Assembly: GCA_041674705.1 (NCBI GenBank) | Contig: JBAYVF010000002.1 | Span: forward strand, 78,330 to 142,329 | Length of the DNA: 64,000 nt | Direction: 5' to 3' | DNA from: Candidatus Omnitrophota bacterium | GTDB lineage: Bacteria; Omnitrophota; Omnitrophia; Omnitrophales; Aquincolibacteriaceae | Shown here: positions 1-64,000 of the stretch, piece after piece | Layout of the letters: the number at the start of each line of letters is the position of its first letter | How positions within the stretch are numbered: the first letter of the stretch is position 1 | Program-made: the position numbers and the translations under genes | The notes under the pieces: model-generated | Databases searched by the model: none | What the model saw: the letters and a program-made list of their open reading frames with translations, nothing else | What the model was told of the DNA's origin: nothing

Positions 1-31
1 TTTCGAGAGTTTTAAATCGAAGTTCCCCGAC

Positions 32-3000
32 ATGCGGGACTTCTATGCCTGGTGGTTTAAAAATGAAAGCGCACCGTTTTTTCATTTTATCGAGAAATTA
101 TTTGAAGAGTTTTCCGGGGATGCAAAGAAGAACAAGGACCGGACCTTTGTGTTCCTGGGCCGGAGCGCGGATGATATTTTTACGGCGGTTAAGAAGATCG
201 GTGAGGCATTGAAGACGCCGATCCCCCATGTCCGGTCGGTCGTGGTATCTCGGGGCATGATCTACGGCTATCGGGAAAACAGGGAGATGCTGCTCAAGTA
301 CTTGTACGATCAAGGAATGCTTGATCGCCCGGAGATTATTTTTATCGATGCTGGATTTCAGGGGACAGTCCCCGCTGAATTGGCGGCGATGTTGAATGAC
401 CATGGTCTCCGGAAGAGATTCTCCCGTAAGTATGGGGTCCCATGGCCCGTAAGAGGGAAGTACGAGTTCAAATTGAGAATGATCAAATATGTTTGCAAAG
501 AGATCCCGTCTGCGAGCGATCTTAAGGATGTCACGGATTATGCGGCCGGCGGAAGGGATTTTGACGAAAGAACCACTAGCGCCTTCATTCTGGATGAAGG
601 TCTGGAAAAGCTTTTGCTTAATAATCTTTATCTTGTTGAGGATGCGAATGGCAAGGTCGATTTGGTCAAAACGTATACGCATCGGATGGCTTTGTATGAA
701 ATGGGCCAAAAAGTTTTGAATGAAGCGATCGACAACTATTTGAGTTCGAAACGGGCAAAGGCATCCAGAGACCCCCGCTCCGAGGTCCGCTCCGAGCTGC
801 CCCTGAAAGCGGTGGTGTTTGATCTTGGGGGAGTGATCTTTGATCATGATTTCAAGAAGATGGCCCGGGCTTTTATCGACGCGGGGGTTCGCGGAAAAAG
901 CGTCGAGGAGATCGTCGATCTCGCGACGGCTTCGGATTCTTATAAGGCGTTCGAGCGTGACGAAATATCGCCCGAAAAATTTTACGCCGAGCTGTGTGCC
1001 GCGCTAGAGATCCGAACTCTTTCCTATGACCAATTCTTGAGGATCTGGTCAGACATTTTTACGCTCAAGCCGGAAACGGTTGATTTAATGAAGCGAGTCA
1101 GGGAAAACGGCGCCAAGGTTTTTATCTTAAGCGACACAAACCGTCTTCATATTCGATCCTTAAAAGAACATCATCCGGATATTTTTGCGCTGGCGGACCA
1201 TGTTTTTACGTCTTATGAGCTTGGCCTTCGAAAGGGGGATGGTCCCCGGGTGTTCCAGGCGATGAACGAAAGGCTTGAACGGGAATACGGGATCAAACGT
1301 GGCGAAAGCGTCTTTTTTGATGACCGGAATGAGAACGTCGAAGCCTCAAAAGCGGAGGGTCTTCCGGCCTTCTTTTTTACCGGCGCCGAAGCTGCTGAAA
1401 CGAAGATCCTGTCTCTGTCCGCGCCTGCCCAGGCGGTTCTTCAGAAACGGAAAAAAATCGCTATTGTTACCGCCAATTTCAATAATGACCACTACACGGA
1501 CGCTTTTTTAGATTCGGCCGCCAACTTAAAATACCCTGATTTCTCAGTCATCGTCGTTGACGACGGTTCGAAAACGTCCTATCCCATGGACGGTGCAAGG
1601 CTAAAGAAGTTGCCGAACGCTGTCGTGATCCGTAATCCCGTTAATCAGGGAGTGAGCACGGCCCGGAATATCGGCGTGGCCTATGCCCTGGCGCAGGGAT
1701 GCGATTATGTTTACTTTGCCGACAACGATACTGTTTTGCCGCCTAACCTTCTGGACGTTCTGGAGCGCGAAGCCGAAAAATATCCAAGGACCGGCATCTT
1801 TGGCGCCCAGGAATATTTTTATAGCCGGCCGAACGTCTATTATTCCGCGGGCGGAAGCAGGCTTTTATGGCTTCCAAGGGGTTACGGTAAAGAAGACAAG
1901 GGCCAGTTCAGTTACAGGCAGCAAGTTCCCGCTCTTGGGAGCGCCGCGATTTTGGTAAGAAGGAATGTTTTTGAGAAGATCGGCGGCTTTGATGACTATT
2001 TGTATTTCGGGCTTGAAGACACGGATTTTTGCCTGCGCGCCGGAGCGGCCGGTTTCAAAAGCATGGTCATTCCCGAGGCCAAGATTCGTCATAACGTGGG
2101 AGGCGGACTCAAACGCTTCAGCCGGAAAAGAATTTATTATCTTACCCGGAATCCGCTTCTTATGGCCAGGAGGTTCACCGGGGAGCAGCGCTTTCTGCTC
2201 GTGCTCCGGGCTTTTCTGGTTAGCATGAGATCGGTCTATGGCATCGTGAAAAGCGGTGATTTTGGGGCGTTTTACGATATCTTCAAGGCTTTTTTTGACG
2301 GGTTGACGGATCAAAAATTTAAAAAAGATCTGAATGGCCGGGATTTTGCCGAAGGGATATTTAAAAACGCGATCGAAATGATAAAAACCGGCAAGCTCCT
2401 GGTTTCCGACACGGGACAGTCTCCGCTCACTGCTAAGCCTGTTGATCCCAAGGCGGTTCGCTCCGAGACGCGGTCGGAAGAGCCGGTGATCGGGGATGCG
2501 GATAAGCTCGCGAATTATATCCAGGAACTTCTCGCCGGGATCGATCGTGCGCAGGGTCCTGGGAAAACACCCCGAACGGCGATCCTCGATGAACCTCAAA
2601 AATTCGAACAGGATTTTTACAAGCCGCTTTACGAATTATTCCTTTCAAGGCTTTTAGTCGATTTCGACGGCGCCGACGAATTTGTGTCCTATGCCCGTGG
2701 TCTTCTCGACGCGAAAGGGGCGAATGCTTTGCGGGAGGAAATGGACCAGGGGGCTGATTTGCTGTCGAACGTCGCACTCCAGCATTTTCGGAAAATAAAG
2801 CCCGGGAAAAACACTTCTCAGGCCCTTGTCGAGTTTTACGGACAGATCCTTTTCTTTTTGACGAAGCAAATCGAGGATTATCTGGGGCCTGTTTATGATG
2901 CGATCATGATCACGCGGCCCGAGATCGCCATCGCAAGAGAGGGCAAGTCGTATCATGCCAGGGCAGAAAGCACGATCCGCCTTTTCAATAAGGGAATTTT

Positions 3001-6000
3001 GTATGGAAGCCCGGAGGCAGTGGAGTACTACAAAGCGAATCGTGATAATTTGTTCGACCGGAAGGTGCTCCAGCCACGGATGGAAGGTGACCATGCCCAA
3101 AAGATCCTGAAGGCGCTTGAATTCTGGGAAGAAAGTGCGAGGCGGCCGGATTTCGATTTTCTTCGCGTGAGGCTCGAGAATTTCAAGAGCCATTCCGTGG
3201 TTGTGGAATACGATTCCGTGCTGCCGTTGATCGTCGCCGACACGGAACAGAACGTTGTTCGTATGATGCATACGGAACGCCTGACGCAAGCTTTTAATGT
3301 TTCGAAGGATTATCTGGATTTGTTGGAGCTCGATAACCCGGAGGATATGAAAGAGCTCGCGATATGGCTTAATTTCGGGCAGCAGTGGCTGGATATTTAC
3401 AGTGATATTCAGGCCGATGAGATCACCCACGATCATTATGTCGCGAGTGAGGAAATGAGGATGCTGCTCAATACGCATTTCTACAACATTGAAGACAGCC
3501 ATTTGATGCCGGTGAAAGACCTTCAAGAGCGTTTGGCGAAACGCATGAGAAACCATGTGTTGAAGCGTTATCAGGAAGTCATGCGCAATAATTTCCTGGA
3601 GGAAGAAAGAGCTGACGCATTATTGAAACTTGGCCGGGAGCAAAAGGACAGGGCTCCTTTCGCGGATGCGCTCATCCTTTACAAAAATATTCTCAGTCGC
3701 TGCGAAGCCATGGGGATGCATACCCAGGCGACGGAGATCTTTCGCAAGATCGTTTACGCGACAAGCGGCGTCCAGCTTTATGATCCGGGAGGGCTCCTGC
3801 CGCATCATTTGCAGATGGATCTTATTTTTATCGCACTCCGGCTTCACAAGTGGGTGGATTTCCACACTGAGCTCGGGATTCTCTTGACCGGGCAGGCGGC
3901 TCCTGAGAGGGGCTTGGATGCGGCGATTCTCGAAGGGGAACCAAGGCAGGGATATCCAGTAAAAATGTCCCAGGTCAATGTGGATCAAGTGAAGCTTCTT
4001 CTGGGCGCTGATCTCAAAACAAGTTTTTTTGCGAAAAAATTAAAAGCGGCTATGGCGGCGCAAGTTTGGGCAACGCCCAAGGCTTCGCCTTTTGTGGACC
4101 TGGCGAATAACGCACTCGAGGAATTTTTTAGCGCTCCTTTTGCGAATCTAAAATCCGAGAATCTTGCCCCATTTTCGGAGGAAGGCCATGAAAGCAGCTT
4201 TGCCTCGCGCACTGAAGTGAAAGAAGCCTCGCAAAAAACAGTGACGGTTCCTTTAAAGACGCAAATACGGAAAAAGAAAACGCCGCCGGCAGCAGCTAAA
4301 AAGAAAATTGCTCCTCCCCAAAAAGAGTTAAAGAAGATTGCGCCGCCCGCGCCTTCGGCGAAAGTAAAAAATCAATCCGGAAGAGTGAAGCCGGAGCAAA
4401 GGCAAGTCCAAAAACCAAGTGTATCGCTTTTTGTGAATGTGAAAAAGGCGCCCGGGATCGCCGAGGAGCTTCAGGAGTTCGTTGTGGACGAGGGCGTCGC
4501 CGAGGAGTCTCAGGAATTCGTTGTCGGCAAGAAGGACAAAAAAACGATACCAGCCCTTCGCACGGTGGACATGATCGGGGGAGATCTCCTCGAGTTTGTC
4601 TTTGACGCTGCCGAGCTCGGGAATATGGATCCCGCGGCGCTTCTAATCAATATTTTGAAACCGGATCCGAAGACGGTCGAGATCCAGCGTGTTGAAAAGT
4701 CCGGAATGCTTTCGATCAAATTCGTGGAAAAGGAAGATAAATCTCCGGAGGGTGAGGCGGCAGAATCCGAAAAAATAGTCAAGAAACAGTATGCGAGTGA
4801 TTTTGACGAAGACCAGCAGGCGGCTTTTGTTCGCGAAGCCCTTGACTCGATGGGGGTTTTGGCGAAGGCGATGCGCGGTTTGGATCTTCCGGCTATTTTC
4901 AGGCTTTACGATCAGAGGAAAACCGAAGATCTCGAGAACTATTTCGTCGAGAATGACCTGCCCGGCATCGCTGACAAGTTAAGCGATTTTATTGAAAAGA
5001 TGGATGAAGCGATTGCCGCGACCGATGGCGAGGACTTGGAAGAGGATGATCCTTCCCGGAGTGAAATTCGGGACGGAGAAAACAGAGGATATGAAAAGGG
5101 ATGGCATGAGCAAGGCGTCCGGATATTAGATCCGGAGCAGACGGTGGTCTTGTCCCAGTCTGCTAACGCTGAAATCAAAAGCTACTTTTATAAGTACGCG
5201 ATCCGGGATGCCAGAGAAGCCGTTCTGCTTGACCCCCGAAACCCCTATGCCTGGACCGCTTTGGCGCGGGCACTGCGTTTTTCAAATCAAACAGAAGATG
5301 CCAGAAAAGTCGCCTTCCAGGCTCTGGAATATTTCCCGGAATATACCTATCTTTGGCGTGAGTATCTTTTGTCGGTTAAAAGGACCAAACGTTATGATGA
5401 CGAGGCGTCAGCGATGCTGGATCTGGCCCGCTTGCGTCTTTCTGATAATCCTTATGCCGGGGCGCTTATAAAGGAAGCGCTCCGACATTTTCCGGATAAA
5501 GTTCGGAATGCTTCTACGCAAACAGCTACTTCCGTGGCTGCGACACAACTGGCGGGACCGGACATTGTAAAACCCAAGGCCCAAAACCGGTTTGTTGCCG
5601 CAGGGATCATGACCGAGGAGGAGTGGGAGGCCCGGGACCATTTTCCGATGCCGGAGGTGCTGAATCGTCTGCGTCTTTACATCAAGGGGGGCTTCGACCG
5701 GATCCGTGATGTCCGGGATCTTGACCAGAAGAAAAAACGTTCCATCCAGCATGAACGAGAATGCGATTTCCTGATCCGGGATTTCTCCGGGACTTTTGGC
5801 GGAAGAACGGAATTCGTTCCCGGAATGGAGCAAGGCTTGCGGACTCTCCTTGCCGCGAGATTGAAAGCCGCCGAAGAAGCCCCCTCAGACCGAAAAACTG
5901 ACGCCCAACACCATCGCTCGGAAGCGCGTGATGGTATCGCTGCGCAGTCCGAAGTTCGAGCATTTCCCTCGAAAGTCCTGGAAATATTTCTGGACGGAAA

Positions 6001-9000
6001 AAAAGTTTCATTCGACGAAATGCGATTCCAGATCTCGCGGATGAATGAAATGATGTATGCCTATAGCGTTCAATGGCAAGGCGATACGATCCGTTTCGGG
6101 ACCCACGTTGTGAATCATGCCGAGGTTCTGGACCCCAAGCCTTTCCAGCCGGAACTTATTCTGGGTAACTGGTTTCCTCCGGATGTTGAAATGAAAAAGA
6201 AGGCTTTGGTCGCCTTGGTGGCCGGTCCAACCCTTGGACTGGGAGGGTGGAATCTGAAGGCCTCGGACGATGTTGCACCCAGACTGCGGATGGAGCTGAT
6301 CCGGCTTGCGAGATTTTTGTTGGAGGTCGGTTTCCCGCCGGACGTCGAGCTTGCGCTTGGGATCCCGAATGGCGTTTACGACAAGGTCAAAAAGGAAAAA
6401 AATGCCACCCTGGCGGTTTTGGCCCAAGAACCTCTTGAAATCGAAAAATTTCAGGAGCAATTCAAAGCAGGACGGCTTGTTTCCTGGAAATATCCTTTGA
6501 AGGAAGGTCATAAGGTCCGCGAAGAAACGCTGGAAGCGGTCGTTCGCTACGACGACGTTTTCGATGCTTTTGATGTGGTGCCGACCGATGCCATGCTGCA
6601 AAAGTTCGGCAAGTCGCTGGGTTTTCTGAAGATCGAGGCTTCGCAGGAGGAAATTGGTTCTCGCGGGACTTTCGGGATGATCGTGCTCGATCGCCGTATT
6701 TTGAACGGGGAACCCGTCTTGATTTTTGACCAGATCCATCCTTCACGGGGATACCGGAAGATCAAAGGCGTTGAACGCAGAATGTTCCGTCTTTGGATCG
6801 AAGGGGCGATCTCGGAGATGATGGTTGTTGCCCGGGAGTTGGGAATCGAAACATTTTACGCAAGTGACGAAGCCAGGATTCGTGAGGAAACGAAAAGTTG
6901 GAGGCCCGGTATCCCTCAGCCAGGTCTTTGGGAAAGTTATGCATTTCCTTTCAAAGACAAGGGATGGGAACCCGCTACGCTCGAACTTGATGGCAAGCAG
7001 GTCAGCGTTTGGCATTTTATCGGAGGATTTGTTTCTCCCCCAGTGAGGGCAGAAGCGCGGGGCAAAGACAAAGCCATTCAGACCGTGGGTTATGAAAAAG
7101 ATTCCGCGCTTGCGAAATTCTTTAAAGGACTGAAAGACAACGCCGCGAAAGAAGAAACGGTGAAAGATGGCTTGGCGACACGAAAGCAAATTCAGCCCCA
7201 TCTCTATAAGGGGCTTAAAGACAATCTTCGGGCTTATCACAAGTCTCGTTCCGAGGATGAAATTGTAGTGGCTTTGGATATTTTTACGGGGATCGCCATG
7301 GATTATCAAATTGCTTTTATTGAAGAGATCCGCTCGGGAAAGATGGAAGGGCCGGTCTTTTATACGGGGCACTTTTTCCGCGAGATCTTTTTAGAGACAG
7401 AGGCGCCTGCTCTTCGGGTCCTCTTGCTCATGAGGCAGGCGGCCCAGGTTTTTTTGACCCATAAGATATCGCCGGTCGAATTTATGGGAGCCACCATGTT
7501 CGTTCTTGTGCGGAAGATCAAGGCCCAGGCGCAATTTGAAAAATATATGAAGGCGATCATGGAATTCATACGCATGGATTCCGACATTCTGTCGAACGAA
7601 TACTTTTGCACATGGCTTACAGGCGAGATCGACCGGAGCACAAGCGCCAAGGCGTTTTCCGGGGCTTTATTGCGCAAGAATTTTGAGGATTATCTCGCTC
7701 TGCATACCCGCCGCTCGGAAGCGCGTTTGAGTGCCGGTCTAAGACCCGGTCTTAAAGAGCTTTCAAAGACCGGGTCTTTACAGGGTGACCGCTCGGAAGC
7801 GCGGGAAGAAGCCTCAGCGGTGATCCTTGCGCAACGTGAGATGGGTCTTTTAAAGAGTTCGGTCATGCCGCACATTGAAAAAATAGATAAGCTTATTTCG
7901 GGTCTCCGTCCGGGGCCGGTTACGGAGGAGGTAAGACGCCAATTGCAAGGGATCTTCAATGAGACAGCCGCTGTTTGGGTAGGTGTTGAGCAAGAACATG
8001 AAAGGCTTGAAAAACTTTCCAAAGCGACCGTATCCCAAGGAGAGAGGGCGATTTACGAAGCATTATGGGACGTGAGAAGCGACAAACTGGGGAACATCGT
8101 TCCGGTTTTGTCCCACCTTGCTGAAAGATATCAATCTAAAGACGAGCTTACGGCAGAGAATATTCAGTATATAAGGGAAATTTTGACGCTTGCCATCGTG
8201 ATCCTCCAAAGTTTCGATCATGCCGAAGACATCAGGCTTTACTGGAGTTTGAACAGCGGATTCATGCCTTATTACCGGGGAAGCGAGCAGGATATCCGTG
8301 CTTTTTCAGAGCCGCTCAGGACCCTCGCTGATGTTGAGGCGTTCGCGAAAGTTGTTCGAGAATCATGGGATGCTGTGATGGCTTGGCAGCAGAAAAAAGG
8401 TTTTAGGGTCCAATATAAGGACAGCCGTTTTCCTGGAAATCCTGAGAAATGGGTCGACGAAGCTGACCAAGAATTCCGGGTATGGCTTGCGACCGGGCGG
8501 ATTCGTTACAGCATTACGGAAGGATTTTATTACACGGCCGAAGGATGGTCGCGCTCCGAATCCCGGCTGCCAATGGTGCCGGATGCAACGGCGATGTCGT
8601 TCAAGGAATTTTTGAAGCAGTTTTTTGCCGGGCATCAAAGCTTGAAGGTGATGCATTTGGGCCCGGCAGGCGCTGACCGGGATAAATGGAAAGGTTTTTT
8701 TCAGGAGCTTTTCCCCGGGACGGAATTGCGACAGTTCGAGAATGGAGAACAACTTCGCCCGGACGGCCTGCGGTTTCCGGTGCCGATCGCCTCGCAGGAT
8801 ATGGTTCTGATCACAGATCCTGACCCTTCGAAGCTGGCAGAGATGATCCCTCTCATGAAGGCGTTTGTCCGTCACAAGTCAGCCATCGTCGTTCTGTTTT
8901 CGGCAAGCGATATGGAGAATTATCTTAATTGGGTACCTCTATCGCAGGGGACGCACCCTTATGACGCAATGAGAGCTCTTTCGGACTTTCACTGGCTTTG

Positions 9001-12000
9001 GTTTTGGGTCAGGGACCCTGCGGCTTTGAAGGATCCGCAGTACGCTTTTGTTTACGGAGATGCCGGCGTGATCGCAGACATCCAACGGAGCGTAAGGATG
9101 CAAAGCCGCTACAAAGTCCTGAATGGGAGATCGGTCGCAGAAATGTTGACTGACGGAACTCCTCAGCCCCAAGGCTTGGTAGTATCCGGGAAATTAGATC
9201 CGAAAAGCCCCTCCGGAGTTTCGCCTTCGGCGGTCGATGCCCCGGATCGGGTTGACTTCACGGCTCTGCCCAGGCTGATGCCCAACATTCATTTCGGGAT
9301 CATTTCGTCTCCCGGAGCGAAGGACGATTTGACGATTGAACGTGATTCGGCATACGGTCTCAGGCTTTCTTCGATCATGATGCCTCCGACCCAAGAGGAA
9401 GCGGATGCTTTATGGCCCATGCTGGAAGCGCTGGCATTTTTTGGAGAGAAAAACAAGCTTCGCTACGATGTGGTTCGTGCGAGGCATCCGGAATTTTTCA
9501 AATGGAGGGTCATTGTTTATGATGATCGAGATGATACCCTTGGGATGGTTGCCCTTGAAAGCTTGGAGCTGGAAGGGCCTTATACCGCAGAGGTCAATAT
9601 CCGTGATCTGAACGGGCAATGGAGAAAATATCCCCTGTTTCATAAAAACACGGAGCGCGAGGATTGGCCGGGCCTTTTGATTACTATGGTGTGCTTCATT
9701 TTAAAAGAGACCCGGCGTCTCAAAATTGATCTAGGCCAGATCGGGGCAATGGCAGAGGGCGTTATGGAAGAATTTATTCAGCGCTATTTAATATCGTCCC
9801 AGCCGCTTCCTGAGGGCTTTGCTCCTAGACTTTTGACCGCGCTCAGGGCTGAAGGCGAGGCCCCGGCGTCAATGGTCTCTCCGGAGACGCAGGAAAATAA
9901 ACAGGAAAATGGACAAACTTTTCAGCGCTCTGAGGTGCGGAAGCGCGTTGTCAAGGCGACACGGATGCCGGAAGGTCTTAAAGAAAGGCTGGAGAAGGCG
10001 GTTGCAAAGGTTATCAGGGTTCATGGCGAGGATGCCAGCCAGGCGCTTGTGGCGGGAGTGTTGGGTGTTACGGCCGCGGCGATAAGCTTTTGGAAGAAAA
10101 AATATCCTCGCGAGGCAAAGCCCATTTTCGCGCCTCTTGAACAGCGGCAGACCGCGCAGCAAAAGGCCGAAGCCGCATTGCGAAAATTCAAAAAGCAGGG
10201 GATAACGAATCCGACGCAGAGGCAGATCGCGAAGGAAGCCGCTATTTATCAGAGCACGGTGTCGTCCCTCAAAAATTCGGGGGCCTTGATCCTCGAGACC
10301 ACGGAAGACCTGTATGCCACGCCTAAAGGCGTTGCGAAGAGATTTAAAGAGCGGCGAAAGATGGGGCTGAAGAATAATGCGGACGCTCTCCAGAAAGATG
10401 GGGAATGGTCGCTTTATCGTGCCGCCAGGAAATTAGGACTTCTAAAGGCACGCGTGTTACGAGTTCCTCTGGAAAAGACTTTCCCTAAAAAGGCGAAGCC
10501 TCTTCCTGTGACGCCGGCGGCGCCGAAGATTTCCGAGATGGCGGGGCGAGTGGAGAAAATATTGGAAAAAATCCGGGCCGGTCTTACGGGAAGCCAGCAG
10601 GTCGTCGATCTTATTTTGAGTACCGAGCAGGGAGAATTCGTCCAAGGGAATATCGTCCTGAGGCCTGAGGGAGAGATCGGACGCCAGGGATGGAATGCCT
10701 TGGTGAATGACATGAACGATCATTTCCGGAACCGGAAAGGCATTTACAGCGTGAAACAGGGCGTCTCGCCTGTGCTGAGCCATCCGGCGATCATTATTAA
10801 AGAAGAAAAGGCTCCCGAGCCTGTTCGAAAAGAAAAGTCCGCGAAGGCCCCCGCCGCTCCCAAGCTCTCTCTTGTGGTCCCGAGTGTTTCTTCAGAGAAA
10901 ATTCTTCCGAGGCAGGCTTCGACGTATAAATCAACACCCGGCTATATCTCCCCGTCGTTCCGAGAATCCGATGTTTTTGGATCCGAAGAAAAAAATATGA
11001 CAGTTGCTGAGGCCTTGTCCCTAGTCCGCTCCGAAGCTCGGAACTTTGAAATGGGTCCTGCTCATCGCGCGTTCGACCATATTTTAAGGAACGGTTTCTC
11101 GCATATAGTGGACGATCTTTTTGATGATTCTTCCCTGACCTATGCTTTGAGCCTGCGTCAGGTCGTTAATCCTGAAGGTCGTCCGCTGACGGCTATTTAT
11201 GGAGGAGCCGGGGCTGATATTTCAGGAGCTCTTGTGATGCTTGGATCGACGGAGAATTACTTCGTTTCGCATTATCAGGATCTTGCCGTTAGCGATCTGC
11301 AATGGGTGGCTGATGCGCTCAAGGTCTTGAAGAAACGTGGAGACAATGCGTTATTCACATTAGGAAATACGGACCAAATGCTGCGTTATCTGAACGCCAA
11401 ACATCATTTGGGCGGGGCGCATTCTGCGGATGTGCAGATCAAGGTCTATTTGATGATGGGCCTTGTACTCGAGTTCAATGCTTTGAGGATCCATGATATC
11501 CGCGTAGACAGCGAGCTTGGGATTCCGCGCATACGTTTTCAGTGGGACCATTTTGGTCTTCAACCGAAGCAAGAACACTCGATCCTGTTTATTGACGCGG
11601 ACATCACCCGTCCGGATCAGTTTCCGGATATTCTCAAAGAAAGGATCAAACAGGGTTTTGATGTCTTTCTGCTCAAAAGAGGTTATAAGATCGCGGAGTC
11701 TTACAGGACGGAAGGGCCGGAGAATTTCATCCGCGCTCTTTACGCCGGCACGTCTGAAGGGGCCTGGTTTGTGACGGATGACCACTATGTTTCTCATGAG
11801 AACAAACTGCCATCCGGTGAAAGGGGGGGCTTTCCTGATGGCGATGCGTCTTTGGATTTTCCTTTGAGAAAAGACCAGTACGTTGAATTCGATTTACCAC
11901 AAAACGACGATCTTAAACGCTTGCCAGTGGATCAAAGATACGGAAGATTGTTTAGATTGCGCAAGGTTACAAACTCCACTAAGCAGATGGCGGATACGGC

Positions 12001-15000
12001 AGCGACTCCGCCGGCGGACGAAGCCCGAAAAACCGACCTCAGTGGAGCAGGCGAAGCCATCCGCTCCGAAGTGCGGGCGAAGAAAGATCCCAGGAAAGAA
12101 TTGTTGGACCGGGAACTCAGGATCCCGCCGGCGGAGCAAAAACAACTGGAAGCCCAAAGTGAGCTGGCGGCCGATCTTACTTCTGGCGAGGTCGCGGACG
12201 GAAGGATGGGGGACCGCTTGCGTGAGATGACGGACGCGCAATTGTTCACGGAGATGGCCGTGGTCCGGCCCGACAGTGGACGCGAAAGCGCCATATGGCT
12301 CATGTTGAATAACTACATGCATGTTTTCCGCACTCACGGGAATCTGAACCGCGACGAGCGGCAGAAGATCCACGAGCTCCTGTCGAGTTTTTATGCCGGG
12401 AAGTTGGGATCTCATTTTGATCGTAAGAAAATCGATGCGCGCTGGGCGAAGGAAAAGGACAAGGTCCGGCCGTTCGTCGAAAAGTCGCTGCGGCTTTTCC
12501 TTGAGCATTATCCGCTTCTGCAGTACGAGCTCACTCCCGAGGTCATCGAGGCCATTACGGGCATTGGGGTCGATTACCAGGCGGCATTTGCCGGAAAGAT
12601 CCGCCGGGGTGAGATCGAAGACGAAAAGGATTATCTGGCGGGTTTTATGAAGGAATTTTTAACGGTCTTAGGGCCCGGCCCAAGAGATGTCAAAACGGAT
12701 GTCGAAAAACTCAGCTCGGTCCGCAGCGCGGGCAGGATCGTGATCTTCGAAAGAGTGTCACCGTCTGAATTCATGGCCAACACGATGTACGCCTTGATCC
12801 GGAAGGCCAAGGATCCGTCGGAATTTGGGAAGTATGTGAATGCAATCATCGAATTCATGAGAGCGAACTCCGATACGATATCGAACGATTACTTCTGCTC
12901 CTGGCTGACAAGCGCCGTGAGCCGTTCCAGGAACGTGAAGGCGTTCGAAGCCGCTTTATCACGGAAGGATTTCGAAAAATATGCCGCGCAGTATACCGCC
13001 CGCCGCTCGGAGGAGCGAAGCGAACTCCGCACTGAGAGGAACGGTTTGAAAACCGTTCCCGTACGTGCCGAAGCGCGGATCCTTCTGATCCTTTTGCTTG
13101 TGACGGGAGTTCCCGCTCTTGGTGTCTGGGGCGGTCTGCTTTTAAAACAATGGATGGGACAGCGAAAAGCGGCTTATGAAAAGAATATGCGCGAGATCTT
13201 GCTGCAGGTGCTCGGCAAAGTTCGCTTTGCGTCTAAGGATATCCGGAAATTGGAAAAAGATCTGCAAAGCGAGATCTACTGGGCTCATTATTTCGCAGCT
13301 TCGCCTTATGCGAAGAACCTGCGCGTGGGCGGGAAGCAGGCCACTCTGACGGAAATGAGCTCCAAGGATGCGTTCATGATCGCACGCTGGATGAAGGAGG
13401 CGGTCCAGGCGGTGCATCAATGTGGGGCTGCGAAAAAGCCTGCCGTGAATATTCAATTATGGAGTGCTACAGATCTCTTCTTTGTCTATGCGAGTTATCT
13501 GGCGGGTTATGACTGGGAGTCTGTGATCGATGGGATCGCTGCCAAAGCATCATCCCAGAAGAGCCGGGAGGCCGAAGCCGCGATTCGTGAGCAGGCGCAT
13601 CTGTTGGATAACGAGGGCCATGAAGCCCTTGACGCTCTTCATCTTTCACGGGACAGTGGTTATAAAGCCGCGCAGAAACAATACCGTCAGTTGGCTCCGC
13701 GCTATCATCCTGATCGTAATCCTGGTAACGTGGAGGCTGAGGAACAATTCAAAAAGATCAGCGGCGCGTGGGATATCCTGAATAGAGCGCCGCGGAAAAA
13801 GATCCTTGAAGCGAGGGACCAAGGTCCTGGGGCTCGAGTGAACGTGTTGATCAACAAGGTACAGCAGGAAAAGATCCGTAGCAAGGTCCTGAAAGACGTG
13901 GAAAGAATGGCCCGGGATGTCGGGGACGGTTACGCCCTCCACAGTTCGATGGTCGAAGAGCCGGTTTATTGGGAGATCTTCGGTTTTTCAAAAGAACAGG
14001 CGCTTGCTGCGAGCCAGCTTTTTTTGATCGCCTGGAACCGCGCTTGGGAGGAACTTCATGAAGAGCAGGGGACGAACAAACTCAAAAGGAAGGATCTTTT
14101 CGAGAGAACTTTTTTGATCCTCAGGCAGACGCCTTATGAGCGTCGATCGAGCCGCCAGGATAACAAGGGGGTAAAGCTTTTTTCAGTCTCTCCAAAACTT
14201 CTTGAAGCTGTTTTTGACGATGCCATCTCTCCGGAAATTGAAGCTTTCCGTTCCGAAGCGCAGAAAGAAATTGCGGTGGGTCAATCATTCGCCTTCCAGG
14301 ACCTGTCGATCGAGATCACCCAGACCGAAGGATTTCCATATGATCTTGAATGGGTCCGCCAGAGGTTTACTGATTTTCTTTCCGTAAATTACAAGGGTGA
14401 CCTTCTTGAGATGGAGTTAGCGGAAAGAAAAGCCATAGGACAGCGGAAGGGATACGCTTCTTTCGCAGCGTCTTCCGATCCGACACCTTGCCATATCTTT
14501 CTAAGACCTTTTGCGGGTCACCAGATATTGATGTTTGGTGTGGCGACCAATGGGTCCGATTATAACGAGCATTTTATTTCAGGTCGTATTACCAAACGCT
14601 CCGAAGCGCGGGGGACACAGCCCTATCGCTGGGTTCGTGCGAAGGAGGGGGATTTGTGTGAATCGGCGAGGCGGATATGGAATGGGGATGTTGCCGCGCC
14701 CGTTTGGGGGGAAGATGTGACCGGTGCGATCATTCATGAGATGGGGAGGTTTGCGCGGGGTCTGAATCAAGAGATGTATAAGATAGACTACTCGCCTGTT
14801 TTTGATTCGCCTTGGCGGCATTTATGGGACATCGTGAGGGAAATGATCCTCAACAAGATCAAGCGGGATCATGCGGCGTTGTGGGAAAAATGCGGCGCCC
14901 GCGTCCTGAAAATGATTGATGACACGCCTTTTGCAGGCGATGTGAAAGGATTTGAAAACCGGCAGGCCGAAATAAATGCAGCCAAGGAAGCTTTTACTGC

Positions 15001-17542
15001 TCAGCCGGATGCTGAAGTCTTGGAACTCGCCCGGATCGTGGCGAATGATGTCCGGAAAACCCGGGAGGATTTCGTCCGTCAGGAACCGCCGATCCTTCCC
15101 AATATGCTGATGGAACCTTTTATGAAATTAATGGGCGCCTTGCGCGTGATCACCGAGGCAGAACAAATGGAGGACAAGCAGCGCTCCGAAGTGCGCTTGC
15201 CCGCCGACGCTTCAGTGGCGGGGGATGTTCAGGCGCAGTCAAAGGTACTTCCGGAACAGATCGTGTGGGTCAACGGGGTGGAGAGAAGCGGAGTTCCCAG
15301 GATCGCGGCGGTTCAGATGAAGGAAGAAAGTTTTGATGTAAATACGGAAAAGATGGCCGCTATGGTTCAGGAAATTAAAAGCCAATTTGGGGCCAACGCT
15401 CCGGCTCTTGTGATTTTTCCGGAGAGTATCGACAAGGTCCAGGGCCTCGACCGTTACACTCCTGAGAGAGAGCAGGTAAGAGAAAAAGCTTTGCGCGCCA
15501 TCGTGGAAAAAACCGGGATAGCTGTTGGCTATGGCCTTGAAAGGATCCCTCCGGCGGGGGCGGAGTACGCGACCGTTTCTTATATTGTTATCCAGCCCGA
15601 TAAAAAGGGAGAACCTGTCAAAACAGAATTTAAAAAGTTTGCGGAGGAGCATGAATCCCGCATCATCTCTTTAGGCCAGAATTTTAAAATAGCGTTTCTG
15701 ATCTGCGCGGAAAGTGAAACCGCGCTTCTTTCTTCTGTGTCCGCCCGCGGCGATCTTTCAAAGGCGGATCTCATTCTAGTTATTGCAAGCACCGACAAGT
15801 ATGAGGGAAATTTCTGGGCGTCCAAACTTTCGAAGAAGTTCGGAAATAAACCCGTCATGTTCCTGAATTTTAGCGGCGGGGACAAGTTGCAAAGGCCCGT
15901 ATCGCGCTATGTGGCCCCCGACCTTCAGGAAACCCTGTTGTCCGGCGAAGAAGGCGTCCTGATCGCCGATCTTTGGCTAAAAAAAGAAGAAACCAATCTT
16001 CCGATGGAGCCTAACTGGAATAATCCGGATCTTTTGGCAGGAGCTCGTGAAGCGTGGAACTATTTTTCGGAAGTGATCGATTGGACAATCGATGGAACCT
16101 CTCAGGAGCGAGTCTGGATGCTTAAACGAGATGGGAGTCTCGGAAAGCAGGAGATCGTTGATATGGTTTTTACGCATCTTTTTCACGTCGAGGTGTCCAT
16201 TATCGGGAGATGGCTGGAAAAGATCAAGGCGGGCGAGGATCCCTGGAAAACGGATGAAGAATTTTCCCAGATAGCCAAGAAACGCTTTGAGGGGGCAAAA
16301 AAAGGTTTTCGCGACAATCAGAAAACAACAAGGGCATTGCTTAACGCAGAGGTCGGGACGGATGCCGGGATTCTGAAACGGTGGAAGGGGACCCGGGATG
16401 AACCGGTGCCTTACCAGGCGCGCATTCCGTATCTTATGAATTTATCCTTTAATCCCGCATCTCCGCAGTGGCGGCCGAAGAACGATTATAGAAAATTCAA
16501 AACCGGTGTTGAAAAGATCCTGGAAGTCTGGCCCAAGGTCGAGCAGGCTGTTCAAGCCTATTTTGATTCTACGTCTGCTTCGCAACCTTCGACGCCGGAA
16601 GAATTTATCTCCACGCAAGGTTCTGAGCTGGCAGCAGAAACGGAAATAAAACAAATTTCTCCGCGCAGCGAAGTGCGGCTGCAGGAAGTGTATACGGGAG
16701 TTCTTAATACGGTGCTGCGGCAAAAGCCGGTACCGGACACTATGGCTCGTGAATTCACCCAAGAGGTCAAGGGAGTCGGCGTGGAGCCGGTGGTCCAGGG
16801 GCTTTGGAATGCTTTTAATAATATCGTTCTTCCTGAAGCGATGGCGGAAATGGCCGGTGGAACGGATGGTTTTGATACCCAGATGGCAGAAAGCATGAAC
16901 TTTCGAGCGGCACATCCGGAATATGAGACGCAATTGTCTGCCGCGACGCTTCAAAGTTTTGTACAAATGGAAAAAGATGCACGCAGTTATTTGGAGCAGG
17001 ATTCGAAGAATAGTCTTCACTTTGCTTTCGCCATGCGTCTGCCGTCTGAACAGTGGCTGCTGGCTTACCTCCGCGCGATTCAATCGTTGAAAAGCGCATT
17101 TGGTGACAGGGTGCGTGGCGATATCCGGATTCTAGCTCGCAGTGCCCAGCTCGATAAGGGGTTCGTGAAAACTGTTCAGCATTCTGGGTTTGCAGAGTTC
17201 GTGGAGCCGGACGGGAATGCCGCCGTTCAATTGGGTCGGTTCATGGGCGAACATCCCAACGCGCTTGCCTTTGACTTGCAGGGCATACTCAGTTCTCTTT
17301 ATGCGGAGAGGTCAGTGTTGTTGGAACGCGTGCTGTGGGAAGATGTGTATCCGATCGCGACCCCAATCGTTTTTCAAGCCGCTCAGGTAACGCAGATCAC
17401 GGCAGACCTTTTAAATAAGATCCCTCAAGTTCTTCCCGGGAATGCTGTGGCGTTCCGCAACGGCCAGCTTGTGGTCCTTGAAGCGGTCCGGCAGTTGATC
17501 CTTGAGGCGCAAGCCGGTCAGATTTTTGCACAAATGGCGTAA
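32..17542 (+). CDS. giant multidomain protein, 5836 aa from the first ATG; the frame stays open back to nt 2, so it is probably 5'-truncated by the window edge
   Basis: 17.5-kb uninterrupted ORF. Codons 2-31 upstream of the ATG contain no stop, and no SD motif precedes nt 32. Recognisable motifs: HAD ([26 protein letters not shown]), GT2 ([23 protein letters not shown]), TPR-like helices, one TM helix, J-domain (YHPDRNPG), CN hydrolase (VIFPES, K, FLICAES). All antisense ORFs in the track here are shadow ORFs. Confidence 0.92.
   Translation: [5836 protein letters not shown]
806..1385 (+). other. HAD-superfamily hydrolase-like domain within the giant ORF
   Basis: Motif I [13 protein letters not shown] (Asp codon at 821), motif II ILSDTN, motif [18 protein letters not shown]. 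Confidence 0.7.
1454..2200 (+). other. family-2 glycosyltransferase (GT-A fold) domain within the giant ORF
   Basis: IAIVTANFN...[10 protein letters not shown]...[11 protein letters not shown]...YFADNDTVL...[20 protein letters not shown]...[11 protein letters not shown] matches the classic GT2 layout. Confidence 0.8.
4458..4535 (+). repeat. two tandem 39-nt (13-aa) repeats inside the giant ORF
   Basis: tcgccgaggagcttcaggagttcgttgtgg versus tcgccgaggagtctcaggaattcgttgtcgg, encoding [13 protein letters not shown] / [13 protein letters not shown]. They lie just after a Lys/Pro/Ala-rich low-complexity tract (about 4260-4430). Confidence 0.7.
5190..5480 (+). other. TPR-like helical repeat region within the giant ORF
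   Basis: [54 protein letters not shown] resembles TPR consensus spacing. Judged by eye only. Confidence 0.4.
7266..7726 (+). repeat. internal paralogous module A (about 155 aa) of the giant ORF, ending in RRSEAR
   Basis: [86 protein letters not shown] aligns residue-for-residue with the copy at 12541-13018. Confidence 0.8.
12541..13018 (+). repeat. internal paralogous module A' (about 155 aa) of the giant ORF, ending in RRSEER
   Basis: [87 protein letters not shown] is a divergent duplicate of 7266-7726. Confidence 0.8.
13079..13150 (+). other. single predicted transmembrane helix of the giant ORF
   Basis: [25 protein letters not shown] follows directly after an RAEAR motif. It is the only long hydrophobic stretch I see in the protein. 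Confidence 0.5.
13622..13790 (+). other. DnaJ-type J-domain within the giant ORF
   Basis: [41 protein letters not shown], with the HPD tripeptide at nt 13706-13714. Confidence 0.8.
15296..15985 (+). other. carbon-nitrogen hydrolase (nitrilase superfamily) domain within the giant ORF
   Basis: [23 protein letters not shown]...ALVIFPES (Glu), KKFAEEHE (Lys), [11 protein letters not shown] (Cys) match the E-K-C triad layout. Confidence 0.65.
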
Positions 17543-17555
17543 CTATCATCACCAC

Positions 17556-17798
17556 GGCGGTCCTCGTCTGGCCTGTCTGCCTCGGCCGGTGTTCGGGCTG
17601 GGCAGGCCGCCGTTCTCACCTGGCCTGTTTGCCTCGGTCCAAACCTCAATTTTCTTTTCTTGAAGGTGGTTTGGACCGCCCCAATTTCATCTTCGTTGAA
17701 ATTGATAAGTATTGGGACGGCCGGTTTTTCGCCTGAAAAACAGGACGAATCCGTCCTTCGATTTTTTTGAATCGAAGGCGGATCGGGTTGGGCAGGCC
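17556..17798. repeat. structured spacer downstream of the giant ORF, with direct repeats and three strong hairpins
   Basis: Direct repeats: ctggcctgtYtgcctcgg at 17568-17585 and 17620-17637 (17/18), and cgggYtgggcaggcc at 17594-17608 and 17784-17798 (14/15). Hairpins: 17635-17645/17668-17678 (11 bp), 17724-17730/17735-17741 (7 bp), and 17751-17763/17770-17781 (12 bp, one bulge, U-rich loop). Confidence 0.6.
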
Positions 17799-17953
17799 CT
17801 GATCTCAGTCAAAAATTTTTAAAGGTTATCAGGACCAGTCCTGCCAACCATTAATTTTTCAATAAAGGCAGGGCAGGGCATTGCCATCGTTGCAGCCTTC
17901 CTCGAGCATATCGCCGCGGCGGAGCGGCAGCTGGCAACTGCAGCGTAATTGCT

Positions 17954-18052
17954 ATGCCGCAAGCCACATGCCACATGACTTTTCTTGTGGCCTTGTGCCT
18001 TTGTGGCGAGTGCCAGTGCCATTTTTAGTCTGAAGTCTGTGGTCTACAGTCC
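17954..18052. repeat. heptanucleotide arrays: (ATGCCRC)n facing an inverted GTGGC-type array, then (AGTCTGN)n
   Basis: atgccgc aagccac atgccac atga - tttt - cttgtggc cttgtgc ctttgtggc gagtgcc agtgcc (17954-18020), then agtctga agtctgt ggtctac agtcc (18027-18052). All have a 7-nt period. Confidence 0.55.
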
Positions 18053-18082
18053 ATGATGTGTGCTAATATATTTCCCCATGAG

Positions 18083-18189
18083 CCCCGTTAGATCTCTTGA
18101 TAGATTCCTGGCAAGAGATTCATAATAAAAGGGCTAGTTCTCAGGGCATTTGATTCTGGACATCATATAAATGGAGATCTAACGGGGTG
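18083..18189 (+). promoter_or_regulatory. metH leader with mutually exclusive helices, one sequestering the SD and start codon
   Basis: ccccgttagatctc (18083-18096) is the perfect reverse complement of gagatctaacgggg (18174-18187). The latter covers GGAG (18173-18176) and the first base of the GTG start (18187). A competing hairpin at 18091-18099/18112-18120 re-uses 18091-18096. Confidence 0.5.
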
Positions 18190-21100
18190 AGCCATCCACT
18201 TCTTAAAAAACTTAATGAGAAGGTCCTTGTGTTCGACGGGGCGCTGGGGACGAATCTCCAGACGCTCAATCTCACTTCGCAAGATTTTGGCGGCAAGGAT
18301 GGCTGTAATGAATACCTCGTTATCACCAAGCCGGACGCCATCCGGAGCGTCCACGAAAGTTTCCTTAAAGTTGGCTGCGATGTGATCGAGACCGACACGT
18401 TCGGCTCGAACCGTATTGTGCTCGCCGAGTACGGATTGCAGGACCGCGTGGTGGAGCTCAATGAAAAGGCCGCGCGTCTTGCCAAAGAACTTGCCCAGAA
18501 ATATTCCACGCCGGACCATCCGCGATTTGTCATGGGCTCGGTCGGCCCCGGAACCAAACTTCCGTCGCTTGGGCATATCGGTTTTGATGAGCTCAAGGCA
18601 TCCTACAAGGAACAATATAAAGGGCTCATCGCGGGCGGGGTGGACGGCCTCTTGATCGAAACCTGCCAGGACCTGCTCCAGACGAAGATCGCTATTATCG
18701 CCGCGGTGGAATTTTTCAAGGAAACGGGCCGGCGGTTGCCGCTCATGGCCCAGGTGACTCTGGAACCCACGGGCACCATGTTGCTCGGGACCGACATTCA
18801 GGCCGTGATCACAACGCTAGAGATGTTCCCGGTGGATGTGATCGGGATGAATTGCGCGACCGGTCCCGCCGAAATGGCGGAACATGTCCGGACCCTTTGT
18901 GAAAATTCCGTGAAGCACATTTCGGTCCTGCCGAATGCCGGGCTCCCGGAGAATGTCGGCGGTGTGGCGCATTATCATCTGACGCCCAAAGAGCTGGCGG
19001 ATTTCCACGAGCGCTTTGTTAAAGAATTCGGGGTTTCGATCGTGGGCGGTTGTTGCGGTACGACGCCCGAACACTTAAAAGCCGTGGTGGAGCGTGTCGG
19101 GAAGTGTATTCCTAAAAAGCGGACGCCCAAACATGAGCCGGCGTGTGCCAGTCTCTATGGTATTTCAGCTTTCACGCAGAAGCCCGCGCCTCTCCTTGTG
19201 GGGGAGCAGACCAACGCGAACGGCAGTAAAAAGTTTAAACAGCTCCTGGAACATGAGGATTATGACGCGATCGTGGGCGTGGCGCGCGAAGCTGTGAAAG
19301 AGGGCGCGCATCTTGTGGACCTTTGCGTGGCCTACGTCGGCCGCGATGAAAAGAAAGATATGATCGAAGCCATCAGCCGGTTCAACCAGCAGGTAACGGT
19401 CCCGGTGATGATCGATTCAACGGAATTCGCGGTGATCGAAGAGGCCTTGAAGCACATCGCGGGGAAACCCATCATCAACTCGATCAATCTCGAGGACGGC
19501 GGCGAGCGGTTACGCAAGATCTGTCCCATGGCGAAAAAATATGGCGCGGCACTGGTGGCGCTTACGATCGATGAAAAAGGCATGGCGAAAACGCGGGAGG
19601 AAAAACTCCGTGTCGCCAAGCGCATTTATCAAATTGTGACCCAGCAATACGGCATCCGGCCGGAAGATCTTTTCTTCGACCTTTTGACGTTCACGCTCGG
19701 AAGCGGCAGTGAAGAATTCCGCAACGCGGCGCCGGAAACGATCGGGGCTATTCGCCGTCTTAAAAAAGATCTGCCCGCAGTACACACCATTCTCGGCGTT
19801 AGCAATATTTCATTCGGCCTTGCACCGCATGCCCGGCAGGTTCTCAACAGTGTTTTTCTTCATGAATGCGTCGAGGCCGGACTGGATGCCGCGATCGTCC
19901 ACGCTAAAAAGATCGTGCCGCTTTTCAAGATCGCCGCGGAGGATCTGGAAGCCGCGCAACGGCTCCTTCATAACAAATGGATCGACGGTAAGGATCCTTT
20001 GCAGGAATACATTGCGCATTTTTCAAAAAAACAGGGAACGGTCGAAGTGCCGCGTGAACGGGCAGCAACGATCGAAGATATCCTGAAGAACCATATTCTT
20101 GATGGAAGCTCCGACGGTCTGAACGGGGATCTGGATGAGGCTCTCAAAAAATACAAGCCGCTTGAGATCATCAACGAGTTCCTGCTGGGCGGTATGAAAG
20201 TGGTGGGGGAGCTTTTTGGCGCCGGGAAAATGCAGCTTCCGTTCGTGCTTCAGTCGGCAGAGGTGATGAAAAAGGCCGTAGCCTACCTGCAACCCTTCAT
20301 GGAGAAAAATGACGGTCAGGAACGCGGCCGGATCGTGCTGGCGACCGTCAAAGGCGACGTTCACGATATCGGGAAAAACTTGGTCGATATCATTCTCACC
20401 AATAACGGCTACAAAGTTTTCAATATCGGGATCAAGCAGCCGGTCGATGCCATCGTGAAGGCGGCGATCGAAAACCGCGCCGATGCGATCGGGCTCTCGG
20501 GGCTTTTGGTGAAATCAACACTGATCATGAAAGAGGATCTTGAGGAAATGAACCGGCGCGGGGTGAAGATCCCTGTGATTTGCGGCGGCGCAGCGCTTAC
20601 GGAACGTTTTGTGGAACGCGACCTCACGCAGGCCTATAAGGGGCCGGTCCATTACGGCCGCGATGCTTTTTCCGGTCTCAAAATCATGGAAGGCCTTAAG
20701 GGCGGCGGGGCGCCGGCCAAAAAAGAACCGAAAGCCGTTGTGGAACCGTCCGTTCCCGTTGCAAAGGTGGCAAAACCTTCTCCCAGCGCAAGCCCGCAAG
20801 CTCCGACACCGCGGCGTGTGGACGGAGTTCCTCATGGTGAAATAAAACCCCGAAGTCCTTCGTTTCATGTCCACCGTGATAATCCCATTCCCCAGCCGCC
20901 GTTCTTCGGTTACCGGATCCTCAAGAATCTCCGGATGCAGGAGATATTCCCCTGGGTCAACAAGATCGCGCTTTACCGGGGACAGTGGCAGTTCAAGCAA
21001 GGGGACAGGACGCCGCGCGAATTTGAGCTTTATCTCCAGGAAAATGTGGAGCCCCTTTTTGAGCGGTTCAAGGATCAGACGGTCCGAGAAAAGATCCTGG

Positions 21101-21675
21101 AGCCGAAGGTCATCTACGGCTATTACAAATGTTATTCGGAAGGAAATGATCTTGTCGTGTTGGAGGGCTCCGGTCAAAGTGAGTTGATGCGTTTCACATT
21201 CCCGCGGCAATCCCGTGAACCTTATCAATGCATTGCGGATTTTTTCAGGCCCAGGGGCGGCGAGCTTGATATTGTGGCTCTTCAGGCTGTGACCATAGGC
21301 AAGCGCGCTTCCGAAGTGGAGCAGAAACTTTTTAAGGCGAACAAGTATTCGGAATATCTCTACCTTCACGGGCTTTCGGTGGAGGCCGCCGAAGCCTTGG
21401 CGGAGTACACGCATCTTTTGATCCGTCGTGATCTGGGGATCGATAAAAAGGACAAGCGTTCGAAGGATGAGATCTTTCGTCAGGGGTATCAGGGTTCGCG
21501 TTACAGCTTCGGGTATCCGGCCTGCCCGAATCTTGAGGACCAGAAAAAACTTTTTCAGCTTCTTCCGGTAGAAAAGATCGGGATCACGCTCAGCGAAGCC
21601 TTCCAGATGGCGCCGGAGCAATCCACCGCGGCCATTATCGTCCATCATCCGCAGGCGAAGTACTTCTCCGTTTAA
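18187..21675 (+). CDS. metH: cobalamin-dependent methionine synthase
   Basis: 1162 aa with a GTG start 10 nt after GGAG. Contains the Hcy-binding, pterin-binding, B12-binding (GDVHDIGKN) and AdoMet-activation modules in canonical order. Confidence 0.95.
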   Translation: MSHPLLKKLNEKVLVFDGALGTNLQTLNLTSQDFGGKDGCNEYLVITKPDAIRSVHESFLKVGCDVIETDTFGSNRIVLAEYGLQDRVVELNEKAARLAKELAQKYSTPDHPRFVMGSVGPGTKLPSLGHIGFDELKASYKEQYKGLIAGGVDGLLIETCQDLLQTKIAIIAAVEFFKETGRRLPLMAQVTLEPTGTMLLGTDIQAVITTLEMFPVDVIGMNCATGPAEMAEHVRTLCENSVKHISVLPNAGLPENVGGVAHYHLTPKELADFHERFVKEFGVSIVGGCCGTTPEHLKAVVERVGKCIPKKRTPKHEPACASLYGISAFTQKPAPLLVGEQTNANGSKKFKQLLEHEDYDAIVGVAREAVKEGAHLVDLCVAYVGRDEKKDMIEAISRFNQQVTVPVMIDSTEFAVIEEALKHIAGKPIINSINLEDGGERLRKICPMAKKYGAALVALTIDEKGMAKTREEKLRVAKRIYQIVTQQYGIRPEDLFFDLLTFTLGSGSEEFRNAAPETIGAIRRLKKDLPAVHTILGVSNISFGLAPHARQVLNSVFLHECVEAGLDAAIVHAKKIVPLFKIAAEDLEAAQRLLHNKWIDGKDPLQEYIAHFSKKQGTVEVPRERAATIEDILKNHILDGSSDGLNGDLDEALKKYKPLEIINEFLLGGMKVVGELFGAGKMQLPFVLQSAEVMKKAVAYLQPFMEKNDGQERGRIVLATVKGDVHDIGKNLVDIILTNNGYKVFNIGIKQPVDAIVKAAIENRADAIGLSGLLVKSTLIMKEDLEEMNRRGVKIPVICGGAALTERFVERDLTQAYKGPVHYGRDAFSGLKIMEGLKGGGAPAKKEPKAVVEPSVPVAKVAKPSPSASPQAPTPRRVDGVPHGEIKPRSPSFHVHRDNPIPQPPFFGYRILKNLRMQEIFPWVNKIALYRGQWQFKQGDRTPREFELYLQENVEPLFERFKDQTVREKILEPKVIYGYYKCYSEGNDLVVLEGSGQSELMRFTFPRQSREPYQCIADFFRPRGGELDIVALQAVTIGKRASEVEQKLFKANKYSEYLYLHGLSVEAAEALAEYTHLLIRRDLGIDKKDKRSKDEIFRQGYQGSRYSFGYPACPNLEDQKKLFQLLPVEKIGITLSEAFQMAPEQSTAAIIVHHPQAKYFSV

Positions 21676-21699
21676 AAAGGCAAAGCCTTTTTAAACGGA

Positions 21700-21829
21700 A
21701 GACCACAGACCGCAGACCACAGACTAAAGACTTTAAATAAAAAACCCTCACCCATCCCTCTCCCGTGGGGAGAGGACAGGTGAGGGGCAAGCTTCTGCTC
21801 CAGTCTGTAGTCTCTGGTCTCTAGTCTAG
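21700..21829. repeat. inverted heptanucleotide arrays (AGACCNC)5 ... (NGTCTNN)4 flanking the metH/pckG terminator hairpin
   Basis: agaccac agaccgc agaccac agactaa agacttt (21700-21734), and agtctgt agtctct ggtctct agtctag (21802-21829, overlapping the pckG stop codon). Confidence 0.6.
21745..21787 (-). terminator. rho-independent terminator of pckG (two-tier GC hairpin plus U-run on the minus strand)
   Basis: Outer stem ccctcacc/ggtgaggg (21745-21752/21780-21787). Inner stem 21757-21764/21768-21775. On the minus strand the hairpin is followed by ttttttatttaaag. Confidence 0.6.
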
Positions 21830-23610
21830 CTGCCGATAGGCAGCTGGAGTTTCTCCGCCAGCGAACGATATTCCTTCCAAATCGCTTCCGGAGTGTGGGA
21901 TCCGAACTGCAAAAGATATTTTTCAATATCCTTAAGTTCTGCAGTCCATTCCGAAGGATCCACCGCAAAAAGTTTGTCCACAGTTTCACGGGAGATTTTA
22001 AGGCCTGAAAGATCGAGGTCTTTCATCTCCGGGAGAAGTCCGAGCGCGGTTTCTTTGACGGCGACCTTGCCATGAACCCGATCGATGATCCACTTGATCA
22101 CCCGGATGTTATCGCCATAACCCGGCCACATGAATTTTCCGGCTTCATCGGTACGGAACCAATTGACGTTAAAGATCTTGGGCGGATGTTTGAGTTTCTT
22201 TCCGACATTAAGCCAATGACCGAAATAATCCCCCATGTTGTAGCCGCAGAAGGGGAGCATGGCCATGGGGTCGCGACGGATCACGCCGACTTGGCCCGCG
22301 GCTGCCGCGGTGGTCTCAGAACCCGTCCGGGTGCCAAGAAAAACGCCGTGCTGCCAGCTGAAGGCTTCCATCGCCAGAGGGATCAGCTTGCTGCGTCTGC
22401 CTCCCAGAATAATGGCGGAGATGGGAACGCCTTGAGGGTTGTCGAATTCTTTGGAAAGTGTGGGGCAGTTAAGGATCGACACTGTGAACCTGGAATTCGC
22501 GTGCGCGGCCTTAGTCCCTTTGGACGGATCCCAGGGCTGGCCCTGCCAGTCGGTGACATTTTTAGGCACGGCGCCGTCCAGGCCTTCCCACCAGGGCTCG
22601 TTCGTGTCGTTATCAATAGCGGTATTCGTGTAAAGCGTGGGGAAGAATTTGTTATTCTTTAAAGTCTCGATCATTTTTGGATTCGTTTTGAGCGATGTTC
22701 CGGGAGCGACGCCGAAAAATCCGGCTTCGGGATTGATAGCGTAAAGACGTCCGTCGGGACCGACATTCAGCCACGCGATGTCATCGCCCAGGGTCCAGAC
22801 TTTGTAGCCCGGTAATGCGGCCTGCATTAATGCGAGATTGGTCTTGCCGCAAGCCGAAGGGAAGGCTGCCGCAACATAAGTGACCTGGCCTTCCGGATCT
22901 TCGATGCCCATGATAAGCATGTGTTCGGCCAGCCAGCCTTCTTTTTTTCCCATGCAGGAAGCAATGCGGAGGGCGAAACATTTTTTCCCAAGGAGGGCAT
23001 TACCGCCGTAGCCGGAACCGAAGCTCCACACAAGATTTTCCTGTGGGAAGTGCATGATGAAACGGCGTTCGGGATGAAGATCCCCGACGGAATGGAGACC
23101 GCGAACGAAATTCTCAGAGTTTCCGATGCGATCGAGCGCCTCTTTTCCCATGCGGGTCATGATGCGCATGCTGACCGCGACGTAGCAGTTGTCGGTGATC
23201 TGGACGCAGGCCTTCGCGTACGGGGACTTGGGATGACCCATCATGTAAGGCATGACGTACATCGTGCGGCCCTTCATGCAGCCGTCGAAAAGTTTCGCCA
23301 TCTTTATTTTGGCTTCTGCGGGGTCCATCCAGTTGTTATTGGGGCCGGCGGTCTCTTTGTCCGGATGACAGACAAAGGTCAACTGTTCGGTGCGGGCGAC
23401 GTCATTGGGATGAGATTGGTGATGATAGGCGTTCGGCCAATGTTTGTCGTTCAGTTTCTGAAAGACGGGGTGACCGTTGATCAGCTCTTCCTTGATGCCG
23501 ATCTCGATCAGTTTTTTAGCCTCAGCTTCCGTACCGTCGCACCAGTAGATCTTGGACGGCTTGGTCAGCTCGGCTTGTTCTTCTACCCATCTTTCAAGAG
23601 GCGTCGTCAT
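21826..23610 (-). CDS. pckG: GTP-dependent phosphoenolpyruvate carboxykinase
   Basis: FPSACGKTNLALM kinase motif and full-length similarity to PEPCK-GTP. I prefer the start at MTTPLERW (23610), which has GGGAG 9 nt upstream, over the track start at 23679. Confidence 0.93.
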   Translation of the reverse strand: MTTPLERWVEEQAELTKPSKIYWCDGTEAEAKKLIEIGIKEELINGHPVFQKLNDKHWPNAYHHQSHPNDVARTEQLTFVCHPDKETAGPNNNWMDPAEAKIKMAKLFDGCMKGRTMYVMPYMMGHPKSPYAKACVQITDNCYVAVSMRIMTRMGKEALDRIGNSENFVRGLHSVGDLHPERRFIMHFPQENLVWSFGSGYGGNALLGKKCFALRIASCMGKKEGWLAEHMLIMGIEDPEGQVTYVAAAFPSACGKTNLALMQAALPGYKVWTLGDDIAWLNVGPDGRLYAINPEAGFFGVAPGTSLKTNPKMIETLKNNKFFPTLYTNTAIDNDTNEPWWEGLDGAVPKNVTDWQGQPWDPSKGTKAAHANSRFTVSILNCPTLSKEFDNPQGVPISAIILGGRRSKLIPLAMEAFSWQHGVFLGTRTGSETTAAAAGQVGVIRRDPMAMLPFCGYNMGDYFGHWLNVGKKLKHPPKIFNVNWFRTDEAGKFMWPGYGDNIRVIKWIIDRVHGKVAVKETALGLLPEMKDLDLSGLKISRETVDKLFAVDPSEWTAELKDIEKYLLQFGSHTPEAIWKEYRSLAEKLQLPIGS

Positions 23611-23621
23611 TTTAAAAGCTC

Positions 23622-23641
23622 CCTGCCTGCCGGCAGGCAGG
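23622..23641 (-). promoter_or_regulatory. perfect 20-nt GC-rich palindrome overlapping the pckG SD region
   Basis: cctgcctgcc|ggcaggcagg lies 12 nt upstream of the pckG ATG and abuts the ctccc (GGGAG) SD. Confidence 0.4.
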
Positions 23642-23858
23642 CTTTGTATAGAGAAATTGGACATCGGATACGGTCCCAATACCGATCAATCGAAGCGAAG
23701 CTGAGATTGGGGCCGTCCAAATTACCATTTGGGGAATGAAATATAAAATTTGGACGGTTGAAGTCTACTGATGTAGAGTGATTTTGCAAGGGGTTTTTAA
23801 TTGGAAACAATCCCAATGCGTTTTATCACCGCTCAGATCGCCCCAGCGAGGCGATCTT

Positions 23859-24048
23859 CGCTCGCGCGCTCGACTTCACTCGACGAACAGGAATCGTCAC
23901 GAGACAGCTCTCGGAGCTGATGGATCCTGCTCGGCCGAGCAGGTCCCGTCAGCGAGAGCGCAGGCTGGCATCCGCCATCGCAGAGGATGAACAGCCGGTG
24001 CCGAGAGGCGATTCCTGTTCGTCACCCTGCCCGTTCGTCTCGCGAGCG
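23859..24048. other. 190-nt multi-helix palindromic element (candidate structured RNA or insulator); strand unknown
   Basis: Three nested long-range helices: 23859-23866/24041-24048 (8 bp), 23882-23896/24009-24023 (15 bp perfect) and 23908-23914/24001-24007 (7 bp). There is an internal 18-nt palindrome at 23926-23943 and a neighbouring hairpin at 23836-23842/23850-23856. Confidence 0.4.
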
Positions 24049-24099
24049 TGCCTTCTCGCATCGGGATTGTTTCTCGCTTGGGTTGGGGTGTGGAGGGGA

Positions 24100-24876
24100 T
24101 CAACCGTTTTCTTCGAAGTAACGCGTGACTTTTATCACGAGTCTTCGTGGGGCGAGACGGACCAGGATCGCCAGAAGTTTGTTCGTGAATCCCGGGATCA
24201 CAAGGCGTTTGCCTTTCATGAGCCCCCGATAACCCGCTTCGACCACGGGAGCGGCCTCCATCGCGAAAGCATTCTCCCGGATGTGTTCGGTGTTGGACTG
24301 TTTTTGAAATTGTGTCCGCGTGGGGCCGGGACAAAAAGCCGTGACCGTGACACCGGTTCCCGAGAGTTCTTCGGCGAGCGCTTCGGTGAAGGAAAGCACA
24401 TACGCTTTGGAGGCGAAGTAGCAAGCCATGAAAGGACCGGGCTGGAAGGCCGCTGTTGATGCGACGTTCAAGATCCTGCCATGGCCTCGTTGGAGCATCG
24501 CGGGAAGAAAGAGGCGTGTCAAATGGGTCGCGGTGATCATGTTGAGGTTCAGCATGGATTCAGTGGCTTTCCAATCGGTGTCAGGGAAAAGGCCGTGAAC
24601 GCCGAAGCCGGCATTGTTCACGAGGATCTCGACAGCGATCTTTTGATCGTCGATCTCGATTTTGAGTTCCTCGGCCGAGGTGGAAAGGCTTAAGTCTTTG
24701 AAGATGGTTTTTACGTCGACGCGATCGGTCGCGCGCAATTCTTCAGCGAGCGCATCTAAGCCGATTTTGTTCCGATCGACAAGAACGAGGGAATAGCCGT
24801 TATGAGCAAAAAGCCTGGCGAATTCACGACCCATGCCTTCTGCGGCGCCGGTGATCAGAGCGTATTTTTTTTCCAT
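24100..24876 (-). CDS. short-chain dehydrogenase/reductase (classical SDR)
   Basis: MEKKYALITGAAEGMGREFA (TGxxxGxG), NNAG, and a Y...K active-site region. The start at MEKKY is preferred over the track start at 24930. Confidence 0.8.
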   Translation of the reverse strand: MEKKYALITGAAEGMGREFARLFAHNGYSLVLVDRNKIGLDALAEELRATDRVDVKTIFKDLSLSTSAEELKIEIDDQKIAVEILVNNAGFGVHGLFPDTDWKATESMLNLNMITATHLTRLFLPAMLQRGHGRILNVASTAAFQPGPFMACYFASKAYVLSFTEALAEELSGTGVTVTAFCPGPTRTQFQKQSNTEHIRENAFAMEAAPVVEAGYRGLMKGKRLVIPGFTNKLLAILVRLAPRRLVIKVTRYFEENG

Positions 24877-24935
24877 AGGTTGAAAAAGTTCATAGTCTGA
24901 AAAGATATTTGAACCTCTAGGGCTTCTCAAGGCTA

Positions 24936-26162
24936 TTAAGTTTTTAAGACTCCGAGTGACTTTGCGATCCTTGCGAAAACATTGACCGCGCGTTCGATCT
25001 CTTGCAAAGAATGGCCCGCGGTGACGGTGGTACGGATCCGGGTGGTGTTGGGCGGAACTGCGGGGGGGAGGATCGGGACAATAAAGATCCCTTCCTGCTT
25101 CGCAAGGCGGGTCATTTCCAGGGCTTTTGCGTCGTTGCCGATGATGATCGGGACAATGGGGCTTTGGCTATTCAAAGTGTCAAACCCGTTTGCGTGGAGC
25201 GTTTTAATAAAGTATTGCATGTTTTCATGAAGTTTTTTTACGCGCCACGTCTCATCCTCAATGACCTCAAAGGAAGCTTTGGCGGCCGCGGCGGAAGCCG
25301 GCGGCAGGGATGCGGAAAAAATAAAAGGGCGGATCGAGTGCCTTAAATAGTTGATGAGCTTGGTATTGCCGGCGATATAACCGCCGATCGAGGGAATGGT
25401 TTTACTCAAGGTGCCCATTTTGATATCGATAAGACCTTCCGCCGGGTCGATCCCGAAGTGTTCCTCGATGCCCGTGCCTTTTTTCCCGAGCACTCCCATC
25501 GAATGAGCTTCATCGATCATCAGAAGGGCCTTATATTTCCGGCAAAGCCGGATCACTTCCGGGAGGTTAATGATGTCGCCATCCATGCTGAAAACGGCAT
25601 CCGCCACCACGAGCTTGGCCCCTTTTTTGGGAGCTTCGGCGAGGGTTTTTTCAAGGGATCCCATATCATTGTGCTCAAACCTGAGAAAATGAGCTCGTGA
25701 GAGGATACAACCGTCCACAATGCTCGCATGGTTGACCTTGTCAGAAATCACCACATCGTTACGGCCGAGGAGGGCGGAGATCGTTCCGGAATTGGCGCCA
25801 TAACCCGTTGAGAGAGCGATGGCCTCTTCGGTTTTTTTAAAGGAAGCGATCTTTTTTTCGAGCTCCATATGGATACGGGTGGTTCCCGTCAGGAACCGGA
25901 CTCCGTGAGTGCCTGTTCCGAATTCTTCAATGGCTTTTTTAGCGGCGGCATTGATCTTCGGGTGCCCTAATAGATCAAGATAAGAATAGGATGAAAATTG
26001 AAGCAGGGGCCGGCCCTGGATAGTGATATGGACTCCGTCCACGGCATCCGAAGAATGCATATAGGGATAAACATCGAGCTCCTTGGCTTTTCGGATCCGG
26101 GCATTCAAGATCTCGATGCGGGCTAGGAAGGCTTTTTGACCAAAATTTTCGGATTTGTTCAT
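24936..26162 (-). CDS. alpha-oxoamine synthase family PLP enzyme (BioF/KBL/serine-palmitoyltransferase-like)
   Basis: SSYSYLDLLGHP, GTGTHGVRFLTGT, DEAHSMGVLG, GTLSKTIPSIGGY (PLP lysine). Confidence 0.85.
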   Translation of the reverse strand: MNKSENFGQKAFLARIEILNARIRKAKELDVYPYMHSSDAVDGVHITIQGRPLLQFSSYSYLDLLGHPKINAAAKKAIEEFGTGTHGVRFLTGTTRIHMELEKKIASFKKTEEAIALSTGYGANSGTISALLGRNDVVISDKVNHASIVDGCILSRAHFLRFEHNDMGSLEKTLAEAPKKGAKLVVADAVFSMDGDIINLPEVIRLCRKYKALLMIDEAHSMGVLGKKGTGIEEHFGIDPAEGLIDIKMGTLSKTIPSIGGYIAGNTKLINYLRHSIRPFIFSASLPPASAAAAKASFEVIEDETWRVKKLHENMQYFIKTLHANGFDTLNSQSPIVPIIIGNDAKALEMTRLAKQEGIFIVPILPPAVPPNTTRIRTTVTAGHSLQEIERAVNVFARIAKSLGVLKT

Positions 26163-26166
26163 AGGG

Positions 26167-26739
26167 TTATTCCTTCAGTAGAAAAAGTTTACTGTTATGG
26201 ATTTTATAGAACATGGGCGCGACTCTGACTTTGGGATAGCGAAGGCGAAGCCGCTTCACCTCGCTTAAGACGAAATCTGTTTCGTTGCCGATCTCGAAGA
26301 TATGGGAAGCCTTTCTGAAATGTTCTTCGGCGTCCTTTTTCTTCCAGCCACCTCGTTTGACGAGGCCTTTGATGAAGAGATCCTTGCGGGCGGGGAGATT
26401 GACCATGCCGCAATGGTCATGCGTGATGAGCGCAATATGGGAGACACCGCCGACGGCGATGGCATACGAGACTTTGAATTCACTATAACGGAGGTTGGCG
26501 CCGCCCGTGCGCAATACGAACGCGAAATTGTCCGGGATGCGCAAAAGTTTGCGGCTGTCCATGCACATGCCAATAAGAAGTTCGGCCTGGGAATAAGGTT
26601 TGAAAGGGCGTTGCAGATTCTGGTATTCGAGAAGACGTCCAATCGGGGTATTTCTGTATTTGGGAGGAATGTCCGAGATTTTATTGATCGAAATGAGGCG
26701 GTTCATATGATCCACGCTGTCTCGCTTAAATGAATTCAA
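26167..26739 (-). CDS. beta-class carbonic anhydrase-like protein
   Basis: CMDSR (CxDxR), FVLRTGGAN and HIALITHDHCG (HxxC) match the beta-CA zinc-ligand layout. There is a 4-nt gap to the downstream AOS gene. Confidence 0.6.
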   Translation of the reverse strand: MNSFKRDSVDHMNRLISINKISDIPPKYRNTPIGRLLEYQNLQRPFKPYSQAELLIGMCMDSRKLLRIPDNFAFVLRTGGANLRYSEFKVSYAIAVGGVSHIALITHDHCGMVNLPARKDLFIKGLVKRGGWKKKDAEEHFRKASHIFEIGNETDFVLSEVKRLRLRYPKVRVAPMFYKIHNSKLFLLKE

Positions 26740-26839
26740 TGAAAAGAGGGCCCCACCTCTTATTCCCGGCGAACCAGAAAGACAAGGAGGGTTTCCCCGT
26801 GTTTTTGTTTTTGAGCAGGCATTTTATAGCATCTTTCAG

Positions 26840-27238
26840 CGGCGGCGTCAGCAGATTATTTTTGGCGAGCGTCCGGAAGGACTTGCGCAAGCCGGGACTA
26901 TTGACCAACGAATTCTAGAAAAGCATCAAACCTATCTCCGACGTCTCGAAAACTTCCCACTCAAAAAAGCGGCCTATTACCGGCAGCTTCAAGATTCGAC
27001 AGGGATCAAGAGCGTCCGAGGTCTCTCTGAGATCACGGGTGAGGATTGGTCCTACATTGCCAGAGTTCTCAAAACCCTCGAGCTTCCCGCGCCCATTCAG
27101 GATTTTTTGAATGCTCACAGGGAACCAGCTGCCGTAAAACATTTCAATCTTCGGCAGCTTTTAGAAATTGTTCGAGCTGGGAGCGAAGGCTGTCAATACT
27201 CTCGATTTCGGGAAATGCTTGAAAAAATGAAGCGTTGA
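26840..27238 (+). pseudogene. ParB/Spo0J-like gene remnant without a usable start codon
   Basis: The frame is open from at least 26720 to TGA 27236-27238 and encodes IIFGERPEGLAQAG (a degenerate GERRxRA box) and AAYYRQLQDSTGIKSVRGLSEITGEDWSYIARVLKTLELPAPIQDFL (ParB HTH). No in-frame ATG/GTG/TTG occurs before the last 12 codons, and the 5' part runs into the divergent CA-like gene. Confidence 0.45.
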
Positions 27239-27275
27239 CATCGAAGGGTTAAGTCAAAATCGTCGCAGACGATCA

Positions 27276-27303
27276 TTGACAGCCCACTTTTCTAGGTTAT
27301 AAT
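27276..27303 (+). promoter_or_regulatory. consensus sigma70-type promoter upstream of the CarD-like gene
   Basis: TTGACA (27276-27281), a 16-nt spacer, then TATAAT (27298-27303). Confidence 0.5.
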
Positions 27304-27386
27304 ATGTTTAAATGGTCATATAAGAATATGTGAAAATAGCTATATATCCTATGAGCTGTAACTTTCAGGACATCAGGAGGTGCGCA

Positions 27387-27986
27387 ATGCTTGACTTGGC
27401 TGACCGAAGAACCGAAAAGGCGAGAAAAGACCACGCGGCCGCTACCGAAGGATTACCGTTCCAGAGGGGCGACGTTCTTTATCATTCCGTTCATGGCCTT
27501 TGTGTGGTCAAAGGGGTCTTAGGGAAGCCAAGTGGTTCTGAAGGGATGAGCTATTGGATCGAGCCCTCCCGGCCCGGGAAGCACCTCGCGCGATATTTCG
27601 TAGATGTTGAGCAAGCGCATTTATCGGGTTTTCATCGGTTGATGACCGTTCAAGAAACAGAAGAGATCTTTGAGTCTTTTCGTCTCGGAAAAATGAATCC
27701 AGAAGAAAATCCGACCGGAGATCTATGCTCTCAACTCCGCATCATGGTACATGTCAATACACCGCAAGCGTTCGCAAAAATGCTCCTGAAATCCGTGTCA
27801 GAGAAGTCGGATAACACCCACGGAGAGGGTAAGCTTGTGAAGCGTGCCGCCGATGCATTATCCCAAGAAATAGCGTTGGTGTTGAAGGTTTCTCCCAAAA
27901 AAGCATGCTTGATGATCCGGAGGAATTTGCGGTCCCATCTTTCAGATCATTCTTGGGTCGACGATATTCTCACGCCCAAAGATTAA
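27387..27986 (+). CDS. CarD/CdnL-family RNA-polymerase-binding protein-like
   Basis: FQRGDVLYHSVHGLCVVKGV...YWIEP...VDVEQAHLSGFHRLMTVQETEEIFE resembles the CarD_CdnL_TRCF N-domain. AGGAGG (27375-27380) precedes the ATG at 27387. Confidence 0.45.
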   Translation: MLDLADRRTEKARKDHAAATEGLPFQRGDVLYHSVHGLCVVKGVLGKPSGSEGMSYWIEPSRPGKHLARYFVDVEQAHLSGFHRLMTVQETEEIFESFRLGKMNPEENPTGDLCSQLRIMVHVNTPQAFAKMLLKSVSEKSDNTHGEGKLVKRAADALSQEIALVLKVSPKKACLMIRRNLRSHLSDHSWVDDILTPKD

Positions 27987-27987
27987 A

Positions 27988-28767
27988 ATGAAAAAAAAGC
28001 TCGTAGGGAAATTAATCGCCCATGTGTTGGTCTTGGCTCCTGAGAAAGGTTCATTTCCCCACCTCCTTAAGATCGCAGTGCAATTCGCCGGGATATTCAA
28101 AGCTCGAGTAAGGCTACTCGAGTCTTTGAACTTTGCTTCCGAGAAACCCCGGATACCCGCGATCAAACCAGAAGAGACGGAGGCTTTTTATCGGGAATAC
28201 CTGGAGGCGCTAGCAGATAAAAAAGGGGTCGTGTGGGATGCGGTCATTTTTGGCGACTCATTGGAGAAAGCATTAAAAGAATTTTCTTCCGATGATCTTC
28301 TGGTGTTGCTGAAAGGTGATTCTTCATTTGATCTAAAAGAAGTTCTTCGTGAGGCACCCTGTCCAGTTCTTATCGTCCCTCAGGTTTTTACCGGCGATTT
28401 CAAAGAAGTTCTTTTGGCGCATGTTAACGGAAGGCCTAGCGACCGGGCGTTGGGGATTGCGGCTCTGTTGAATAAACAGGAAAAGGCTCATGTGAGAGTC
28501 CTCGCAACCGGAGCAGGTTCAGCGCTTCTCCTTAGGGCGGCTCAGTCCTGGGCGCAATATCTTTTTGAAACGTGGAACGCAAAAGCGGACTGCAAGATTT
28601 TACACGGCGATATGAAACAGATGCTTCTTCAGGAATGTGATTCGGGGAAAGCCGCTCTTTTGATCCTTGGCGCAAATGAATTGGAAGATTGGAGAGACCA
28701 TCGGTTCCGTCTCTTTTCGCATGCGATGGCGGAAGAAGCGAATTGTCCTGTTATGATGGTGAAATAA
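27988..28767 (+). CDS. tandem universal stress protein (UspA-family) domains
   Basis: Two half-repeats end in APCPVLIVPQ and ANCPVMMVK, typical Usp C-terminal strands. Confidence 0.5.
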   Translation: MKKKLVGKLIAHVLVLAPEKGSFPHLLKIAVQFAGIFKARVRLLESLNFASEKPRIPAIKPEETEAFYREYLEALADKKGVVWDAVIFGDSLEKALKEFSSDDLLVLLKGDSSFDLKEVLREAPCPVLIVPQVFTGDFKEVLLAHVNGRPSDRALGIAALLNKQEKAHVRVLATGAGSALLLRAAQSWAQYLFETWNAKADCKILHGDMKQMLLQECDSGKAALLILGANELEDWRDHRFRLFSHAMAEEANCPVMMVK

Positions 28768-28800
28768 AAACATTTTGAAGTGCGCTCGGAGGGTCCAGTG

Positions 28801-29292
28801 ATGAATATGAAAGTCTCGGATCTAATAAGCTCGGCGTCGATTTTGTTAAAGTTTGAAGCGAAAAACAAAAAAGATGTCCTAAGACAGCTAGCGGAAAAAT
28901 TCCATGAAGTTCATTCTGAGGTGGATCCGAAGCTTTTACTTTCGTCTCTGACGCACCGCGAAGGACTTGGCTCTACAGGGCTCGGAAACGGGATTGCAAT
29001 ACCTCATGCTAAGTCCGAACAGATTGCGAAGCCGAAGGGGTTTTTAGCGGTTTCTAAACAGGGGATCGATTTTCACGCGTTGGACGGGGAGCTTACCCAT
29101 GTTTTTTTTCTTATGGTCTATCCCCAGGAACCCGTGGGAGTTCACTTGGTGGCTCTGGCCAGTGTTGCGAGATTGTTGCGGGATGAATTTATCGTTGGAT
29201 TGATCCGGAAGTCAAAGACGTGCGGACAAGTCATTAAAATTATTGCCGAACAGGAATCGAGGCGGGCGGAACCGGTAGGTGTTGCATGTTGA
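28801..29292 (+). CDS. ptsN: PTS EIIA-Ntr (PtsN-like) regulatory protein
   Basis: REGLGSTGLGNGIAIPHAKSE phospho-His motif and LDGELTHVFFLMV. The ATG at 28801 after GGAGGG is preferred to the track GTG at 28780. Confidence 0.7.
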   Translation: MNMKVSDLISSASILLKFEAKNKKDVLRQLAEKFHEVHSEVDPKLLLSSLTHREGLGSTGLGNGIAIPHAKSEQIAKPKGFLAVSKQGIDFHALDGELTHVFFLMVYPQEPVGVHLVALASVARLLRDEFIVGLIRKSKTCGQVIKIIAEQESRRAEPVGVAC

Positions 29293-29332
29293 TCTTAAAT
29301 AAAGGCTGCTTTTAAAAACAGGGAGGTGTGAA

Positions 29333-29629
29333 GTGAGTATTGTAACGTCAAAAATTCGAACAACCACGAACGAACGCGCTGTGGAATTCCGGTTATTCGC
29401 GCCGCAGGCTAAAAGCGTCAATGTGTGCGGCACTTTTAATGAATGGCGTACCAATGCAGGCCGTATGACAAAAGATAATTCGGGTGTGTGGAAGGGTTCC
29501 GTCTCTTTGAGGCCCGGGAAGTATGAGTATCGATTTTTTGTGGATGGACAGTGGATCGATGATCCTCGCGCCCAAAAGACCGTGGCCAATAAGTTTGGTT
29601 CGAGGAATGCTGTTTTAGAAGTAAAATAA
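29333..29629 (+). CDS. stand-alone CBM48 / AMPK-beta glycogen-binding-domain protein
   Basis: VEFRLFAPQAKSVNVCGTFNEWRTNAGRMTKDNSGVWKGSVSLRPGKYEYRFFVDGQWIDDP, with a GTG start after GGGAGGTG. Confidence 0.65.
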   Translation: MSIVTSKIRTTTNERAVEFRLFAPQAKSVNVCGTFNEWRTNAGRMTKDNSGVWKGSVSLRPGKYEYRFFVDGQWIDDPRAQKTVANKFGSRNAVLEVK

Positions 29630-29696
29630 AGGATCTTTTTCCGGGCAGAGCTGCGATAGCTTAAAAACGCTCCTGAATGGAGGAACCCTGCACAGC

Positions 29697-29978
29697 ATGA
29701 AGATCCGTAAGCTCGCACAACCAAGTATTGGTAAGAGCATGAGGACTCTTTTGCTTTACCTTGGCGTTTTGTGCGCGACTTACTACCTGGCATATCCGTT
29801 TTTAGAGATCATGCAAGGAAAAGCTCCTTTAGATTCCTGGAAGCTTTTGTTGCACCTTTTTGCGATCTTGGCGGGAGCCGTCTGGTTCTTTCGACTGTTG
29901 ATCGATCTGTTTCGAACCAAAAGGCCTTTGAGTGATCGGTTCAAAAGTTTTTGGCGCGGGCCGGGATCGTGGAATTAA
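29697..29978 (+). CDS. small hypothetical membrane protein (2 TM)
   Basis: ORF with two hydrophobic helices and no recognisable motif. Confidence 0.3.
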   Translation: MKIRKLAQPSIGKSMRTLLLYLGVLCATYYLAYPFLEIMQGKAPLDSWKLLLHLFAILAGAVWFFRLLIDLFRTKRPLSDRFKSFWRGPGSWN

Positions 29979-30101
29979 AATGCTTTAGCGTGAGCGCATA
30001 GCGTATTTTGATTCTGTTGTTTTTATTGAAATTAAATAGCAGTACAAGGTTCTTCCGGTCTATTAAAGTCCTAAAACCCTAATTATAAGAAAGAGAGTGC
30101 T

Positions 30102-31766
30102 ATGTTTCGACCTAAATTAGCGACTTGCCTTAAGGATTATTCAAAGGATGTTTTTTTAAAAGATTGTATTGCGGGATTTGTTGTGGGAGTGGTCGCCATT
30201 CCTTTGGCGATTGCGTTCGCGATTGCCTCCGGCGTGTCTCCGGACAGGGGTCTTTTTACTGCGATCATTGCCGGTTTTCTCGTGTCGGTGCTTGGCGGAA
30301 GCCGCGTGCAGATCGGTGGACCGACCGGTGCTTTTGTGGTTATTGTGTATGGTGTTGTCCAGAAATATGGTATCGACGGTCTTGTTCTCGCTACATTGAT
30401 GGCTGGCATCCTGCTTGTGATCATGGGAGTTTCGAAACTCGGGACCGCAATTAAATTTATCCCTCATTCGGTGATCGTGGGGTTTACCAGCGGTATCGCG
30501 GTAGTCATTTTTTCATCGATGGTTAAAGATTTCCTGGGCTTGAGCATCGATAAAATGCCAGCAGAGTTCGTGGAAAAGTGGCACATGATCATCCAGCATC
30601 TTGGGACGGTGAATTATGCCGCGTTGATCCTGGGACTTGTCACGATTTTTATCATTGCCATGACTCCCAAGTTTTCAAAACGTGTCCCCGGAGCTCTTGT
30701 AGCCCTTGTGTCTGTCACCGTCATTGCGGCATTCTTTCACCTCCCCGTCGAGACGATCGGTAGCCGTTTTGGAGATCTGCCTCACGGATTACCGATGCCG
30801 CATTTTCCACTTCTTAGCCTTTCAAGGCTCCGGGAGCTTTTTCAACCCGCGGTAACGATTGCGCTCTTAGGAGCCATTGAATCATTGCTTTCCGCCGTGG
30901 TTGCGGACGGCATGATCGGTGCTAGGCATCGTCCCAATACCGAGCTCATCGGGCAGGGGATCGCCAACGTATGCTCCGCTCTTTTTGGCGGCATGCCAGC
31001 GACCGGTGCGATCGCCCGAACCGTAACCAATATTAAAAACGGCGGCAAAACGCCTGTTTCCGGCATCATTCATGCGATCACGGTGCTTCTCATCATGTTG
31101 TTCTTCGGGGCCTGGATTAAATTTGTGCCGCTGGCTTGTCTGGCAGGGATCCTGATCGTGGTGGCCTACTATATGAGCGAATGGCGGTCCTTTCGTGAGC
31201 TCCTCAAGGGATCTCGAGGCGGGAAGCTCGTTGTAGTTCTGACGTTTCTTCTAACAGTTTTTGTGGATCTTAACGTCGCTATTGAGGTTGGGGTGGTGCT
31301 GGCAGCATTTCTCTTTATGAAGCGCATGTCGGAGGTGACTGACGTTAAAATCTTTGCCAGGGAATATGAAGAAGATGAGAAAATGGAACGGGGAGAAGAC
31401 CTTCCCTTACCAGCTTTTTCACTTCCTTCGCGGGTGGAGGTTTACGAGATCAATGGCCCTCTTTTCTTTGGAGCCGCCAATAGCTTTGAAGAGGCTGAAA
31501 GGGAGGTTCATGAGAAACCCATGGTACGGATCCTGAGATTCCGGGACGTGCCTTTGATCGATTCGACAGGAATGCACGCTCTTAAAGGTTTTTACAATAA
31601 GAACAAGCGCGAAGGTATCCGTCTTGTGATCACAGGGCTTCATGTTCAGCCGCTCAACGAAATGGTCAAATCCAATCTTTATGACCTGGTCGGTGAGGAG
31701 AATGTGTTTGCGAGTATGCAAGAGTCGATCGCTCGCGCGGAAGTATTGTTGAAGGAAATGAAATAA
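30102..31766 (+). CDS. SulP-family anion transporter with a C-terminal STAS domain
   Basis: Polytopic N-domain (GxxxGIVAIPLAIAFA, GPTGAFVVIV) plus a STAS tail (VEVYEINGPLFFGAA...ILRFRDVPLIDSTG). Confidence 0.88.
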   Translation: MFRPKLATCLKDYSKDVFLKDCIAGFVVGVVAIPLAIAFAIASGVSPDRGLFTAIIAGFLVSVLGGSRVQIGGPTGAFVVIVYGVVQKYGIDGLVLATLMAGILLVIMGVSKLGTAIKFIPHSVIVGFTSGIAVVIFSSMVKDFLGLSIDKMPAEFVEKWHMIIQHLGTVNYAALILGLVTIFIIAMTPKFSKRVPGALVALVSVTVIAAFFHLPVETIGSRFGDLPHGLPMPHFPLLSLSRLRELFQPAVTIALLGAIESLLSAVVADGMIGARHRPNTELIGQGIANVCSALFGGMPATGAIARTVTNIKNGGKTPVSGIIHAITVLLIMLFFGAWIKFVPLACLAGILIVVAYYMSEWRSFRELLKGSRGGKLVVVLTFLLTVFVDLNVAIEVGVVLAAFLFMKRMSEVTDVKIFAREYEEDEKMERGEDLPLPAFSLPSRVEVYEINGPLFFGAANSFEEAEREVHEKPMVRILRFRDVPLIDSTGMHALKGFYNKNKREGIRLVITGLHVQPLNEMVKSNLYDLVGEENVFASMQESIARAEVLLKEMK

Positions 31767-31797
31767 ACTCAACGGAAGTTCAACGGAGAAAGTCCCT

Positions 31798-32133
31798 ATG
31801 AAAAAGATCGATGACATGGTATTCAAGATAAAGGCGGATTTTTTGAAAGCTTTGGCGCACCCGGCCCGTCTTCAAGTCATTGAGTATCTCAAGGACGGAG
31901 AAGCCAGCGTGGGGAAATTGGTGCAAGCACTCGGGATCGAGCAGTCCAGTTTATCGCGGCATTTGGCCACGCTTCGGGATCTCGGTGTTTTGTCGGCGCG
32001 TCAGGAAAAGACGAATGTTTACTACAACCTTCAGGATCATGATATTTTTAAAGTGTTGAGGCCGATCGCGGAACTTCTTCGAAAAAAGTTAAGAAGGAGT
32101 GAGAAAATTCTGGAAAGTCTCGGAGAGGATTAG
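31798..32133 (+). CDS. ArsR/SmtB-family transcriptional regulator
   Basis: LKALAHPARLQVIEYLKDGEASVGKLVQALGIEQSSLSRHLATLRDLGVL. Confidence 0.85.
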   Translation: MKKIDDMVFKIKADFLKALAHPARLQVIEYLKDGEASVGKLVQALGIEQSSLSRHLATLRDLGVLSARQEKTNVYYNLQDHDIFKVLRPIAELLRKKLRRSEKILESLGED

Positions 32134-32204
32134 GGAGTGACATGGCTATGCGAGACAGAAATAGAGCGTTTTTGAAACGCATCTTTTAGAAAGCGGGAAA
32201 TGGT

Positions 32205-32888
32205 ATGCAGTTGACTTTTCGTTCGATAGAAAAGGCTTTCGAGATTGAGGAAAAAACACTTTATCATTGGCTTAATGACCGAGGAATGCCGGCCGTCAAA
32301 GCTAATGGGCAGTATTTTTTTAATTCCGTGGAGGTTCTGGAATGGGCGCTGAAATATAAGATCCCTTTGACGCTCGGAGCCTTGAAGCTCTGCGAAAAGA
32401 ATCGTCTGGGGCAGGATATTCTAACCCCTGCTCTTATCCGTGGAGGGGTTCACTTTGGGATCAAAGGCAATCGTCGCGAGGAGATCTTTGGGGAAGTCTT
32501 GAACTCCTTGCCACTCCCGGGCCATATTGACCGTGCTTCTTTGAAAGAAATGCTTATTTCCCGTGAGCAGTCAGGTGCGACCGGTATCGGAAACGGTATT
32601 GCCATCCCGCATGTCAAACACCCCGTGATCTTCGCCGGCCTCGACCCCGTGGTAGGTCTTTTCTTCCTGGAAACTCCGGTGGATTTTGCTGCTCTTGACG
32701 GGGAACGGGTCCACACGCTCTTTGTGATATTGTCTGGCTCTTTTAAAGGACATTTGTCTCTCTTGTCACGGTTGGCATTTGGTCTGCAGAATGAAAGCGT
32801 GAAGGCTGCCTTGGCACGTCGCTCGAATCCTGAGGAGATCCTCGCGACATTCCAGGTCGCGGAAGCAAAAACTGCGCGGACTTCTTGA
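32205..32888 (+). CDS. fusion of an excisionase/MerR-type HTH with a PTS EIIA (type 2, Ntr-like) domain
   Basis: N-terminus EKTLYHWLNDRGMPAVKANGQYFFNSVEVLEWA. EIIA motif GATGIGNGIAIPHVKHP. The stop TGA (32886-32888) overlaps the ATG (32888) of the next gene. Confidence 0.75.
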   Translation: MQLTFRSIEKAFEIEEKTLYHWLNDRGMPAVKANGQYFFNSVEVLEWALKYKIPLTLGALKLCEKNRLGQDILTPALIRGGVHFGIKGNRREEIFGEVLNSLPLPGHIDRASLKEMLISREQSGATGIGNGIAIPHVKHPVIFAGLDPVVGLFFLETPVDFAALDGERVHTLFVILSGSFKGHLSLLSRLAFGLQNESVKAALARRSNPEEILATFQVAEAKTARTS

Positions 32889-34771
32889 TGGAATTCTTAC
32901 TCGGTGGGTCATGGCCGGTTCCATTCGGCGAGTTTTCACTTAAGCTTGATCCCCTGAGCTTCGTATTTCTTATCGCGATCACGATTCTTGTGTTGTGCTC
33001 TGGGGTCTACGGTCTTGGGTACATGCGCCCTTACCAAGGAAAGAAACCTTTGGGGTTTCATGTATTTTTTTATCTGATCTTTGCCCTAGCTCTTGTTCTT
33101 ATCGTCACGGCCAACAATGTGATTCTTTTCCTGGGGGCGTGGGAGGCCATGACCCTTTCGACGTTTTTTCTGATCATCTTCAACGATGAGAAGTCCGCCG
33201 TGCGTAAGGCGGGATTTATTTATCTGATTGCGTCCCATTGCGCGACGTTCTTTCTTTTTCTAATGTTCTTTCTAATGGCTCACGCTTCCGGATCGATGGA
33301 TTTCAATATCATGGCGCGGACGAATTTCTCGCCTCTTTTCGCGGGGGCGGTCTTCCTTCTGGCTTTGGCGGGTTTCGGTGTCAAGGCGGGGTTCATTCCA
33401 GTGCATATTTGGTTGCCCTATGCCCATCCGGTGGCGCCTTCCCATATCTCCGCGCTTTTGTCAGGGATCTCGATCAAGATGGGGATCTACGGGATCTGCC
33501 GCGTGCTATGGATCATGAAAGTCCTTCCGGCCTGGTGTGGGTACGTTCTTTTGATGATCGGCGCTATCTCCGGCCTTATGGGTGTTCTCTATGCTCTTGG
33601 ACAACACGAGTTGAAGAAGTTATTGGCTTATCACAGCGTTGAAAATATCGGCATTATTGCCTTGGGGCTCGGAGTGGGGGTCTTGGGTCGGAGTTATCAG
33701 ATTCCCTTTCTCGCGGTGCTTGGATTTGGCGGAGGCCTCCTGCATGTTCTGAACCACTCGCTTTTCAAAGGGCTTCTGTTTTTGGGAGCAGGTTCAGTCA
33801 TTCAAAAAACGCACTCCGGAGAGATGGATCATCTTGGAGGCTTGGCGAAGACTCTGCCGGTGACAAGCGTTCTTTTTATGGTGGGGGCGCTCTCGATCTG
33901 CGGTTTGCCGCTCTTTAACGGGTTCATCAGTGAATTCATTATCTATTTCGGACTTTTTCAGGGACTTTTCGGGCTTCCTGTGCACGGCGTAATCGCTTCC
34001 TCTATAGGGATCTTGTCCCTGGCTCTTATGGGGGCCCTCGCATTGGCCTGTTTTAGTAAAGTCTATGGGACTGTTTTCCTTGGCAAACCTCGTGAAGGTT
34101 TAAGAGGAGCCTCACATGCGCATCTAAAAATCGGGGAAGCGACATCCGCGAGAACCCCAGAGGAGCAAGGTCGCTGTCTTGAGGAGACGTCAAAATGGAT
34201 GCTTCTTCCCATGATGCTTCTGGCGGGATTATGTATCTGGATCGGGCTTGTTCCCCGAAGCGTGACCGGTTTGGTCTTTCTTGGCGGGGCTTACCTTACG
34301 CATGTGGATCTCTCAACGATCCCGATCGAACAGGTTCTCACGCCTTTAACGATGGTCATCCGGATGGCGTTTCTTTTTCTCTCACTCATCTTAGGATTAA
34401 TCGCTGTTCGTCGGCTACTCTTAGGGGCGGCGCCTATGCCGATCCGGGAGACGTGGAGCTGTGGTTTCGCGCAGGTCTCTTCGAGGTTTCAATACACGTC
34501 CGCGTCTTTTGCCCGACTGATCGTTAATCTGATGAAACGTACGCTGCTTTTCCGTCGCCATGGGGGAGAGGTCTCCGGAGCTTTCCCGGAGAAGACGCAC
34601 TTAGCTTCTTCTGTTCATGATGCTTCTGAAGAGTTGGTTTTTGCGCCCGGCCTTGCTTTTCTGAATGATTTGTCTAAAAAACTGGGCCATAGCCGTATTC
34701 GTCACATCCAGCTTTACTTAATGTACATTCTGCTGTTTCTCGTGTTTTTACTCGTTTGGAAATTAAAATAA
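32888..34771 (+). CDS. NuoL/HyfB/MnhA-like antiporter-type membrane subunit
   Basis: Polytopic, with WLPYAHPVAPSHISALLSG, LLAYHSVENIGII and HSLFKGLLFLGAGSV motifs. Confidence 0.85.
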   Translation: MEFLLGGSWPVPFGEFSLKLDPLSFVFLIAITILVLCSGVYGLGYMRPYQGKKPLGFHVFFYLIFALALVLIVTANNVILFLGAWEAMTLSTFFLIIFNDEKSAVRKAGFIYLIASHCATFFLFLMFFLMAHASGSMDFNIMARTNFSPLFAGAVFLLALAGFGVKAGFIPVHIWLPYAHPVAPSHISALLSGISIKMGIYGICRVLWIMKVLPAWCGYVLLMIGAISGLMGVLYALGQHELKKLLAYHSVENIGIIALGLGVGVLGRSYQIPFLAVLGFGGGLLHVLNHSLFKGLLFLGAGSVIQKTHSGEMDHLGGLAKTLPVTSVLFMVGALSICGLPLFNGFISEFIIYFGLFQGLFGLPVHGVIASSIGILSLALMGALALACFSKVYGTVFLGKPREGLRGASHAHLKIGEATSARTPEEQGRCLEETSKWMLLPMMLLAGLCIWIGLVPRSVTGLVFLGGAYLTHVDLSTIPIEQVLTPLTMVIRMAFLFLSLILGLIAVRRLLLGAAPMPIRETWSCGFAQVSSRFQYTSASFARLIVNLMKRTLLFRRHGGEVSGAFPEKTHLASSVHDASEELVFAPGLAFLNDLSKKLGHSRIRHIQLYLMYILLFLVFLLVWKLK

Positions 34772-34789
34772 CAAAAAAAGAGGCGGCTT

Positions 34790-35725
34790 GTGAGTTCTGT
34801 TCTGAGTATGGCGTTTCCAATATTGTCTCACTGGCTGATCGTTTGTTTTCTTTCGCCGCTTTTTCTCGGGGTGATCGCCAAGGTTAAAGCTTTTTTCTCC
34901 GGAAAAGTGGGTCCGTCGGTATTTCAGCCCTATTTTGATCTGGCAAAACTTTTTCGTAAGAAGTGCGTTTACAGTTCTACCGTGACATGGATCTTCCGTG
35001 CGGCTCCGGTTGTGATTCTCGCCGTCATGTTGGTTTTGGCGCTCTTAGTGCCCTTTGGTAGATTCAAAGCGCCGGTGCAATTTTCGGGCGATATCCTTTT
35101 GGCGGTCTATCTCTTGGCTTTGGGCAGGTTCTTTATGATCCTAGCTGCCCTGGACACGGGGTCCAGTTTCGAGGGGATGGGGGCGAGTCGTGAAGCGTAT
35201 TTTTCGTGTTTATCCGAATTGGCGATGTTTATGAACTTTATCACGCTCGCTTTGCTCGCCAAGAGCATTTCTCTTTCTCAAATGGTCGGGGCGCATATTC
35301 CTATGACCTGGGGCGGCCTGGAACCGGCATTGCTTTTGGTCGTGGCGAGTTTTTTTATTGTGCTCTTGGCGGAAAACTGTCGCATTCCGGTGGACGATCC
35401 TGAGACGCATCTGGAGCTTACCATGATCCACGAAGTGATGATCCTGGATCACAGCGGCGTTGATCTAGCCTACATGCTTTATGCTGCGGCGATGAAATTA
35501 TTTATTTTCTCGGGGCTTCTGGTTTCTATCATCATCCCGGTTCGGACCGGAGATCATTGGACGGATATGGCGATCTTCTTCGGGGCGATGTTGGGACTAG
35601 CCGTTCTCATAGGAATCGTAGAATCCACCATGGCCCGTCTTCGGCTGAATCGCGTGCGGCTTTTATTATTGATCTCGTTCGCGTTGGCTTTCTTTGGTCT
35701 CATCGTCACTTTGTGGAGGGCGTAG
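34790..35725 (+). CDS. NuoH/HycD/HyfC-like membrane subunit
   Basis: LLAENCRIPVDDPETHLELTMIHEVMILDHSG corresponds to the AExNRxPFD...E loop of HycD/NuoH. Confidence 0.8.
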   Translation: MSSVLSMAFPILSHWLIVCFLSPLFLGVIAKVKAFFSGKVGPSVFQPYFDLAKLFRKKCVYSSTVTWIFRAAPVVILAVMLVLALLVPFGRFKAPVQFSGDILLAVYLLALGRFFMILAALDTGSSFEGMGASREAYFSCLSELAMFMNFITLALLAKSISLSQMVGAHIPMTWGGLEPALLLVVASFFIVLLAENCRIPVDDPETHLELTMIHEVMILDHSGVDLAYMLYAAAMKLFIFSGLLVSIIIPVRTGDHWTDMAIFFGAMLGLAVLIGIVESTMARLRLNRVRLLLLISFALAFFGLIVTLWRA

Positions 35726-35728
35726 GGT

Positions 35729-36382
35729 ATGATGTCCTGGATCGATGTGAGCTGTATTTTGGCCGTGTTCCTGGCGTTGACCATCCTGGCAACCCATCGC
35801 ATCGTGGGAATGATCAAGATCATTGCTTTGCAGTCGTTCCTCTTGAGCTTTGTCCCCTTATTCTTACACGCGGAAGCCATTTCAGGCCGCGATATCATGC
35901 TTTCAGGCGGAACCATGGTCCTCAAGGCCGTGTTGGTGCCTGCCATTTTATTCTGGACGATCCGGCACATTTCCATGCGGTCTGAGATCAAGCCCATTAT
36001 CGGGCTTGGGACCTCGATCCTCTGCGGGGCAGTCTTGATCGCCGTTGCTTTCTGGATCTCTTTGTCACTTCGTTTGCCGGGGAAATTCGAGTCGAGTCTG
36101 GTGCTGCCGTGTTCTCTCGCGACCATGCTTTTGGGTTTCATGATCATGGTGACCCGAACCCGCGCTATTACCCAGGTGTTGGGCTATTTGGTGATCGAGA
36201 ACGGGATCTTTCTTTTCGCGAGTTCTTTATACGATGCGATGCCGATGCTCATTGAAATGGGTATTCTGCTGGATATTTTTGTCGCGGTTTTCATCATGGC
36301 TATCGTCCTGAATCACATCAATGAAGAATTTGAACGGACCCGGAGCCCCGTACACCGGCCTAAATGGGGAGAGAGCCAGTGA
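35729..36382 (+). CDS. HyfE/HycP-like small membrane subunit
   Basis: 217 aa. The ITQVLGYLVIENGIFLFA motif is typical of HyfE. Confidence 0.7.
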   Translation: MMSWIDVSCILAVFLALTILATHRIVGMIKIIALQSFLLSFVPLFLHAEAISGRDIMLSGGTMVLKAVLVPAILFWTIRHISMRSEIKPIIGLGTSILCGAVLIAVAFWISLSLRLPGKFESSLVLPCSLATMLLGFMIMVTRTRAITQVLGYLVIENGIFLFASSLYDAMPMLIEMGILLDIFVAVFIMAIVLNHINEEFERTRSPVHRPKWGESQ

Positions 36383-37791
36383 TGTTGTCGCTTTTAATTG
36401 CCATCCCGTTCTTAGGCGCCCTTGCCGTATTGTTACCGGTAAGGACTATGTTCAGGGTGTGGTTTTTATTCGCGATCTCTTTCGTTCATGCCGTCGGCAC
36501 GGCGTCTTTCTGGTGGCGATTGCCAGCCTCTGAGTGGCAGGGTTATTTAACTCTGGATCCTCTTGGGCTTATCCTGCTCTCGGTCATCAGTCTTCTTTTT
36601 CTTTCCGTATCTTTTTTTATGATCGGCTATTTTCAACATGAGCACAGGAGCAACCGGATATTTACGGCGTCCATCCTGGCGCTCTTGTCCACGATGACGC
36701 TCGTTTCAGTAAGTTATCATATGGGGCTTATGTGGGTGGCGATCGAGACAACCACGCTCTTTAGCGCGCCTTTGATCAGCTTCCATCGCAATTGGGGAAC
36801 TCTGGAAGCGACCTGGAAGTATTTACTGGTTTGCTCCGTGGGGATCGCTTTGGCGCTTATGGGGACGTTTTTTCTTGCCATTTCCGCGCATGACGTGCAC
36901 ACGCTTCTTTTGCCGTCGATCCTCAGCGGCGCGTCGTCTCTCTCGGTCAATTGGCTGAAGCTGAGTGTTATTTTTCTGTTTGTGGGTTATGGCTGCAAGA
37001 TGGGGCTCGCCCCGATGCACAGTTGGAAGCCGGAAGCCTATGGTCAGGCGACCGGGATGGTGGGCGTTTTGATGGCCGGGGGATTGACGCAGTGCTCTTT
37101 CCTGGCTCTGATGCGGGTAAGTCAGATCTGTTACAAAACAGGACTCAGTGATTTTTACGCGTCTATCTTGATCGTCACAGGTATTTTGTCGCTTGTAGTC
37201 CCCGCGATACTTCTCTTAGGCGAAAAAAAGCTCAAAAGGTCTTTCGCGTTTTCTTCGGTCGAGCATATGGGGCTTTTGGTCCTGGGGTTGGGCCTGGGAG
37301 GGGTCGGCATCTTGGGGGCCTTATTCCATATGATCAACAACGCCTTGGCAAAAGTAGTGATGTTCCTTACGGCCGGGTCTGTGGCGCAGAAGTATGGGTC
37401 TTCGCACGCCACAGAAGTTCGCGGGGTCATCCATATTTATCCCGTAACGGGCATTCTCCTTATTGTGTCATTGCTCGCTGGGACCGGAATGTTTCCGTTC
37501 GCCACGTTCCATAGCGAGCTTTTGATCATCAACGCCGCGATCATTTCGAAGCATTATGTTTTAGCGGGCGGGATCATTTTGTGCCTCGCTATTATCTTTA
37601 TTGGAATAGCCCGGATCGTTCTGGAGTTTGTTTACGGGAAGCCGACGGAACCGGTCTTGGATAAAAAAGAGAATTTTTTCATCAACATTACGATCGCGTC
37701 AGCGGCCGTGGCGCTCATAGGATTTGGTTTGTGGATGCCGGCTCCCTTGAGTCGCGTGCTTCATGATGCGGTGGCTTTGATCGTAGGGTAA
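36382..37791 (+). CDS. NuoN/NuoM/HyfF-like antiporter-type membrane subunit
   Basis: Polytopic. Motifs VGYGCKMGLAPMHSWKPEAY and SSVEHMGLLVLGLG. The ATG at 36382 overlaps the upstream TGA. Confidence 0.85.
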   Translation: MLSLLIAIPFLGALAVLLPVRTMFRVWFLFAISFVHAVGTASFWWRLPASEWQGYLTLDPLGLILLSVISLLFLSVSFFMIGYFQHEHRSNRIFTASILALLSTMTLVSVSYHMGLMWVAIETTTLFSAPLISFHRNWGTLEATWKYLLVCSVGIALALMGTFFLAISAHDVHTLLLPSILSGASSLSVNWLKLSVIFLFVGYGCKMGLAPMHSWKPEAYGQATGMVGVLMAGGLTQCSFLALMRVSQICYKTGLSDFYASILIVTGILSLVVPAILLLGEKKLKRSFAFSSVEHMGLLVLGLGLGGVGILGALFHMINNALAKVVMFLTAGSVAQKYGSSHATEVRGVIHIYPVTGILLIVSLLAGTGMFPFATFHSELLIINAAIISKHYVLAGGIILCLAIIFIGIARIVLEFVYGKPTEPVLDKKENFFINITIASAAVALIGFGLWMPAPLSRVLHDAVALIVG

Positions 37792-37822
37792 AAGGTTTTT
37801 TTTGCTCACGGAATGAGGGTTT

Positions 37823-39334
37823 ATGGAATTGTTTAATGGCGGTCATGTTGCGTTAAAAGATATTCCGCTCTTGGCGGAAAAGGAATTTCGCGAAGAAGTG
37901 CTTCTTCGTTGCCGTGACGGCGCCCGCCTTGCAAACTTTTTCGGAAGTCTGGAGGACGGGGGGAACGTTCGCCTTATTGCAATCCTGTCGGTTGATGAAG
38001 AATCGGAACTGCAGATATTTTCGACCAAAGTTCTGGCGGAATCTCCACGCTATAAATCTTTGACCAAAGAGCTCCTCCAGGCGCATTTGTTCGAACGCGA
38101 GATCGCAGAGCAGTGGGCGATCCTTCCCGAAGGGCACCCGTGGCTCAAGCCGGTAAGATATCACACGAATTATCGTGCCGTTCCCGATCTTTGGAAGGAT
38201 ATCACGCAGCAGACTATTCCGGGATCTTATCCTTTCTATGCCGTGGGGGGCGAGGAGGTCCATGAAGTGGGCGTGGGGCCGGTGCATGCCGGTATTATCG
38301 AACCCGGACATTTCCGGTTTCAATGTCATGGCGAAGAGATCATCCATTTGGAGACCCAATTAGGATACCAGCATCGAGGCATTGAGCCTCTCATGTGTGG
38401 AAGGGATTTGAAACGAGGGGTGCTTTTAAGCGAGTCCATCGCAGGGGATACATCGATCGGCCATTCCACAGCGTTCTGTGAAGTGGTGGAGTCCCTGGCG
38501 AGTTGCAACGTCCCGATCAAAGCGCAGGCCATTCGTGCGATCGGATTGGAATTGGAACGGCTCGCGAATCATGTGGGCGATCTGGGCGCTTTGGGAATGG
38601 ATGCCGGCTTTTCGCCGACCAGCGCGTATTTTGGCCGTATGCGCGGGGATTATCTAAATTTGTTGCTGGAACTGACGGGAAACCGTTTTGGTAAGGGGCT
38701 GTGTCGGCCGGGAGGGGTCCTTTTTGATATGGATACCGCAATGGCCGAGGATTTTTGCCGTAAACTCAAGCGTTATAAAAAAGAATTTGAAGATGTGAGC
38801 GAATTGCTTTTCACTCGGACGTCGGTCCTTGCGCGTTTTGAAGGTATCGGGGTGGTGCCTCTGAAGATCGCGAAAAGCCTGGGGTTGGTCGGTCCCGTTG
38901 CGCGTGCGAGCCAGCTGGAACAAGACGTGCGTATTGATCACTCCTCCGGGATGTGGCAATTTTATCATGTCCCCATTTCTTTGGCCGCGACGGGGGATGT
39001 GTATGCGCGCGCTTTGGTGCGCCGACAGGAAGTGATGCGTTCGCTGGAATTTCTGCTGAAGCTTTTACCCTCTCTACCCAAGGGGGGGATTTTTTCCTCT
39101 CTCGGTCCTCTGAAGACGGATACGCTTGCCCTTTCTCTGGTGGAGGGATGGCGCGGTGAGATCATGCATGTCGGCATGACGGATAGCCAAGGCGCCCTGA
39201 TGCGGTACAAGATCAAAGACCCGTCGTTTCATAATTGGTTTGCCTTAACCTTGGCGATGCGTAACCAGGAAATATCTGATTTTCCCTTATGCAATAAAAG
39301 CTTCAATTTATCCTATTGCGGGCATGACCTGTGA
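37823..39334 (+). CDS. NuoC-NuoD / HycE-like large subunit lacking the [NiFe] cysteine ligands
   Basis: Has GPVHAGIIEPGHFRF and LGYQHRGIE. It carries ESIAGDTSIGH where hydrogenases have ERxCGxCxxxH, and NLSYCGHDL where they have DPCxxCxx[HR]. Confidence 0.85.
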   Translation: MELFNGGHVALKDIPLLAEKEFREEVLLRCRDGARLANFFGSLEDGGNVRLIAILSVDEESELQIFSTKVLAESPRYKSLTKELLQAHLFEREIAEQWAILPEGHPWLKPVRYHTNYRAVPDLWKDITQQTIPGSYPFYAVGGEEVHEVGVGPVHAGIIEPGHFRFQCHGEEIIHLETQLGYQHRGIEPLMCGRDLKRGVLLSESIAGDTSIGHSTAFCEVVESLASCNVPIKAQAIRAIGLELERLANHVGDLGALGMDAGFSPTSAYFGRMRGDYLNLLLELTGNRFGKGLCRPGGVLFDMDTAMAEDFCRKLKRYKKEFEDVSELLFTRTSVLARFEGIGVVPLKIAKSLGLVGPVARASQLEQDVRIDHSSGMWQFYHVPISLAATGDVYARALVRRQEVMRSLEFLLKLLPSLPKGGIFSSLGPLKTDTLALSLVEGWRGEIMHVGMTDSQGALMRYKIKDPSFHNWFALTLAMRNQEISDFPLCNKSFNLSYCGHDL

Positions 39335-39365
39335 AGTCAGATCGCAGTAGGACCATGGTGACACT

Positions 39366-40049
39366 ATGCTGAAAATTTTAATGACACGTTTCAGACAGGG
39401 ATGCCGGACCTTGTCTTTTCCAAAGGGGAAGCTTCCCGTCCTGCCGGCGCGCTATCGAGGCCGGCCCATCATCGCGGCTCAGGAAGACAGCGTGGATCTC
39501 GGGGAAATAACTTATATCCCGGATAGCGGCATTCGACACTCCAACGATTTTCGGATGGCAGTATCGAAGCGTGAAGATCTCATTCTCAAGAGCGATGTGG
39601 ACGCGCTCGCGTATGCCTTGAATAAAAAAATCGCGAAGATGTTTGGCCGGTCGCTCAAACTTCGGCAGGTCTCGGCCGGGGGTTGCAATGCTTGTGAGGC
39701 GGACATTAATGTCCTTAACACGCCCGTTTTTGATCTGAGTCGTTTTGGTATCCAGTTTGTGGCCTCGCCCCGTCATGCCGACGGGCTTGTTGTCACGGGT
39801 CCTGTTACGCGTAATATGAGAGAGGCGCTTCTGAAAACTTACGAAGCTGTGCCGGATCCCAAGATCGTGATTGCCATCGGCGCTTGCGCGATTTCCGGAG
39901 GCATTTTTGCAAATAGCCCTGAGTCTTCCAAGGGGCTGGACACGATTCTCCCCGTCGATCTTTACATCCCCGGGTGCCCGCCGCATCCCCTGACCATCCT
40001 CGATGGATTCTTACGATTGATGGGAAGAATCAAAAAAGATCAGCCATGA
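39366..40049 (+). CDS. NuoB/HycG-like small subunit retaining the four-Cys 4Fe-4S site
   Basis: GGCNACE, GACAISGG and IPGCPPHP. Confidence 0.85.
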   Translation: MLKILMTRFRQGCRTLSFPKGKLPVLPARYRGRPIIAAQEDSVDLGEITYIPDSGIRHSNDFRMAVSKREDLILKSDVDALAYALNKKIAKMFGRSLKLRQVSAGGCNACEADINVLNTPVFDLSRFGIQFVASPRHADGLVVTGPVTRNMREALLKTYEAVPDPKIVIAIGACAISGGIFANSPESSKGLDTILPVDLYIPGCPPHPLTILDGFLRLMGRIKKDQP

Positions 40050-41416
40050 AGCGTAGGATCGCGGAAGAGACGATTCTTTTTATCAGTGTTTTGAAGTGGT
40101 TTATTCTCGCGAGCATTATTGGAGTCGTTGTTGGCTCTGCAACGGCGGTGTTTCTTAAACTGCTTAGCTGGAGTGTGGCCTTCGCAGAAAGGAGCACTTA
40201 TTCTTTCCTTCTGCTCCCTGTAGCCCTTTTTCTAAGTGCCCTGATTATCAAATACTTCGCACCGGATGCAGAGGGCCATGGCACCGAGAAGGTCATCGAA
40301 GCTATCCACAAATCTTCTGGAAAGATCAAGGCGGCTGTAGTTCCGGTCAAACTGGTTGCAACGATCATTACGATCGCTTTGGGCGGTTCAGCAGGAAAGG
40401 AAGGCCCCTGTGCCCAGATCGGGGGAGGGCTTTCCTCCATTTTTGCCGATTTGTTCAAATTTGACGACAAGGATCGAAAAAAACTGGTGATTTGCGGTAT
40501 TAGCGCCGGATTTGCCTCGGTTTTTGGAACCCCGATTGCCGGGGCCCTTTTTGGTGTTGAGGTTCTTTTTGTCGGAAGTATTCTTTACGATGTGCTGTTG
40601 CCGTCGTTTATCGCAGGTGTTACGAGCTATCATGTTTCGAACGCTCTCGGAATCTCCTATTTTTATCACCCCATGAATTTTGTTCCTCAATTCAGCGAAT
40701 TCTTTTTCATCCAAATATGTTTTGCCGGAGTTTTTTTTGGTATCTGTGCCCTTCTTCTTGTGGAGATTTTAAAGTTAGGTAAATTTCTTTCTCGAAAACT
40801 AAAGCTATGGGCGCCTTTTAAAGGATTGGTCGGCGGATTTGTGCTTGTAGTTCTGGCGTTTCTGCTGTCAAAACAATATCTCGGGCTGGGGCTGGATACG
40901 ATCGAGTCATGTTTGCAGGGGCAAAACGTTCCGTGGCATGCGACTTTTTCTAAAATGTTGTTCACCTCTGTAACGCTGAACTTCGGGGGCAGCGGAGGCA
41001 TCGTAACGCCTATCTTTTTTGTGGGAGCTACGGCGGGATCCCTCTATGCGAGTTGGGCCGGGCTAGATCCTGCGACTTTATCAGCGATCGGTTTTGTCGC
41101 CGTCCTTGCGGGTGCTGCCAATACTCCGATCGCTGCGAGCATTATGGCCATCGAAGTCTTTGGTCCCTCCATCGCTCCTTATGCATCCATTGCTTGCGTC
41201 ATCAGTTTTTTGATGACAGGCCACCGGAGTGTTTATGACTCCCAAATTTTAGCGGTCAAAAAGACCCCCTCGGTGGATGTGGCCTTAGGTAAAGAGATGG
41301 GGGATCTGAAAGCGCAGTTAAGCCTTCGGGAAAAGAGTTGGTCTCAAAGTATCAAGCGCTTTTATGTTTTTATCAGAAAGCGATTTGGGCGATCCAAAAC
41401 CCAAAGGCCAAATTGA
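40046..41416 (+). CDS. ClC-family chloride channel or H+/Cl- exchanger
   Basis: GGSAGKEGP, GFASVFGTPIAGALFGVE and GGIVTPIFFVGA. The ATG at 40046 overlaps the upstream TGA (ATGA). The track N-extension from 39974 is rejected. Confidence 0.85.
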   Translation: MKRRIAEETILFISVLKWFILASIIGVVVGSATAVFLKLLSWSVAFAERSTYSFLLLPVALFLSALIIKYFAPDAEGHGTEKVIEAIHKSSGKIKAAVVPVKLVATIITIALGGSAGKEGPCAQIGGGLSSIFADLFKFDDKDRKKLVICGISAGFASVFGTPIAGALFGVEVLFVGSILYDVLLPSFIAGVTSYHVSNALGISYFYHPMNFVPQFSEFFFIQICFAGVFFGICALLLVEILKLGKFLSRKLKLWAPFKGLVGGFVLVVLAFLLSKQYLGLGLDTIESCLQGQNVPWHATFSKMLFTSVTLNFGGSGGIVTPIFFVGATAGSLYASWAGLDPATLSAIGFVAVLAGAANTPIAASIMAIEVFGPSIAPYASIACVISFLMTGHRSVYDSQILAVKKTPSVDVALGKEMGDLKAQLSLREKSWSQSIKRFYVFIRKRFGRSKTQRPN

Positions 41417-41610
41417 CATCACGCTACGGATGCTGAAGAGATAGTGCTATGCGGCGGGATGCTGAAGTTGAAACGCGGCGAAAAAGGAGGCTGGGTTCTC
41501 TCTTTAGAATAAACAACCAAGTTTACGGATAGGTTCGAAGGCGTTCTGTTCAGGGGAACGGAATGAGAGCGCATCGTTTTCAATTCGACATAACAAACTG
41601 GAGTTATGAA

Positions 41611-41979
41611 ATGCAAAAGAATATTCTCGTGATCGATAGTGACCCCGTGGCTGGAGAAAAGATCGCGGCAGTCCTGCGAGGGGAAGGGTACGCAGCTGCG
41701 GTATCGTCGAATTTTGAGGATGCCTGTCAAAAAGCACGCCAGAAAATTCCGGCTCTTGTCGTTATCGATATGGGCATACCGGACATTGCAGGATTTGAAG
41801 CTTGTCGCAAGATCAAGGAGATGTTCAAGCCGCGTCCGCCGCGGGTAATTGTAATCACCGGTAAAATCACTATGGCCGATCGCATGCGGGCTCGAACGGT
41901 GGGGGCGGATGATTTCGTCGCCAAGACTTTGGATATGTCTAACTTGATACAAAGTGTGCGGAAGATTTTTACATTGTGA
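41611..41979 (+). CDS. stand-alone response-regulator receiver (CheY-like)
   Basis: ILVIDSD, LVVIDMGIPDIAGFE (phospho-Asp), VIVITGK, GADDFVAK. The start at MQKNILV is preferred. Confidence 0.8.
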   Translation: MQKNILVIDSDPVAGEKIAAVLRGEGYAAAVSSNFEDACQKARQKIPALVVIDMGIPDIAGFEACRKIKEMFKPRPPRVIVITGKITMADRMRARTVGADDFVAKTLDMSNLIQSVRKIFTL

Positions 41980-42201
41980 GGATGGCAGAGTTGCCATACG
42001 GCTCTTTTTAAATAAAAAGGGATTGAAAATCCGAGACGCTGGCTCGGAAATTATCTCTTACCCCGCTATGGATACTTACTGGACATACAAAAGAGAGAAA
42101 AACTGCAGGCTGTTTTCTTTTTGCTCTTAATCCCAATCGCCCTTATCCAGTCCTCCCGCATTTAGCGCGAGATCCGAGGGGCTCCACAGGTATTCGATTT
42201 C

Positions 42202-42840
42202 ATGATACTCTTTGGCATGAGGAGAACCTTCTTGGGGAACTTGAGCGATGAAACTAAAAAGGGATCACGTCGGCACCGGCTCCGAGCCGTTGATCTTCAA
42301 AATATCGAAGGCGATTCCGTTGCGCGGCTCACGGGATTCGAGAACGAAGTTTTAACTGGAATACGAACTTTCGGGGATTCTCCGCTAGAAAAACTGATTT
42401 CCGAGGAAGAGGCTCCCTCCCTGCGCAATCAGGATATCCAGAGACTACGGCGACTTCGACGTTATATCAAATACGCCCGGCTTACTCCGAAACAAAGGCG
42501 GGCTTATGAACTGTTTTCTCTCAGCCGGGACTCCGATATGACACTCCGTAAACTTTCCGCAAAGCTTGGGATCAGTCTCTCAAGCGCATGGGCCAGAGTT
42601 AAAGGGGCTGTTAAGCGGCTTGAGCAGATCAAGAAACGCCAAGAAGAAGGCGCAAAACTGAAGGCGATCCTGGATGGAGTCCTTTACGCCGGGAAACTGA
42701 AGCGTGTCTTCCTCCTTTATTTCGAAAGATGCTGGCCTCCGCCTATGATCGCCAGATCTCTCCACTCGAACCTTTCCACGATCTACAGCAATCTCCGCAC
42801 GATACGCTTTCTTGCCAAGGCCTATTCTTCGGAAAAATAG
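42202..42840 (+). CDS. hypothetical DNA-binding protein with two sigma-70 region-4-like HTH units
   Basis: LTPKQRRAYELFSL...MTLRKLSAKLGISLSSAWARVKGAVKRL, and a second weaker unit LKRVFLLYFE...MIARSLHSNLSTIYSNLRTIR. Confidence 0.4.
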   Translation: MILFGMRRTFLGNLSDETKKGSRRHRLRAVDLQNIEGDSVARLTGFENEVLTGIRTFGDSPLEKLISEEEAPSLRNQDIQRLRRLRRYIKYARLTPKQRRAYELFSLSRDSDMTLRKLSAKLGISLSSAWARVKGAVKRLEQIKKRQEEGAKLKAILDGVLYAGKLKRVFLLYFERCWPPPMIARSLHSNLSTIYSNLRTIRFLAKAYSSEK

Positions 42841-43143
42841 GATCCTTCTGGCAGGTACGAAAAATAATTACGCACCTGTAGAAAAATCCTCGAACAAAAC
42901 TGGCTGATTTGCCCTAATGTAAGGGGACCTTTTGAGGTTTTAGCCTCAGATCTTCTTCCCCAAGCCGCTACGTATAGGGGCGGCGGGATTCGTTTTGGCG
43001 AGTCCCGCGACTTTCGGGGACCTAAAGCCCTGCATTCCCTGATATTCTGAGATTAAAGGCCTCAAGGGAATGGCTAGCTGTCCGGTCTTTAAGGGAACAA
43101 ATTCTTGCCCGATTGGGCAAACTTAAAGGAGCCGGATTCTGTC

Positions 43144-43464
43144 ATGAACCAAGTGCCATCCGAAGTTCTCTCCACTGCGAAACCCGCATTGCGTTCCGTC
43201 TGTTCTGACGAATTCCCTAAGCGAAGCCGTATGCTTATTGCTTTTTTTAGGCATACACAGGATGGGGAAAAAGGGTGGGGTCCAGAGTTTCCCCCGGCAT
43301 TTTCTCGTAAGTCCTTTACCTGCCTCGCAAAAGCCGCTCGACTTCTTTCCCGACCAATCCCTCTCTTCATAAGCATTTTGAGGGGAGATGGATTGGTCGG
43401 GAAAGGGATGCTTGTTGCTCGGCAGGTAAAGCATTCGTTTGATGCCGGGGGGAATGGGTTATGA
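43144..43464 (+). CDS. hypothetical protein (element cargo)
   Basis: ATG at 43144 after AAGGAG. The stop overlaps the next ATG (ATGA at 43461-43464). Confidence 0.35.
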   Translation: MNQVPSEVLSTAKPALRSVCSDEFPKRSRMLIAFFRHTQDGEKGWGPEFPPAFSRKSFTCLAKAARLLSRPIPLFISILRGDGLVGKGMLVARQVKHSFDAGGNGL

Positions 43465-44390
43465 AGTTGATGGTAAGGGATTGCAATATTCTTGCGTGGC
43501 TCTTGCATATGAAATTCAGTCATCTGGATCAGATCGGCCGGAAGTTTTTTCCGGGATGTAATATTCACCGGGCACCGTACAGGCGAATGCTGAAGCTGAT
43601 GGATGCGGGGCTTGTGGCTACCCGGAAGGTTTATAGCGATCCGAGGGATTTGTATATTCCGACACAGGCGGTGATAAAAGTGTTGGAGGACAGTGGCAAT
43701 CCATTTGCCATCGCGCTTGCCAAGGATAAGACCTTTCCCAATTACTTTCACGATCGGGGTTTGGTCGATATGCGGATACTCTTTGAGGAGCTTGGGATCG
43801 GCCTCTGGATACCGGAACGGGTGATCCGTTCCGTGAAACCCCGTGGAGGTTCGCCGGACGCTTTGATCTTAAACGTGGATCAAGTCTATGCGGTTGAATA
43901 TGAGCGGACAGAAAAGGAGCCTGCCCGGTACAAGAAGATATTCGACCGCTTCAACTATTCGGACAAGTTCGCAAAGGTGCTATACATTCTGCCGACTGAA
44001 AAACGGATCGAATCCTTGAAAAAGAAAATGGGCTATATCTGGCAGAAGTTTTACTTCGTAAGCGAAGAGTGCCTGCATCTCGAAAAGGGGGATGCTGTTT
44101 CCCGCTCATCCCAAGGAGAACTGCCTATAAGGGCACTCGCAGAATACTCCATGACCGGAAGTCTTCATGATATGACCCGGGAAGAGATCAAAGAGGTGGT
44201 GGAATCCAAAACTCCGGGTGCATGGCAGAATAGCAAGCTATTCGCTTCATACGGTGGCGGGGGCGATCCGTGTGACGATGATTCTGATTTTGACGATGAT
44301 ACGGATTCGGACGATGATGATGATCCGCAAATAGATCCGGGAGAAAACCGGGATGGCGACGATGATGATGAGGAGGACGAAGGCCGATGA
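43461..44390 (+). CDS. replication-relaxation-family-like protein with a poly-acidic C-terminal tail
   Basis: N-terminal winged-helix-like VRDCNILAWLLHMKFSHLDQIGRKFF...MLKLMDAGLV. Tail DDDSDFDDDTDSDDDDDPQIDPGENRDGDDDDEEDEG. Confidence 0.45.
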   Translation: MKLMVRDCNILAWLLHMKFSHLDQIGRKFFPGCNIHRAPYRRMLKLMDAGLVATRKVYSDPRDLYIPTQAVIKVLEDSGNPFAIALAKDKTFPNYFHDRGLVDMRILFEELGIGLWIPERVIRSVKPRGGSPDALILNVDQVYAVEYERTEKEPARYKKIFDRFNYSDKFAKVLYILPTEKRIESLKKKMGYIWQKFYFVSEECLHLEKGDAVSRSSQGELPIRALAEYSMTGSLHDMTREEIKEVVESKTPGAWQNSKLFASYGGGGDPCDDDSDFDDDTDSDDDDDPQIDPGENRDGDDDDEEDEGR

Positions 44391-44605
44391 TCCGGCAGAC
44401 GCCTCTCAAAACCATCCGAGCTTACTGCCTTCAGTGTGCCGGAGGGCATCCCAAAGAGGTTCGATACTGCTCCGTCCAGGAATGTCCCTTGCATTTCTAT
44501 CGTTTCGGGACAAATCCGCACCGGCAGGGTGTGGGACCCGGAAGGATCATTTTTCGCATGGAAACCGTTGTTGAGTCGGCAAAAATCTCAAAAGAATCAG
44601 AATAA
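44387..44605 (+). CDS. small Cys-rich (zinc-ribbon-like) protein typical of mobile elements
   Basis: IRAYCLQCAGGHPKEVRYCSVQECPLHFYRFG. ATGA overlap with the upstream gene. Confidence 0.45.
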   Translation: MIRQTPLKTIRAYCLQCAGGHPKEVRYCSVQECPLHFYRFGTNPHRQGVGPGRIIFRMETVVESAKISKESE

Positions 44606-44669
44606 AACGAAGATCTGGAAAATCACCAACCCTAGGGAAAGGAGGTTAGGAAAAGATGAAACAACGAAA

Positions 44670-44921
44670 ATGATTCAAAAGAAAGGCCGGTGGCTACATC
44701 GGAAACCCATTCATTTTGAAGTGAGGATCGTTGCCTGCGGCGTTTATCCCGAACTGGACCGTAATCCCGGAAATTTCTTTGCGCAGATGACAGAGAATGA
44801 TCGCGAGGATGAATTTGTGGAGGTTTTGGGGCATTTGTGGGCGGGAACAATCCGTGAAGGCTCGAAAACCCCGGTAGAGCCAGCGAAAGATCAGCTCGGA
44901 TTACGAGTTGCAAATGCATAG
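44670..44921 (+). CDS. hypothetical protein (83 aa)
   Basis: ATG at 44670 downstream of AAAGGAGG, in the same frame as the long track ORF 44436-44921. Confidence 0.3.
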   Translation: MIQKKGRWLHRKPIHFEVRIVACGVYPELDRNPGNFFAQMTENDREDEFVEVLGHLWAGTIREGSKTPVEPAKDQLGLRVANA

Positions 44922-44967
44922 ATAATGAGTATATTGTACTCATGCGAAGAATCCGGAGAGGGCTACG

Positions 44968-46809
44968 ATGAAGAAAACCAGAAGATGGAACAAGATCACA
45001 ACGATTCATCACTTCAAGAATTTAGAAACGGTTCGCGTTTTTGGAATCGCAAGGGTTTCTACTGATAAGCAAGCTAAGTACGGAGAATCTCTTGAGCATC
45101 AACGTGAAGTGATCTCGAATTGGGTCAAGTCCAAGGCAAGCATCAATGTGCCGCAGGAATGGAAGGTCGTTGATCTTTTCATTGAAAATGATGATAAGGA
45201 TGGTGTCAAAAGAGGCAGAACAGCGACTAAACGGGAAGGGAGACACGGCCTTTCGAAAGCGCTTGAGCTTGCGAAGGCGCGTTTAGTCGATGTGGTCGTG
45301 GTAACGAAACTAGACCGGATTGCCCGAAACGTAAAGGATTACATCGATATTTCCGCCGAGTTTAACGAAAACGACGTGGCGTTGGTCTGTCTCGACCTCG
45401 ACATTGATACCTCAACGCCTGATGGCCAGATGATCATGCGAAATCATGCGAATCTGGCCCAATGGCAGGCGGAGCGCATTGCTCAATATAGCGTGGAGAC
45501 CGTGAAACGCCATGCAAAGCAGGGCAGACCCCTTGGCTCTCCGCCGATGGGATATCGTGTTATCCATCAAGCTGATGGAAAACACACATTGAAACCTGAT
45601 CCGGTTTATCAAAAACACATCGAAGTCATTGATAAGCTTTATCTGACTTCTCAAAGTCTGGACCGGGTTGTTCGAGAGCTTCATAATAAAGGATATAAAA
45701 GCCCCAAAGGGAAAACATACTCGAAGCCGCAAGTCTCACGGATTCTTCAGAACATCCGCTACACGGGCCGACAGGAATATGATGGTGCTGTTTATGACGG
45801 TAACTGGCCGTCTCTTCGGTCTTCTGCTACTCAAGCCATGATCGAAAAGATCTTTAACCGGAATCGGAAACATCGTCGCAGCATCACTCGCCCCATGCGC
45901 TATGCTTATCTTCTCCAAGGATTGCTGAAATGTCCTCACTGCCATTCGAGCATGACTCCTAAATCCGGAACGGGAAGGCATGGAAAAAACTATCCGTATT
46001 ACTTGTGCGTGAAAGCGGATAAAACGGAGGGTATCGATTGCGAGGAAATTTATCTCCCGGCAGAAGCGATTGATAATGCTGTGATCGATTATTTAAAAGA
46101 GCTTCGTCTGAAACCCGGTGTCATTGAAAAAGTTATTGGAAAAGCGAATGATTCGACTTCGTCACGGATAGGACATATTCAGAAAGACCTTGAGCGGGTG
46201 CGCGAGAAGCTGAAAGACGTCCGCACTAAAATCTCGAACTTGGTGGACATCCTTGCGGATAAAGGTGTTTCCCAGCTCAAAGCGATCAAAGAAAAACTCG
46301 AGATGCTGGACCAGGAAGAAAAAGAGCTTACGCTTGAGGAAAAACGTTTGGATCAAGAAACAAGGGCCGAAAAAGCCCAAGCGTCAGCCGCTCACCAGCA
46401 GATCCAAAGTCTCAACCTTTTCAGCGACTTATTCCGCTTGAACAAAGATCGGCCGGAAAAAATTAAAATGATCCTCCCGCGTTTTGTGAACTTTGTAGTT
46501 TGCCATATGACGGACAAGCAAAAAGGGATCGGGCGGCTTGATGTGGGGCTTTTTGGCAAACCGTTTATTGGTGACGGCAATGCGGAAATATGGAATGAGG
46601 CTTTACAGGAATTGGCGGTTCAGTACCAAAAAGAGTCTTCTAAGGACTCTATTGCCCCCGGATCAGCAAACCCTCTTTTGACCAGAGGGTTGCTGGTTCG
46701 TCCGGGAGGAACAACTGGGGTCCCTTGTGCTATTCCTGGTGAACCAAAAAAAATAACAAAATTTTTGGTTCGCCCGGGAGTAATAAATGGGGCGGTCGAC
46801 GGGATTTGA
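44968..46809 (+). CDS. large serine recombinase
   Basis: Resolvase catalytic domain (FGIARVSTDKQ...VVVTKLDRIARN), recombinase domain, zinc ribbon (CPHCHSSMTPKSG...YPYYLC) and a coiled coil. Confidence 0.88.
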   Translation: MKKTRRWNKITTIHHFKNLETVRVFGIARVSTDKQAKYGESLEHQREVISNWVKSKASINVPQEWKVVDLFIENDDKDGVKRGRTATKREGRHGLSKALELAKARLVDVVVVTKLDRIARNVKDYIDISAEFNENDVALVCLDLDIDTSTPDGQMIMRNHANLAQWQAERIAQYSVETVKRHAKQGRPLGSPPMGYRVIHQADGKHTLKPDPVYQKHIEVIDKLYLTSQSLDRVVRELHNKGYKSPKGKTYSKPQVSRILQNIRYTGRQEYDGAVYDGNWPSLRSSATQAMIEKIFNRNRKHRRSITRPMRYAYLLQGLLKCPHCHSSMTPKSGTGRHGKNYPYYLCVKADKTEGIDCEEIYLPAEAIDNAVIDYLKELRLKPGVIEKVIGKANDSTSSRIGHIQKDLERVREKLKDVRTKISNLVDILADKGVSQLKAIKEKLEMLDQEEKELTLEEKRLDQETRAEKAQASAAHQQIQSLNLFSDLFRLNKDRPEKIKMILPRFVNFVVCHMTDKQKGIGRLDVGLFGKPFIGDGNAEIWNEALQELAVQYQKESSKDSIAPGSANPLLTRGLLVRPGGTTGVPCAIPGEPKKITKFLVRPGVINGAVDGI

Positions 46810-46865
46810 ACCCGCGACCCCAAGATCCACAATCTTGTGCTCTAACCAACTGAGCTACGACCGCC
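46788..46865 (-). tRNA. tRNA-His: tRNA-His (anticodon GUG) with encoded G-1 and CCA
   Basis: Minus strand: G-GCGGTCG-TA-GCTC-AGTTGGTTA-GAGC-A-CAAGA-TTGTGGA-TCTTG-GGGTC-GCGGG-TTCAAAT-CCCGT-CGACCGC-C-CCA. This folds as a cloverleaf, with the G-1:C73 pair diagnostic of His. Confidence 0.9.
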
Positions 46866-46995
46866 ATGATTTTGTTAATGAAATTCGAATGAAACAGGAG
46901 GGCATTATAACGAAAAAAGTGTTTTAGGGAAGGAAGAAAGACATATAATGGCCCAAGCGCAGTGCAATTCTTACTCTGGGGAGGGGATATTCATG

Positions 46996-47190
46996 AGAGA
47001 GTTTTTGGTTGGGTTGCTGGTGATCGTGATGGCCTTGGTTCTTTCCGGGATCGGGATCCTTCTTTTTCCGCTTTTGCTTGTGATGGGGATGTTCCTTCGT
47101 CTAGCCCTTGGGCTGATCATTCTGCTTTTAGCGATATGGCTCATCGGGAAAGTGACGCTTTATCTGATCGAAGCTCTTCGGAAAAAATAA
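46996..47190 (+). CDS. small hypothetical membrane protein
   Basis: MREFLVGLLVIVMALVLSGIGILLFPLLLVMGMFLRLALGLIILLLAIWLIG gives two TM helices. Confidence 0.3.
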   Translation, partial: REFLVGLLVIVMALVLSGIGILLFPLLLVMGMFLRLALGLIILLLAIWLIGKVTLYLIEALRKK

Positions 47191-47208
47191 GTCGGCATAG
47201 GATAACTT

Positions 47209-47460
47209 ATGGAACGGTTAATGACGGCGAAGCAAGTGAGTGAGTTGATCGAGGTGAAACCTTCCACGGTCTATCAATGGGTCCATCTGGGGCTCATCCC
47301 TTACGTGAAGCTTGGCAAATGTGTGCGTTTTAAGAAAGCCGAGCTTTTTCGCTGGATCGACAAGAACTTCCGCAAAGAACGCATTTCCTTCCGGTCAGCT
47401 GAAAAGGTCCTCGGTAAATATCCTTCTTCCAAACAGAAAGAATTCTTCGAGTTGGAATGA
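47209..47460 (+). CDS. excisionase/AlpA-type HTH DNA-binding protein
   Basis: LMTAKQVSELIEVKPSTVYQWVHLGLIPYVKLGKCVRFKKAELFRWI. Confidence 0.6.
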   Translation: MERLMTAKQVSELIEVKPSTVYQWVHLGLIPYVKLGKCVRFKKAELFRWIDKNFRKERISFRSAEKVLGKYPSSKQKEFFELE

Positions 47461-47477
47461 CCGCGGATAGCGTAATG

Positions 47478-47533
47478 AGTACGGGGTACGGCGAAGAAAA
47501 ACACATGACGCCGTACGCCTTACACCGTACGGG
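47478..47533. repeat. heptad-array hairpin, copy 1 (full)
   Basis: agtacgg ggtacggcg, a 15-nt spacer, then cgccgtac gccttac accgtac ggg. It starts 18 nt after the xis-like stop. Confidence 0.75.
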
Positions 47534-47642
47534 CGTTCTTGCTTTCCCTCTTTAGTAGGCCTACAATAAAGTCGTAGATAGAAGTGCCGGAAGTTGGGCG
47601 ATTCGTGGATTTTACACCCTAGCGGCAACTAGGAGGTGTGCT

Positions 47643-47831
47643 ATGACAGATCCTCAGAGGCATAAATTGGTCGCCAGTGGCGCGTTGGCAATGACCGTGT
47701 GTCTGATCCTTTATTTGATCGTGTTCGGACTCCACTCTTTTGATCCGAAGAGTTTGATCCTTTTTGTCGGATTTTTTGCGGTGGCCGCGAAGCTTTCTAC
47801 GGTTAAGCATAAACACAATCCGATGATCTAA
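47643..47831 (+). CDS. small hypothetical membrane protein
   Basis: 62 aa with two hydrophobic helices, bracketed by CCGTAC-type repeats. Confidence 0.25.
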   Translation: MTDPQRHKLVASGALAMTVCLILYLIVFGLHSFDPKSLILFVGFFAVAAKLSTVKHKHNPMI

Positions 47832-47854
47832 CGCCGTACGCCTTCCGTCGTACG
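47832..47854. repeat. heptad-array element, copy 2 (solo right arm)
   Basis: cgccgtac gccttcc gtcgtac g, immediately after the stop of ORF 47643-47831. Confidence 0.6.
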
Positions 47855-47920
47855 AAAGTGTTTTAGCGGCGCTCTTTTGCGATTGTAAATCCAGCCTTCC
47901 TTCAGTACACTACTCAGCTT

Positions 47921-49028
47921 ATGAAAGAAGAAATTACTGCACTCAAGGACCGCCTTACGGATCTCAAGGAAAAGCTCCAAGAGATAAGGGGGTATCTTTG
48001 ACCTGGAGGCCCAGGAGCGCGAGATCTCTGATATTAATATAAAAATGACCGCGGCGGATTTCTGGGACCACCCGCAAAGTGCCCAGGCCACGGTCGAGCG
48101 CCTAAAAATCCTCAAAAAAGTCGTGGAACCCTGGCACAAGGCCCATCAAGCTTCCGGCGATCTTCTGGAACTGATCGGGATGATGGATGAAAATCAGGGA
48201 GAATCGCTTAAAGAATTTCAGGACGACGTCGCAAAACTTTCCCGGGAAGTCGAGCTCCTTGAATTTCAGCGCCTTTTATCTGGACCCTTTGATCCCAATA
48301 ATGCGATCGTGAGCATCAACTCCGGCGCGGGCGGGACCGAGGCTTGCGATTGGGCGCAAATGCTTTATCGGATGTACACGCGCTGGGCAGAGCAACATGA
48401 TTACGCGGTTCAAATGGTCGATCTGATGCAAGGGGAAGAAGCCGGCATTAAGAGCGCGACTTTTATCGTGCAAGGCGCCTACGCATACGGTTATTTGAAA
48501 GCGGAGTCGGGTGTGCACCGGCTTGTGCGTATTTCGCCCTTTGATGCCAACAAACGCCGACATACTTCGTTCGCGTCCATGGATGTGATTGCGGAGGTGG
48601 ATGATATCCCCGAGATCGATATCCGGGACGAGGATATCCGGGTCGATGCTTTCCGGGCGGGCGGTGCGGGAGGGCAGCATGTGAACAAGACCTCAAGCGC
48701 GATCCGTATCACGCATCTTGCGACCGGGATCGTCACGCAGTGCCAGAATGAACGTTCGCAGACTCAGAACAAGCAGGTGGCGATGAAGGTTTTGAAGTCC
48801 CGCCTGTATGAAAGATTGATTCAGGAAAAAGAAGCGGCGATGGCCACGCAGTACGGGCCCAAAAAAAAGATCGAGTGGGGTTCTCAGATCCGCTCGTATG
48901 TGTTCCATCCTTACACGATGGTGAAAGATCACCGTACGGACTGCGAGACTTCAAATGGAGACGCGGTGATGGACGGGAAGCTCGACGAATTCATCGAAGC
49001 TTATTTGAAACAGAATGTGTCTAAATAG
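47921..49028 (+). CDS. prfB: peptide chain release factor 2, requiring a programmed +1 frameshift at 47996-48001
   Basis: Frame 0 reads ATG 47921 ... AGG GGG TAT CTT TGA (stop 47999-48001). Frame +1 from 48000 continues DLEAQERE... into the track ORF 48045-49028. SPF (RISPFD) and GGQ (GAGGQHVNKT) are present, with the classic SD-like AGGGGG plus CUU UGA C site. Confidence 0.93.
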
Positions 49029-49029
49029 T

Positions 49030-49094
49030 GCGGCGTACGGGGTACGGAGTACGGCGATTTTTTTTCGCGGTGCGCCGTACGCCTACTCCTTACC
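49030..49094. repeat. heptad-array hairpin, copy 3 (full)
   Basis: gcggc gtacggg gtacgga gtacggcg, a 16-nt spacer containing T8, then cgccgtac gcctact ccttacc. It starts 2 nt after the prfB stop. Confidence 0.75.
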
Positions 49095-49106
49095 TAGGGG
49101 GTTGAA

Positions 49107-49904
49107 ATGAAGAAGCTGAGTCAGCTAGGACTGATCTTGATGGTATGTTTTGCGTTCTCGGGTTGTGTCGTCCAGGTCGAGGATGGACAGGTCGGTGTGA
49201 AAAATGATTTCGGGCATATCGGTGATGAGGTTTTGAACGCCGGTTGGCACTTCTTTGTGCCGGCGGTGACGCAGATCGAGCTCTGGAATGTGAAGTTGCA
49301 AGAGCTGAAGGAGACCGCCGAGGTGCCTTCCTCGGAAGGGTTGATCTCTCAGCTGGATATTTCGATCATGTATCAAGTGCCGGCTGACAAAGCGAGCTTT
49401 GTCCGTAAAAAGATCGGTCCCTATTATGTTTCGGTCGTCTTGGAGCCCTATGTCCGCGAAGCGATACGAAACGTGGCGAGTGGTTATGCCGTGAAAGCAC
49501 TTTATAGCGAAGCGGGGCGTAAGGAGATCGGGAAGAATATCCTCGATTTCCTGAAAGGGAAGCTGGATGAGAAGGGGATCATTATTCAAGACGTGCTTTT
49601 GCGCGACGTGAAACTTCCGCCGTCGTTTTCTCAAAGCATCGAATTGAAATTAAAAGCCGAGCAGGAAGCGCTCCAGAAGGAATTTGAATTGCAGAAAGCC
49701 AAGAAGGATGCTGAGATCGAGGTGGCGAAAGCGGGAGGTGTTGCGCAAGCCAACCAGATCATCGGAGATTCGCTCAAAAGCAATGACTCTTATTTGAAGT
49801 ATTTATGGATTCGGAGTCTTAAAGATACGAAGAATCAGGTGATCTATGTGCCGACCGAAACAGGGCTCCCGATCCTTGAGGCTTCGAGGAATCAGACAAA
49901 ATAA
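49107..49904 (+). CDS. SPFH/band-7 (prohibitin-like) lipoprotein
   Basis: Signal peptide with lipobox AFSGC, followed by a band-7 core and a coiled coil (KLKAEQEALQKEFELQKAKKDAEIE). Confidence 0.75.
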   Translation: MKKLSQLGLILMVCFAFSGCVVQVEDGQVGVKNDFGHIGDEVLNAGWHFFVPAVTQIELWNVKLQELKETAEVPSSEGLISQLDISIMYQVPADKASFVRKKIGPYYVSVVLEPYVREAIRNVASGYAVKALYSEAGRKEIGKNILDFLKGKLDEKGIIIQDVLLRDVKLPPSFSQSIELKLKAEQEALQKEFELQKAKKDAEIEVAKAGGVAQANQIIGDSLKSNDSYLKYLWIRSLKDTKNQVIYVPTETGLPILEASRNQTK

Positions 49905-49909
49905 AAAAA

Positions 49910-49975
49910 GTACGGCGGAAGGCGTACGGCGTATCGCGCAAAACACGCCGTACTCCGTACGCCGTACACCTTACG
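49910..49975. repeat. heptad-array hairpin, copy 4 (full)
   Basis: gtacggc ggaaggc gtacggcg, a 15-nt spacer, then cgccgtac tccgtac gccgtac accttac g. It lies between the band-7 gene and secA. Confidence 0.75.
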
Positions 49976-49982
49976 AGGAAAA

Positions 49983-52664
49983 ATGCTCAACTTTATTCTC
50001 AAAAAGATCTTTGGAACGCAGAACACCCGCACCCTAAAACTTCTTTGGCCGGTCGTGGCCGAAGTGAATGCTCTTGAGCCCCAGATCCAGAAGCTTACGG
50101 ATGCAGAGCTTCGCGCAAAGACCGATGAGTTCAAAAAGCGGCTCGCGGAAGGCGCCACGCTCGATGATATTCTCCCCGAAGCTTTTGCCGTGGTGCGTGA
50201 AGCCTCGATACGGACAACCAAGATGCGGCACTTTGATGTGCAGATTCTGGGCGGTCTCGTGCTTCACAAGGGGAAGATCGCCGAAATGTCCACCGGCGAA
50301 GGGAAAACGCTTGTGGCGACACTTCCAGTCTATTTGAATGCTCTGGAAGGCAAGGGTGTGCATCTTGTGACCGTGAACGATTATCTGGCTCGCCGCGACC
50401 GGAACTGGATGGGACCCATTTATGAATTCCTGGGGCTTACGGTGGGTGTGATCCAGCATGACATCCCGCAGGAAGAGCGCCAGAGGGCCTACGCTTCGGA
50501 CATCACGTTCGGGACGAATAATGAATTCGGATTTGATTATCTCCGCGACAATATGGTCACCCAGATCGAGATGCGCGTTCAGCGGCCGCTTCACTACGCG
50601 ATCGTCGACGAAGTGGACTCGATCCTGATCGATGAGGCCCGCACGCCGCTCATCATCTCCGGCCCCGCAGAAGATTCGACGGATAAATATTACAAGGCTC
50701 AGCGCGCGGCACTTGCGCTCAAGGCTCATAAGATCGTGAAAGAAGAGGTCGATCCTGATTGGAAGGCCAAGCTCGAAGAGATCAAGAAGACAGTGGATTA
50801 CATCGCCGACGAGAAGGCCAAGACGATCCGCATGACCGAGCAAGGCGAAGCCAAAGCTGCAAAGCTTATGGGCGTGGGGAACATGCACGACTCGGACACC
50901 GTCGCAGAGCGGCACCACATTATGACCGCGTTGCGAGCGAAGGAGTTTTTTGAGCGGGATGTGGATTATGTGGTCAAGGATGACGAGATCCTGATCGTCG
51001 ATGAATTTACCGGACGTCTTATGCCGGGCCGCCGTTTTTCGGACGGGCTGCACCAGGCGCTCGAGGCCAAGGAAGGCGTGGAGATCCGCCGCGAGAACCA
51101 AACGCTTGCCACCGTCACGTTTCAGAATTATTTCCGTATGTACAAAAAACTGGGCGGTATGACCGGAACCGCCGCGACCGAGGCGCTCGAGTTCGATAAG
51201 ATCTACAAACTGGATGTCGTGGTGATCCCCCCGAACCGTCAATGCGTGCGAATCGATTCAGCGGATTGCATTTACCGGACCGAGAAGGAAAAATTCGACG
51301 CAGTAGTGCGCGAAGTTGCGGAAGAACATAAAAAAGGAAGACCGGTCCTGGTCGGAACGATCTCGATCGAAAAATCCGAACGCCTGAGCCGCATGCTTCA
51401 GAAGATCAATCTTCCGCATGTGGTCCTCAACGCCAAGTATCACGAGAAAGAAGCCGAGATCGTGGCGCAGGCCGGACAGCCGGCTGTCGTGACGATCGCG
51501 ACGAATATGGCGGGCCGCGGAACGGATATTGTGCTCGGGCCCGGTGTCGCGGACAAAGGCGGGCTGACGGTGATCGGTACCCAGCGCCATGAAGCCCGGC
51601 GCATTGACAACCAGCTTCGCGGTCGCTGCGGACGCCAAGGCGATCCGGGTTCCTCCAAGTTTTTTATCTCCATGGAAGATGAACTCATGCGGCTTTTTGG
51701 ATCGGACAGGATCTCTTCCATGATGCAGCGCCTCGGGATGCAGGAAGGGGATGAGATCCAGCATCCGCTCGTGAGCCGGGCCATGGAAACGGCGCAGAAG
51801 CGCGTCGAAGCGCACAACTTTGAGATCCGAAAACACCTGCTTGAATACGATGACGTGATGAACCGTCAGCGCGAACTGATCTATGGCGAACGTGATCTGG
51901 TGCTGAAAGGAACTCCTGAGGAACTGAAAAAACATGTTCTTCTGATGGTTGAAAATGTAGTCGAAAGTTTGGTGCTGACCTACATCAATCCGGATATTCG
52001 CGAAGAAAACAAGGATCCCGAAGGATTGATCACGGCTCTCGGTGAGAAGTTTGGCGCGGGTTTCCGCGAAGTCGTAGAAAAGAATATGGATGATATGGAC
52101 GGATTGCTCGAAGCGCTTGAGGAAAAAGTGGGCGAGCAGCTGAATCGCCGGGAACAGGAATTCGGCCCGGAACGGATGCAATACCTCGTGCGGTACATTC
52201 TGCTTCAGGTGATCGACACGAAATGGAAGGAGCATCTCTACGGACTCGATAATCTTCGCGAGGGGATCGGACTCCGCGCTTACGGCCAGCGGGACCCGCT
52301 CGTGGAGTACAAGCGCGAAGCTTTTGACATGTTCGATCAAATGACCGACAGCATTAAAGAAGAAGCCGTCGAACTTCTTTTCCGTGTCCAGCAGGTCCAT
52401 GAGACCAAGCTTGCGAATCCGATTGAAGAATCCAAGGCCCAGTACCTTCACCCCGAAGCAAGTTTTTCGGAAAGTAAGGGGCCGTCTCCGTCGAAATTGC
52501 CGCGAGGCATGAATACTCCGTCCCCGTTCTCTCCGCGCAGTGAAGCGCCGGATGACCTGGCCCCGGAACCGATCAAGCGCTCCCACGAGAAAGTCGGCCG
52601 GAATGACGCGTGTCCCTGCGGCAGCGGTAAAAAATATAAAAAGTGCTGTGGAATTAATGAATAG
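49983..52664 (+). CDS. secA: preprotein translocase ATPase SecA
   Basis: [14 protein letters not shown] Walker A, a DEAD-like [11 protein letters not shown] motif, and a C-terminal zinc finger [14 protein letters not shown]. Confidence 0.97.
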
Positions 52665-54225
52665 TAAGGCGCACGGTGTACGGCGTACGGAGACAACGAA
52701 CACGCCGTACTCCGTACTCCGCACACCTTATCTCTATCAGATAGTTTCCGGAGCCCTGCTCGCGCTCTGCTTTCCCTCCGCCGGTTGGGGATTCCTGGCC
52801 TGGATCGCGCTTATACCGCTTCTCGCTTCCCTCGATCATGCTCAGGATCAGTCGCAGGCCCTGGGGTTTGGCCTGATCACCGGGATCGTATTTTTTGTTT
52901 TTTCCATTCACTGGCTGACGCACGTGTCGACCGTGGGTTGGCTTCTCGTGGTCCTGATGGAATCGGTTTACATCATGGTGTTCGCGTGGCTCGCGTATCT
53001 AGGGATGAGGTCCCAGAAACCCGTTTTTTTTAAGATTGTGTGGATCGCGCTTGCATGGACGGTCGCCGAGATCCTTCGTTCCGAAATGCCGGTCTTTGGC
53101 TTCGGGTGGAATATCCTGGCCTATTCTCAGTCTTCCTATGTCCCTTTCATCCAGTTCGCCAAGATTTTTGGCGCCTACGGGTTAGGGTTTTTGATCGCGT
53201 TGGTGAACGCGTTCCTTCTTTATGCCTGGTTCAGACGTAAGGATCTCCGGACGTCTTTGAGTTTGTTCTCGGGTGGGGTTTTGATCCTGGCCGGGCTTTG
53301 GGGGTACGGAAGCGCGGTGCTTGCCAAGCCGGCGACTCCCTCGGAATATTTACGCGTCTCGGTCGTGCAAGGGAATATCCCGCAATCCGTAAAATGGGAG
53401 ATCATGGCCAAGGAAAAGATCTTGGAAATCTATGAAAAATTGACCCAGCTTGCGGCGCTCGAACAACCGGATCTGATCCTCTGGCCCGAGGCGTCCTTCC
53501 CGGGTTATTTTAATCGTGATCTCCAAGCCGGAAGGATCTCGCGTCTTGCGCAAGAGATCCAAACGCCGCTTTTGGTCGGAGGGCTCCATTGGGCGAGCGA
53601 TCGAGAACTTTACAACAGCGCTTATTTCCTTAAAAAAGACGGCGCTTCCGGACAGCGTTACGACAAGCTCCGGCTTGTGCCGTTCGGAGAGTACATTCCG
53701 CTAAAAATGATCTTTGGATGGCTGACTCCTGTCGCGGACGCGTTCGGGATCAGCGATTTCAGCGCGGGGACGGCTCCCGTGGTTTTTCGCTGGGCGCGCG
53801 AAGCCTGGCCTTTTGGGGTCTTGATCTGTTTTGAGGATGTTTTTCCAAGCCTCGCCCGGGACCTGGCAGATGGCGATGCGAAATTCCTTGTAGTGATCAC
53901 CAATGATGCCTGGTTCGGAAAGACCTCGGCCCCGTACCAGCATCTCCAGGCCTCGATCTTTCGCGCCGTCGAGAACGGTGTCGCGGTCGTGCGGGCGGCC
54001 AATACCGGAGTTTCAGGTTTTATCTCCCCTCAGGGCCGCGTGCGGGCGATCCTGAAAGACGAACGAGGCGAAGAAACTTTTTCGATGGGGCAGAAGACGC
54101 TCGACCTGCCGCTTGTCACGGAACGAACCTTTTTCCGCCAAGGTGGTTTTCTTTTTCCGCTTTTTGCCGCGGCCCTTTTTCTTGTTTTCTGCTTATTCCT
54201 TTTCAAAAGAAAGAAAAGCTCATGA
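52657..54225 (+). CDS. lnt: apolipoprotein N-acyltransferase
   Basis: Polytopic N-domain plus a CN-hydrolase domain ([31 protein letters not shown]). The only in-frame start near the first TM is ATG 52657, giving an 8-nt overlap with secA. The track start at 52540 lies inside secA. Confidence 0.85.
52666..52729. repeat. heptad-array hairpin, copy 5 (full, 20/25 complementary arms)
   Basis: aaggcgcacggtgtacggcgtacgg, a spacer, then ccgtactccgtactccgcacacctt. It starts 2 nt after the secA stop and lies inside the lnt 5' coding region. Confidence 0.75.
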
Positions 54226-54455
54226 ATTTCCAAAGTGTGGTAAGACGTACGGCGTACGGAGTACGGCGTATTTTCTTGCGCAGCACGCTGGTCGCCGTAC
54301 TCCTTACGGTCCTTTTAGGCGGTTGCGTTCGCGTCGCCGGCACTGCCGGATATGCCAAAATCAATGCCGACGGAGAAACGACGGTGAAGCGGGCCGGTTT
54401 CGATACGGCGGACCTCGTCTCGAAAAATAAAACCCCGGGAAGTATTACGATTTAA
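54222..54455 (+). CDS. small putative lipoprotein (77 aa)
   Basis: ATGA overlap with the lnt stop. The Arg-rich n-region, hydrophobic core and lipobox LLGGC are encoded largely by a heptad-repeat element. Confidence 0.4.
   Translation: MNFQSVVRRTAYGVRRIFLRSTLVAVLLTVLLGGCVRVAGTAGYAKINADGETTVKRAGFDTADLVSKNKTPGSITI
54244..54309. repeat. heptad-array hairpin, copy 6 (full)
   Basis: gacgtacggc gtacgga gtacggcg, a 24-nt spacer, then cgccgtac tccttac gg. It lies after the lnt stop, inside the small lipoprotein ORF. Confidence 0.75.
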
Positions 54456-54486
54456 AAGGAATGGCAAGATCAAGAAGGAGAGCGGG

Positions 54487-55713
54487 ATGAAAAAAAATAC
54501 GGCGGTAGCGTTCGTGGCTCTTATGCTCGGGCTCGGTCTTTTTTGTCAGGCCGGAGTGTTTGCGGCCGAGGACGCGACGCTCGAGCGGCTGAATCAATTT
54601 TCCGAACGGATGCACAAAGCCCGGCTGGAAGCCGTGGGGTATCCAGTCAACCAGAATACCGACCTCAAAGAATTCTACGACTGGTACCTGGGCGCCAAAC
54701 TCTATGAAGTTTCCATGAACAATGTCGGCGATCCGCGGAAACCCGAGATTATCAGCATGAACACCGACGAGTTTGAGAATGAAGTGGTCGATTTCTTCGC
54801 TCCGCTCTATGGCTTTTCCGCAGACGATACTTGGGGGATCGTGACCATGAGCGGCACGGACGGAAACAATCACGGGATGTATTTCGGGACCCGTCAGCTT
54901 GTGAGCCAGACCGGGATGCGGCCCATCTGTTATGTCTCGGAGGAAGCGCATTATTCCATCAAGCGGCTCGCGGATCTTCAGAACCTGGAGCTTCGGCTGA
55001 TCAAAGCCGACGAAACCGGGAAGATGATCCCAAGCGAATTCGAAAAGGCGCTCGATCCGACCAGGCCTGCTTTGGTGGTGATCGCGGTGGGGACCACGTT
55101 CAAGGGTGCGATCGACGATCAGGCGGCGATCGATCAAGTGCTTCGCAAAAAGAAACCTGTCGCGGTCTACCGGCACGTGGACGCCGCGCTCTTCGGTGGC
55201 TATTTACCGTTCACGGATCATAAAGATCTGGTGAACCGCAACGTGGTTCCGTTCGATTCCATCGCGGTCAGCGGCCACAAATTCTTCGGATTTGACGAAC
55301 CGATGGGGATCTTTATCACCACGCAAAAGACCCGAAATCAGACGAACCCTTCCCATGTGTCTTATCTCAATCAGGCCGTGCCGACGATCACGTGTTCCCG
55401 GAACGCGCTTTCGGCTCTTAAATTCTGGTGGAAAGTAAAACGAACGGGTGAAGAAGGGTTCAAGGTGCAGGCCAAAGCGATCCTGGCCAATGCCCGGTAT
55501 CTGGAAGAGCAGTTGAAAAAAATCGGCTGGCCGGTCTGGCGCGGCGAAACTTCCAACACGGTGTATTTCAAGAGGCCGGCGGAAGATATCATGAAAAAAT
55601 ACAACCTTGCGCCGGACTTTGACGAGCGTCTGGGTGGGGCCCTGGCGCATGCCGTGGTCATGCAGAATGTCACCCCTGACATCATTGACCAGATCGTTCG
55701 GGATATTCGATAA
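54487..55713 (+). CDS. PLP-dependent group II decarboxylase (HdcA / histidine-decarboxylase-like) with an N-terminal signal peptide
   Basis: GYPVNQ, SMNNVGDP, MSGTDGNNHG, HVDAALFGG and SGHKFFG (PLP Lys). N-terminus MKKNTAVAFVALMLGLGLFCQAGVFAAE. Confidence 0.75.
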   Translation: MKKNTAVAFVALMLGLGLFCQAGVFAAEDATLERLNQFSERMHKARLEAVGYPVNQNTDLKEFYDWYLGAKLYEVSMNNVGDPRKPEIISMNTDEFENEVVDFFAPLYGFSADDTWGIVTMSGTDGNNHGMYFGTRQLVSQTGMRPICYVSEEAHYSIKRLADLQNLELRLIKADETGKMIPSEFEKALDPTRPALVVIAVGTTFKGAIDDQAAIDQVLRKKKPVAVYRHVDAALFGGYLPFTDHKDLVNRNVVPFDSIAVSGHKFFGFDEPMGIFITTQKTRNQTNPSHVSYLNQAVPTITCSRNALSALKFWWKVKRTGEEGFKVQAKAILANARYLEEQLKKIGWPVWRGETSNTVYFKRPAEDIMKKYNLAPDFDERLGGALAHAVVMQNVTPDIIDQIVRDIR

Positions 55714-55744
55714 GGCGAACAGGTATAGATAGGGAGATAGCGGT

Positions 55745-55969
55745 ATGAAAAAGATCCTTGTGGTTTTAGTGGCGGGAATGATGGCCGGCGTTTTCTTTTA
55801 TGAAGTGCCCTCGGCGCACGCGATTTTCGGGATCCGTGCTGCGAGAACGGCGCTTGCGGCCCGGAAAGCAAAACAGACGCTTGCCGAAGACCCAAACGAC
55901 GAGGCAACGGAAAGAGCCAACGAAAATCTTCGGCGTCTTGAGCGCGAGTCCCAAACGCGGAATTCGTGA
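55745..55969 (+). CDS. small secreted hypothetical protein
   Basis: Signal-like N-terminus MKKILVVLVAGMMAGVFFYEVPSAHA. Confidence 0.3.
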   Translation: MKKILVVLVAGMMAGVFFYEVPSAHAIFGIRAARTALAARKAKQTLAEDPNDEATERANENLRRLERESQTRNS

Positions 55970-56098
55970 TCCGCGATTTTCCTTTTGACGAGCCGTTGCT
56001 TTGTTGAGGGGAAAACGGCCGATAGGGTCAGAACAAGGCTTTGGAAAGTTTTACCAGCGTTTTTTTAAAACCGCATTTTTCACATGGAAGGAGAAAAA

Positions 56099-56548
56099 AT
56101 GAAGCTTCCGGGTTTTTATATCAGATGTCTTGCGGTCTTCGCGTTAGTCCTTTTCATCTCCGGTTGTGCGAGCGTCGATTATGTCGGCGACACCTACGCG
56201 CCTACGGATCATGCGGATATGTATTTCGATGCAAAAGATATTCCGCGTCCCTATAAAGTGATGGGGCAAATGACGCTCGACGAGCAGGAGTATGCAAGTT
56301 CCCAGGCGATGCAGGCGGACATGAAGAAGGAAGCCATGGCCCGCGGGGCCGATGCGGTGCTGTTTACCGGGATGCAAAAGATCCAGACCGGAGTTGTGAC
56401 CCACTGGCAGGAGCCGGTCAAGAACAAGGGGAAGAACAAATATGATTTTGGAACGTCGACTTCCCAGATCCAGCATGAGAAGGAAATGACCGGTTCTTTG
56501 CTGAAGTATACGGATATCGCGCCCTCCCAGGGCACGGGCCCTTCCTAA
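56099..56548 (+). CDS. hypothetical lipoprotein
   Basis: MKLPGFYIRCLAVFALVLFISGCAS lipobox, with a GGAG-containing RBS upstream. Confidence 0.5.
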   Translation: MKLPGFYIRCLAVFALVLFISGCASVDYVGDTYAPTDHADMYFDAKDIPRPYKVMGQMTLDEQEYASSQAMQADMKKEAMARGADAVLFTGMQKIQTGVVTHWQEPVKNKGKNKYDFGTSTSQIQHEKEMTGSLLKYTDIAPSQGTGPS

Positions 56549-56565
56549 GAAAGAGACAGACTGAA

Positions 56566-57324
56566 TTAAATCAGGGAAAGGCCGCCGTCGGCGATGACGG
56601 TTTGGCCGACGATCCAGGAGGATTCGGGGGAGCAGAGGAATGCGACGACGCGGGCGAGGTCTTCCGGTTTTCCAATTCTTCCGCCCGGAGTTCTTTTTAA
56701 CACTTCCTGCTTAAACTCTTCAAAAAACGGGAACATCTTAAGGGCGTCTGTGTCCACCAATCCGCCCGAGACACAATTCACGCGTATGCCTTTTGGCATT
56801 AATTCGACGGCCAAGTAGCGCATCGTGGCTTCGATCGCGGCCTTCGAGATGCCGATGGCGCCATAATTGGGGATAAAGTGGTGCGCGCCAAGGCTTGAGA
56901 GCGCGATGATAATGCCTTGTTTTTTGGCTTCCATGATCGGAAGGGCCTTTTGCGAAAGCGCGAGAAACGCTTTGGCATTGATATTCATCGAAAGGTCCCA
57001 GTGATTCATCTTGAGCCGATGGACGGCCTTAAAAGCGCCCAGTGCGGCATTGTGGACAAGAATATCAAGTGTCCCAAAGGTCTTCAGGACGTCGTCAAAG
57101 AGAGCTTTGTGCGCGTCGAGGTCGCCGACATTTGCCTGAAACGCAGCGGCTTTGACACCCTTAGCCAGGAGTTCGTCGACGGTTTTCTTGGCGGCATCTT
57201 CATTCTGAAGGTAGTTGACCGCGATGTTCACGCCGTCATCGGCCAAGCGGAGGGCGATGGCCTTTCCAATACCGCGGGAAGCTCCGGTGATAAGAGCGAC
57301 TTTGCCCTTCATAGAATTTGTCAT
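56566..57324 (-). CDS. SDR-family enoyl-ACP reductase, FabL-like (could alternatively act as a ketoreductase)
   Basis: KVALITGASRGIGKAIA, NINAKAFLALSQ, ISSLGAHHFIPNYGAIGISKAAIEATMRYLAVEL and VNCVSGGLVDTDALK closely follow the B. subtilis FabL pattern as I remember it. Confidence 0.65.
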   Translation of the reverse strand: MTNSMKGKVALITGASRGIGKAIALRLADDGVNIAVNYLQNEDAAKKTVDELLAKGVKAAAFQANVGDLDAHKALFDDVLKTFGTLDILVHNAALGAFKAVHRLKMNHWDLSMNINAKAFLALSQKALPIMEAKKQGIIIALSSLGAHHFIPNYGAIGISKAAIEATMRYLAVELMPKGIRVNCVSGGLVDTDALKMFPFFEEFKQEVLKRTPGGRIGKPEDLARVVAFLCSPESSWIVGQTVIADGGLSLI

Positions 57325-57482
57325 AGTCCCAATACCTTTCAATTTTAACGAAGTTGAAATTGGGGCAATCCTGGCAGCCATTGATGATATAAAAACAAAT
57401 GCCAGGTTGGGCGATAAGATAGCCACATTCTTTTATAAAATCAATCTATTTTGAAGCATATGGCACGAGGCATACGCCGCAC

Positions 57483-57513
57483 ACCGTACCCCTTACTCCG
57501 TACGAAGTTAAAA
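57483..57513. repeat. heptad-array element, copy 7 (solo right arm)
   Basis: acgccgcac accgtac cccttac tccgtac g, in the divergent fabL-like / methyltransferase spacer. Confidence 0.6.
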
Positions 57514-57533
57514 AAGATTCTTGGGACACAAAG

Positions 57534-58202
57534 ATGGGCTATGCTATAATTTCCCGCTCAAAAATCATAACGAACGAGATCGTGAATACCATTAAGAATA
57601 ATCTGCAGGCCTTTCAGCGTCGGGTACTGGACGGGATCGTCCGACATTTTGCTCACGGCGCTCTTGAAGCCCGGGCGGAAAAGATCGTTCAGCTTTTTGA
57701 AAAACAGATCCCTCGGGGAAGCCGGATCCTGGATCTGGGCGGTGGTTGGGGTTTTTATGCCGAGCCTCTTAAAAAGAGGGGGCACGAGTCTTTGGTGCTG
57801 GATGTGGTGAATCCCGGCTACCAGAAAGCACCGGTGATGTTGTATGATGGTGTCAGGATCCCTTTTCCGGATCAAAGCTTTGATGTAACGATTCTCATGA
57901 CCATGCTTCATCACGTGCCGGACCCGCAGGCGCTTTTTAAAGAAGTGCAAAGGGTGACACGGTACAAGGTTGTGGTGGTCGAGGATCTTTATCATCACGC
58001 GGCCGGCCGGTTCTGGACGCTTTGCCGCGACCGGTTTTTAAATGTGGAATTTTTAGAACACCCGCATCAGTTCCGTAAGGATGGTGAATGGCGGGAATTT
58101 TTCAAAGAAGCCGGATTCGAAGTCCGTTCTTTTAAAAGTTTCTATACGTGGCTTATGGGATTACGCGTTTTGAACGGGATTTACGTACTTCAGCGAGGCT
58201 GA
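57534..58202 (+). CDS. class I SAM-dependent methyltransferase
   Basis: RILDLGGGWGFYA (motif I), LVLDV, FDVTILMTMLHHVPDP. Confidence 0.75.
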   Translation: MGYAIISRSKIITNEIVNTIKNNLQAFQRRVLDGIVRHFAHGALEARAEKIVQLFEKQIPRGSRILDLGGGWGFYAEPLKKRGHESLVLDVVNPGYQKAPVMLYDGVRIPFPDQSFDVTILMTMLHHVPDPQALFKEVQRVTRYKVVVVEDLYHHAAGRFWTLCRDRFLNVEFLEHPHQFRKDGEWREFFKEAGFEVRSFKSFYTWLMGLRVLNGIYVLQRG

Positions 58203-58318
58203 AGTACGCCCCAGCGTTTTGTTCCGCCAAAGGCGGAACAGCAGGGGTGGCGATGGTGTGAATGTCCCCGCAGTTTCCTTGCGGAAACTAGACGCGGGGA
58301 TGACATAAAGGGCATGTC

Positions 58319-58726
58319 ATGACCCGGCTTGCGATCGAAAAAGTGCTGTGGATGAAAGAGGGCGAAGGGATCACGGCCTGTGGACGTATCCCGGAGGATT
58401 CTGAATTCTTCAAGGATCATTTCCCGGGATTTCCGGTGTTGCCCGGGGTGCTGGCGCTTGAGATGCTCAAGCAGACGGCGGAGCGGTACCTGGCATCGCT
58501 TCCGAGTGGGGAGGGGCAGCATTATTTTTTGAGGCAGATTCGCGCGACCCGGTTCACGAAATATCTCAGGCCTGGCGACGAATGGGAAAGCCGTTTAATG
58601 CTCACTCAAAGCGAAGGTGAGGAAACGACCTGGGACGCGAAGTTGTTTTATCACGGTGAAGTTGCCGTATCCGCCAAGTTGACCTTGGCCAAAGTTAAGA
58701 ACCCGCAATCATCAGCAGTGTCTTAG
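58319..58726 (+). CDS. FabZ/FabA-like hotdog 3-hydroxyacyl-ACP dehydratase
   Basis: FKDHFPGFPVLPGVLALEMLKQTAE is a canonical FabZ active-site region. Confidence 0.75.
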   Translation: MTRLAIEKVLWMKEGEGITACGRIPEDSEFFKDHFPGFPVLPGVLALEMLKQTAERYLASLPSGEGQHYFLRQIRATRFTKYLRPGDEWESRLMLTQSEGEETTWDAKLFYHGEVAVSAKLTLAKVKNPQSSAVS

Positions 58727-58748
58727 ACAACTTAGGAAGGACGGTAGC

Positions 58749-59162
58749 ATGATCATGGAGAAAGAACTCTTTACGAAAGTTCAGCAAACACTGGCCGGCG
58801 CGCTCGGCGTAGATGAGTCGGATATTACGCCGGAAGCTTCCCTGAAGCGGGATTTGGGCGCCGAATCCATTGATTTCATCGATATCGTTTTCCGCCTCGA
58901 AAAAGCTTTCGATCTCAAGATCCCCGCCGGAGATCTTTTTCCAAGCCATCTTCTGAACGATGAACGTTTCGTCAAAGAAGGTATGGTCACGCCGGAAGGG
59001 CTTGCAGAACTCCGCGCGAAGCTCCCTTATCTCGAACTCGATGAATTCACCAAAGATCCGCAGATCACGAAGCTGGCGGATTGTTTTACGGTGAAGATGC
59101 TCCTTCGTTATCTTACCGACCGCCTGGGCAAGAGTTCCTGCGACGATCAATGCTGCTCGTAA
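58749..59162 (+). CDS. acyl carrier protein with a roughly 55-aa C-terminal extension
   Basis: LKRDLGAESIDFIDIVFRLEKAF (Ser attachment site). At 137 aa it is much longer than the roughly 80 aa of housekeeping AcpP. Confidence 0.75.
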   Translation: MIMEKELFTKVQQTLAGALGVDESDITPEASLKRDLGAESIDFIDIVFRLEKAFDLKIPAGDLFPSHLLNDERFVKEGMVTPEGLAELRAKLPYLELDEFTKDPQITKLADCFTVKMLLRYLTDRLGKSSCDDQCCS

Positions 59163-59533
59163 AGCAAAAGCAAGCCACGTTGCGCGGGGTGGGTGTGGAT
59201 CTGGTGTCCCGCAACCGCGTGAAGCAATTCCTTTCCCGCCACGGGGATTATGTCCGAGAACGCTTTCTTAACCCTTCGGAACGCCGGTCCTTCAAACGTC
59301 TCTCCCTCCAAGAATTCGCCGAACTTTTTACGGCCAAGGAAGCTTTTTTTAAGGCGTGCGGCGAGTCGTGGATGGGGCTTGAAGGTTTCCAGGGCATGCG
59401 GATGAAGCGATGCGACGGCGATCATTTTGAGATGGAATGGCGAACCGGTCGCACCTCCAAGTTCTACCGCGGGGAAGGCCATTTCTTCAGAAGCGGGGAT
59501 CTGGTCGGCGCGCAGGCCATGATCTGGAGATAA
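59150..59533 (+). CDS. acpS: AcpS-type 4'-phosphopantetheinyl transferase
   Basis: GVGVDLVSRNRV...FTAKEAFFKACG. The ATG at 59150 overlaps the ACP 3' end by 13 nt. Confidence 0.6.
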   Translation: MLLVKQKQATLRGVGVDLVSRNRVKQFLSRHGDYVRERFLNPSERRSFKRLSLQEFAELFTAKEAFFKACGESWMGLEGFQGMRMKRCDGDHFEMEWRTGRTSKFYRGEGHFFRSGDLVGAQAMIWR

Positions 59534-59534
59534 C

Positions 59535-59972
59535 ATGCGCTGGCTTCTTCTTGAAAAAGTCCATTCGATCCAAAAAGGAAAGAAGGCCGTTGCTTCTTCC
59601 AAAGTTCCCAAAGCTCCCTACAGTTCAGAAGTTCTTTTCGTGGAAATGATGGCGCAAACCGGCGGTCTTCTGGTCGGCGCGGAAAGTGATTACCAAAAAG
59701 ATCTTATCTTCGCAAAGATCGAACATGCGACCATCGCAAATGTTCCGAAGTCGGGGACTCCGCTTCAGATCGAGGCCTGGTCCGAAAGTCTCGGAGCGGA
59801 AGGCGGCTGGCTCGAGGCGACGATCACCTGCGCTGAAGGATTGGTCGCAAGGGCGAAGCTTCTGCTGATGGCCGTGAGCGGGCTTTCCGCGGGGCAGACG
59901 AAGTCGATCACATTTCATGAGGCTTTCATGAATCATTTTAACGTTCGCGAGAAGATCCTCCCACGTTCATGA
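59535..59972 (+). CDS. second hotdog-fold dehydratase-like protein
   Basis: VLFVEMMAQTGGLLVG is a hotdog core. The size and position parallel the paired dehydratases of APE-type clusters. Confidence 0.5.
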   Translation: MRWLLLEKVHSIQKGKKAVASSKVPKAPYSSEVLFVEMMAQTGGLLVGAESDYQKDLIFAKIEHATIANVPKSGTPLQIEAWSESLGAEGGWLEATITCAEGLVARAKLLLMAVSGLSAGQTKSITFHEAFMNHFNVREKILPRS

Positions 59973-61255
59973 GCGACAAACGCCGTGTTGTGATCACAGG
60001 TTTCGGGGTCATTACGCCGTGCGGGAACGGCTGGGAGGCTTACTGGGACGCCGCGCTTCACGGGCGTTCTGCGATCCGGAGTTCCGATCCGCTTAAGCTG
60101 AATTCTTCCTCATTCAAATACGCCGGAATGTTGCCCCGGTTCGATCCCAAAGAATTCATCGAGAACAAAAAATCCATCAAGCTGATGTCCCGTGAGATCC
60201 AGATGGCGGTGGCCGCAAGCCGCCTGGCGCTCCAGGACGCAAAACTTTCTCCGGAAAATTATGACCCGACACGTGTTGGCGTGACGCTCGGGACCGGGAT
60301 CATTAATAACGATCTTGATGAGATCGGGGTGGGTTTTAAGAACGGCCTGGATGAAAACGGCCATTTTTCCATGACGAAATTCGGGCAGGACGGCATCCGC
60401 TCGCTTTTCCCGCTCTGGTTTCTGAAATATCTTCCCAATATGCCGGCCTGTCATGTTTCAGTTGCGAATCATCTCCGGGGTCCGAACAATACCATTACGA
60501 CGTCTTCGGCTGCGAGCACGCAGGCGATCGGGGAAGCGTACCGTGTGATCGAACGCGGGGATGCGGACATCATGCTGGCGGGCGGCACGGACTCGAAGCT
60601 TAACGCGATGGGAGTCTCGCGATTTCAGCTTCTCGGACTTCTTTCAACGCGCGAGGAATCTCCCGAAAAAGTTTACTGTCCTTTTGACAAAAAACATGAC
60701 GGGATCGTTCTGGGTGAAGGCGCCGGGATCCTGGTGCTGGAATCTCTTGAGAGCGCGAAAAAACGCGGGGCCTCGATCTATGCCGAGATCGCAGGATACG
60801 GATCCTCCTCGGATTTTAATTATGACCCGCGCGATCCTGATGATTTTACGGGAAAGCGCGTGGCGATCCGTCGTGCCCTTGAAGACGCTACGCTTGAACC
60901 CGCCGACGTGGATGTTCTTGTGGCCAACGGAAGCGGCATCCCCCAGGAGGATGTTCAAGAGTCGCTTGCCGTTCATTCTTTTTATTCTTCCACTTTCAAA
61001 AAACTTCATGTCACCGCCGTTAAGCCCGTGACCGGGAACCTGGTTTACGGGACGGGAAGTATCGAGGCAGTGGTTGCGGCGCTCGTTACAAAAAAAGGGC
61101 AGGTGCCTCCGGTCACGAATCTCCGGGATCCGGATCCGAAGTGTTCGTTGCCGTTCGTTAAAGATAAGGCGAAATCTTGTTCCGTGAACGTGGCCGTCTT
61201 GAATACGTTTGGATTTGGCGGCCAGAACGCATCGTTGGTATTCAAAAAATGTTAA
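59969..61255 (+). CDS. ketosynthase-like protein lacking the catalytic triad (chain-length-factor type)
   Basis: Thiolase-fold KS homolog. It has TTSSAASTQAIG where KS has TACxSGxxxIG (Cys to Ser), ANGSGI for AHGTGT (His to Asn), and TGNLVYG for xGHxxGA (His to Asn). Confidence 0.75.
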   Translation: MSDKRRVVITGFGVITPCGNGWEAYWDAALHGRSAIRSSDPLKLNSSSFKYAGMLPRFDPKEFIENKKSIKLMSREIQMAVAASRLALQDAKLSPENYDPTRVGVTLGTGIINNDLDEIGVGFKNGLDENGHFSMTKFGQDGIRSLFPLWFLKYLPNMPACHVSVANHLRGPNNTITTSSAASTQAIGEAYRVIERGDADIMLAGGTDSKLNAMGVSRFQLLGLLSTREESPEKVYCPFDKKHDGIVLGEGAGILVLESLESAKKRGASIYAEIAGYGSSSDFNYDPRDPDDFTGKRVAIRRALEDATLEPADVDVLVANGSGIPQEDVQESLAVHSFYSSTFKKLHVTAVKPVTGNLVYGTGSIEAVVAALVTKKGQVPPVTNLRDPDPKCSLPFVKDKAKSCSVNVAVLNTFGFGGQNASLVFKKC

Positions 61256-62547
61256 AACGTCGTGTCGTAGTCACAGGCGTGGGGGCCGTAACGCCTCTTG
61301 GGAATTCGGTGCGCGATACCTGGCTTCGTTTGACCCAGGGGAAATCGGGGATCGGGCCGATCACGCTTTTTGATGCGAGCCGTTTTCCGACGCGCATTGC
61401 GGGCGAGGTGAAAGGATTCTCCTTTGAAAAATGGCTGGAGCGCAACCCGCCGCTTGCCTGCGCAGGCCGGAGCACTTTTTTTGCGCTTCAGGCTGCGGCC
61501 GAAGCCTACAAAAATGCCAGTTTAGAACCGCTCGTCGTGAATCCAAACCGCTTCGGCATTTATTTTGGCGCGGGCGACAGCGGGATCGATTTTGATCCCT
61601 TTATCAAGACGCTGGTGCCGTCTTTTACAAATGGAGGCGCCGAGATCGTGGATAAAGGGAAATATCTTCAGGACGCGAGCCGGCACATGAGCGCTCTTCG
61701 GGAACTTGAAACGCAGCCCTTCATGACCGTGACGCATCTGACACGTCTTTTTGATATTCGCGGGCCGGTCTCAAATTGTTTGACGGCGTGCGCGGCGTCG
61801 TCGCAGGCGATCGGCGAAGCTTTTGAATGGATCCGGCGCGGGGATGCCGACGTGATGATGGCCGGCGGTTCCCACTCGATGATCTACCCGATGGGCGTTG
61901 CCGGGTTCAGTTTATTGACCGCGCTTTCTACTCGTAATGACGAGCCGGAAAAAGCCTCGCGGCCGTTCGATAAAAAACGGGACGGGTTCGTGATCGGCGA
62001 GGGCGCGGGGGTGCTGATCCTGGAAGAGTTGGAGCACGCGCGGAAGCGCAAGGCGCCGATCCATGGAGAAGTCGTGGGCTACGGCTCCACGGCGGACGCG
62101 TATCGCCTGACCGATATGGATCCGGAAGGCCGGGGCGCGGCTCGCGCAATGGAAATTGCGATGGAAAAAGCTTGCGTTGGGCCCCATAATGTTGATTATA
62201 TTAACGCGCATGGCACTTCCACCGCAGTGAATGACTCGCTGGAAACCCTCGTTATCAAAAAAGTAATGGGCGACTACGCGTCGAAAATCCCTGTAAGCTC
62301 GACGAAATCCATGCTCGGACATATGATCGCGGCTGCGGGCGGGGTCGAAGCGATCATTTGTTTGATGGCGATGCGCGATTCGGTGATCCCACCGACGATC
62401 AATTATGAAGAGCCGGATCCCGAGTGCGATCTGGATTATGTGCCGAACACGGCCCGGCGTTCGAATGTAAATGTAGCGCTCTCCAACTCGTTCGGGTTCG
62501 GAGGACAGAATATTTGTTTGGCTTTAAGGAGATACGATGCCTCATAA
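61249..62547 (+). CDS. beta-ketoacyl-ACP synthase (KAS I/II type, with an intact Cys-His-His triad)
   Basis: LTACAASSQAIGEA (Cys), INAHGTST (His), KSMLGHMIAAAG (His). The ATG at 61249 overlaps the upstream stop. Confidence 0.85.
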   Translation: MLKRRVVVTGVGAVTPLGNSVRDTWLRLTQGKSGIGPITLFDASRFPTRIAGEVKGFSFEKWLERNPPLACAGRSTFFALQAAAEAYKNASLEPLVVNPNRFGIYFGAGDSGIDFDPFIKTLVPSFTNGGAEIVDKGKYLQDASRHMSALRELETQPFMTVTHLTRLFDIRGPVSNCLTACAASSQAIGEAFEWIRRGDADVMMAGGSHSMIYPMGVAGFSLLTALSTRNDEPEKASRPFDKKRDGFVIGEGAGVLILEELEHARKRKAPIHGEVVGYGSTADAYRLTDMDPEGRGAARAMEIAMEKACVGPHNVDYINAHGTSTAVNDSLETLVIKKVMGDYASKIPVSSTKSMLGHMIAAAGGVEAIICLMAMRDSVIPPTINYEEPDPECDLDYVPNTARRSNVNVALSNSFGFGGQNICLALRRYDAS

Positions 62548-63631
62548 CTTGATCTTTATGACCGGCGCGACCGGTGTGTTGGGACAGGACCTCGTCAAGG
62601 AGCTGCTTCGGACAACGAATTCCCAGATCGCGCTCCTAGCCCGCGCGAAAAACCGCGCCTCTCATTCCGACCGGGTCAAAAAGATCCTCACTTCGATCGG
62701 CATCGATTCTCATCTGGGTTCCCGCGTTCATGTGGTCGAAGGGGACGTGACACAGCACAAATTTGGTCTCAAAAAAGCCGATCTCGAATATCTGGAACGC
62801 GAATGCAAGGTTTTCTACCACATCGCCGCTCTCACGGCCTTGAACGGGACGGAGAAGGAATGCCAGCAGATCAATGTGGGAGGGACTGAGCACGCTCTTG
62901 AATTAGCCTGGGATCTCCGAAAAAAAGGAAAGCTCGAACGTTTCATCTATTTCAGCACGGCGTTCGTGGCCGGAAGCGTGTGGGACCATTGTTCCAAGGA
63001 AGATGAACTGCCGGCCAAGCCTGTCTTTGCGAACTATTACGAGTCGAGCAAGTACAAGGCGGAGACTAAGGTTCGCGAGGCGATGGCGAAGGGTCTTCCC
63101 GTCACGATCATTCGTCCGAGCATTGTGGTGGGCCATTCCGAAACCGGCGTGGTGTCGGATTTTAATGTGATCTATCCTTTCATCAAGCTTTTTGCCCACG
63201 GAGTGCTTTCCAAGATCCCCACGCATCGCGAAAACACGTTCAATATCGTGCCCATTGATTTTGTGATCCGCGCGACTTGCGCGATCGTTAAGGACCCGCG
63301 GAGCATCAATAAAGCTTTTCATGTGGTGGCGCCGAAACCGCCGTCGATCGGCATGCTTCTCAGGGTGGGGGAAGAAGAATATTCGGCCATTCCTCCGATC
63401 GAGGTGATCGACCCTAAACATTTCAAAAAAAACAAAATGGGCGCGCAGGAGCAAATGGTCTTCGCGATGCTGGAGCCTTACTTGGGATATCTAAACGGGC
63501 AGCTCACATTCGACACCACCAACACCCGCGAGATCTTGCGCGGCACAGGGATCCCCATGCCCAAGACCGACCATGCTTTCCTCAAGACCCTGATCCGTTA
63601 TGCCGTTAAAGTCGGGTATCTGGCGATCTAA
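62537..63631 (+). CDS. thioester-reductase-type SDR (acyl-ACP/CoA reductase, NAD_binding_4-like)
   Basis: LIFMTGATGVLGQDLVKELL...ALLARAK, YxxSK (YYESSKYKAE), and an 11-nt overlap with the KS gene. Confidence 0.7.
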   Translation: MPHNLIFMTGATGVLGQDLVKELLRTTNSQIALLARAKNRASHSDRVKKILTSIGIDSHLGSRVHVVEGDVTQHKFGLKKADLEYLERECKVFYHIAALTALNGTEKECQQINVGGTEHALELAWDLRKKGKLERFIYFSTAFVAGSVWDHCSKEDELPAKPVFANYYESSKYKAETKVREAMAKGLPVTIIRPSIVVGHSETGVVSDFNVIYPFIKLFAHGVLSKIPTHRENTFNIVPIDFVIRATCAIVKDPRSINKAFHVVAPKPPSIGMLLRVGEEEYSAIPPIEVIDPKHFKKNKMGAQEQMVFAMLEPYLGYLNGQLTFDTTNTREILRGTGIPMPKTDHAFLKTLIRYAVKVGYLAI

Positions 63632-63669
63632 AAATATTATTGTCATCAAAACTCTAAGGAGAAAATTCA

Positions 63670-64000
63670 ATGAAAAATAAAATGGTTTCGATCTTGATCC
63701 TGGCGCTTTTAAACCTCTGGATCCCTTATGCGAACGCCGAAAATTCCCAGGATCTGGATCCGATGGTCTCTCCGGATGCTCAAGCGACCGTGACGGAAGA
63801 CACTTCTACGGGCGCCATGACTGCCGGACAAGCAAGCAATGTAGTGAGCACCACCGATACAGTCACGCCGGAGAAGAAAGTCGAAGAACCCAAAAAGGAA
63901 AAATCTAAGAAATCCTCGAAGAAGAAATCTTCCGAGAAAAATTCCGAGAAGAAAAAGAAGAAGACGCCTCCGGCAAGCACCAAGAAACACAAGAAAAGTT
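63670..64000 (+). CDS. secreted Lys-rich protein, 3'-truncated by the window edge
   Basis: AGGAG at 63657-63661. MKNKMVSILILALLNLWIPYANA signal peptide followed by a KKEKSKKSSKKKSSEKNSEKKKKK tract. No stop before nt 64000. Confidence 0.5.
   Translation, partial: MKNKMVSILILALLNLWIPYANAENSQDLDPMVSPDAQATVTEDTSTGAMTAGQASNVVSTTDTVTPEKKVEEPKKEKSKKSSKKKSSEKNSEKKKKKTPPASTKKHKKS

Follow-up and report, generated by a model that had tools for sequence, protein, structure and literature searches.

Gene content of the locus

The window, a 64,000-nucleotide stretch of DNA from an uncultured Omnitrophota bacterium, carries six co-oriented genes on the + strand at 32888-40049, which overlap or are separated by gaps of at most 35 nt on inspection of the open reading frames (Table 1). 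Their coordinates and Pfam/NCBIfam assignments, among them Proton_antipo_M matches on EhrA and EhrD and a Complex1_49kDa+30kDa match on EhrL, agree with an initial annotation that had described six contiguous or overlapping genes of these subunit types. The ehrA start was assigned to the ATG at 32888, with a TTG at 32885 as the other possible start. The six ehr genes stand, but the unit is larger than the six subunits annotated: the stop codon of the preceding gene for a PtsN-like protein (HTH-EIIA) overlaps the ehrA ATG (TGATG), thus indicating translational coupling, as does the overlap of the CLC ATG with the ehrS stop (ATGA). The order of the six is kept at every locus that covers them (loci of relatives carry L numbers), with EhrS displaced upstream in L070 only.

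Table 1. Features of the ehr locus (positions in the window).
Feature	Position	Strand	Supporting match
SulP/SLC26-family anion transporter, C-terminal STAS	30102-31766	+	Pfam Sulfate_transp 2.7e-88; STAS
ArsR/SmtB-family regulator, no cysteine	31798-32133	+	HTH_5 1.6e-12; NF033788 83 bits (cut-off 55)
HTH-EIIA, PtsN-like (EIIA-Ntr type) protein, N-terminal HTH_17	32205-32888	+	PTS_EIIA_2 7.8e-21; weak HTH_17
EhrA, HyfB/HycC/NuoL-like antiporter-type subunit	32888-34771	+	NF005086 hydrogenase-4 B 2.4e-154; 7z0s_C 2.5e-63
EhrB, HycD/NuoH-like subunit	34790-35725	+	Pfam NADHdh 1.9e-35
EhrC, HyfE-like (NuoK/J-related) small membrane subunit	35729-36382	+	NF008556 hydrogenase-4 membrane subunit 7.4e-24
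EhrD, HyfF/NuoN-like antiporter-type subunit	36364-37791	+	NF005044 hydrogenase-4 F 3.8e-84; MbhH 3e-23
EhrL, HycE/NuoCD-like large subunit without NiFe ligands	37823-39334	+	HycE 3e-45
EhrL pocket motifs			ESIAGDTSIGH; NLSYCGHDL
EhrS, small subunit gene, HycF-HycG fusion	39366-40049	+	Oxidored_q6
EhrS N-terminal domain, vestigial HycF/NuoI-type 2x[4Fe-4S] ferredoxin	39366-39650	+	
EhrS HycG/NuoB domain	39651-40049	+	Oxidored_q6 1.6e-32; MbhJ 1.7e-39; HycG 1.4e-37
CLC-family chloride channel or H+/Cl- exchanger	40046-41416	+	Voltage_CLC 5.3e-75

By sequence, the locus encodes an energy-converting-hydrogenase-related (Ehr) complex, a complex-I-like membrane assembly of group-4 [NiFe]-hydrogenase descent that cannot bind NiFe. 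The Ehr family is already known and the Omnitrophota locus is one member of it; the name reportedly goes back to Coppi (2005) and Marreiros et al. (2013), as cited in PMC7894505 and PMC6349859. Among the window ORFs, a set formed by greedy longest-ORF selection at a length of at least 90 aa plus two small upstream ORFs, hyp, hycI, fdh and nuoEFG genes were not found. The absence of these modules and of a separate HycF/NuoI gene from the window had been annotated earlier and holds, except that a degenerate HycF domain lies inside EhrS. The statement that Ehr function is unknown likewise agrees with the literature (PMC10284858, PMC6349859, PMC7894505).

The former NiFe pocket and the iron-sulfur clusters

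In a phmmer alignment with E. coli HycE (7z0s_E, E=3e-45), RVCGICGFAH of HycE is aligned with SIAGDTSIGH of EhrL and DPCY with NLSY, and the second cysteine of the HycE motif DPCYSC falls on Gly500. The N-terminal cysteine pair is unmatched and both C-terminal positions are substituted; therefore all four NiFe cysteines are absent, the ligand columns of this alignment being occupied by Ala, Thr, Ser and Gly. The initial annotation had read the large subunit as cysteine-less and the complex as Ehr-type rather than a [NiFe]-hydrogenase, and had proposed alignment with HycE as a check; the cysteines were not restored and both readings are upheld. A true [NiFe]-hydrogenase with misaligned cysteines has nothing in its favour beyond C499, near the C-terminal motif, which varies across the family (C/S/A). 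Sister true hydrogenases retain CGxC and NLCYSCxDR in the same columns and hyp and hycI genes are missing from the window, so that the HycE alignment, the family columns and these sisters together refute this idea, whose probability we put at next to nothing.

The replacement motifs GD[TS] and NLSYxGxDL are ~100% conserved family-wide. D209, S497, Y498, G500 and D502 of EhrL, as well as H155, E160 and H163 in the beta1-beta2 loop, are retained in 90-91 of 91 loci. Where NiFe was once bound there is now an invariant Asp/Thr/Ser/Tyr/Asp site. EhrL reaches only as far as the mature C-terminus and lacks the cleavable C-terminal extension that HycE carries. Conservation extends to the membrane subunits: E87, K167, K198, H291, K295 and E350 of EhrA are retained in 39-41 of 41 loci, R198, P200, D202, D203, E209 and E215 of EhrB, whose charged coupling loop reads RIPVDDPETHLELTMIHE, are invariant in 54 loci, and the membrane Glu157 of EhrC is invariant in 58, while EhrD conserves E128, K212, K330 and E385, with its TM8 Lys replaced. 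Key residues of EhrA, B, C, D and L are present at ~95-100% in the 41-91 loci covering them, over a GC range of 0.34-0.75. All nine genes are under strong purifying selection (dN/dS 0.01-0.13, with dS near saturation).

Alignment of EhrS to MbhJ and HycG identifies C107, C110, C174 and C204 as the four proximal [4Fe-4S] positions, which bears out the four cysteines annotated earlier. Most relatives carry CxxCxxCxxxCP twice, in an eight-cysteine 2x[4Fe-4S] HycF domain that is fused to the NuoB domain and whose profile matches HycF (7z0s_F, 8.7e-25); precomputed domain matches place Fer4 and Oxidored_q6 together in L096 and L097. In window EhrS this domain (residues 1-95, ~95 aa) has lost all eight cluster cysteines and ~31 aligned positions, and is pairwise recognizable as a remnant at 1e-4, but retains a dN/dS of 0.09-0.14. 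The HycF-domain cysteine count is eight in most relatives versus zero to four in the window clade; both relay [4Fe-4S] clusters are gone from this Omnitrophota clade, with the proximal-cluster cysteines alone kept. The proximal positions read CCCC in 74 of the 78 members of the family, and all eight relay cysteines are present in roughly two thirds of those scored. A separate lineage (L089, L092, L094) reads D-C-D-N and L077 reads C-A-S-W; in these four loci ehrL has no stop and the EhrL motifs are unchanged, with 62-92% protein identity and saturated synonymous sites.

The loss of catalytic and relay ligands could reflect a decaying, non-functional hydrogenase relic, as asserted for Ehr of Geobacter KN400 (PMC13194489). 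This is contradicted by the low dN/dS in all genes, replacement motifs that are invariant over the whole GC range and an intact gene order, by the stop-free ehrL in the four loci checked, and by the proteomic detection of Geobacter Ehr subunits (PMC7894505), which makes a relic very improbable.

The cluster data also bear on the classical proposal for Ehr, an ion pump driven by ferredoxin or another low-potential donor, in which electrons would enter by the small subunit and reduce an acceptor (quinone, sulfur compound or other) in or close to the ex-NiFe pocket, with the energy released spent on pumping H+ or Na+; we regard it as possible, if rather unlikely. In the window clade the donor would dock straight at the proximal cluster. 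The proposal is consistent with the proximal cysteines of the window and most relatives, with the HycF- and HycG-homologous chain that in the majority still has its three clusters, and with a PFOR gene that adjoins the operon in L013. It has a precedent in MBS/Mbx, a NiFe-less relative that acts as a ferredoxin-dependent reductase. Mbx is mentioned in Ehr-related literature (PMC6349859), and a ferredoxin-driven pump would also fit the higher abundance of Geobacter Ehr subunits in cultures grown on formate, relative to those containing hydrogen (PMC7894505). Against it, the relay clusters are gone across the window clade while selection stays strong, the proximal cluster is gone in two other lineages, and no redox-partner (donor or acceptor) gene recurs in the regions flanking the first 95 loci. 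The complex-I quinone Tyr position (NDUFS2 motif) is presumably Gly208 in EhrL. Ace Lake Omnitrophota MAGs, moreover, have been described as fermenters, and Nqr occurs in only some of them (PMC8542988).

Regulatory and transporter neighbours

HTH-EIIA keeps the phosphorylatable His in a GIAIPH motif (His136, invariant), and its family profile matches PtsN structures at ~1e-23 versus ~1e-7 for sugar EIIA. Of the 39 informative loci, 28, spread over three phyla, have the gene immediately 5' of ehrA; its hosts are Omnitrophota, Hydrogenedentota and the cultured Phycisphaerae RAS1, and in L070 it lies inside the ehr operon. It is the best-conserved ehr neighbour across phyla, by counts that are phylogenetically non-independent and draw on the 80 metagenome loci with the highest similarity to the query. 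HTH-EIIA is probably a dedicated regulator of the Ehr complex or a regulatory partner, and may act solely as a transcription factor. The ArsR gene annotated upstream is supported by concordant HTH_5 and NF033788 matches and conserved in close relatives, and in a Hydrogenedentes MAG an ArsR 38% identical to that of the window lies 5' of the ehr operon. HTH-EIIA, ArsR and an ACT-malic enzyme flank both the 12-Cys form (L097) and 4-Cys forms (window, L013, L016).

Among the transporters, the window SulP is nearest to DauA-type proteins yet under curated cut-offs (DauA 516 bits vs 614; BicA 292 bits). SulP is syntenic in L001-L004, L006, L011, L014 and L017, while L028, L054 and L055 have it beside ehr in a different layout. 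It occurs in at least four arrangements, in only ~12 loci. No CLC gene lies downstream of ehr in L001-L006, and the CLC is specific to the window's genome. An NhaD that passes its curated cut-off is encoded in the ehr operon of L011 and L014, and an MFS gene follows ehrS in L011. The ACT-malic enzyme gene adjoins ehr in L011, L013, L016 and L097, an isocitrate dehydrogenase gene does so in L014, and a PEPCK gene lies 8 kb upstream within the window.

These neighbours raise the idea of a vectorial inorganic-carbon machine, in which the gas channel and pocket inherited from the hydrogenase would hydrate CO2 or dehydrate bicarbonate, with ion-gradient-driven proton removal through the antiporter-like subunits, alongside Na+/H+ antiport and bicarbonate transport by SulP. 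The recurrence of SulP in differing arrangements, NhaD within two operons, the CO2-using or -releasing neighbours, PEPCK and an apparently Fe-S-cluster-independent function would all suit this idea. It is nevertheless improbable: no carbonic-anhydrase-like, DabA or CupA protein accompanies the operon, the pocket residues Asp, Thr/Ser, Ser, Tyr and Asp are atypical for a Zn site, SulP is confined to few loci and scores closer to DauA (C4-dicarboxylate) than to BicA, and malic enzyme and isocitrate dehydrogenase fit dicarboxylate catabolism or NADPH supply equally well. The nearest analogies would be DAB (DabAB, with a NuoL-like DabB) and cyanobacterial NDH-1MS/CupA, where complex-I-type antiporter subunits serve non-respiratory gradient-coupled chemistry associated with bicarbonate transport; a DabA/CupA homologue is absent at the locus, and the analogy is one of gene neighbourhood only.

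Proposed ion translocation and known relatives

Because the NiFe site and most of the electron wiring are lost, the complex probably moves ions rather than making H2. We tentatively favour an ion-translocating machine without need for through-electron transfer, under PtsN-type control and tied to ion and anion transport, and give this reading a little less than an even chance. The initial annotation had inferred a redox- or ion-driven machine without naming its electron donor or acceptor; comparison across loci shifts the weight off the redox side, because relay clusters are lost in the window clade and the proximal cluster in other clades while the pocket, loops and ion-translocation residues are invariant. 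The conserved function would then need no electron flow from a donor through an Fe-S chain to an acceptor. Instead, events in the protonatable former NiFe pocket could be coupled by the complex-I-type loops with the antiporter-like channels of a proton or sodium translocating device, driven by or interconverting ion gradients like an Mrp-type antiporter. The remaining proximal cluster would be structural, or a redox gate at most. Expression or activity may depend on whether the PtsN-like protein is phosphorylated, which would link the complex to PEP/pyruvate and nitrogen state. Its physiological role might lie in the cell's Na+/H+ and anion economy, to which the SulP, CLC, NhaD and MFS transporters and malate/isocitrate (de)carboxylation would be tied.

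Ion translocation is favoured by cluster loss in separate lineages whose operons stay intact and conserved, by the shared neighbourhood of 12-Cys and 4-Cys forms and its transporters, by the strong purifying selection, by the conserved antiporter Glu/Lys/His chain, EhrB charged loop and EhrL beta1-beta2 loop, and by the lack of a recurrent redox partner next to the first 95 loci. As background, Na+-based Rnf/HppA bioenergetics has been described for the Ace Lake Omnitrophota MAGs (PMC8542988). On the other side, most members retain their clusters, so electron transfer could remain important in the majority of lineages, and the cluster-poor forms may be exceptions whose function has shifted; window EhrS itself keeps the four proximal cysteines. 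Ion specificity, direction and driving force are unreadable from sequence, and Mrp needs no NuoB/NuoD/NuoH module, yet that of Ehr stays strongly constrained.

Geobacter sulfurreducens Ehr (GSU0739-0745: EhrA-1, A-2, B, C, D, L, S) has the subunit types of the window, in an order deduced from subunit names rather than DNA, and a large subunit that likewise lacks NiFe cysteines, with the function unknown for both. It differs in having two EhrA, a layout also found in L018, L019, L096 and L097, versus one in the window, and window EhrS lacks eight relay-cluster cysteines, unlike Geobacter Ehr. The parallel that the initial annotation had drawn with Mycobacterium tuberculosis Rv0081-Rv0087 is found in print, where this 'hyc' locus, six hydrogenase-like genes preceded by a regulator, likened here by description, is termed EHR and considered non-hydrogenase (PMC6728331). 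It is regulated by DosR/MprA, unlike the window with its PtsN-like HTH-EIIA. To our knowledge no PtsN-like gene occurs there; we take Rv0081 to be an ArsR-type regulator and the small subunit to come first, as in L070.

E. coli Hyf/FHL-1 (Hyc, PDB 7Z0S) gives the best sequence match for every window subunit (HycE 3e-45, HycC 2.5e-63, HycG 1.4e-37; HycF 8.7e-25 by domain profile), and the top NCBIfam matches are to the Hyf B/E/F models. Hyf/Hyc differ from the window complex in having NiFe cysteines, HycF and HycB as ferredoxins of their own, FdhF, a maturation protease (HycI) and Hyp maturases. MBS/Mbx of Pyrococcus furiosus (PDB 6U8Y) is a hydrogenase-derived respiratory complex that has lost H2-making; its chains are detectably homologous but match far more weakly (MbsL 3.7e-19 vs HycE 3e-45), and its 13 subunits, full Mrp module, separate cluster-bearing NuoI-like subunit and ferredoxin dependence set it apart from the window complex. 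The Mrp Na+/H+ antiporter (PDB 6Z16, 7QRU, 7D3U) lacks a NuoB/NuoD/NuoH-like module, and its MrpB/E/F/G are absent from the window, but its Glu/Lys chain is common to the window antiporter-like subunits, and the mode of action proposed for Ehr would likewise be redox-independent.

The ehr operon and the former active site of EhrL

Six plus-strand ORFs, overlapping or no more than 35 nt apart, occupy positions 32885–40049. Their shared orientation and Pfam/NCBIfam identities uphold the initial annotation of a six-gene, hydrogenase-like operon.

Coordinates of the ehr operon and surrounding features of the window (Ehr assignments from Pfam/NCBIfam)
Feature	Position	Strand	Assignment
Giant ORF	32–17542	+	5836 aa, uninterrupted
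Upstream enzymes	18187–26162		MetH, PEPCK, SDR, aminotransferase
−35/−10 match	27276–27303		TTGACA-16-TATAAT, perfect
Upstream block	27276–29629	+	Four ORFs, including a stand-alone EIIA
SulP	30102–31766	+	Anion transporter
ArsR	31798–32133		Regulator
Palindrome	32166–32180		GCGTTT-TTG-AAACGC, perfect
HTH-EIIA	32205–32888		HTH_17 + PTS_EIIA_2 fusion, directly upstream of ehrA
EhrA	32885/32888–34771	+	HyfB/NuoL-like, hydrogenase-4 B (2.4e-154)
EhrB	34790–35725	+	HycD/NuoH-like
EhrC	35729–36382	+	HyfE-like
EhrD	36364–37791	+	HyfF/NuoN-like
EhrL	37823–39334	+	NuoC+NuoD/HycE-like large subunit
EhrS	39366–40049	+	NuoB/HycG-like small subunit
Unannotated ORFs	42202–44921
Large serine recombinase region	44968–46864		Resolvase + Recombinase + Zn_ribbon_recom, 613 aa
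tRNA-His	46788–46864		Strand opposite to recombinase

Related ehr loci (L001–L097) were mapped by tblastn and HMM searches, giving 97 in total (10 from genomes, 80 from metagenomes and 7 via protein look-up); the metagenome loci are the 80 best matches to the query protein, and locus counts lack phylogenetic independence. The window EhrL is 100% identical to an NCBI protein from a Candidatus Omnitrophota MAG, and Omnitrophota MAGs also supply the nearest genome loci. The order EhrA-B-C-D-L-S is found in every related locus that covers it except L070 (3484–11461, low GC of 0.35), where EhrS has moved upstream to give EhrS–HTH-EIIA–EhrA-B-C-D-L, which places the PtsN-like gene inside the structural operon, between ehrS and ehrA. 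The Ehr-like locus of M. tuberculosis presumably also starts with the small subunit. Two EhrA copies occur in many loci, with no strict correlation to HTH-EIIA duplication.

The best solved relative of EhrL is E. coli HycE (7z0s_E, 3e-45). Alignment with HycE places SIAGDTSIGH opposite RVCGICGFAH and NLSY opposite DPCY, and since the positions of the NiFe ligands fall on Ala207, Thr210, Ser497 and Gly500, all four ligands are replaced; the claim that the large subunit lacks the NiFe cysteines thus stands, with none of the four restored. The four-cysteine signature of group 4 [NiFe]-hydrogenases (RxCGxCxxxH and DPCxxCxx[HR]) is likewise missing from 90–91 of 91 loci. That EhrL is a true hydrogenase that has simply been misaligned is virtually impossible, as the alignments exclude it.

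The motifs were compared across 49 diverse full-length relatives (33–59% identical) and 91 loci with GC contents from 0.34 to 0.75. EhrL proteins have an N-terminal motif, E-x-[IV]-[ASC]-G-D-[TS]-x-x-x-H, and a C-terminus, N-K-S-F-N-L-S-Y-x-G-x-D-L, in which Gly208 and Asp209 are present in 91/91 loci and Ser497, Tyr498, Gly500 and Asp502 in 90/91. True hydrogenases recovered by the same search (n=5) have CG[AVS]C and NLCYSCxDR in the matching columns, and the nearest cysteine-containing sequences have a common NKSFNLCYSCxDR context, in line with a closely related hydrogenase sister group of Ehr. Ehr complexes have been placed near the group 4f hydrogenases (PMC6349859, PMC10284858). EhrL terminates five residues past the motif Tyr. 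One third of all invariant EhrL columns belong to the β1–β2 loop, VGPxHAGxxEPGHFRF, which in complex I and Mbh connects the active site with the membrane arm. On sequence grounds, the former active site of EhrL is remodelled rather than decayed.

Iron–sulfur clusters and the membrane arm

The NuoB domain of EhrS aligns with MbhJ (1.7e-39) and HycG (1.4e-37), and comparison of ligand positions confirmed the earlier reading that all four proximal [4Fe-4S] cysteines (C107, C110, C174 and C204) are kept. This domain is preceded by approximately 95 residues, which in most relatives contain two CxxCxxCxxxCP motifs. A profile of the N-terminal region matched HycF of E. coli (7z0s_F, 8.7e-25), beginning at the first residue, and next the NuoI and MbhN subunits, and Pfam detects Fer4 and Oxidored_q6 in a single polypeptide in EhrS from Phycisphaerae and Hydrogenedentes. 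Together, the motifs, the HycF match and this domain pairing indicate that EhrS is a HycF–HycG fusion. The initial annotation had reported no HycF/NuoI-type ferredoxin subunit; this is correct in that the window encodes no separate Fer4 protein, but a degenerate HycF domain is fused within EhrS, where it has lost all eight cysteines. Reduction of these eight cysteines to 0–4, with deletion of approximately 31 aligned positions, is shared by the window EhrS and all relatives with an EhrL at least 58% identical. The ferredoxin remnant has a dN/dS of 0.09–0.14, versus 0.02–0.07 for the NuoB domain, indicating purifying selection. Relay cysteines are similarly lost in a second group (L032, L076 and L090), with L035 intermediate.

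The proximal positions read C-C-C-C in 74 of 78 complete EhrS sequences, D-C-D-N in L089, L092 and L094, and C-A-S-W in L077. The D-C-D-N proteins, which have only four cysteines left in the HycF domain, are mutually 65–81% identical with saturated synonymous sites; in these loci ehrL is free of stops and the EhrL pocket and loop motifs are unaltered. Apart from the loss of proximal-cluster cysteines, the L077 operon is also intact and conserved. The relay and the proximal cluster have therefore been lost in separate lineages, each discarding a different part of the electron path while retaining the rest, which suggests a conserved function that does not need electron flow along the cluster chain. 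However, most lineages keep all twelve EhrS cysteines, which limits this inference and argues for a classical ferredoxin-driven pump, a reading that we regard as possible but doubtful.

Alignments of EhrA and EhrD to HycC, MbhH and complex I subunits reveal the canonical buried charges, the sole exception being the TM8 Lys that EhrD lacks. Conservation scored across 41–58 loci is 90–100% for E87, K167, K198, H291, K295 and E350 of EhrA, for E128, K212, K330 and E385 of EhrD, for E157 of EhrC, and for R198, P200, D202, D203, E209 and E215 in the NuoH-type loop of EhrB, and the membrane arm looks functional. Comparison with four relatives (78–96% amino acid identity, depending on the gene) yielded dN/dS values of 0.01–0.13 for SulP, ArsR, EIIA and the six Ehr genes, which are approximate because dS is around 1. 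It is highly improbable that the ehr operon is a non-functional relic: the conserved membrane-arm charges and these dN/dS values rule out decay, and purifying selection together with motif conservation contradicts loss of function.

A PtsN-like partner and the genomic neighbourhood

The stop codon of HTH-EIIA overlaps the ehrA start codon (TGATG). Of the 39 loci whose upstream DNA extends far enough, 28 have the gene immediately ahead of ehrA; they include the loci of RAS1, a cultured Phycisphaerae bacterium, and of a Hydrogenedentes MAG, and EhrL is only 47–54% identical in some of the 28. Within Omnitrophota, HTH-EIIA and Ehr protein matches fall on contigs of the same lengths, in keeping with one-to-one co-occurrence. 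A family profile matched PtsN structures best in the PDB (~1e-23; sugar EIIA ~1e-7), and the GxGxAxPH motif is present as GNGIAIPH, with His136 invariant in 19 sequences. The protein is termed PtsN-like, not a PtsN orthologue, because it scores 64.5 against the NCBIfam PtsN equivalog (cut-off 138.7) and has an extra HTH domain. The 11 loci that lack HTH-EIIA have no common replacement partner; their upstream genes are unrelated (TPR, RtcR, MsrB, thioredoxin-reductase-like, IS transposase and extra antiporter subunits). Two tandem HTH-EIIA paralogues precede ehrA in L018 (332–1821), L019 (1008–2593), L023 (2911–4300) and L042 (3447–4982).

Further upstream in the window, a block in the same orientation as SulP and ehr, whose upstream position is not conserved in relatives, encodes an uncharacterized 218-aa ORF, a protein with a Usp domain, another EIIA that stands alone (PtsN/FruA-like, 170 aa) and a 98-aa CBM48/AMPK-beta-like ORF. 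Promoter and terminator scans found no clear operon boundaries beyond the perfect −35/−10 match upstream of the 218-aa ORF. The palindrome in the 71-nt ArsR/HTH-EIIA gap has a T-rich tail after it and may act as a terminator or an operator; it is not conserved, as this gap is only ~20 nt in L003 and L004.

SulP/STAS genes lie upstream of ehr in Omnitrophota and L055 and downstream in L028 (same strand) and L054 (opposite strand), and small STAS proteins follow ehrS in four loci. In the Omnitrophota clade (EhrL 58–76% identical to that of the window), the tightly packed upstream neighbours include an ACT-malic enzyme as well as an NhaD Na+/H+ antiporter and an isocitrate dehydrogenase, both of which pass their NCBIfam cut-offs. 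Neighbours labelled CitMHS were considered as citrate/malate carriers, an assignment rejected when NCBIfam identified them as NhaD antiporters. In the Hydrogenedentes locus, a 53% identical ACT-malic enzyme is encoded downstream of ehrS and the upstream ArsR is 38% identical to the window ArsR. The start codon of a CLC gene overlaps the ehrS stop in the window (ATGA), a place held by an MFS gene in L011. No redox partner recurs beside the operon across the first 95 loci. A two-component/sigma-54 cluster near 16 loci was rejected as a partner and treated as background because it is heterogeneous in size, distance and strand.

This neighbourhood is the one argument for a CO2/bicarbonate machine analogous to DAB and NDH-1MS, which the missing carbonic-anhydrase-like protein and the lack of an obvious metal site make quite unlikely.

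Elsewhere in the window, the upstream enzymes comprise B12-dependent methionine synthase (MetH), an SDR, an aminotransferase and PEPCK. The PEPCK, GTP-dependent and encoded on the other strand, is of note only as a further enzyme near the ehr operon that handles CO2. The giant ORF has a HAD-hydrolase domain and a GT2 glycosyltransferase domain near its N-terminus, a TPR match and a DnaJ domain around residue 4530, and is otherwise mostly without a Pfam match. The serine recombinase gene, just downstream of the unannotated ORFs, ends within or beside the tRNA-His gene, and this region may be an integrated-element boundary immediately downstream of the ehr–CLC–response-regulator block.

Proposed function and comparison with known systems

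Our preferred reading, to which we give slightly less than an even chance, is that of an ion-translocating Ehr complex that needs no through-electron transfer for its core function. In the former NiFe pocket, protonation or ion events would be linked to the antiporter-like channels by way of the complex-I-type loops, giving a device driven by, or interconverting, H+ and Na+ gradients. Such a device would be controlled by a PTS-Ntr-type signal and would serve ion and anion transport tied to C4/C6-acid (de)carboxylation. A more general proposal, which we consider unlikely, is that Ehr complexes are hydrogenase-derived, gradient-driven non-oxidoreductases with non-redox chemistry (CO2/bicarbonate or Na+/H+) at the former NiFe site, now an invariant Asp/Thr/Ser/Tyr/Asp set. 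The old gas and proton paths may reach this site, where the chemistry may be vectorial CO2/bicarbonate interconversion or cation binding for Na+/H+ exchange, and there may be PTS-Ntr control and ties to SulP, NhaD and malate/isocitrate (de)carboxylation. If the CO2/bicarbonate chemistry were true, Ehr would represent a third independent recruitment of complex I modules for inorganic carbon, after NDH-1MS and DAB.

Ehr complexes are widespread. A phmmer search returned 882 cluster representatives (50% identity, E ≤ 1e-30), true hydrogenases included, and Ehr hosts include Geobacter, Nitrospira and M. tuberculosis (PMC7894505, PMC10284858, PMC6728331). If the signals described here hold, the labels "hydrogenase", "NADH-quinone oxidoreductase subunit C" and "formate hydrogenase HycE" mislead reconstructions of H2 metabolism. 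Repeated Fe–S loss with invariant pocket, loops and channels would then constitute a falsifiable claim of an electron-transfer-independent core function and a natural experiment on complex I coupling machinery minus its redox chemistry, for which the PtsN-like partner and the cultured bacterium RAS1 provide experimental handles.

The Ehr family and its enigma are already known, and papers on Margulisbacteria and Nitrospira call its function unknown (PMC6349859, PMC10284858). No biochemical characterization of any Ehr was found in the literature searched. The HycF–HycG fusion, recurrent Fe–S loss, PtsN-like partner and transporter/malic-enzyme neighbourhood were also not found there, although subscription papers were thinly covered and priority is not asserted. 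In Geobacter sulfurreducens, GSU0739-45 encodes EhrA-1 among others, along with EhrC, EhrL and EhrS; these Ehr proteins reached higher abundance in cultures grown on formate than in cultures containing hydrogen, and no investigation of what they do had been made (PMC7894505). The parallel drawn initially with M. tuberculosis Rv0081–Rv0087 has a published counterpart, which compares this locus with EHR complexes and regards it as a non-hydrogenase (PMC6728331).

The window ORFs (at least 90 aa by longest-ORF selection, plus two small upstream ORFs) include no hyp, hycI, fdh or nuoEFG, in agreement with the absence of maturation, formate dehydrogenase and NuoEFG genes noted initially, and the sequence flanking the first 95 loci shows no recurrent Hyp or endopeptidase gene. 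Complex I/NDH-1, which has a NuoA/J/K set, a NuoI with N6a/b clusters and NuoEFG or a different donor module, does not fit, as there is no NuoA or NuoEFG match and the NuoI-type domain lacks any cysteine; what we take to be the quinone-binding Tyr position of NuoD falls on Gly208 of EhrL. FHL-1 and FHL-2 combine FdhF, HycB/HycF and a NiFe-containing HycE, and the window encodes no molybdopterin or Fer4 protein. Of the seven-subunit MrpA–G set, which has no peripheral arm, solely MrpA/D-like and NuoK-like parts are found and, unlike Mrp, the window complex also has NuoH-, NuoB- and NuoD-like subunits. MBS and Mbx have a thirteen-subunit Mrp–Mbh architecture in which the NuoI-like subunit is separate and bears clusters, compared with six genes here, and MBS chains (6u8y) match the window subunits more weakly than FHL and Mbh chains do. 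The DAB and NDH-1MS markers, DabA (PF10070) and the carbonic-anhydrase-like CupA/CupS, are absent from the window and from the called genes of six related loci (L011, L013, L014, L015, L096 and L097). What the window does encode is group 4 large- and small-subunit homologues, the large one without NiFe cysteines, as Ehr is defined (PMC6349859, PMC10284858), together with NuoH-like and NuoL/M/N-like membrane subunits in the same cluster. Judged from its genes, the complex is a new Omnitrophota member of the known Ehr family, a variant in which the relay clusters are deleted.

Follow-up and report, generated by a model that had tools for sequence, protein, structure and literature searches.

The window, a stretch of 64,000 nucleotides from a contig of a Candidatus Omnitrophota MAG, carries a set of short hairpin elements whose conserved unit is a 7-nt word. 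Each copy spans 45-75 bp and consists of inverted arms of two to four tandem heptads that enclose a short loop, which changes fast and is flipped in some copies, with the heptads always reading 5'-GTACGGN-3' toward the loop on both strands. In the explanation that we find best, and about which we are evenly divided, the elements are a REP/REPIN/RPE-like miniature palindromic insertion family, some copies of which have decayed, built or recognised via the 7-nt word. Copies land or survive at low-harm sites: stop-to-RBS gaps, convergent gene ends and frame-keeping spots in tolerant protein parts. A trans-acting, word-reading activity would make or move the elements, with a transposase, a recombinase or a heptad-binding protein as candidates, and effects of the RNA hairpin (3'-end protection, inter-cistron attenuation) would be a by-product or a later co-option. 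What is new is a heptad-built palindrome variant of known REP/MITE-like mini-elements in Omnitrophota, uncultured nanobacteria with compact genomes; our literature search for such repeats in this phylum found no paper.

Anatomy of the GTACGG elements

CCGTAC or GTACGG occurs 40 times in the window, compared with 10.3 ± 3.5 times in shuffled sequence (40 was reached in 0 of 100 shuffles). Thirty of the 40 matches fall in 47,479-57,503, and 25 of those lie within seven elements. Eight period-7 tandem arrays are present versus ~1.25 in Markov resamples (periods 4-10, ~1 each), and TRF also calls the heptad arrays of the window. The heptad period and the inverted arrangement are far beyond chance expectation. 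The original prediction described five full hairpins and two solo arms, and both their positions and their anatomy were confirmed, full copies having the layout (GTACGGN)2-4, loop, (NCCGTAC)2-4. The spacer range of 14-24 nt given there was wrong, the five spacers being 12-26 nt. The five full copies fold at -24 to -36 kcal/mol (z -2.2 to -4.9). An assembly artefact as the source of the repeats was dropped, as the ENA and Logan assemblies, made independently, agree exactly.

Pfam upheld the gene names prfB, band-7, secA, lnt and the HTH_17 'xis-like' ORF. The first full element, 47478..47533, lies between the HTH_17 ORF (stop 47460) and a 62-aa ORF, with two to three heptads per arm and an A-rich 17-nt loop (dG -24.3). 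Orthologous GTACGG elements occupy this site in L097, L010, L009 and L018, and the loop is reverse-complemented in L010. Immediately 3' of the 62-aa ORF is a solo right arm, GCCGTAC GCCTTCC GTCGTAC (47832..47854). Since a whole left arm-loop-right arm element is intact at this site in the sister MAG L097, the arm is read as the decayed leftover of a full element.

The gap between the prfB stop and the band-7 RBS is occupied by the element at 49030..49094 (4+3 heptads, 18-nt T-run loop, dG -35.8, z -3.4). This element is kept in L010 and L012, has counterparts with other words in L008, L009, L014, L003 and L017, and is missing in L011 and L016. The gap from the band-7 stop to the secA RBS is filled by the element at 49910..49975 (dG -36.1, z -4.9), whose left arm, GTACGGC-GGAAGGC-GTACGGC, is a sub-structure also present in other MAGs; the variant heptad GGAAGGC/GCCTTCC is found again in CAISGE, CAYMER and JBAXGK copies.

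Full copies had all been placed at gene boundaries. Their positions stand, but boundary status is doubtful for 52666-52729 and 54244-54309, which are probably within coding sequence. The former, with 4+4 heptads, begins 2 nt past the secA stop and is in frame in the lnt ORF, whose ATG at 52657 is the sole canonical start ahead of the conserved N-terminus; it is therefore probably translated, as a 28-codon N-terminal extension inside the lnt coding sequence. The loop of this element is conserved in its L097 orthologue. The element at 54244..54309 is 3' of the lnt stop, within the ORF 54222-54455 of a conserved small lipoprotein, and probably encodes RRTAYGVRR...VAVLLTV, a portion of the signal peptide. 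The remaining solo right arm, CCGCACA CCGTACC CCTTACT CCGTAC (57477..57513), sits in the divergent spacer between an SDR gene (-) and a methyltransferase gene (+).

The first 47 kb of the window lack GTACGG elements, as had been observed, and the next 7 kb past the window likewise hold no copies. GTACGG copies are thus clustered within the contig, all seven being restricted to 10 kb of 71 kb. Such a 10-kb confinement of seven copies is not predicted by simple genome-wide transposition and speaks against mobility.

Elements with other words are also present in the window. Upstream of metH, an (ATGCCAC)n-loop-(GTGGCnn)n element (17954-18007) lies beside a GTCTGnn right-arm array (18026-18050), the two making up the unit 17954..18050. 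Between the convergent metH and PEPCK genes, an AGACCAC / GTCTnnn element (21700..21827) consists of two arrays that enclose a second, inner perfect hairpin; this word pair is also present in L171.

Spread of the family and turnover of words

What defines the family is architecture rather than sequence. The architecture is specific both to inversion and to period 7, with 18 elements found at this period versus 0-1 at periods 6, 8, 9 and 10. At the same stop-codon/RBS gaps, relatives have the words GGATGAN, GCCAC, GTAACGG, CCACGNN, GGGACTC or CAACGCG, or no hairpin. Across the prfB/band-7/secA gaps (band-7 identity among compared loci 81-95%), the GTACGG word is used in the window, L010 and L012, while others have GCCAC (L008), GTAACGG (L009, L019), GGATG (L003, L014), CCACG (L017) or GGGACTC (L018). 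L004 and L022 have plain, non-heptad hairpins, and the orthologous-locus comparison found no hairpin in these gaps of L011 and L016. In L010 and L018, newer word families sit beside GTACGG remnants within one gap.

The genome-wide pattern search suggested with the original prediction found copies to be widespread in related genomes, and catalogued elements are enriched by stop codons. The GTACGG hairpin pattern was found at at least 15 loci on at least 11 contigs of the related MAG CAISGE01, on at least four contigs of the sister-species MAG JBDRCT01, and at further loci in JBAXGK01, CAYMER01 and CAZPCF01. This does not support the purely local family first proposed. Confinement to one locus by local duplication of larger segments, which had been named as something that would refute the proposal, was not seen: copies have arms in common, not flanks or loops. 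Judged by these sequence comparisons, the family is lineage- or genome-wide in one Omnitrophota clade, alongside families of the same architecture with other 7-nt words. GTACGG copies of the same architecture also occur in Gemmatimonadota, Acidobacteriota, Planctomycetota, Cyanobacteria and others, and a similar heptad-hairpin architecture is seen across many bacterial phyla. Phage-borne elements were ruled out, with 2 matches in 2.9 million viral contigs.

The same word was shared by 7 of 62 adjacent element pairs and by 12 of 98 non-adjacent pairs from the same locus, compared with 3% of random pairs from different loci, in a test made noisy by an array caller that misses degenerate arms. 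Adjacent pairs being no more alike than same-locus pairs, words are set at the level of the lineage rather than strictly that of the neighbourhood.

Evidence for insertion and copying

Among the origins put forward originally, a miniature mobile repeat is the best supported. Comparison with relatives, as had been suggested, revealed presence/absence and replacement of one word family by another at orthologous sites, and in-frame insertions into genes and whole-element copies at unrelated loci were also found. Of 109 catalogued elements, 30 lie in frames that are open for at least 240 nt on each side. Element 1 of L161 is a clean 43-aa insertion missing from nine of nine homologues, while elements 2 and 3 of this locus are common only to the closest homologue. 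These in-frame copies within protein-coding genes, missing from orthologues, are an RPE-like trait. Three CAYMER copies at unrelated loci have the same arms, the same degenerate third heptad and the same loop, GTAARAGCTTTTTC. The two heptad arms correspond to the terminal inverted repeats of MITEs. Polarity was GTACGG>loop<CCGTAC in 57 cases versus 4 reversed (one clear, at least two overlap artefacts of the palindromic core), in a set partly ascertained by an oriented pattern.

Counting against the mobile reading, neither the comparison of filled with empty sites nor the three CAYMER paralogues showed a target-site duplication, though empty-site divergence limits the power of this comparison. 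Also against it, Pfam searches of the window and the 21-kb locus turned up neither a transposase nor a RAYT-like gene, and no Y1_Tnp among the scanned window ORFs or the precomputed L001 and L182 calls. A large serine recombinase gene lies beside tRNA-His, with no evident connection to the elements.

Most paralogous loops are unalignable while arms are 90-95% consensus, a further point against the mobile reading: the arms must be under selection or be homogenised, or else the process must leave loops uncopied. A broader proposal, which we hold to be distinctly improbable, is that inverted heptad hairpins are a phylum-spanning, unnamed class of mini-element made by a putative 'word-writing' or 'word-reading' activity, each lineage having its own words. 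In the word-writing variant, an enzyme would add the same templated 7-nt repeat to both 3' ends of a break, followed by rejoining. Such break-end extension would explain why polarity is fixed toward the loop, why the arms are independent, why the filler loop is unconserved and why target duplications are lacking. Alternatively, a new transposase family might bind tandem heptads. If real, the class would reshape the ends of genes and give proteins extra peptide segments, with signal peptides and giant proteins among those affected.

Alternative explanations

The hairpins could instead be selected RNA structures, intercistronic or at 3' ends, acting as partial terminators, attenuators or exonuclease blocks, with a drifting sequence and heptads arising from slippage-prone mutation. 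In keeping with this, 52 of the 109 elements are within 40 nt of a stop codon versus 11 expected, the hairpins have very high stability, the secA-lnt element has persisted through about 80% nucleotide divergence, and the prfB-band-7 and band-7-secA gaps hold some hairpin in most relatives (non-heptad in L004 and L022). A hairpin of some sort at prfB-band-7 in most lineages is expected under structure selection as well, and to that extent counts against mobility. We nevertheless consider RNA structure an unlikely explanation. No T-run follows any of the five full hairpins, and a terminator/promoter consensus scan flags only mini-hairpins within the arms. The role of classical terminators, one of those initially suggested, is unsupported, as the elements lack a U-tract, the next RBS abuts the hairpin, essential genes such as secA are downstream and a canonical hairpin and T-run terminator is present elsewhere on the contig. 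Sense and antisense strands fold equally well (-31.6 vs -31.8 kcal/mol; Wilcoxon p = 0.97, n = 40). The number of core mismatches in paired heptads is what the two arms' separate departures from the consensus add up to (1.05 vs 1.10 at k=1), thus compensation is absent, and at their N positions outer heptads complement each other more rarely than by chance (12 of 73 vs 34% expected). The conserved unit is the 7-nt word, not base pairing. The hairpin-free gaps of the close relatives L011 and L016 and the in-frame copies within ORFs also argue against selected RNA structure. Rfam at gathering threshold has tRNA-His as its sole match and no family for the elements. They may act as mRNA stabilisers or attenuators, but lack of sense-strand bias and of compensatory substitution offers this role no positive support.

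That the word is conserved rather than the pairing fits the sequence-specific protein-binding array predicted originally. The omega-repressor type of ribbon-helix-helix protein recognises 7-bp heptads in tandem or inverted order, and arrays that bind small sequence-specific proteins, with a separate protein for each word, and that are kept by a role in nucleoid organisation or regulation, would account for the strict 7-bp period, the lineage-specific word sets and the periodic N mismatches, which are tolerated or even favoured. With several unrelated words within one genome, copies in coding sequence, decaying solo arms, close relatives that lose sites without replacement and no candidate protein found, we regard binding arrays as very unlikely. 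Restriction or Chi-like site arrays were dropped on account of the several words per genome, and CsrA GGA sites were dropped as only some words would match. It is also doubtful, more so than for RNA structure, that the elements are a mutational by-product growing in place, in which 7-nt slippage is followed by quasi-palindrome template switching that copies the inverted partner, with no trans factor or mobility. In favour of this origin, no other long SSR class is as abundant as heptanucleotides in most prokaryotic genomes (Mrazek 2007, as summarised in PMC4679880 and PMC4692102), the architecture spans many phyla, paralogue loops are unconserved, long arrays in other taxa vary in copy number, and the flipped loop suggests arm-arm exchange at the DNA level. 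Such a process does not readily produce the same word, even GTACGGC-GGAAGGC-GTACGGC, at dozens of unrelated sites in several genomes, nor the fixed polarity or the gain of a whole module inside a gene in a single step. In addition, the short arrays show no copy-number change between contigs that are 99.9-100% identical or between orthologues of the window and L097.

Comparison with known repeats

The closest precedent for the Omnitrophota elements is provided by the inverted GGGAATC arrays of Xanthomonas, where the same architecture was noted once before. X. campestris and X. axonopodis have 70-75 inverted GGGAATC heptamer-array pairs per genome, mostly intergenic, with gene context kept between species but varying length and sequence, and with their function not explained (Rehm et al. 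2015, PMC4692102). Both systems have two nearby convergent, intergenic arrays of one heptamer. Xanthomonas uses a single G-rich word for the genus, for which G-quadruplex formation has been discussed, whereas GTACGGN, AGACCAC and ATGCCAC have no G3 tracts of the GGGNATC kind; unlike Xanthomonas, Omnitrophota have many non-G4 words per lineage, orthologous word replacement, in-frame copies and evidence of whole-element copying.

The analogies drawn originally with REP/BIME and with heptamer STRRs proved apt. REP/REPIN/BIME elements are high-copy short imperfect palindromes that mostly follow genes, where neighbouring ORFs run in one direction or converge, and that are mobilised by RAYT transposases (PMC3116915, PMC3733652). 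The Omnitrophota elements are likewise high-copy, short and imperfect palindromes, chiefly extragenic and downstream of ORFs, and resemble REPs and REPINs in having several families per genome, occasional in-gene copies, inverted dimers that fold into larger hairpins and presence/absence polymorphism. Their arms are tandem 7-mers, in contrast to the single 20-40 nt palindrome of REPs, loops are unconserved within a family, and no RAYT gene turned up in the 85 kb examined. The GTAG/CGTC tag is absent from inspected copies, which start with GTACGG/GTAAGG and end with CCGTAC/CCTTAC. Rickettsia palindromic elements, reportedly described by Ogata et al. in 2000 as selfish palindromes in frame in protein-coding genes, similarly lie in ORFs as well as between genes, and a protein that receives one gains a peptide segment but is not destroyed; RPEs are said to be 100-150 bp long, with a consensus conserved over the full length and no heptad periodicity.

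With heptanucleotide LSSRs, cyanobacterial STRRs and TAACTGA repeats (Mrazek 2007; Mazel 1990; MacGregor 2015, PMC4679880), the elements have in common a head-to-tail 7-nt unit, an intergenic location and a sporadic, lineage-specific taxonomic spread. Those repeats form direct arrays that are often long and of varying copy number and that usually use only one or a few words, whereas the Omnitrophota arrays have 2-4 units, a stable copy number and an obligatory inverted partner 12-30 nt away. Slippage variation was not seen in them, near-identical contigs and the orthologues of the window and L097 being without indels.

The breadth across phyla links the unexplained excess of heptanucleotides in bacteria to a concrete, testable object. 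In Omnitrophota, genome and protein variation has an unrecognised source in these elements, which fill stop-to-RBS gaps, swap words among close relatives and are tolerated in frame; in the window, a portion of a lipoprotein signal peptide and the N-terminal extension of Lnt both appear to come from them. They also affect annotation, as ORF calls run through the elements and assemblies break at them.

GTACGG elements in the window

The five complete elements noted at 47478-47533, 49030-49094, 49910-49975, 52666-52729 and 54244-54309, each consisting of inverted tandem arms of a 7-nt word (GTACGGN/NCCGTAC) around a short loop, were confirmed at these coordinates in the sequence, as were the two solo arms at 47832-47854 and 57483-57513. 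The names given to the neighbouring prfB, band-7, secA and lnt genes and to the HTH_17 ORF were likewise borne out by Pfam. The window belongs to a contig of 180 kb from a Candidatus Omnitrophota MAG and contains 40 CCGTAC/GTACGG matches as compared with 10.3 ± 3.5 in shuffles, and 30 of these fall within 47,479-57,503. Tandem arrays of period 7, also called by TRF, are specifically enriched (8 versus approximately 1.25 in Markov resamples), with approximately one array at each other period between 4 and 10. The full copies each form a hairpin with a folding energy of -24 to -36 kcal/mol, in which helices of 6 bp alternate with single mismatches at the seventh, variable position. The independent ENA and Logan assemblies agree exactly, and an assembly artefact is therefore ruled out. 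All GTACGG copies of this contig lie within 10 kb of the 71 kb read and are thus clustered; several 8-kb loci in other MAGs show clustering too.

Elements of like architecture built on other words are found near metH, with (ATGCCAC)n/(GTGGCnn)n at 17,954-18,007, (AGACCAC)n...(GTCTnnn)n at 21,700-21,827 and an additional arm listed with the latter family at 18,026-18,050. In a second, unrelated palindromic repeat, TTGGGAC.GCCC / GGGC.GTCCCAA pairs enclose A/T-rich spacers. This repeat occupies long intergenic regions (window 17670-17800 and 23707-23721; 15300-15400 in L182, the contig beyond the window end; related loci L006 8700-8960, L011 1990-2064 and L097 6900-7030) and in relatives is often located upstream of prfB.

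The suggestion that the copies act as classical terminators was not upheld, as no T-run follows any copy. The right arm is abutted by the RBS of the next gene, and no Rfam family matched the elements. Just past the window end, L182 14041-14107 forms a canonical bidirectional intrinsic terminator between convergent genes (a long G+C stem, then TTTTTCTTTTT), which shows that the organism uses ordinary terminators.

Words differ between orthologous gaps

We compared syntenic prfB-band-7-secA loci on related metagenome contigs with a band-7 identity of 81-95%. The stop-to-RBS gaps contain inverted heptad hairpins, the words of which turn over from locus to locus: GTACGGN in the window, L010 and L012; AAGCCAC in L008; GTAACGG in L009 and L019; GGATGAN in L003 and L014; CCACGNN in L017; GGGACTC in L018; and CAACGCG in L004. 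Ordinary hairpins are present in gaps of L004 and L022, and L011 and L016 have no hairpin, with spacers of 11-31 nt. L010 is mosaic, its upstream word being GTACGG and its downstream word GTAACGG, and in both L010 and L018 GTACGG remnants adjoin a newer word family within one gap. When 218 kb were searched for the combination, within 45 nt, of two tandem cores and two inverted ones, 18 cases were found at period 7, and 0, 1, 1 and 0 at periods 6, 8, 9 and 10, respectively. More distant Omnitrophota contigs are rich in such elements, yet with other words. What defines the family is its architecture and not its sequence.

The original prediction of a purely local family did not survive a wider scan (pattern GTACGGNGTACGG-N(9-39)-CCGTACNCC, one genome per species), in which at least 108 stretches matched and GTACGG hairpins proved to be spread genome-wide, on many contigs of related MAGs. 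CAISGE01 has at least 15 such loci on at least 11 contigs, the sister species JBDRCT01 (81-84% nucleotide identity to the window at this locus) has them on at least 4 contigs, and JBAXGK01, CAYMER01 and CAZPCF01 have them on multiple contigs each among the matches listed. Outside Omnitrophota, the GTACGG word in this architecture is found in Gemmatimonadota, Vicinamibacteraceae, Planctomycetota, Cyanobacteria, Phaeodactylibacter, Thermoleophilaceae and others. Essentially none were found when viral contigs were scanned.

Elements behave as insertions

In the sister MAG a complete element occupies the site of the window's solo arm at 47,832-47,854, and the secA-lnt element is orthologous, with a conserved loop. 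The band-7 gene, which in the window has a GTACGG element on either side, is missing there between prfB and secA (JBDRCT010000047; L097 5692-5776), the gap being filled by a GGATGG-word element; the gene may have been either lost or gained between the repeats flanking it. Three CAYMER01 copies at unrelated loci agree in their arms, in a degenerate third heptad and in the loop, GTAARAGCTTTTTC, a match that demonstrates copying of the whole element.

Of the 109 Omnitrophota elements in the catalogue, 52 are no more than 40 nt from the stop of an ORF that has 100 aa or more (11 expected), and 30 sit in frames that stay open on either side for 240 nt or more. A protein of >1,600 aa (L161) carries three in-frame GTACGG elements. 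Element 1 is a clean 43-aa insertion missing from all nine aligned homologues, and elements 2 and 3 are common only to the closest of the nine (54% identity). The copy that follows secA in the window falls in the lnt frame that ATG 52,657 opens; this is the only canonical start ahead of the conserved N-terminus. This copy appears to encode an N-terminal extension of Lnt, and the copy that follows lnt appears to encode RRTAYGVRR...VAVLLTV within the signal peptide of a small, conserved lipoprotein. The corresponding gene (54222-54455, plus strand) overlaps the lnt stop codon (ATGA) and encodes the lipobox ..GGC|VRVAG..; the protein has 60-100 aa in relatives, among which the signal peptide is highly variable.

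In-frame heptad elements are found inside large ORFs of the related MAG loci L170, L127, L172, L113 and L161, and the similarly large ORF of 5,836 codons that occupies the first 17.5 kb of the window (32-17542, plus strand) has zero. Several MAGs encode TraB/GumN-like giant proteins in which GTACGG arrays directly precede a conserved VVTGGFH motif (L113 4366-4577; L170 913-941). The arms in L113 are separated by 158 nt, a distance suggestive of 'long-loop' variants or of nested insertions.

The word is conserved, not the pairing

Paired-core mismatches equal the summed deviations of the two arms from GTACGG/CCGTAC (1.05 versus 1.10 for the second heptad), and there is therefore no compensatory change between paired heptads. 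At the N positions of outer heptads, 12 of 73 pairs are complementary, as compared with an expected 34%, and folding energy does not differ between sense and antisense (-31.6 versus -31.8 kcal/mol, n = 40, p = 0.97). The conserved unit is the word rather than the base pairing. Polarity is fixed: GTACGG points towards the loop in 57 cases and is reversed in 4, the ascertainment being partly oriented; one reversed case is clear and at least two are artefacts caused by overlap in the palindromic core. Loops of paralogues are mostly unalignable and rich in A- or T-runs. Between lineages, one orthologous site differs in having its loop reverse-complemented (p about 0.01), a flip that suggests DNA-level exchange between the arms.

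No copy-number change was found in short arrays between near-identical contigs; in long arrays of another phylum, copy number does change. The long direct (GGCGTTC)n arrays of L067 (14603-14704) and L068 (7271-7351) differ by three units on contigs that are 99.6% identical, outside Omnitrophota and with a band-7 homologue just 33% identical. This is ordinary heptamer-SSR slippage, in contrast to the stable short arrays.

Origin of the elements

The feature is real; any mechanism is an unproven proposal. Our preferred reading, to which we give about an even chance, is that of miniature palindromic insertion elements that form a REP/REPIN/RPE-like family and have arms of tandem heptads. Turnover, spread through genomes, insertion in frame, copying of whole elements and a word kept with no selection on pairing are observed. 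A word-specific activity would make or move the elements, which would build up where insertion is tolerated; a trans-acting agent would then presumably exist, and any RNA effects would be secondary. Weaknesses of the insertion-element model are that Pfam revealed no transposase gene, RAYT or other, in the window and flanks, that no target duplication is visible at the elements, that most loops are unconserved and that the copies on this contig are locally clustered. Selection for RNA hairpins draws its main support from the position of the elements and from some hairpin persisting at the same site; we regard it as unlikely. Growth in situ by slippage plus template switching seems a little less probable still, and arrays that bind a protein we consider improbable.

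The nearest precedent is in Xanthomonas, where 70-75 inverted pairs of GGGAATC arrays per genome, of unknown function, were considered as possible formers of G4 structures (PMC4692102). Among long SSRs of prokaryotes, a unit of seven nucleotides is the most common, according to the account of Mrazek 2007 given in PMC4679880. REPs resemble the heptad elements in location, multiple families and occasional intragenic copies (PMC3733652), but are defined by a GTAG/CGTC tag that the heptad elements lack. Our literature search found no paper on these elements in Omnitrophota. Their interest is moderate to high, given the word diversity, in-frame coding copies, breadth across phyla and link to the unexplained heptamer bias.

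Other features of the locus

The prfB gene has a classical programmed +1 frameshift site (window 47921-48045), kept in all relatives read: a short ORF0 opens at ATG 47921 and closes with ...AGGGGGTATCTTTGAC, and the main frame then runs to 49028. In the region 44968-46864, a large serine recombinase gene (613 aa, Resolvase/Recombinase/Zn_ribbon_recom) overlaps at its 3' end a tRNA-His on the minus strand (46788-46864); the overlap may mark the edge of an integrated element of about 42.8-46.9 kb. In the relatives L003 and L004, the HTH_17-62aa-prfB synteny is kept and the recombinase is missing. Upstream of the conserved 62-aa ORF, a non-coding block, AAAGTCGTAGATAGAAGTGCCGGAAGTTGGGCG (window ~47560-47610), has no match in Rfam; it is kept in all relatives, being located also in L006, L008-L012, L018 and L097, and could be a leader or promoter element.
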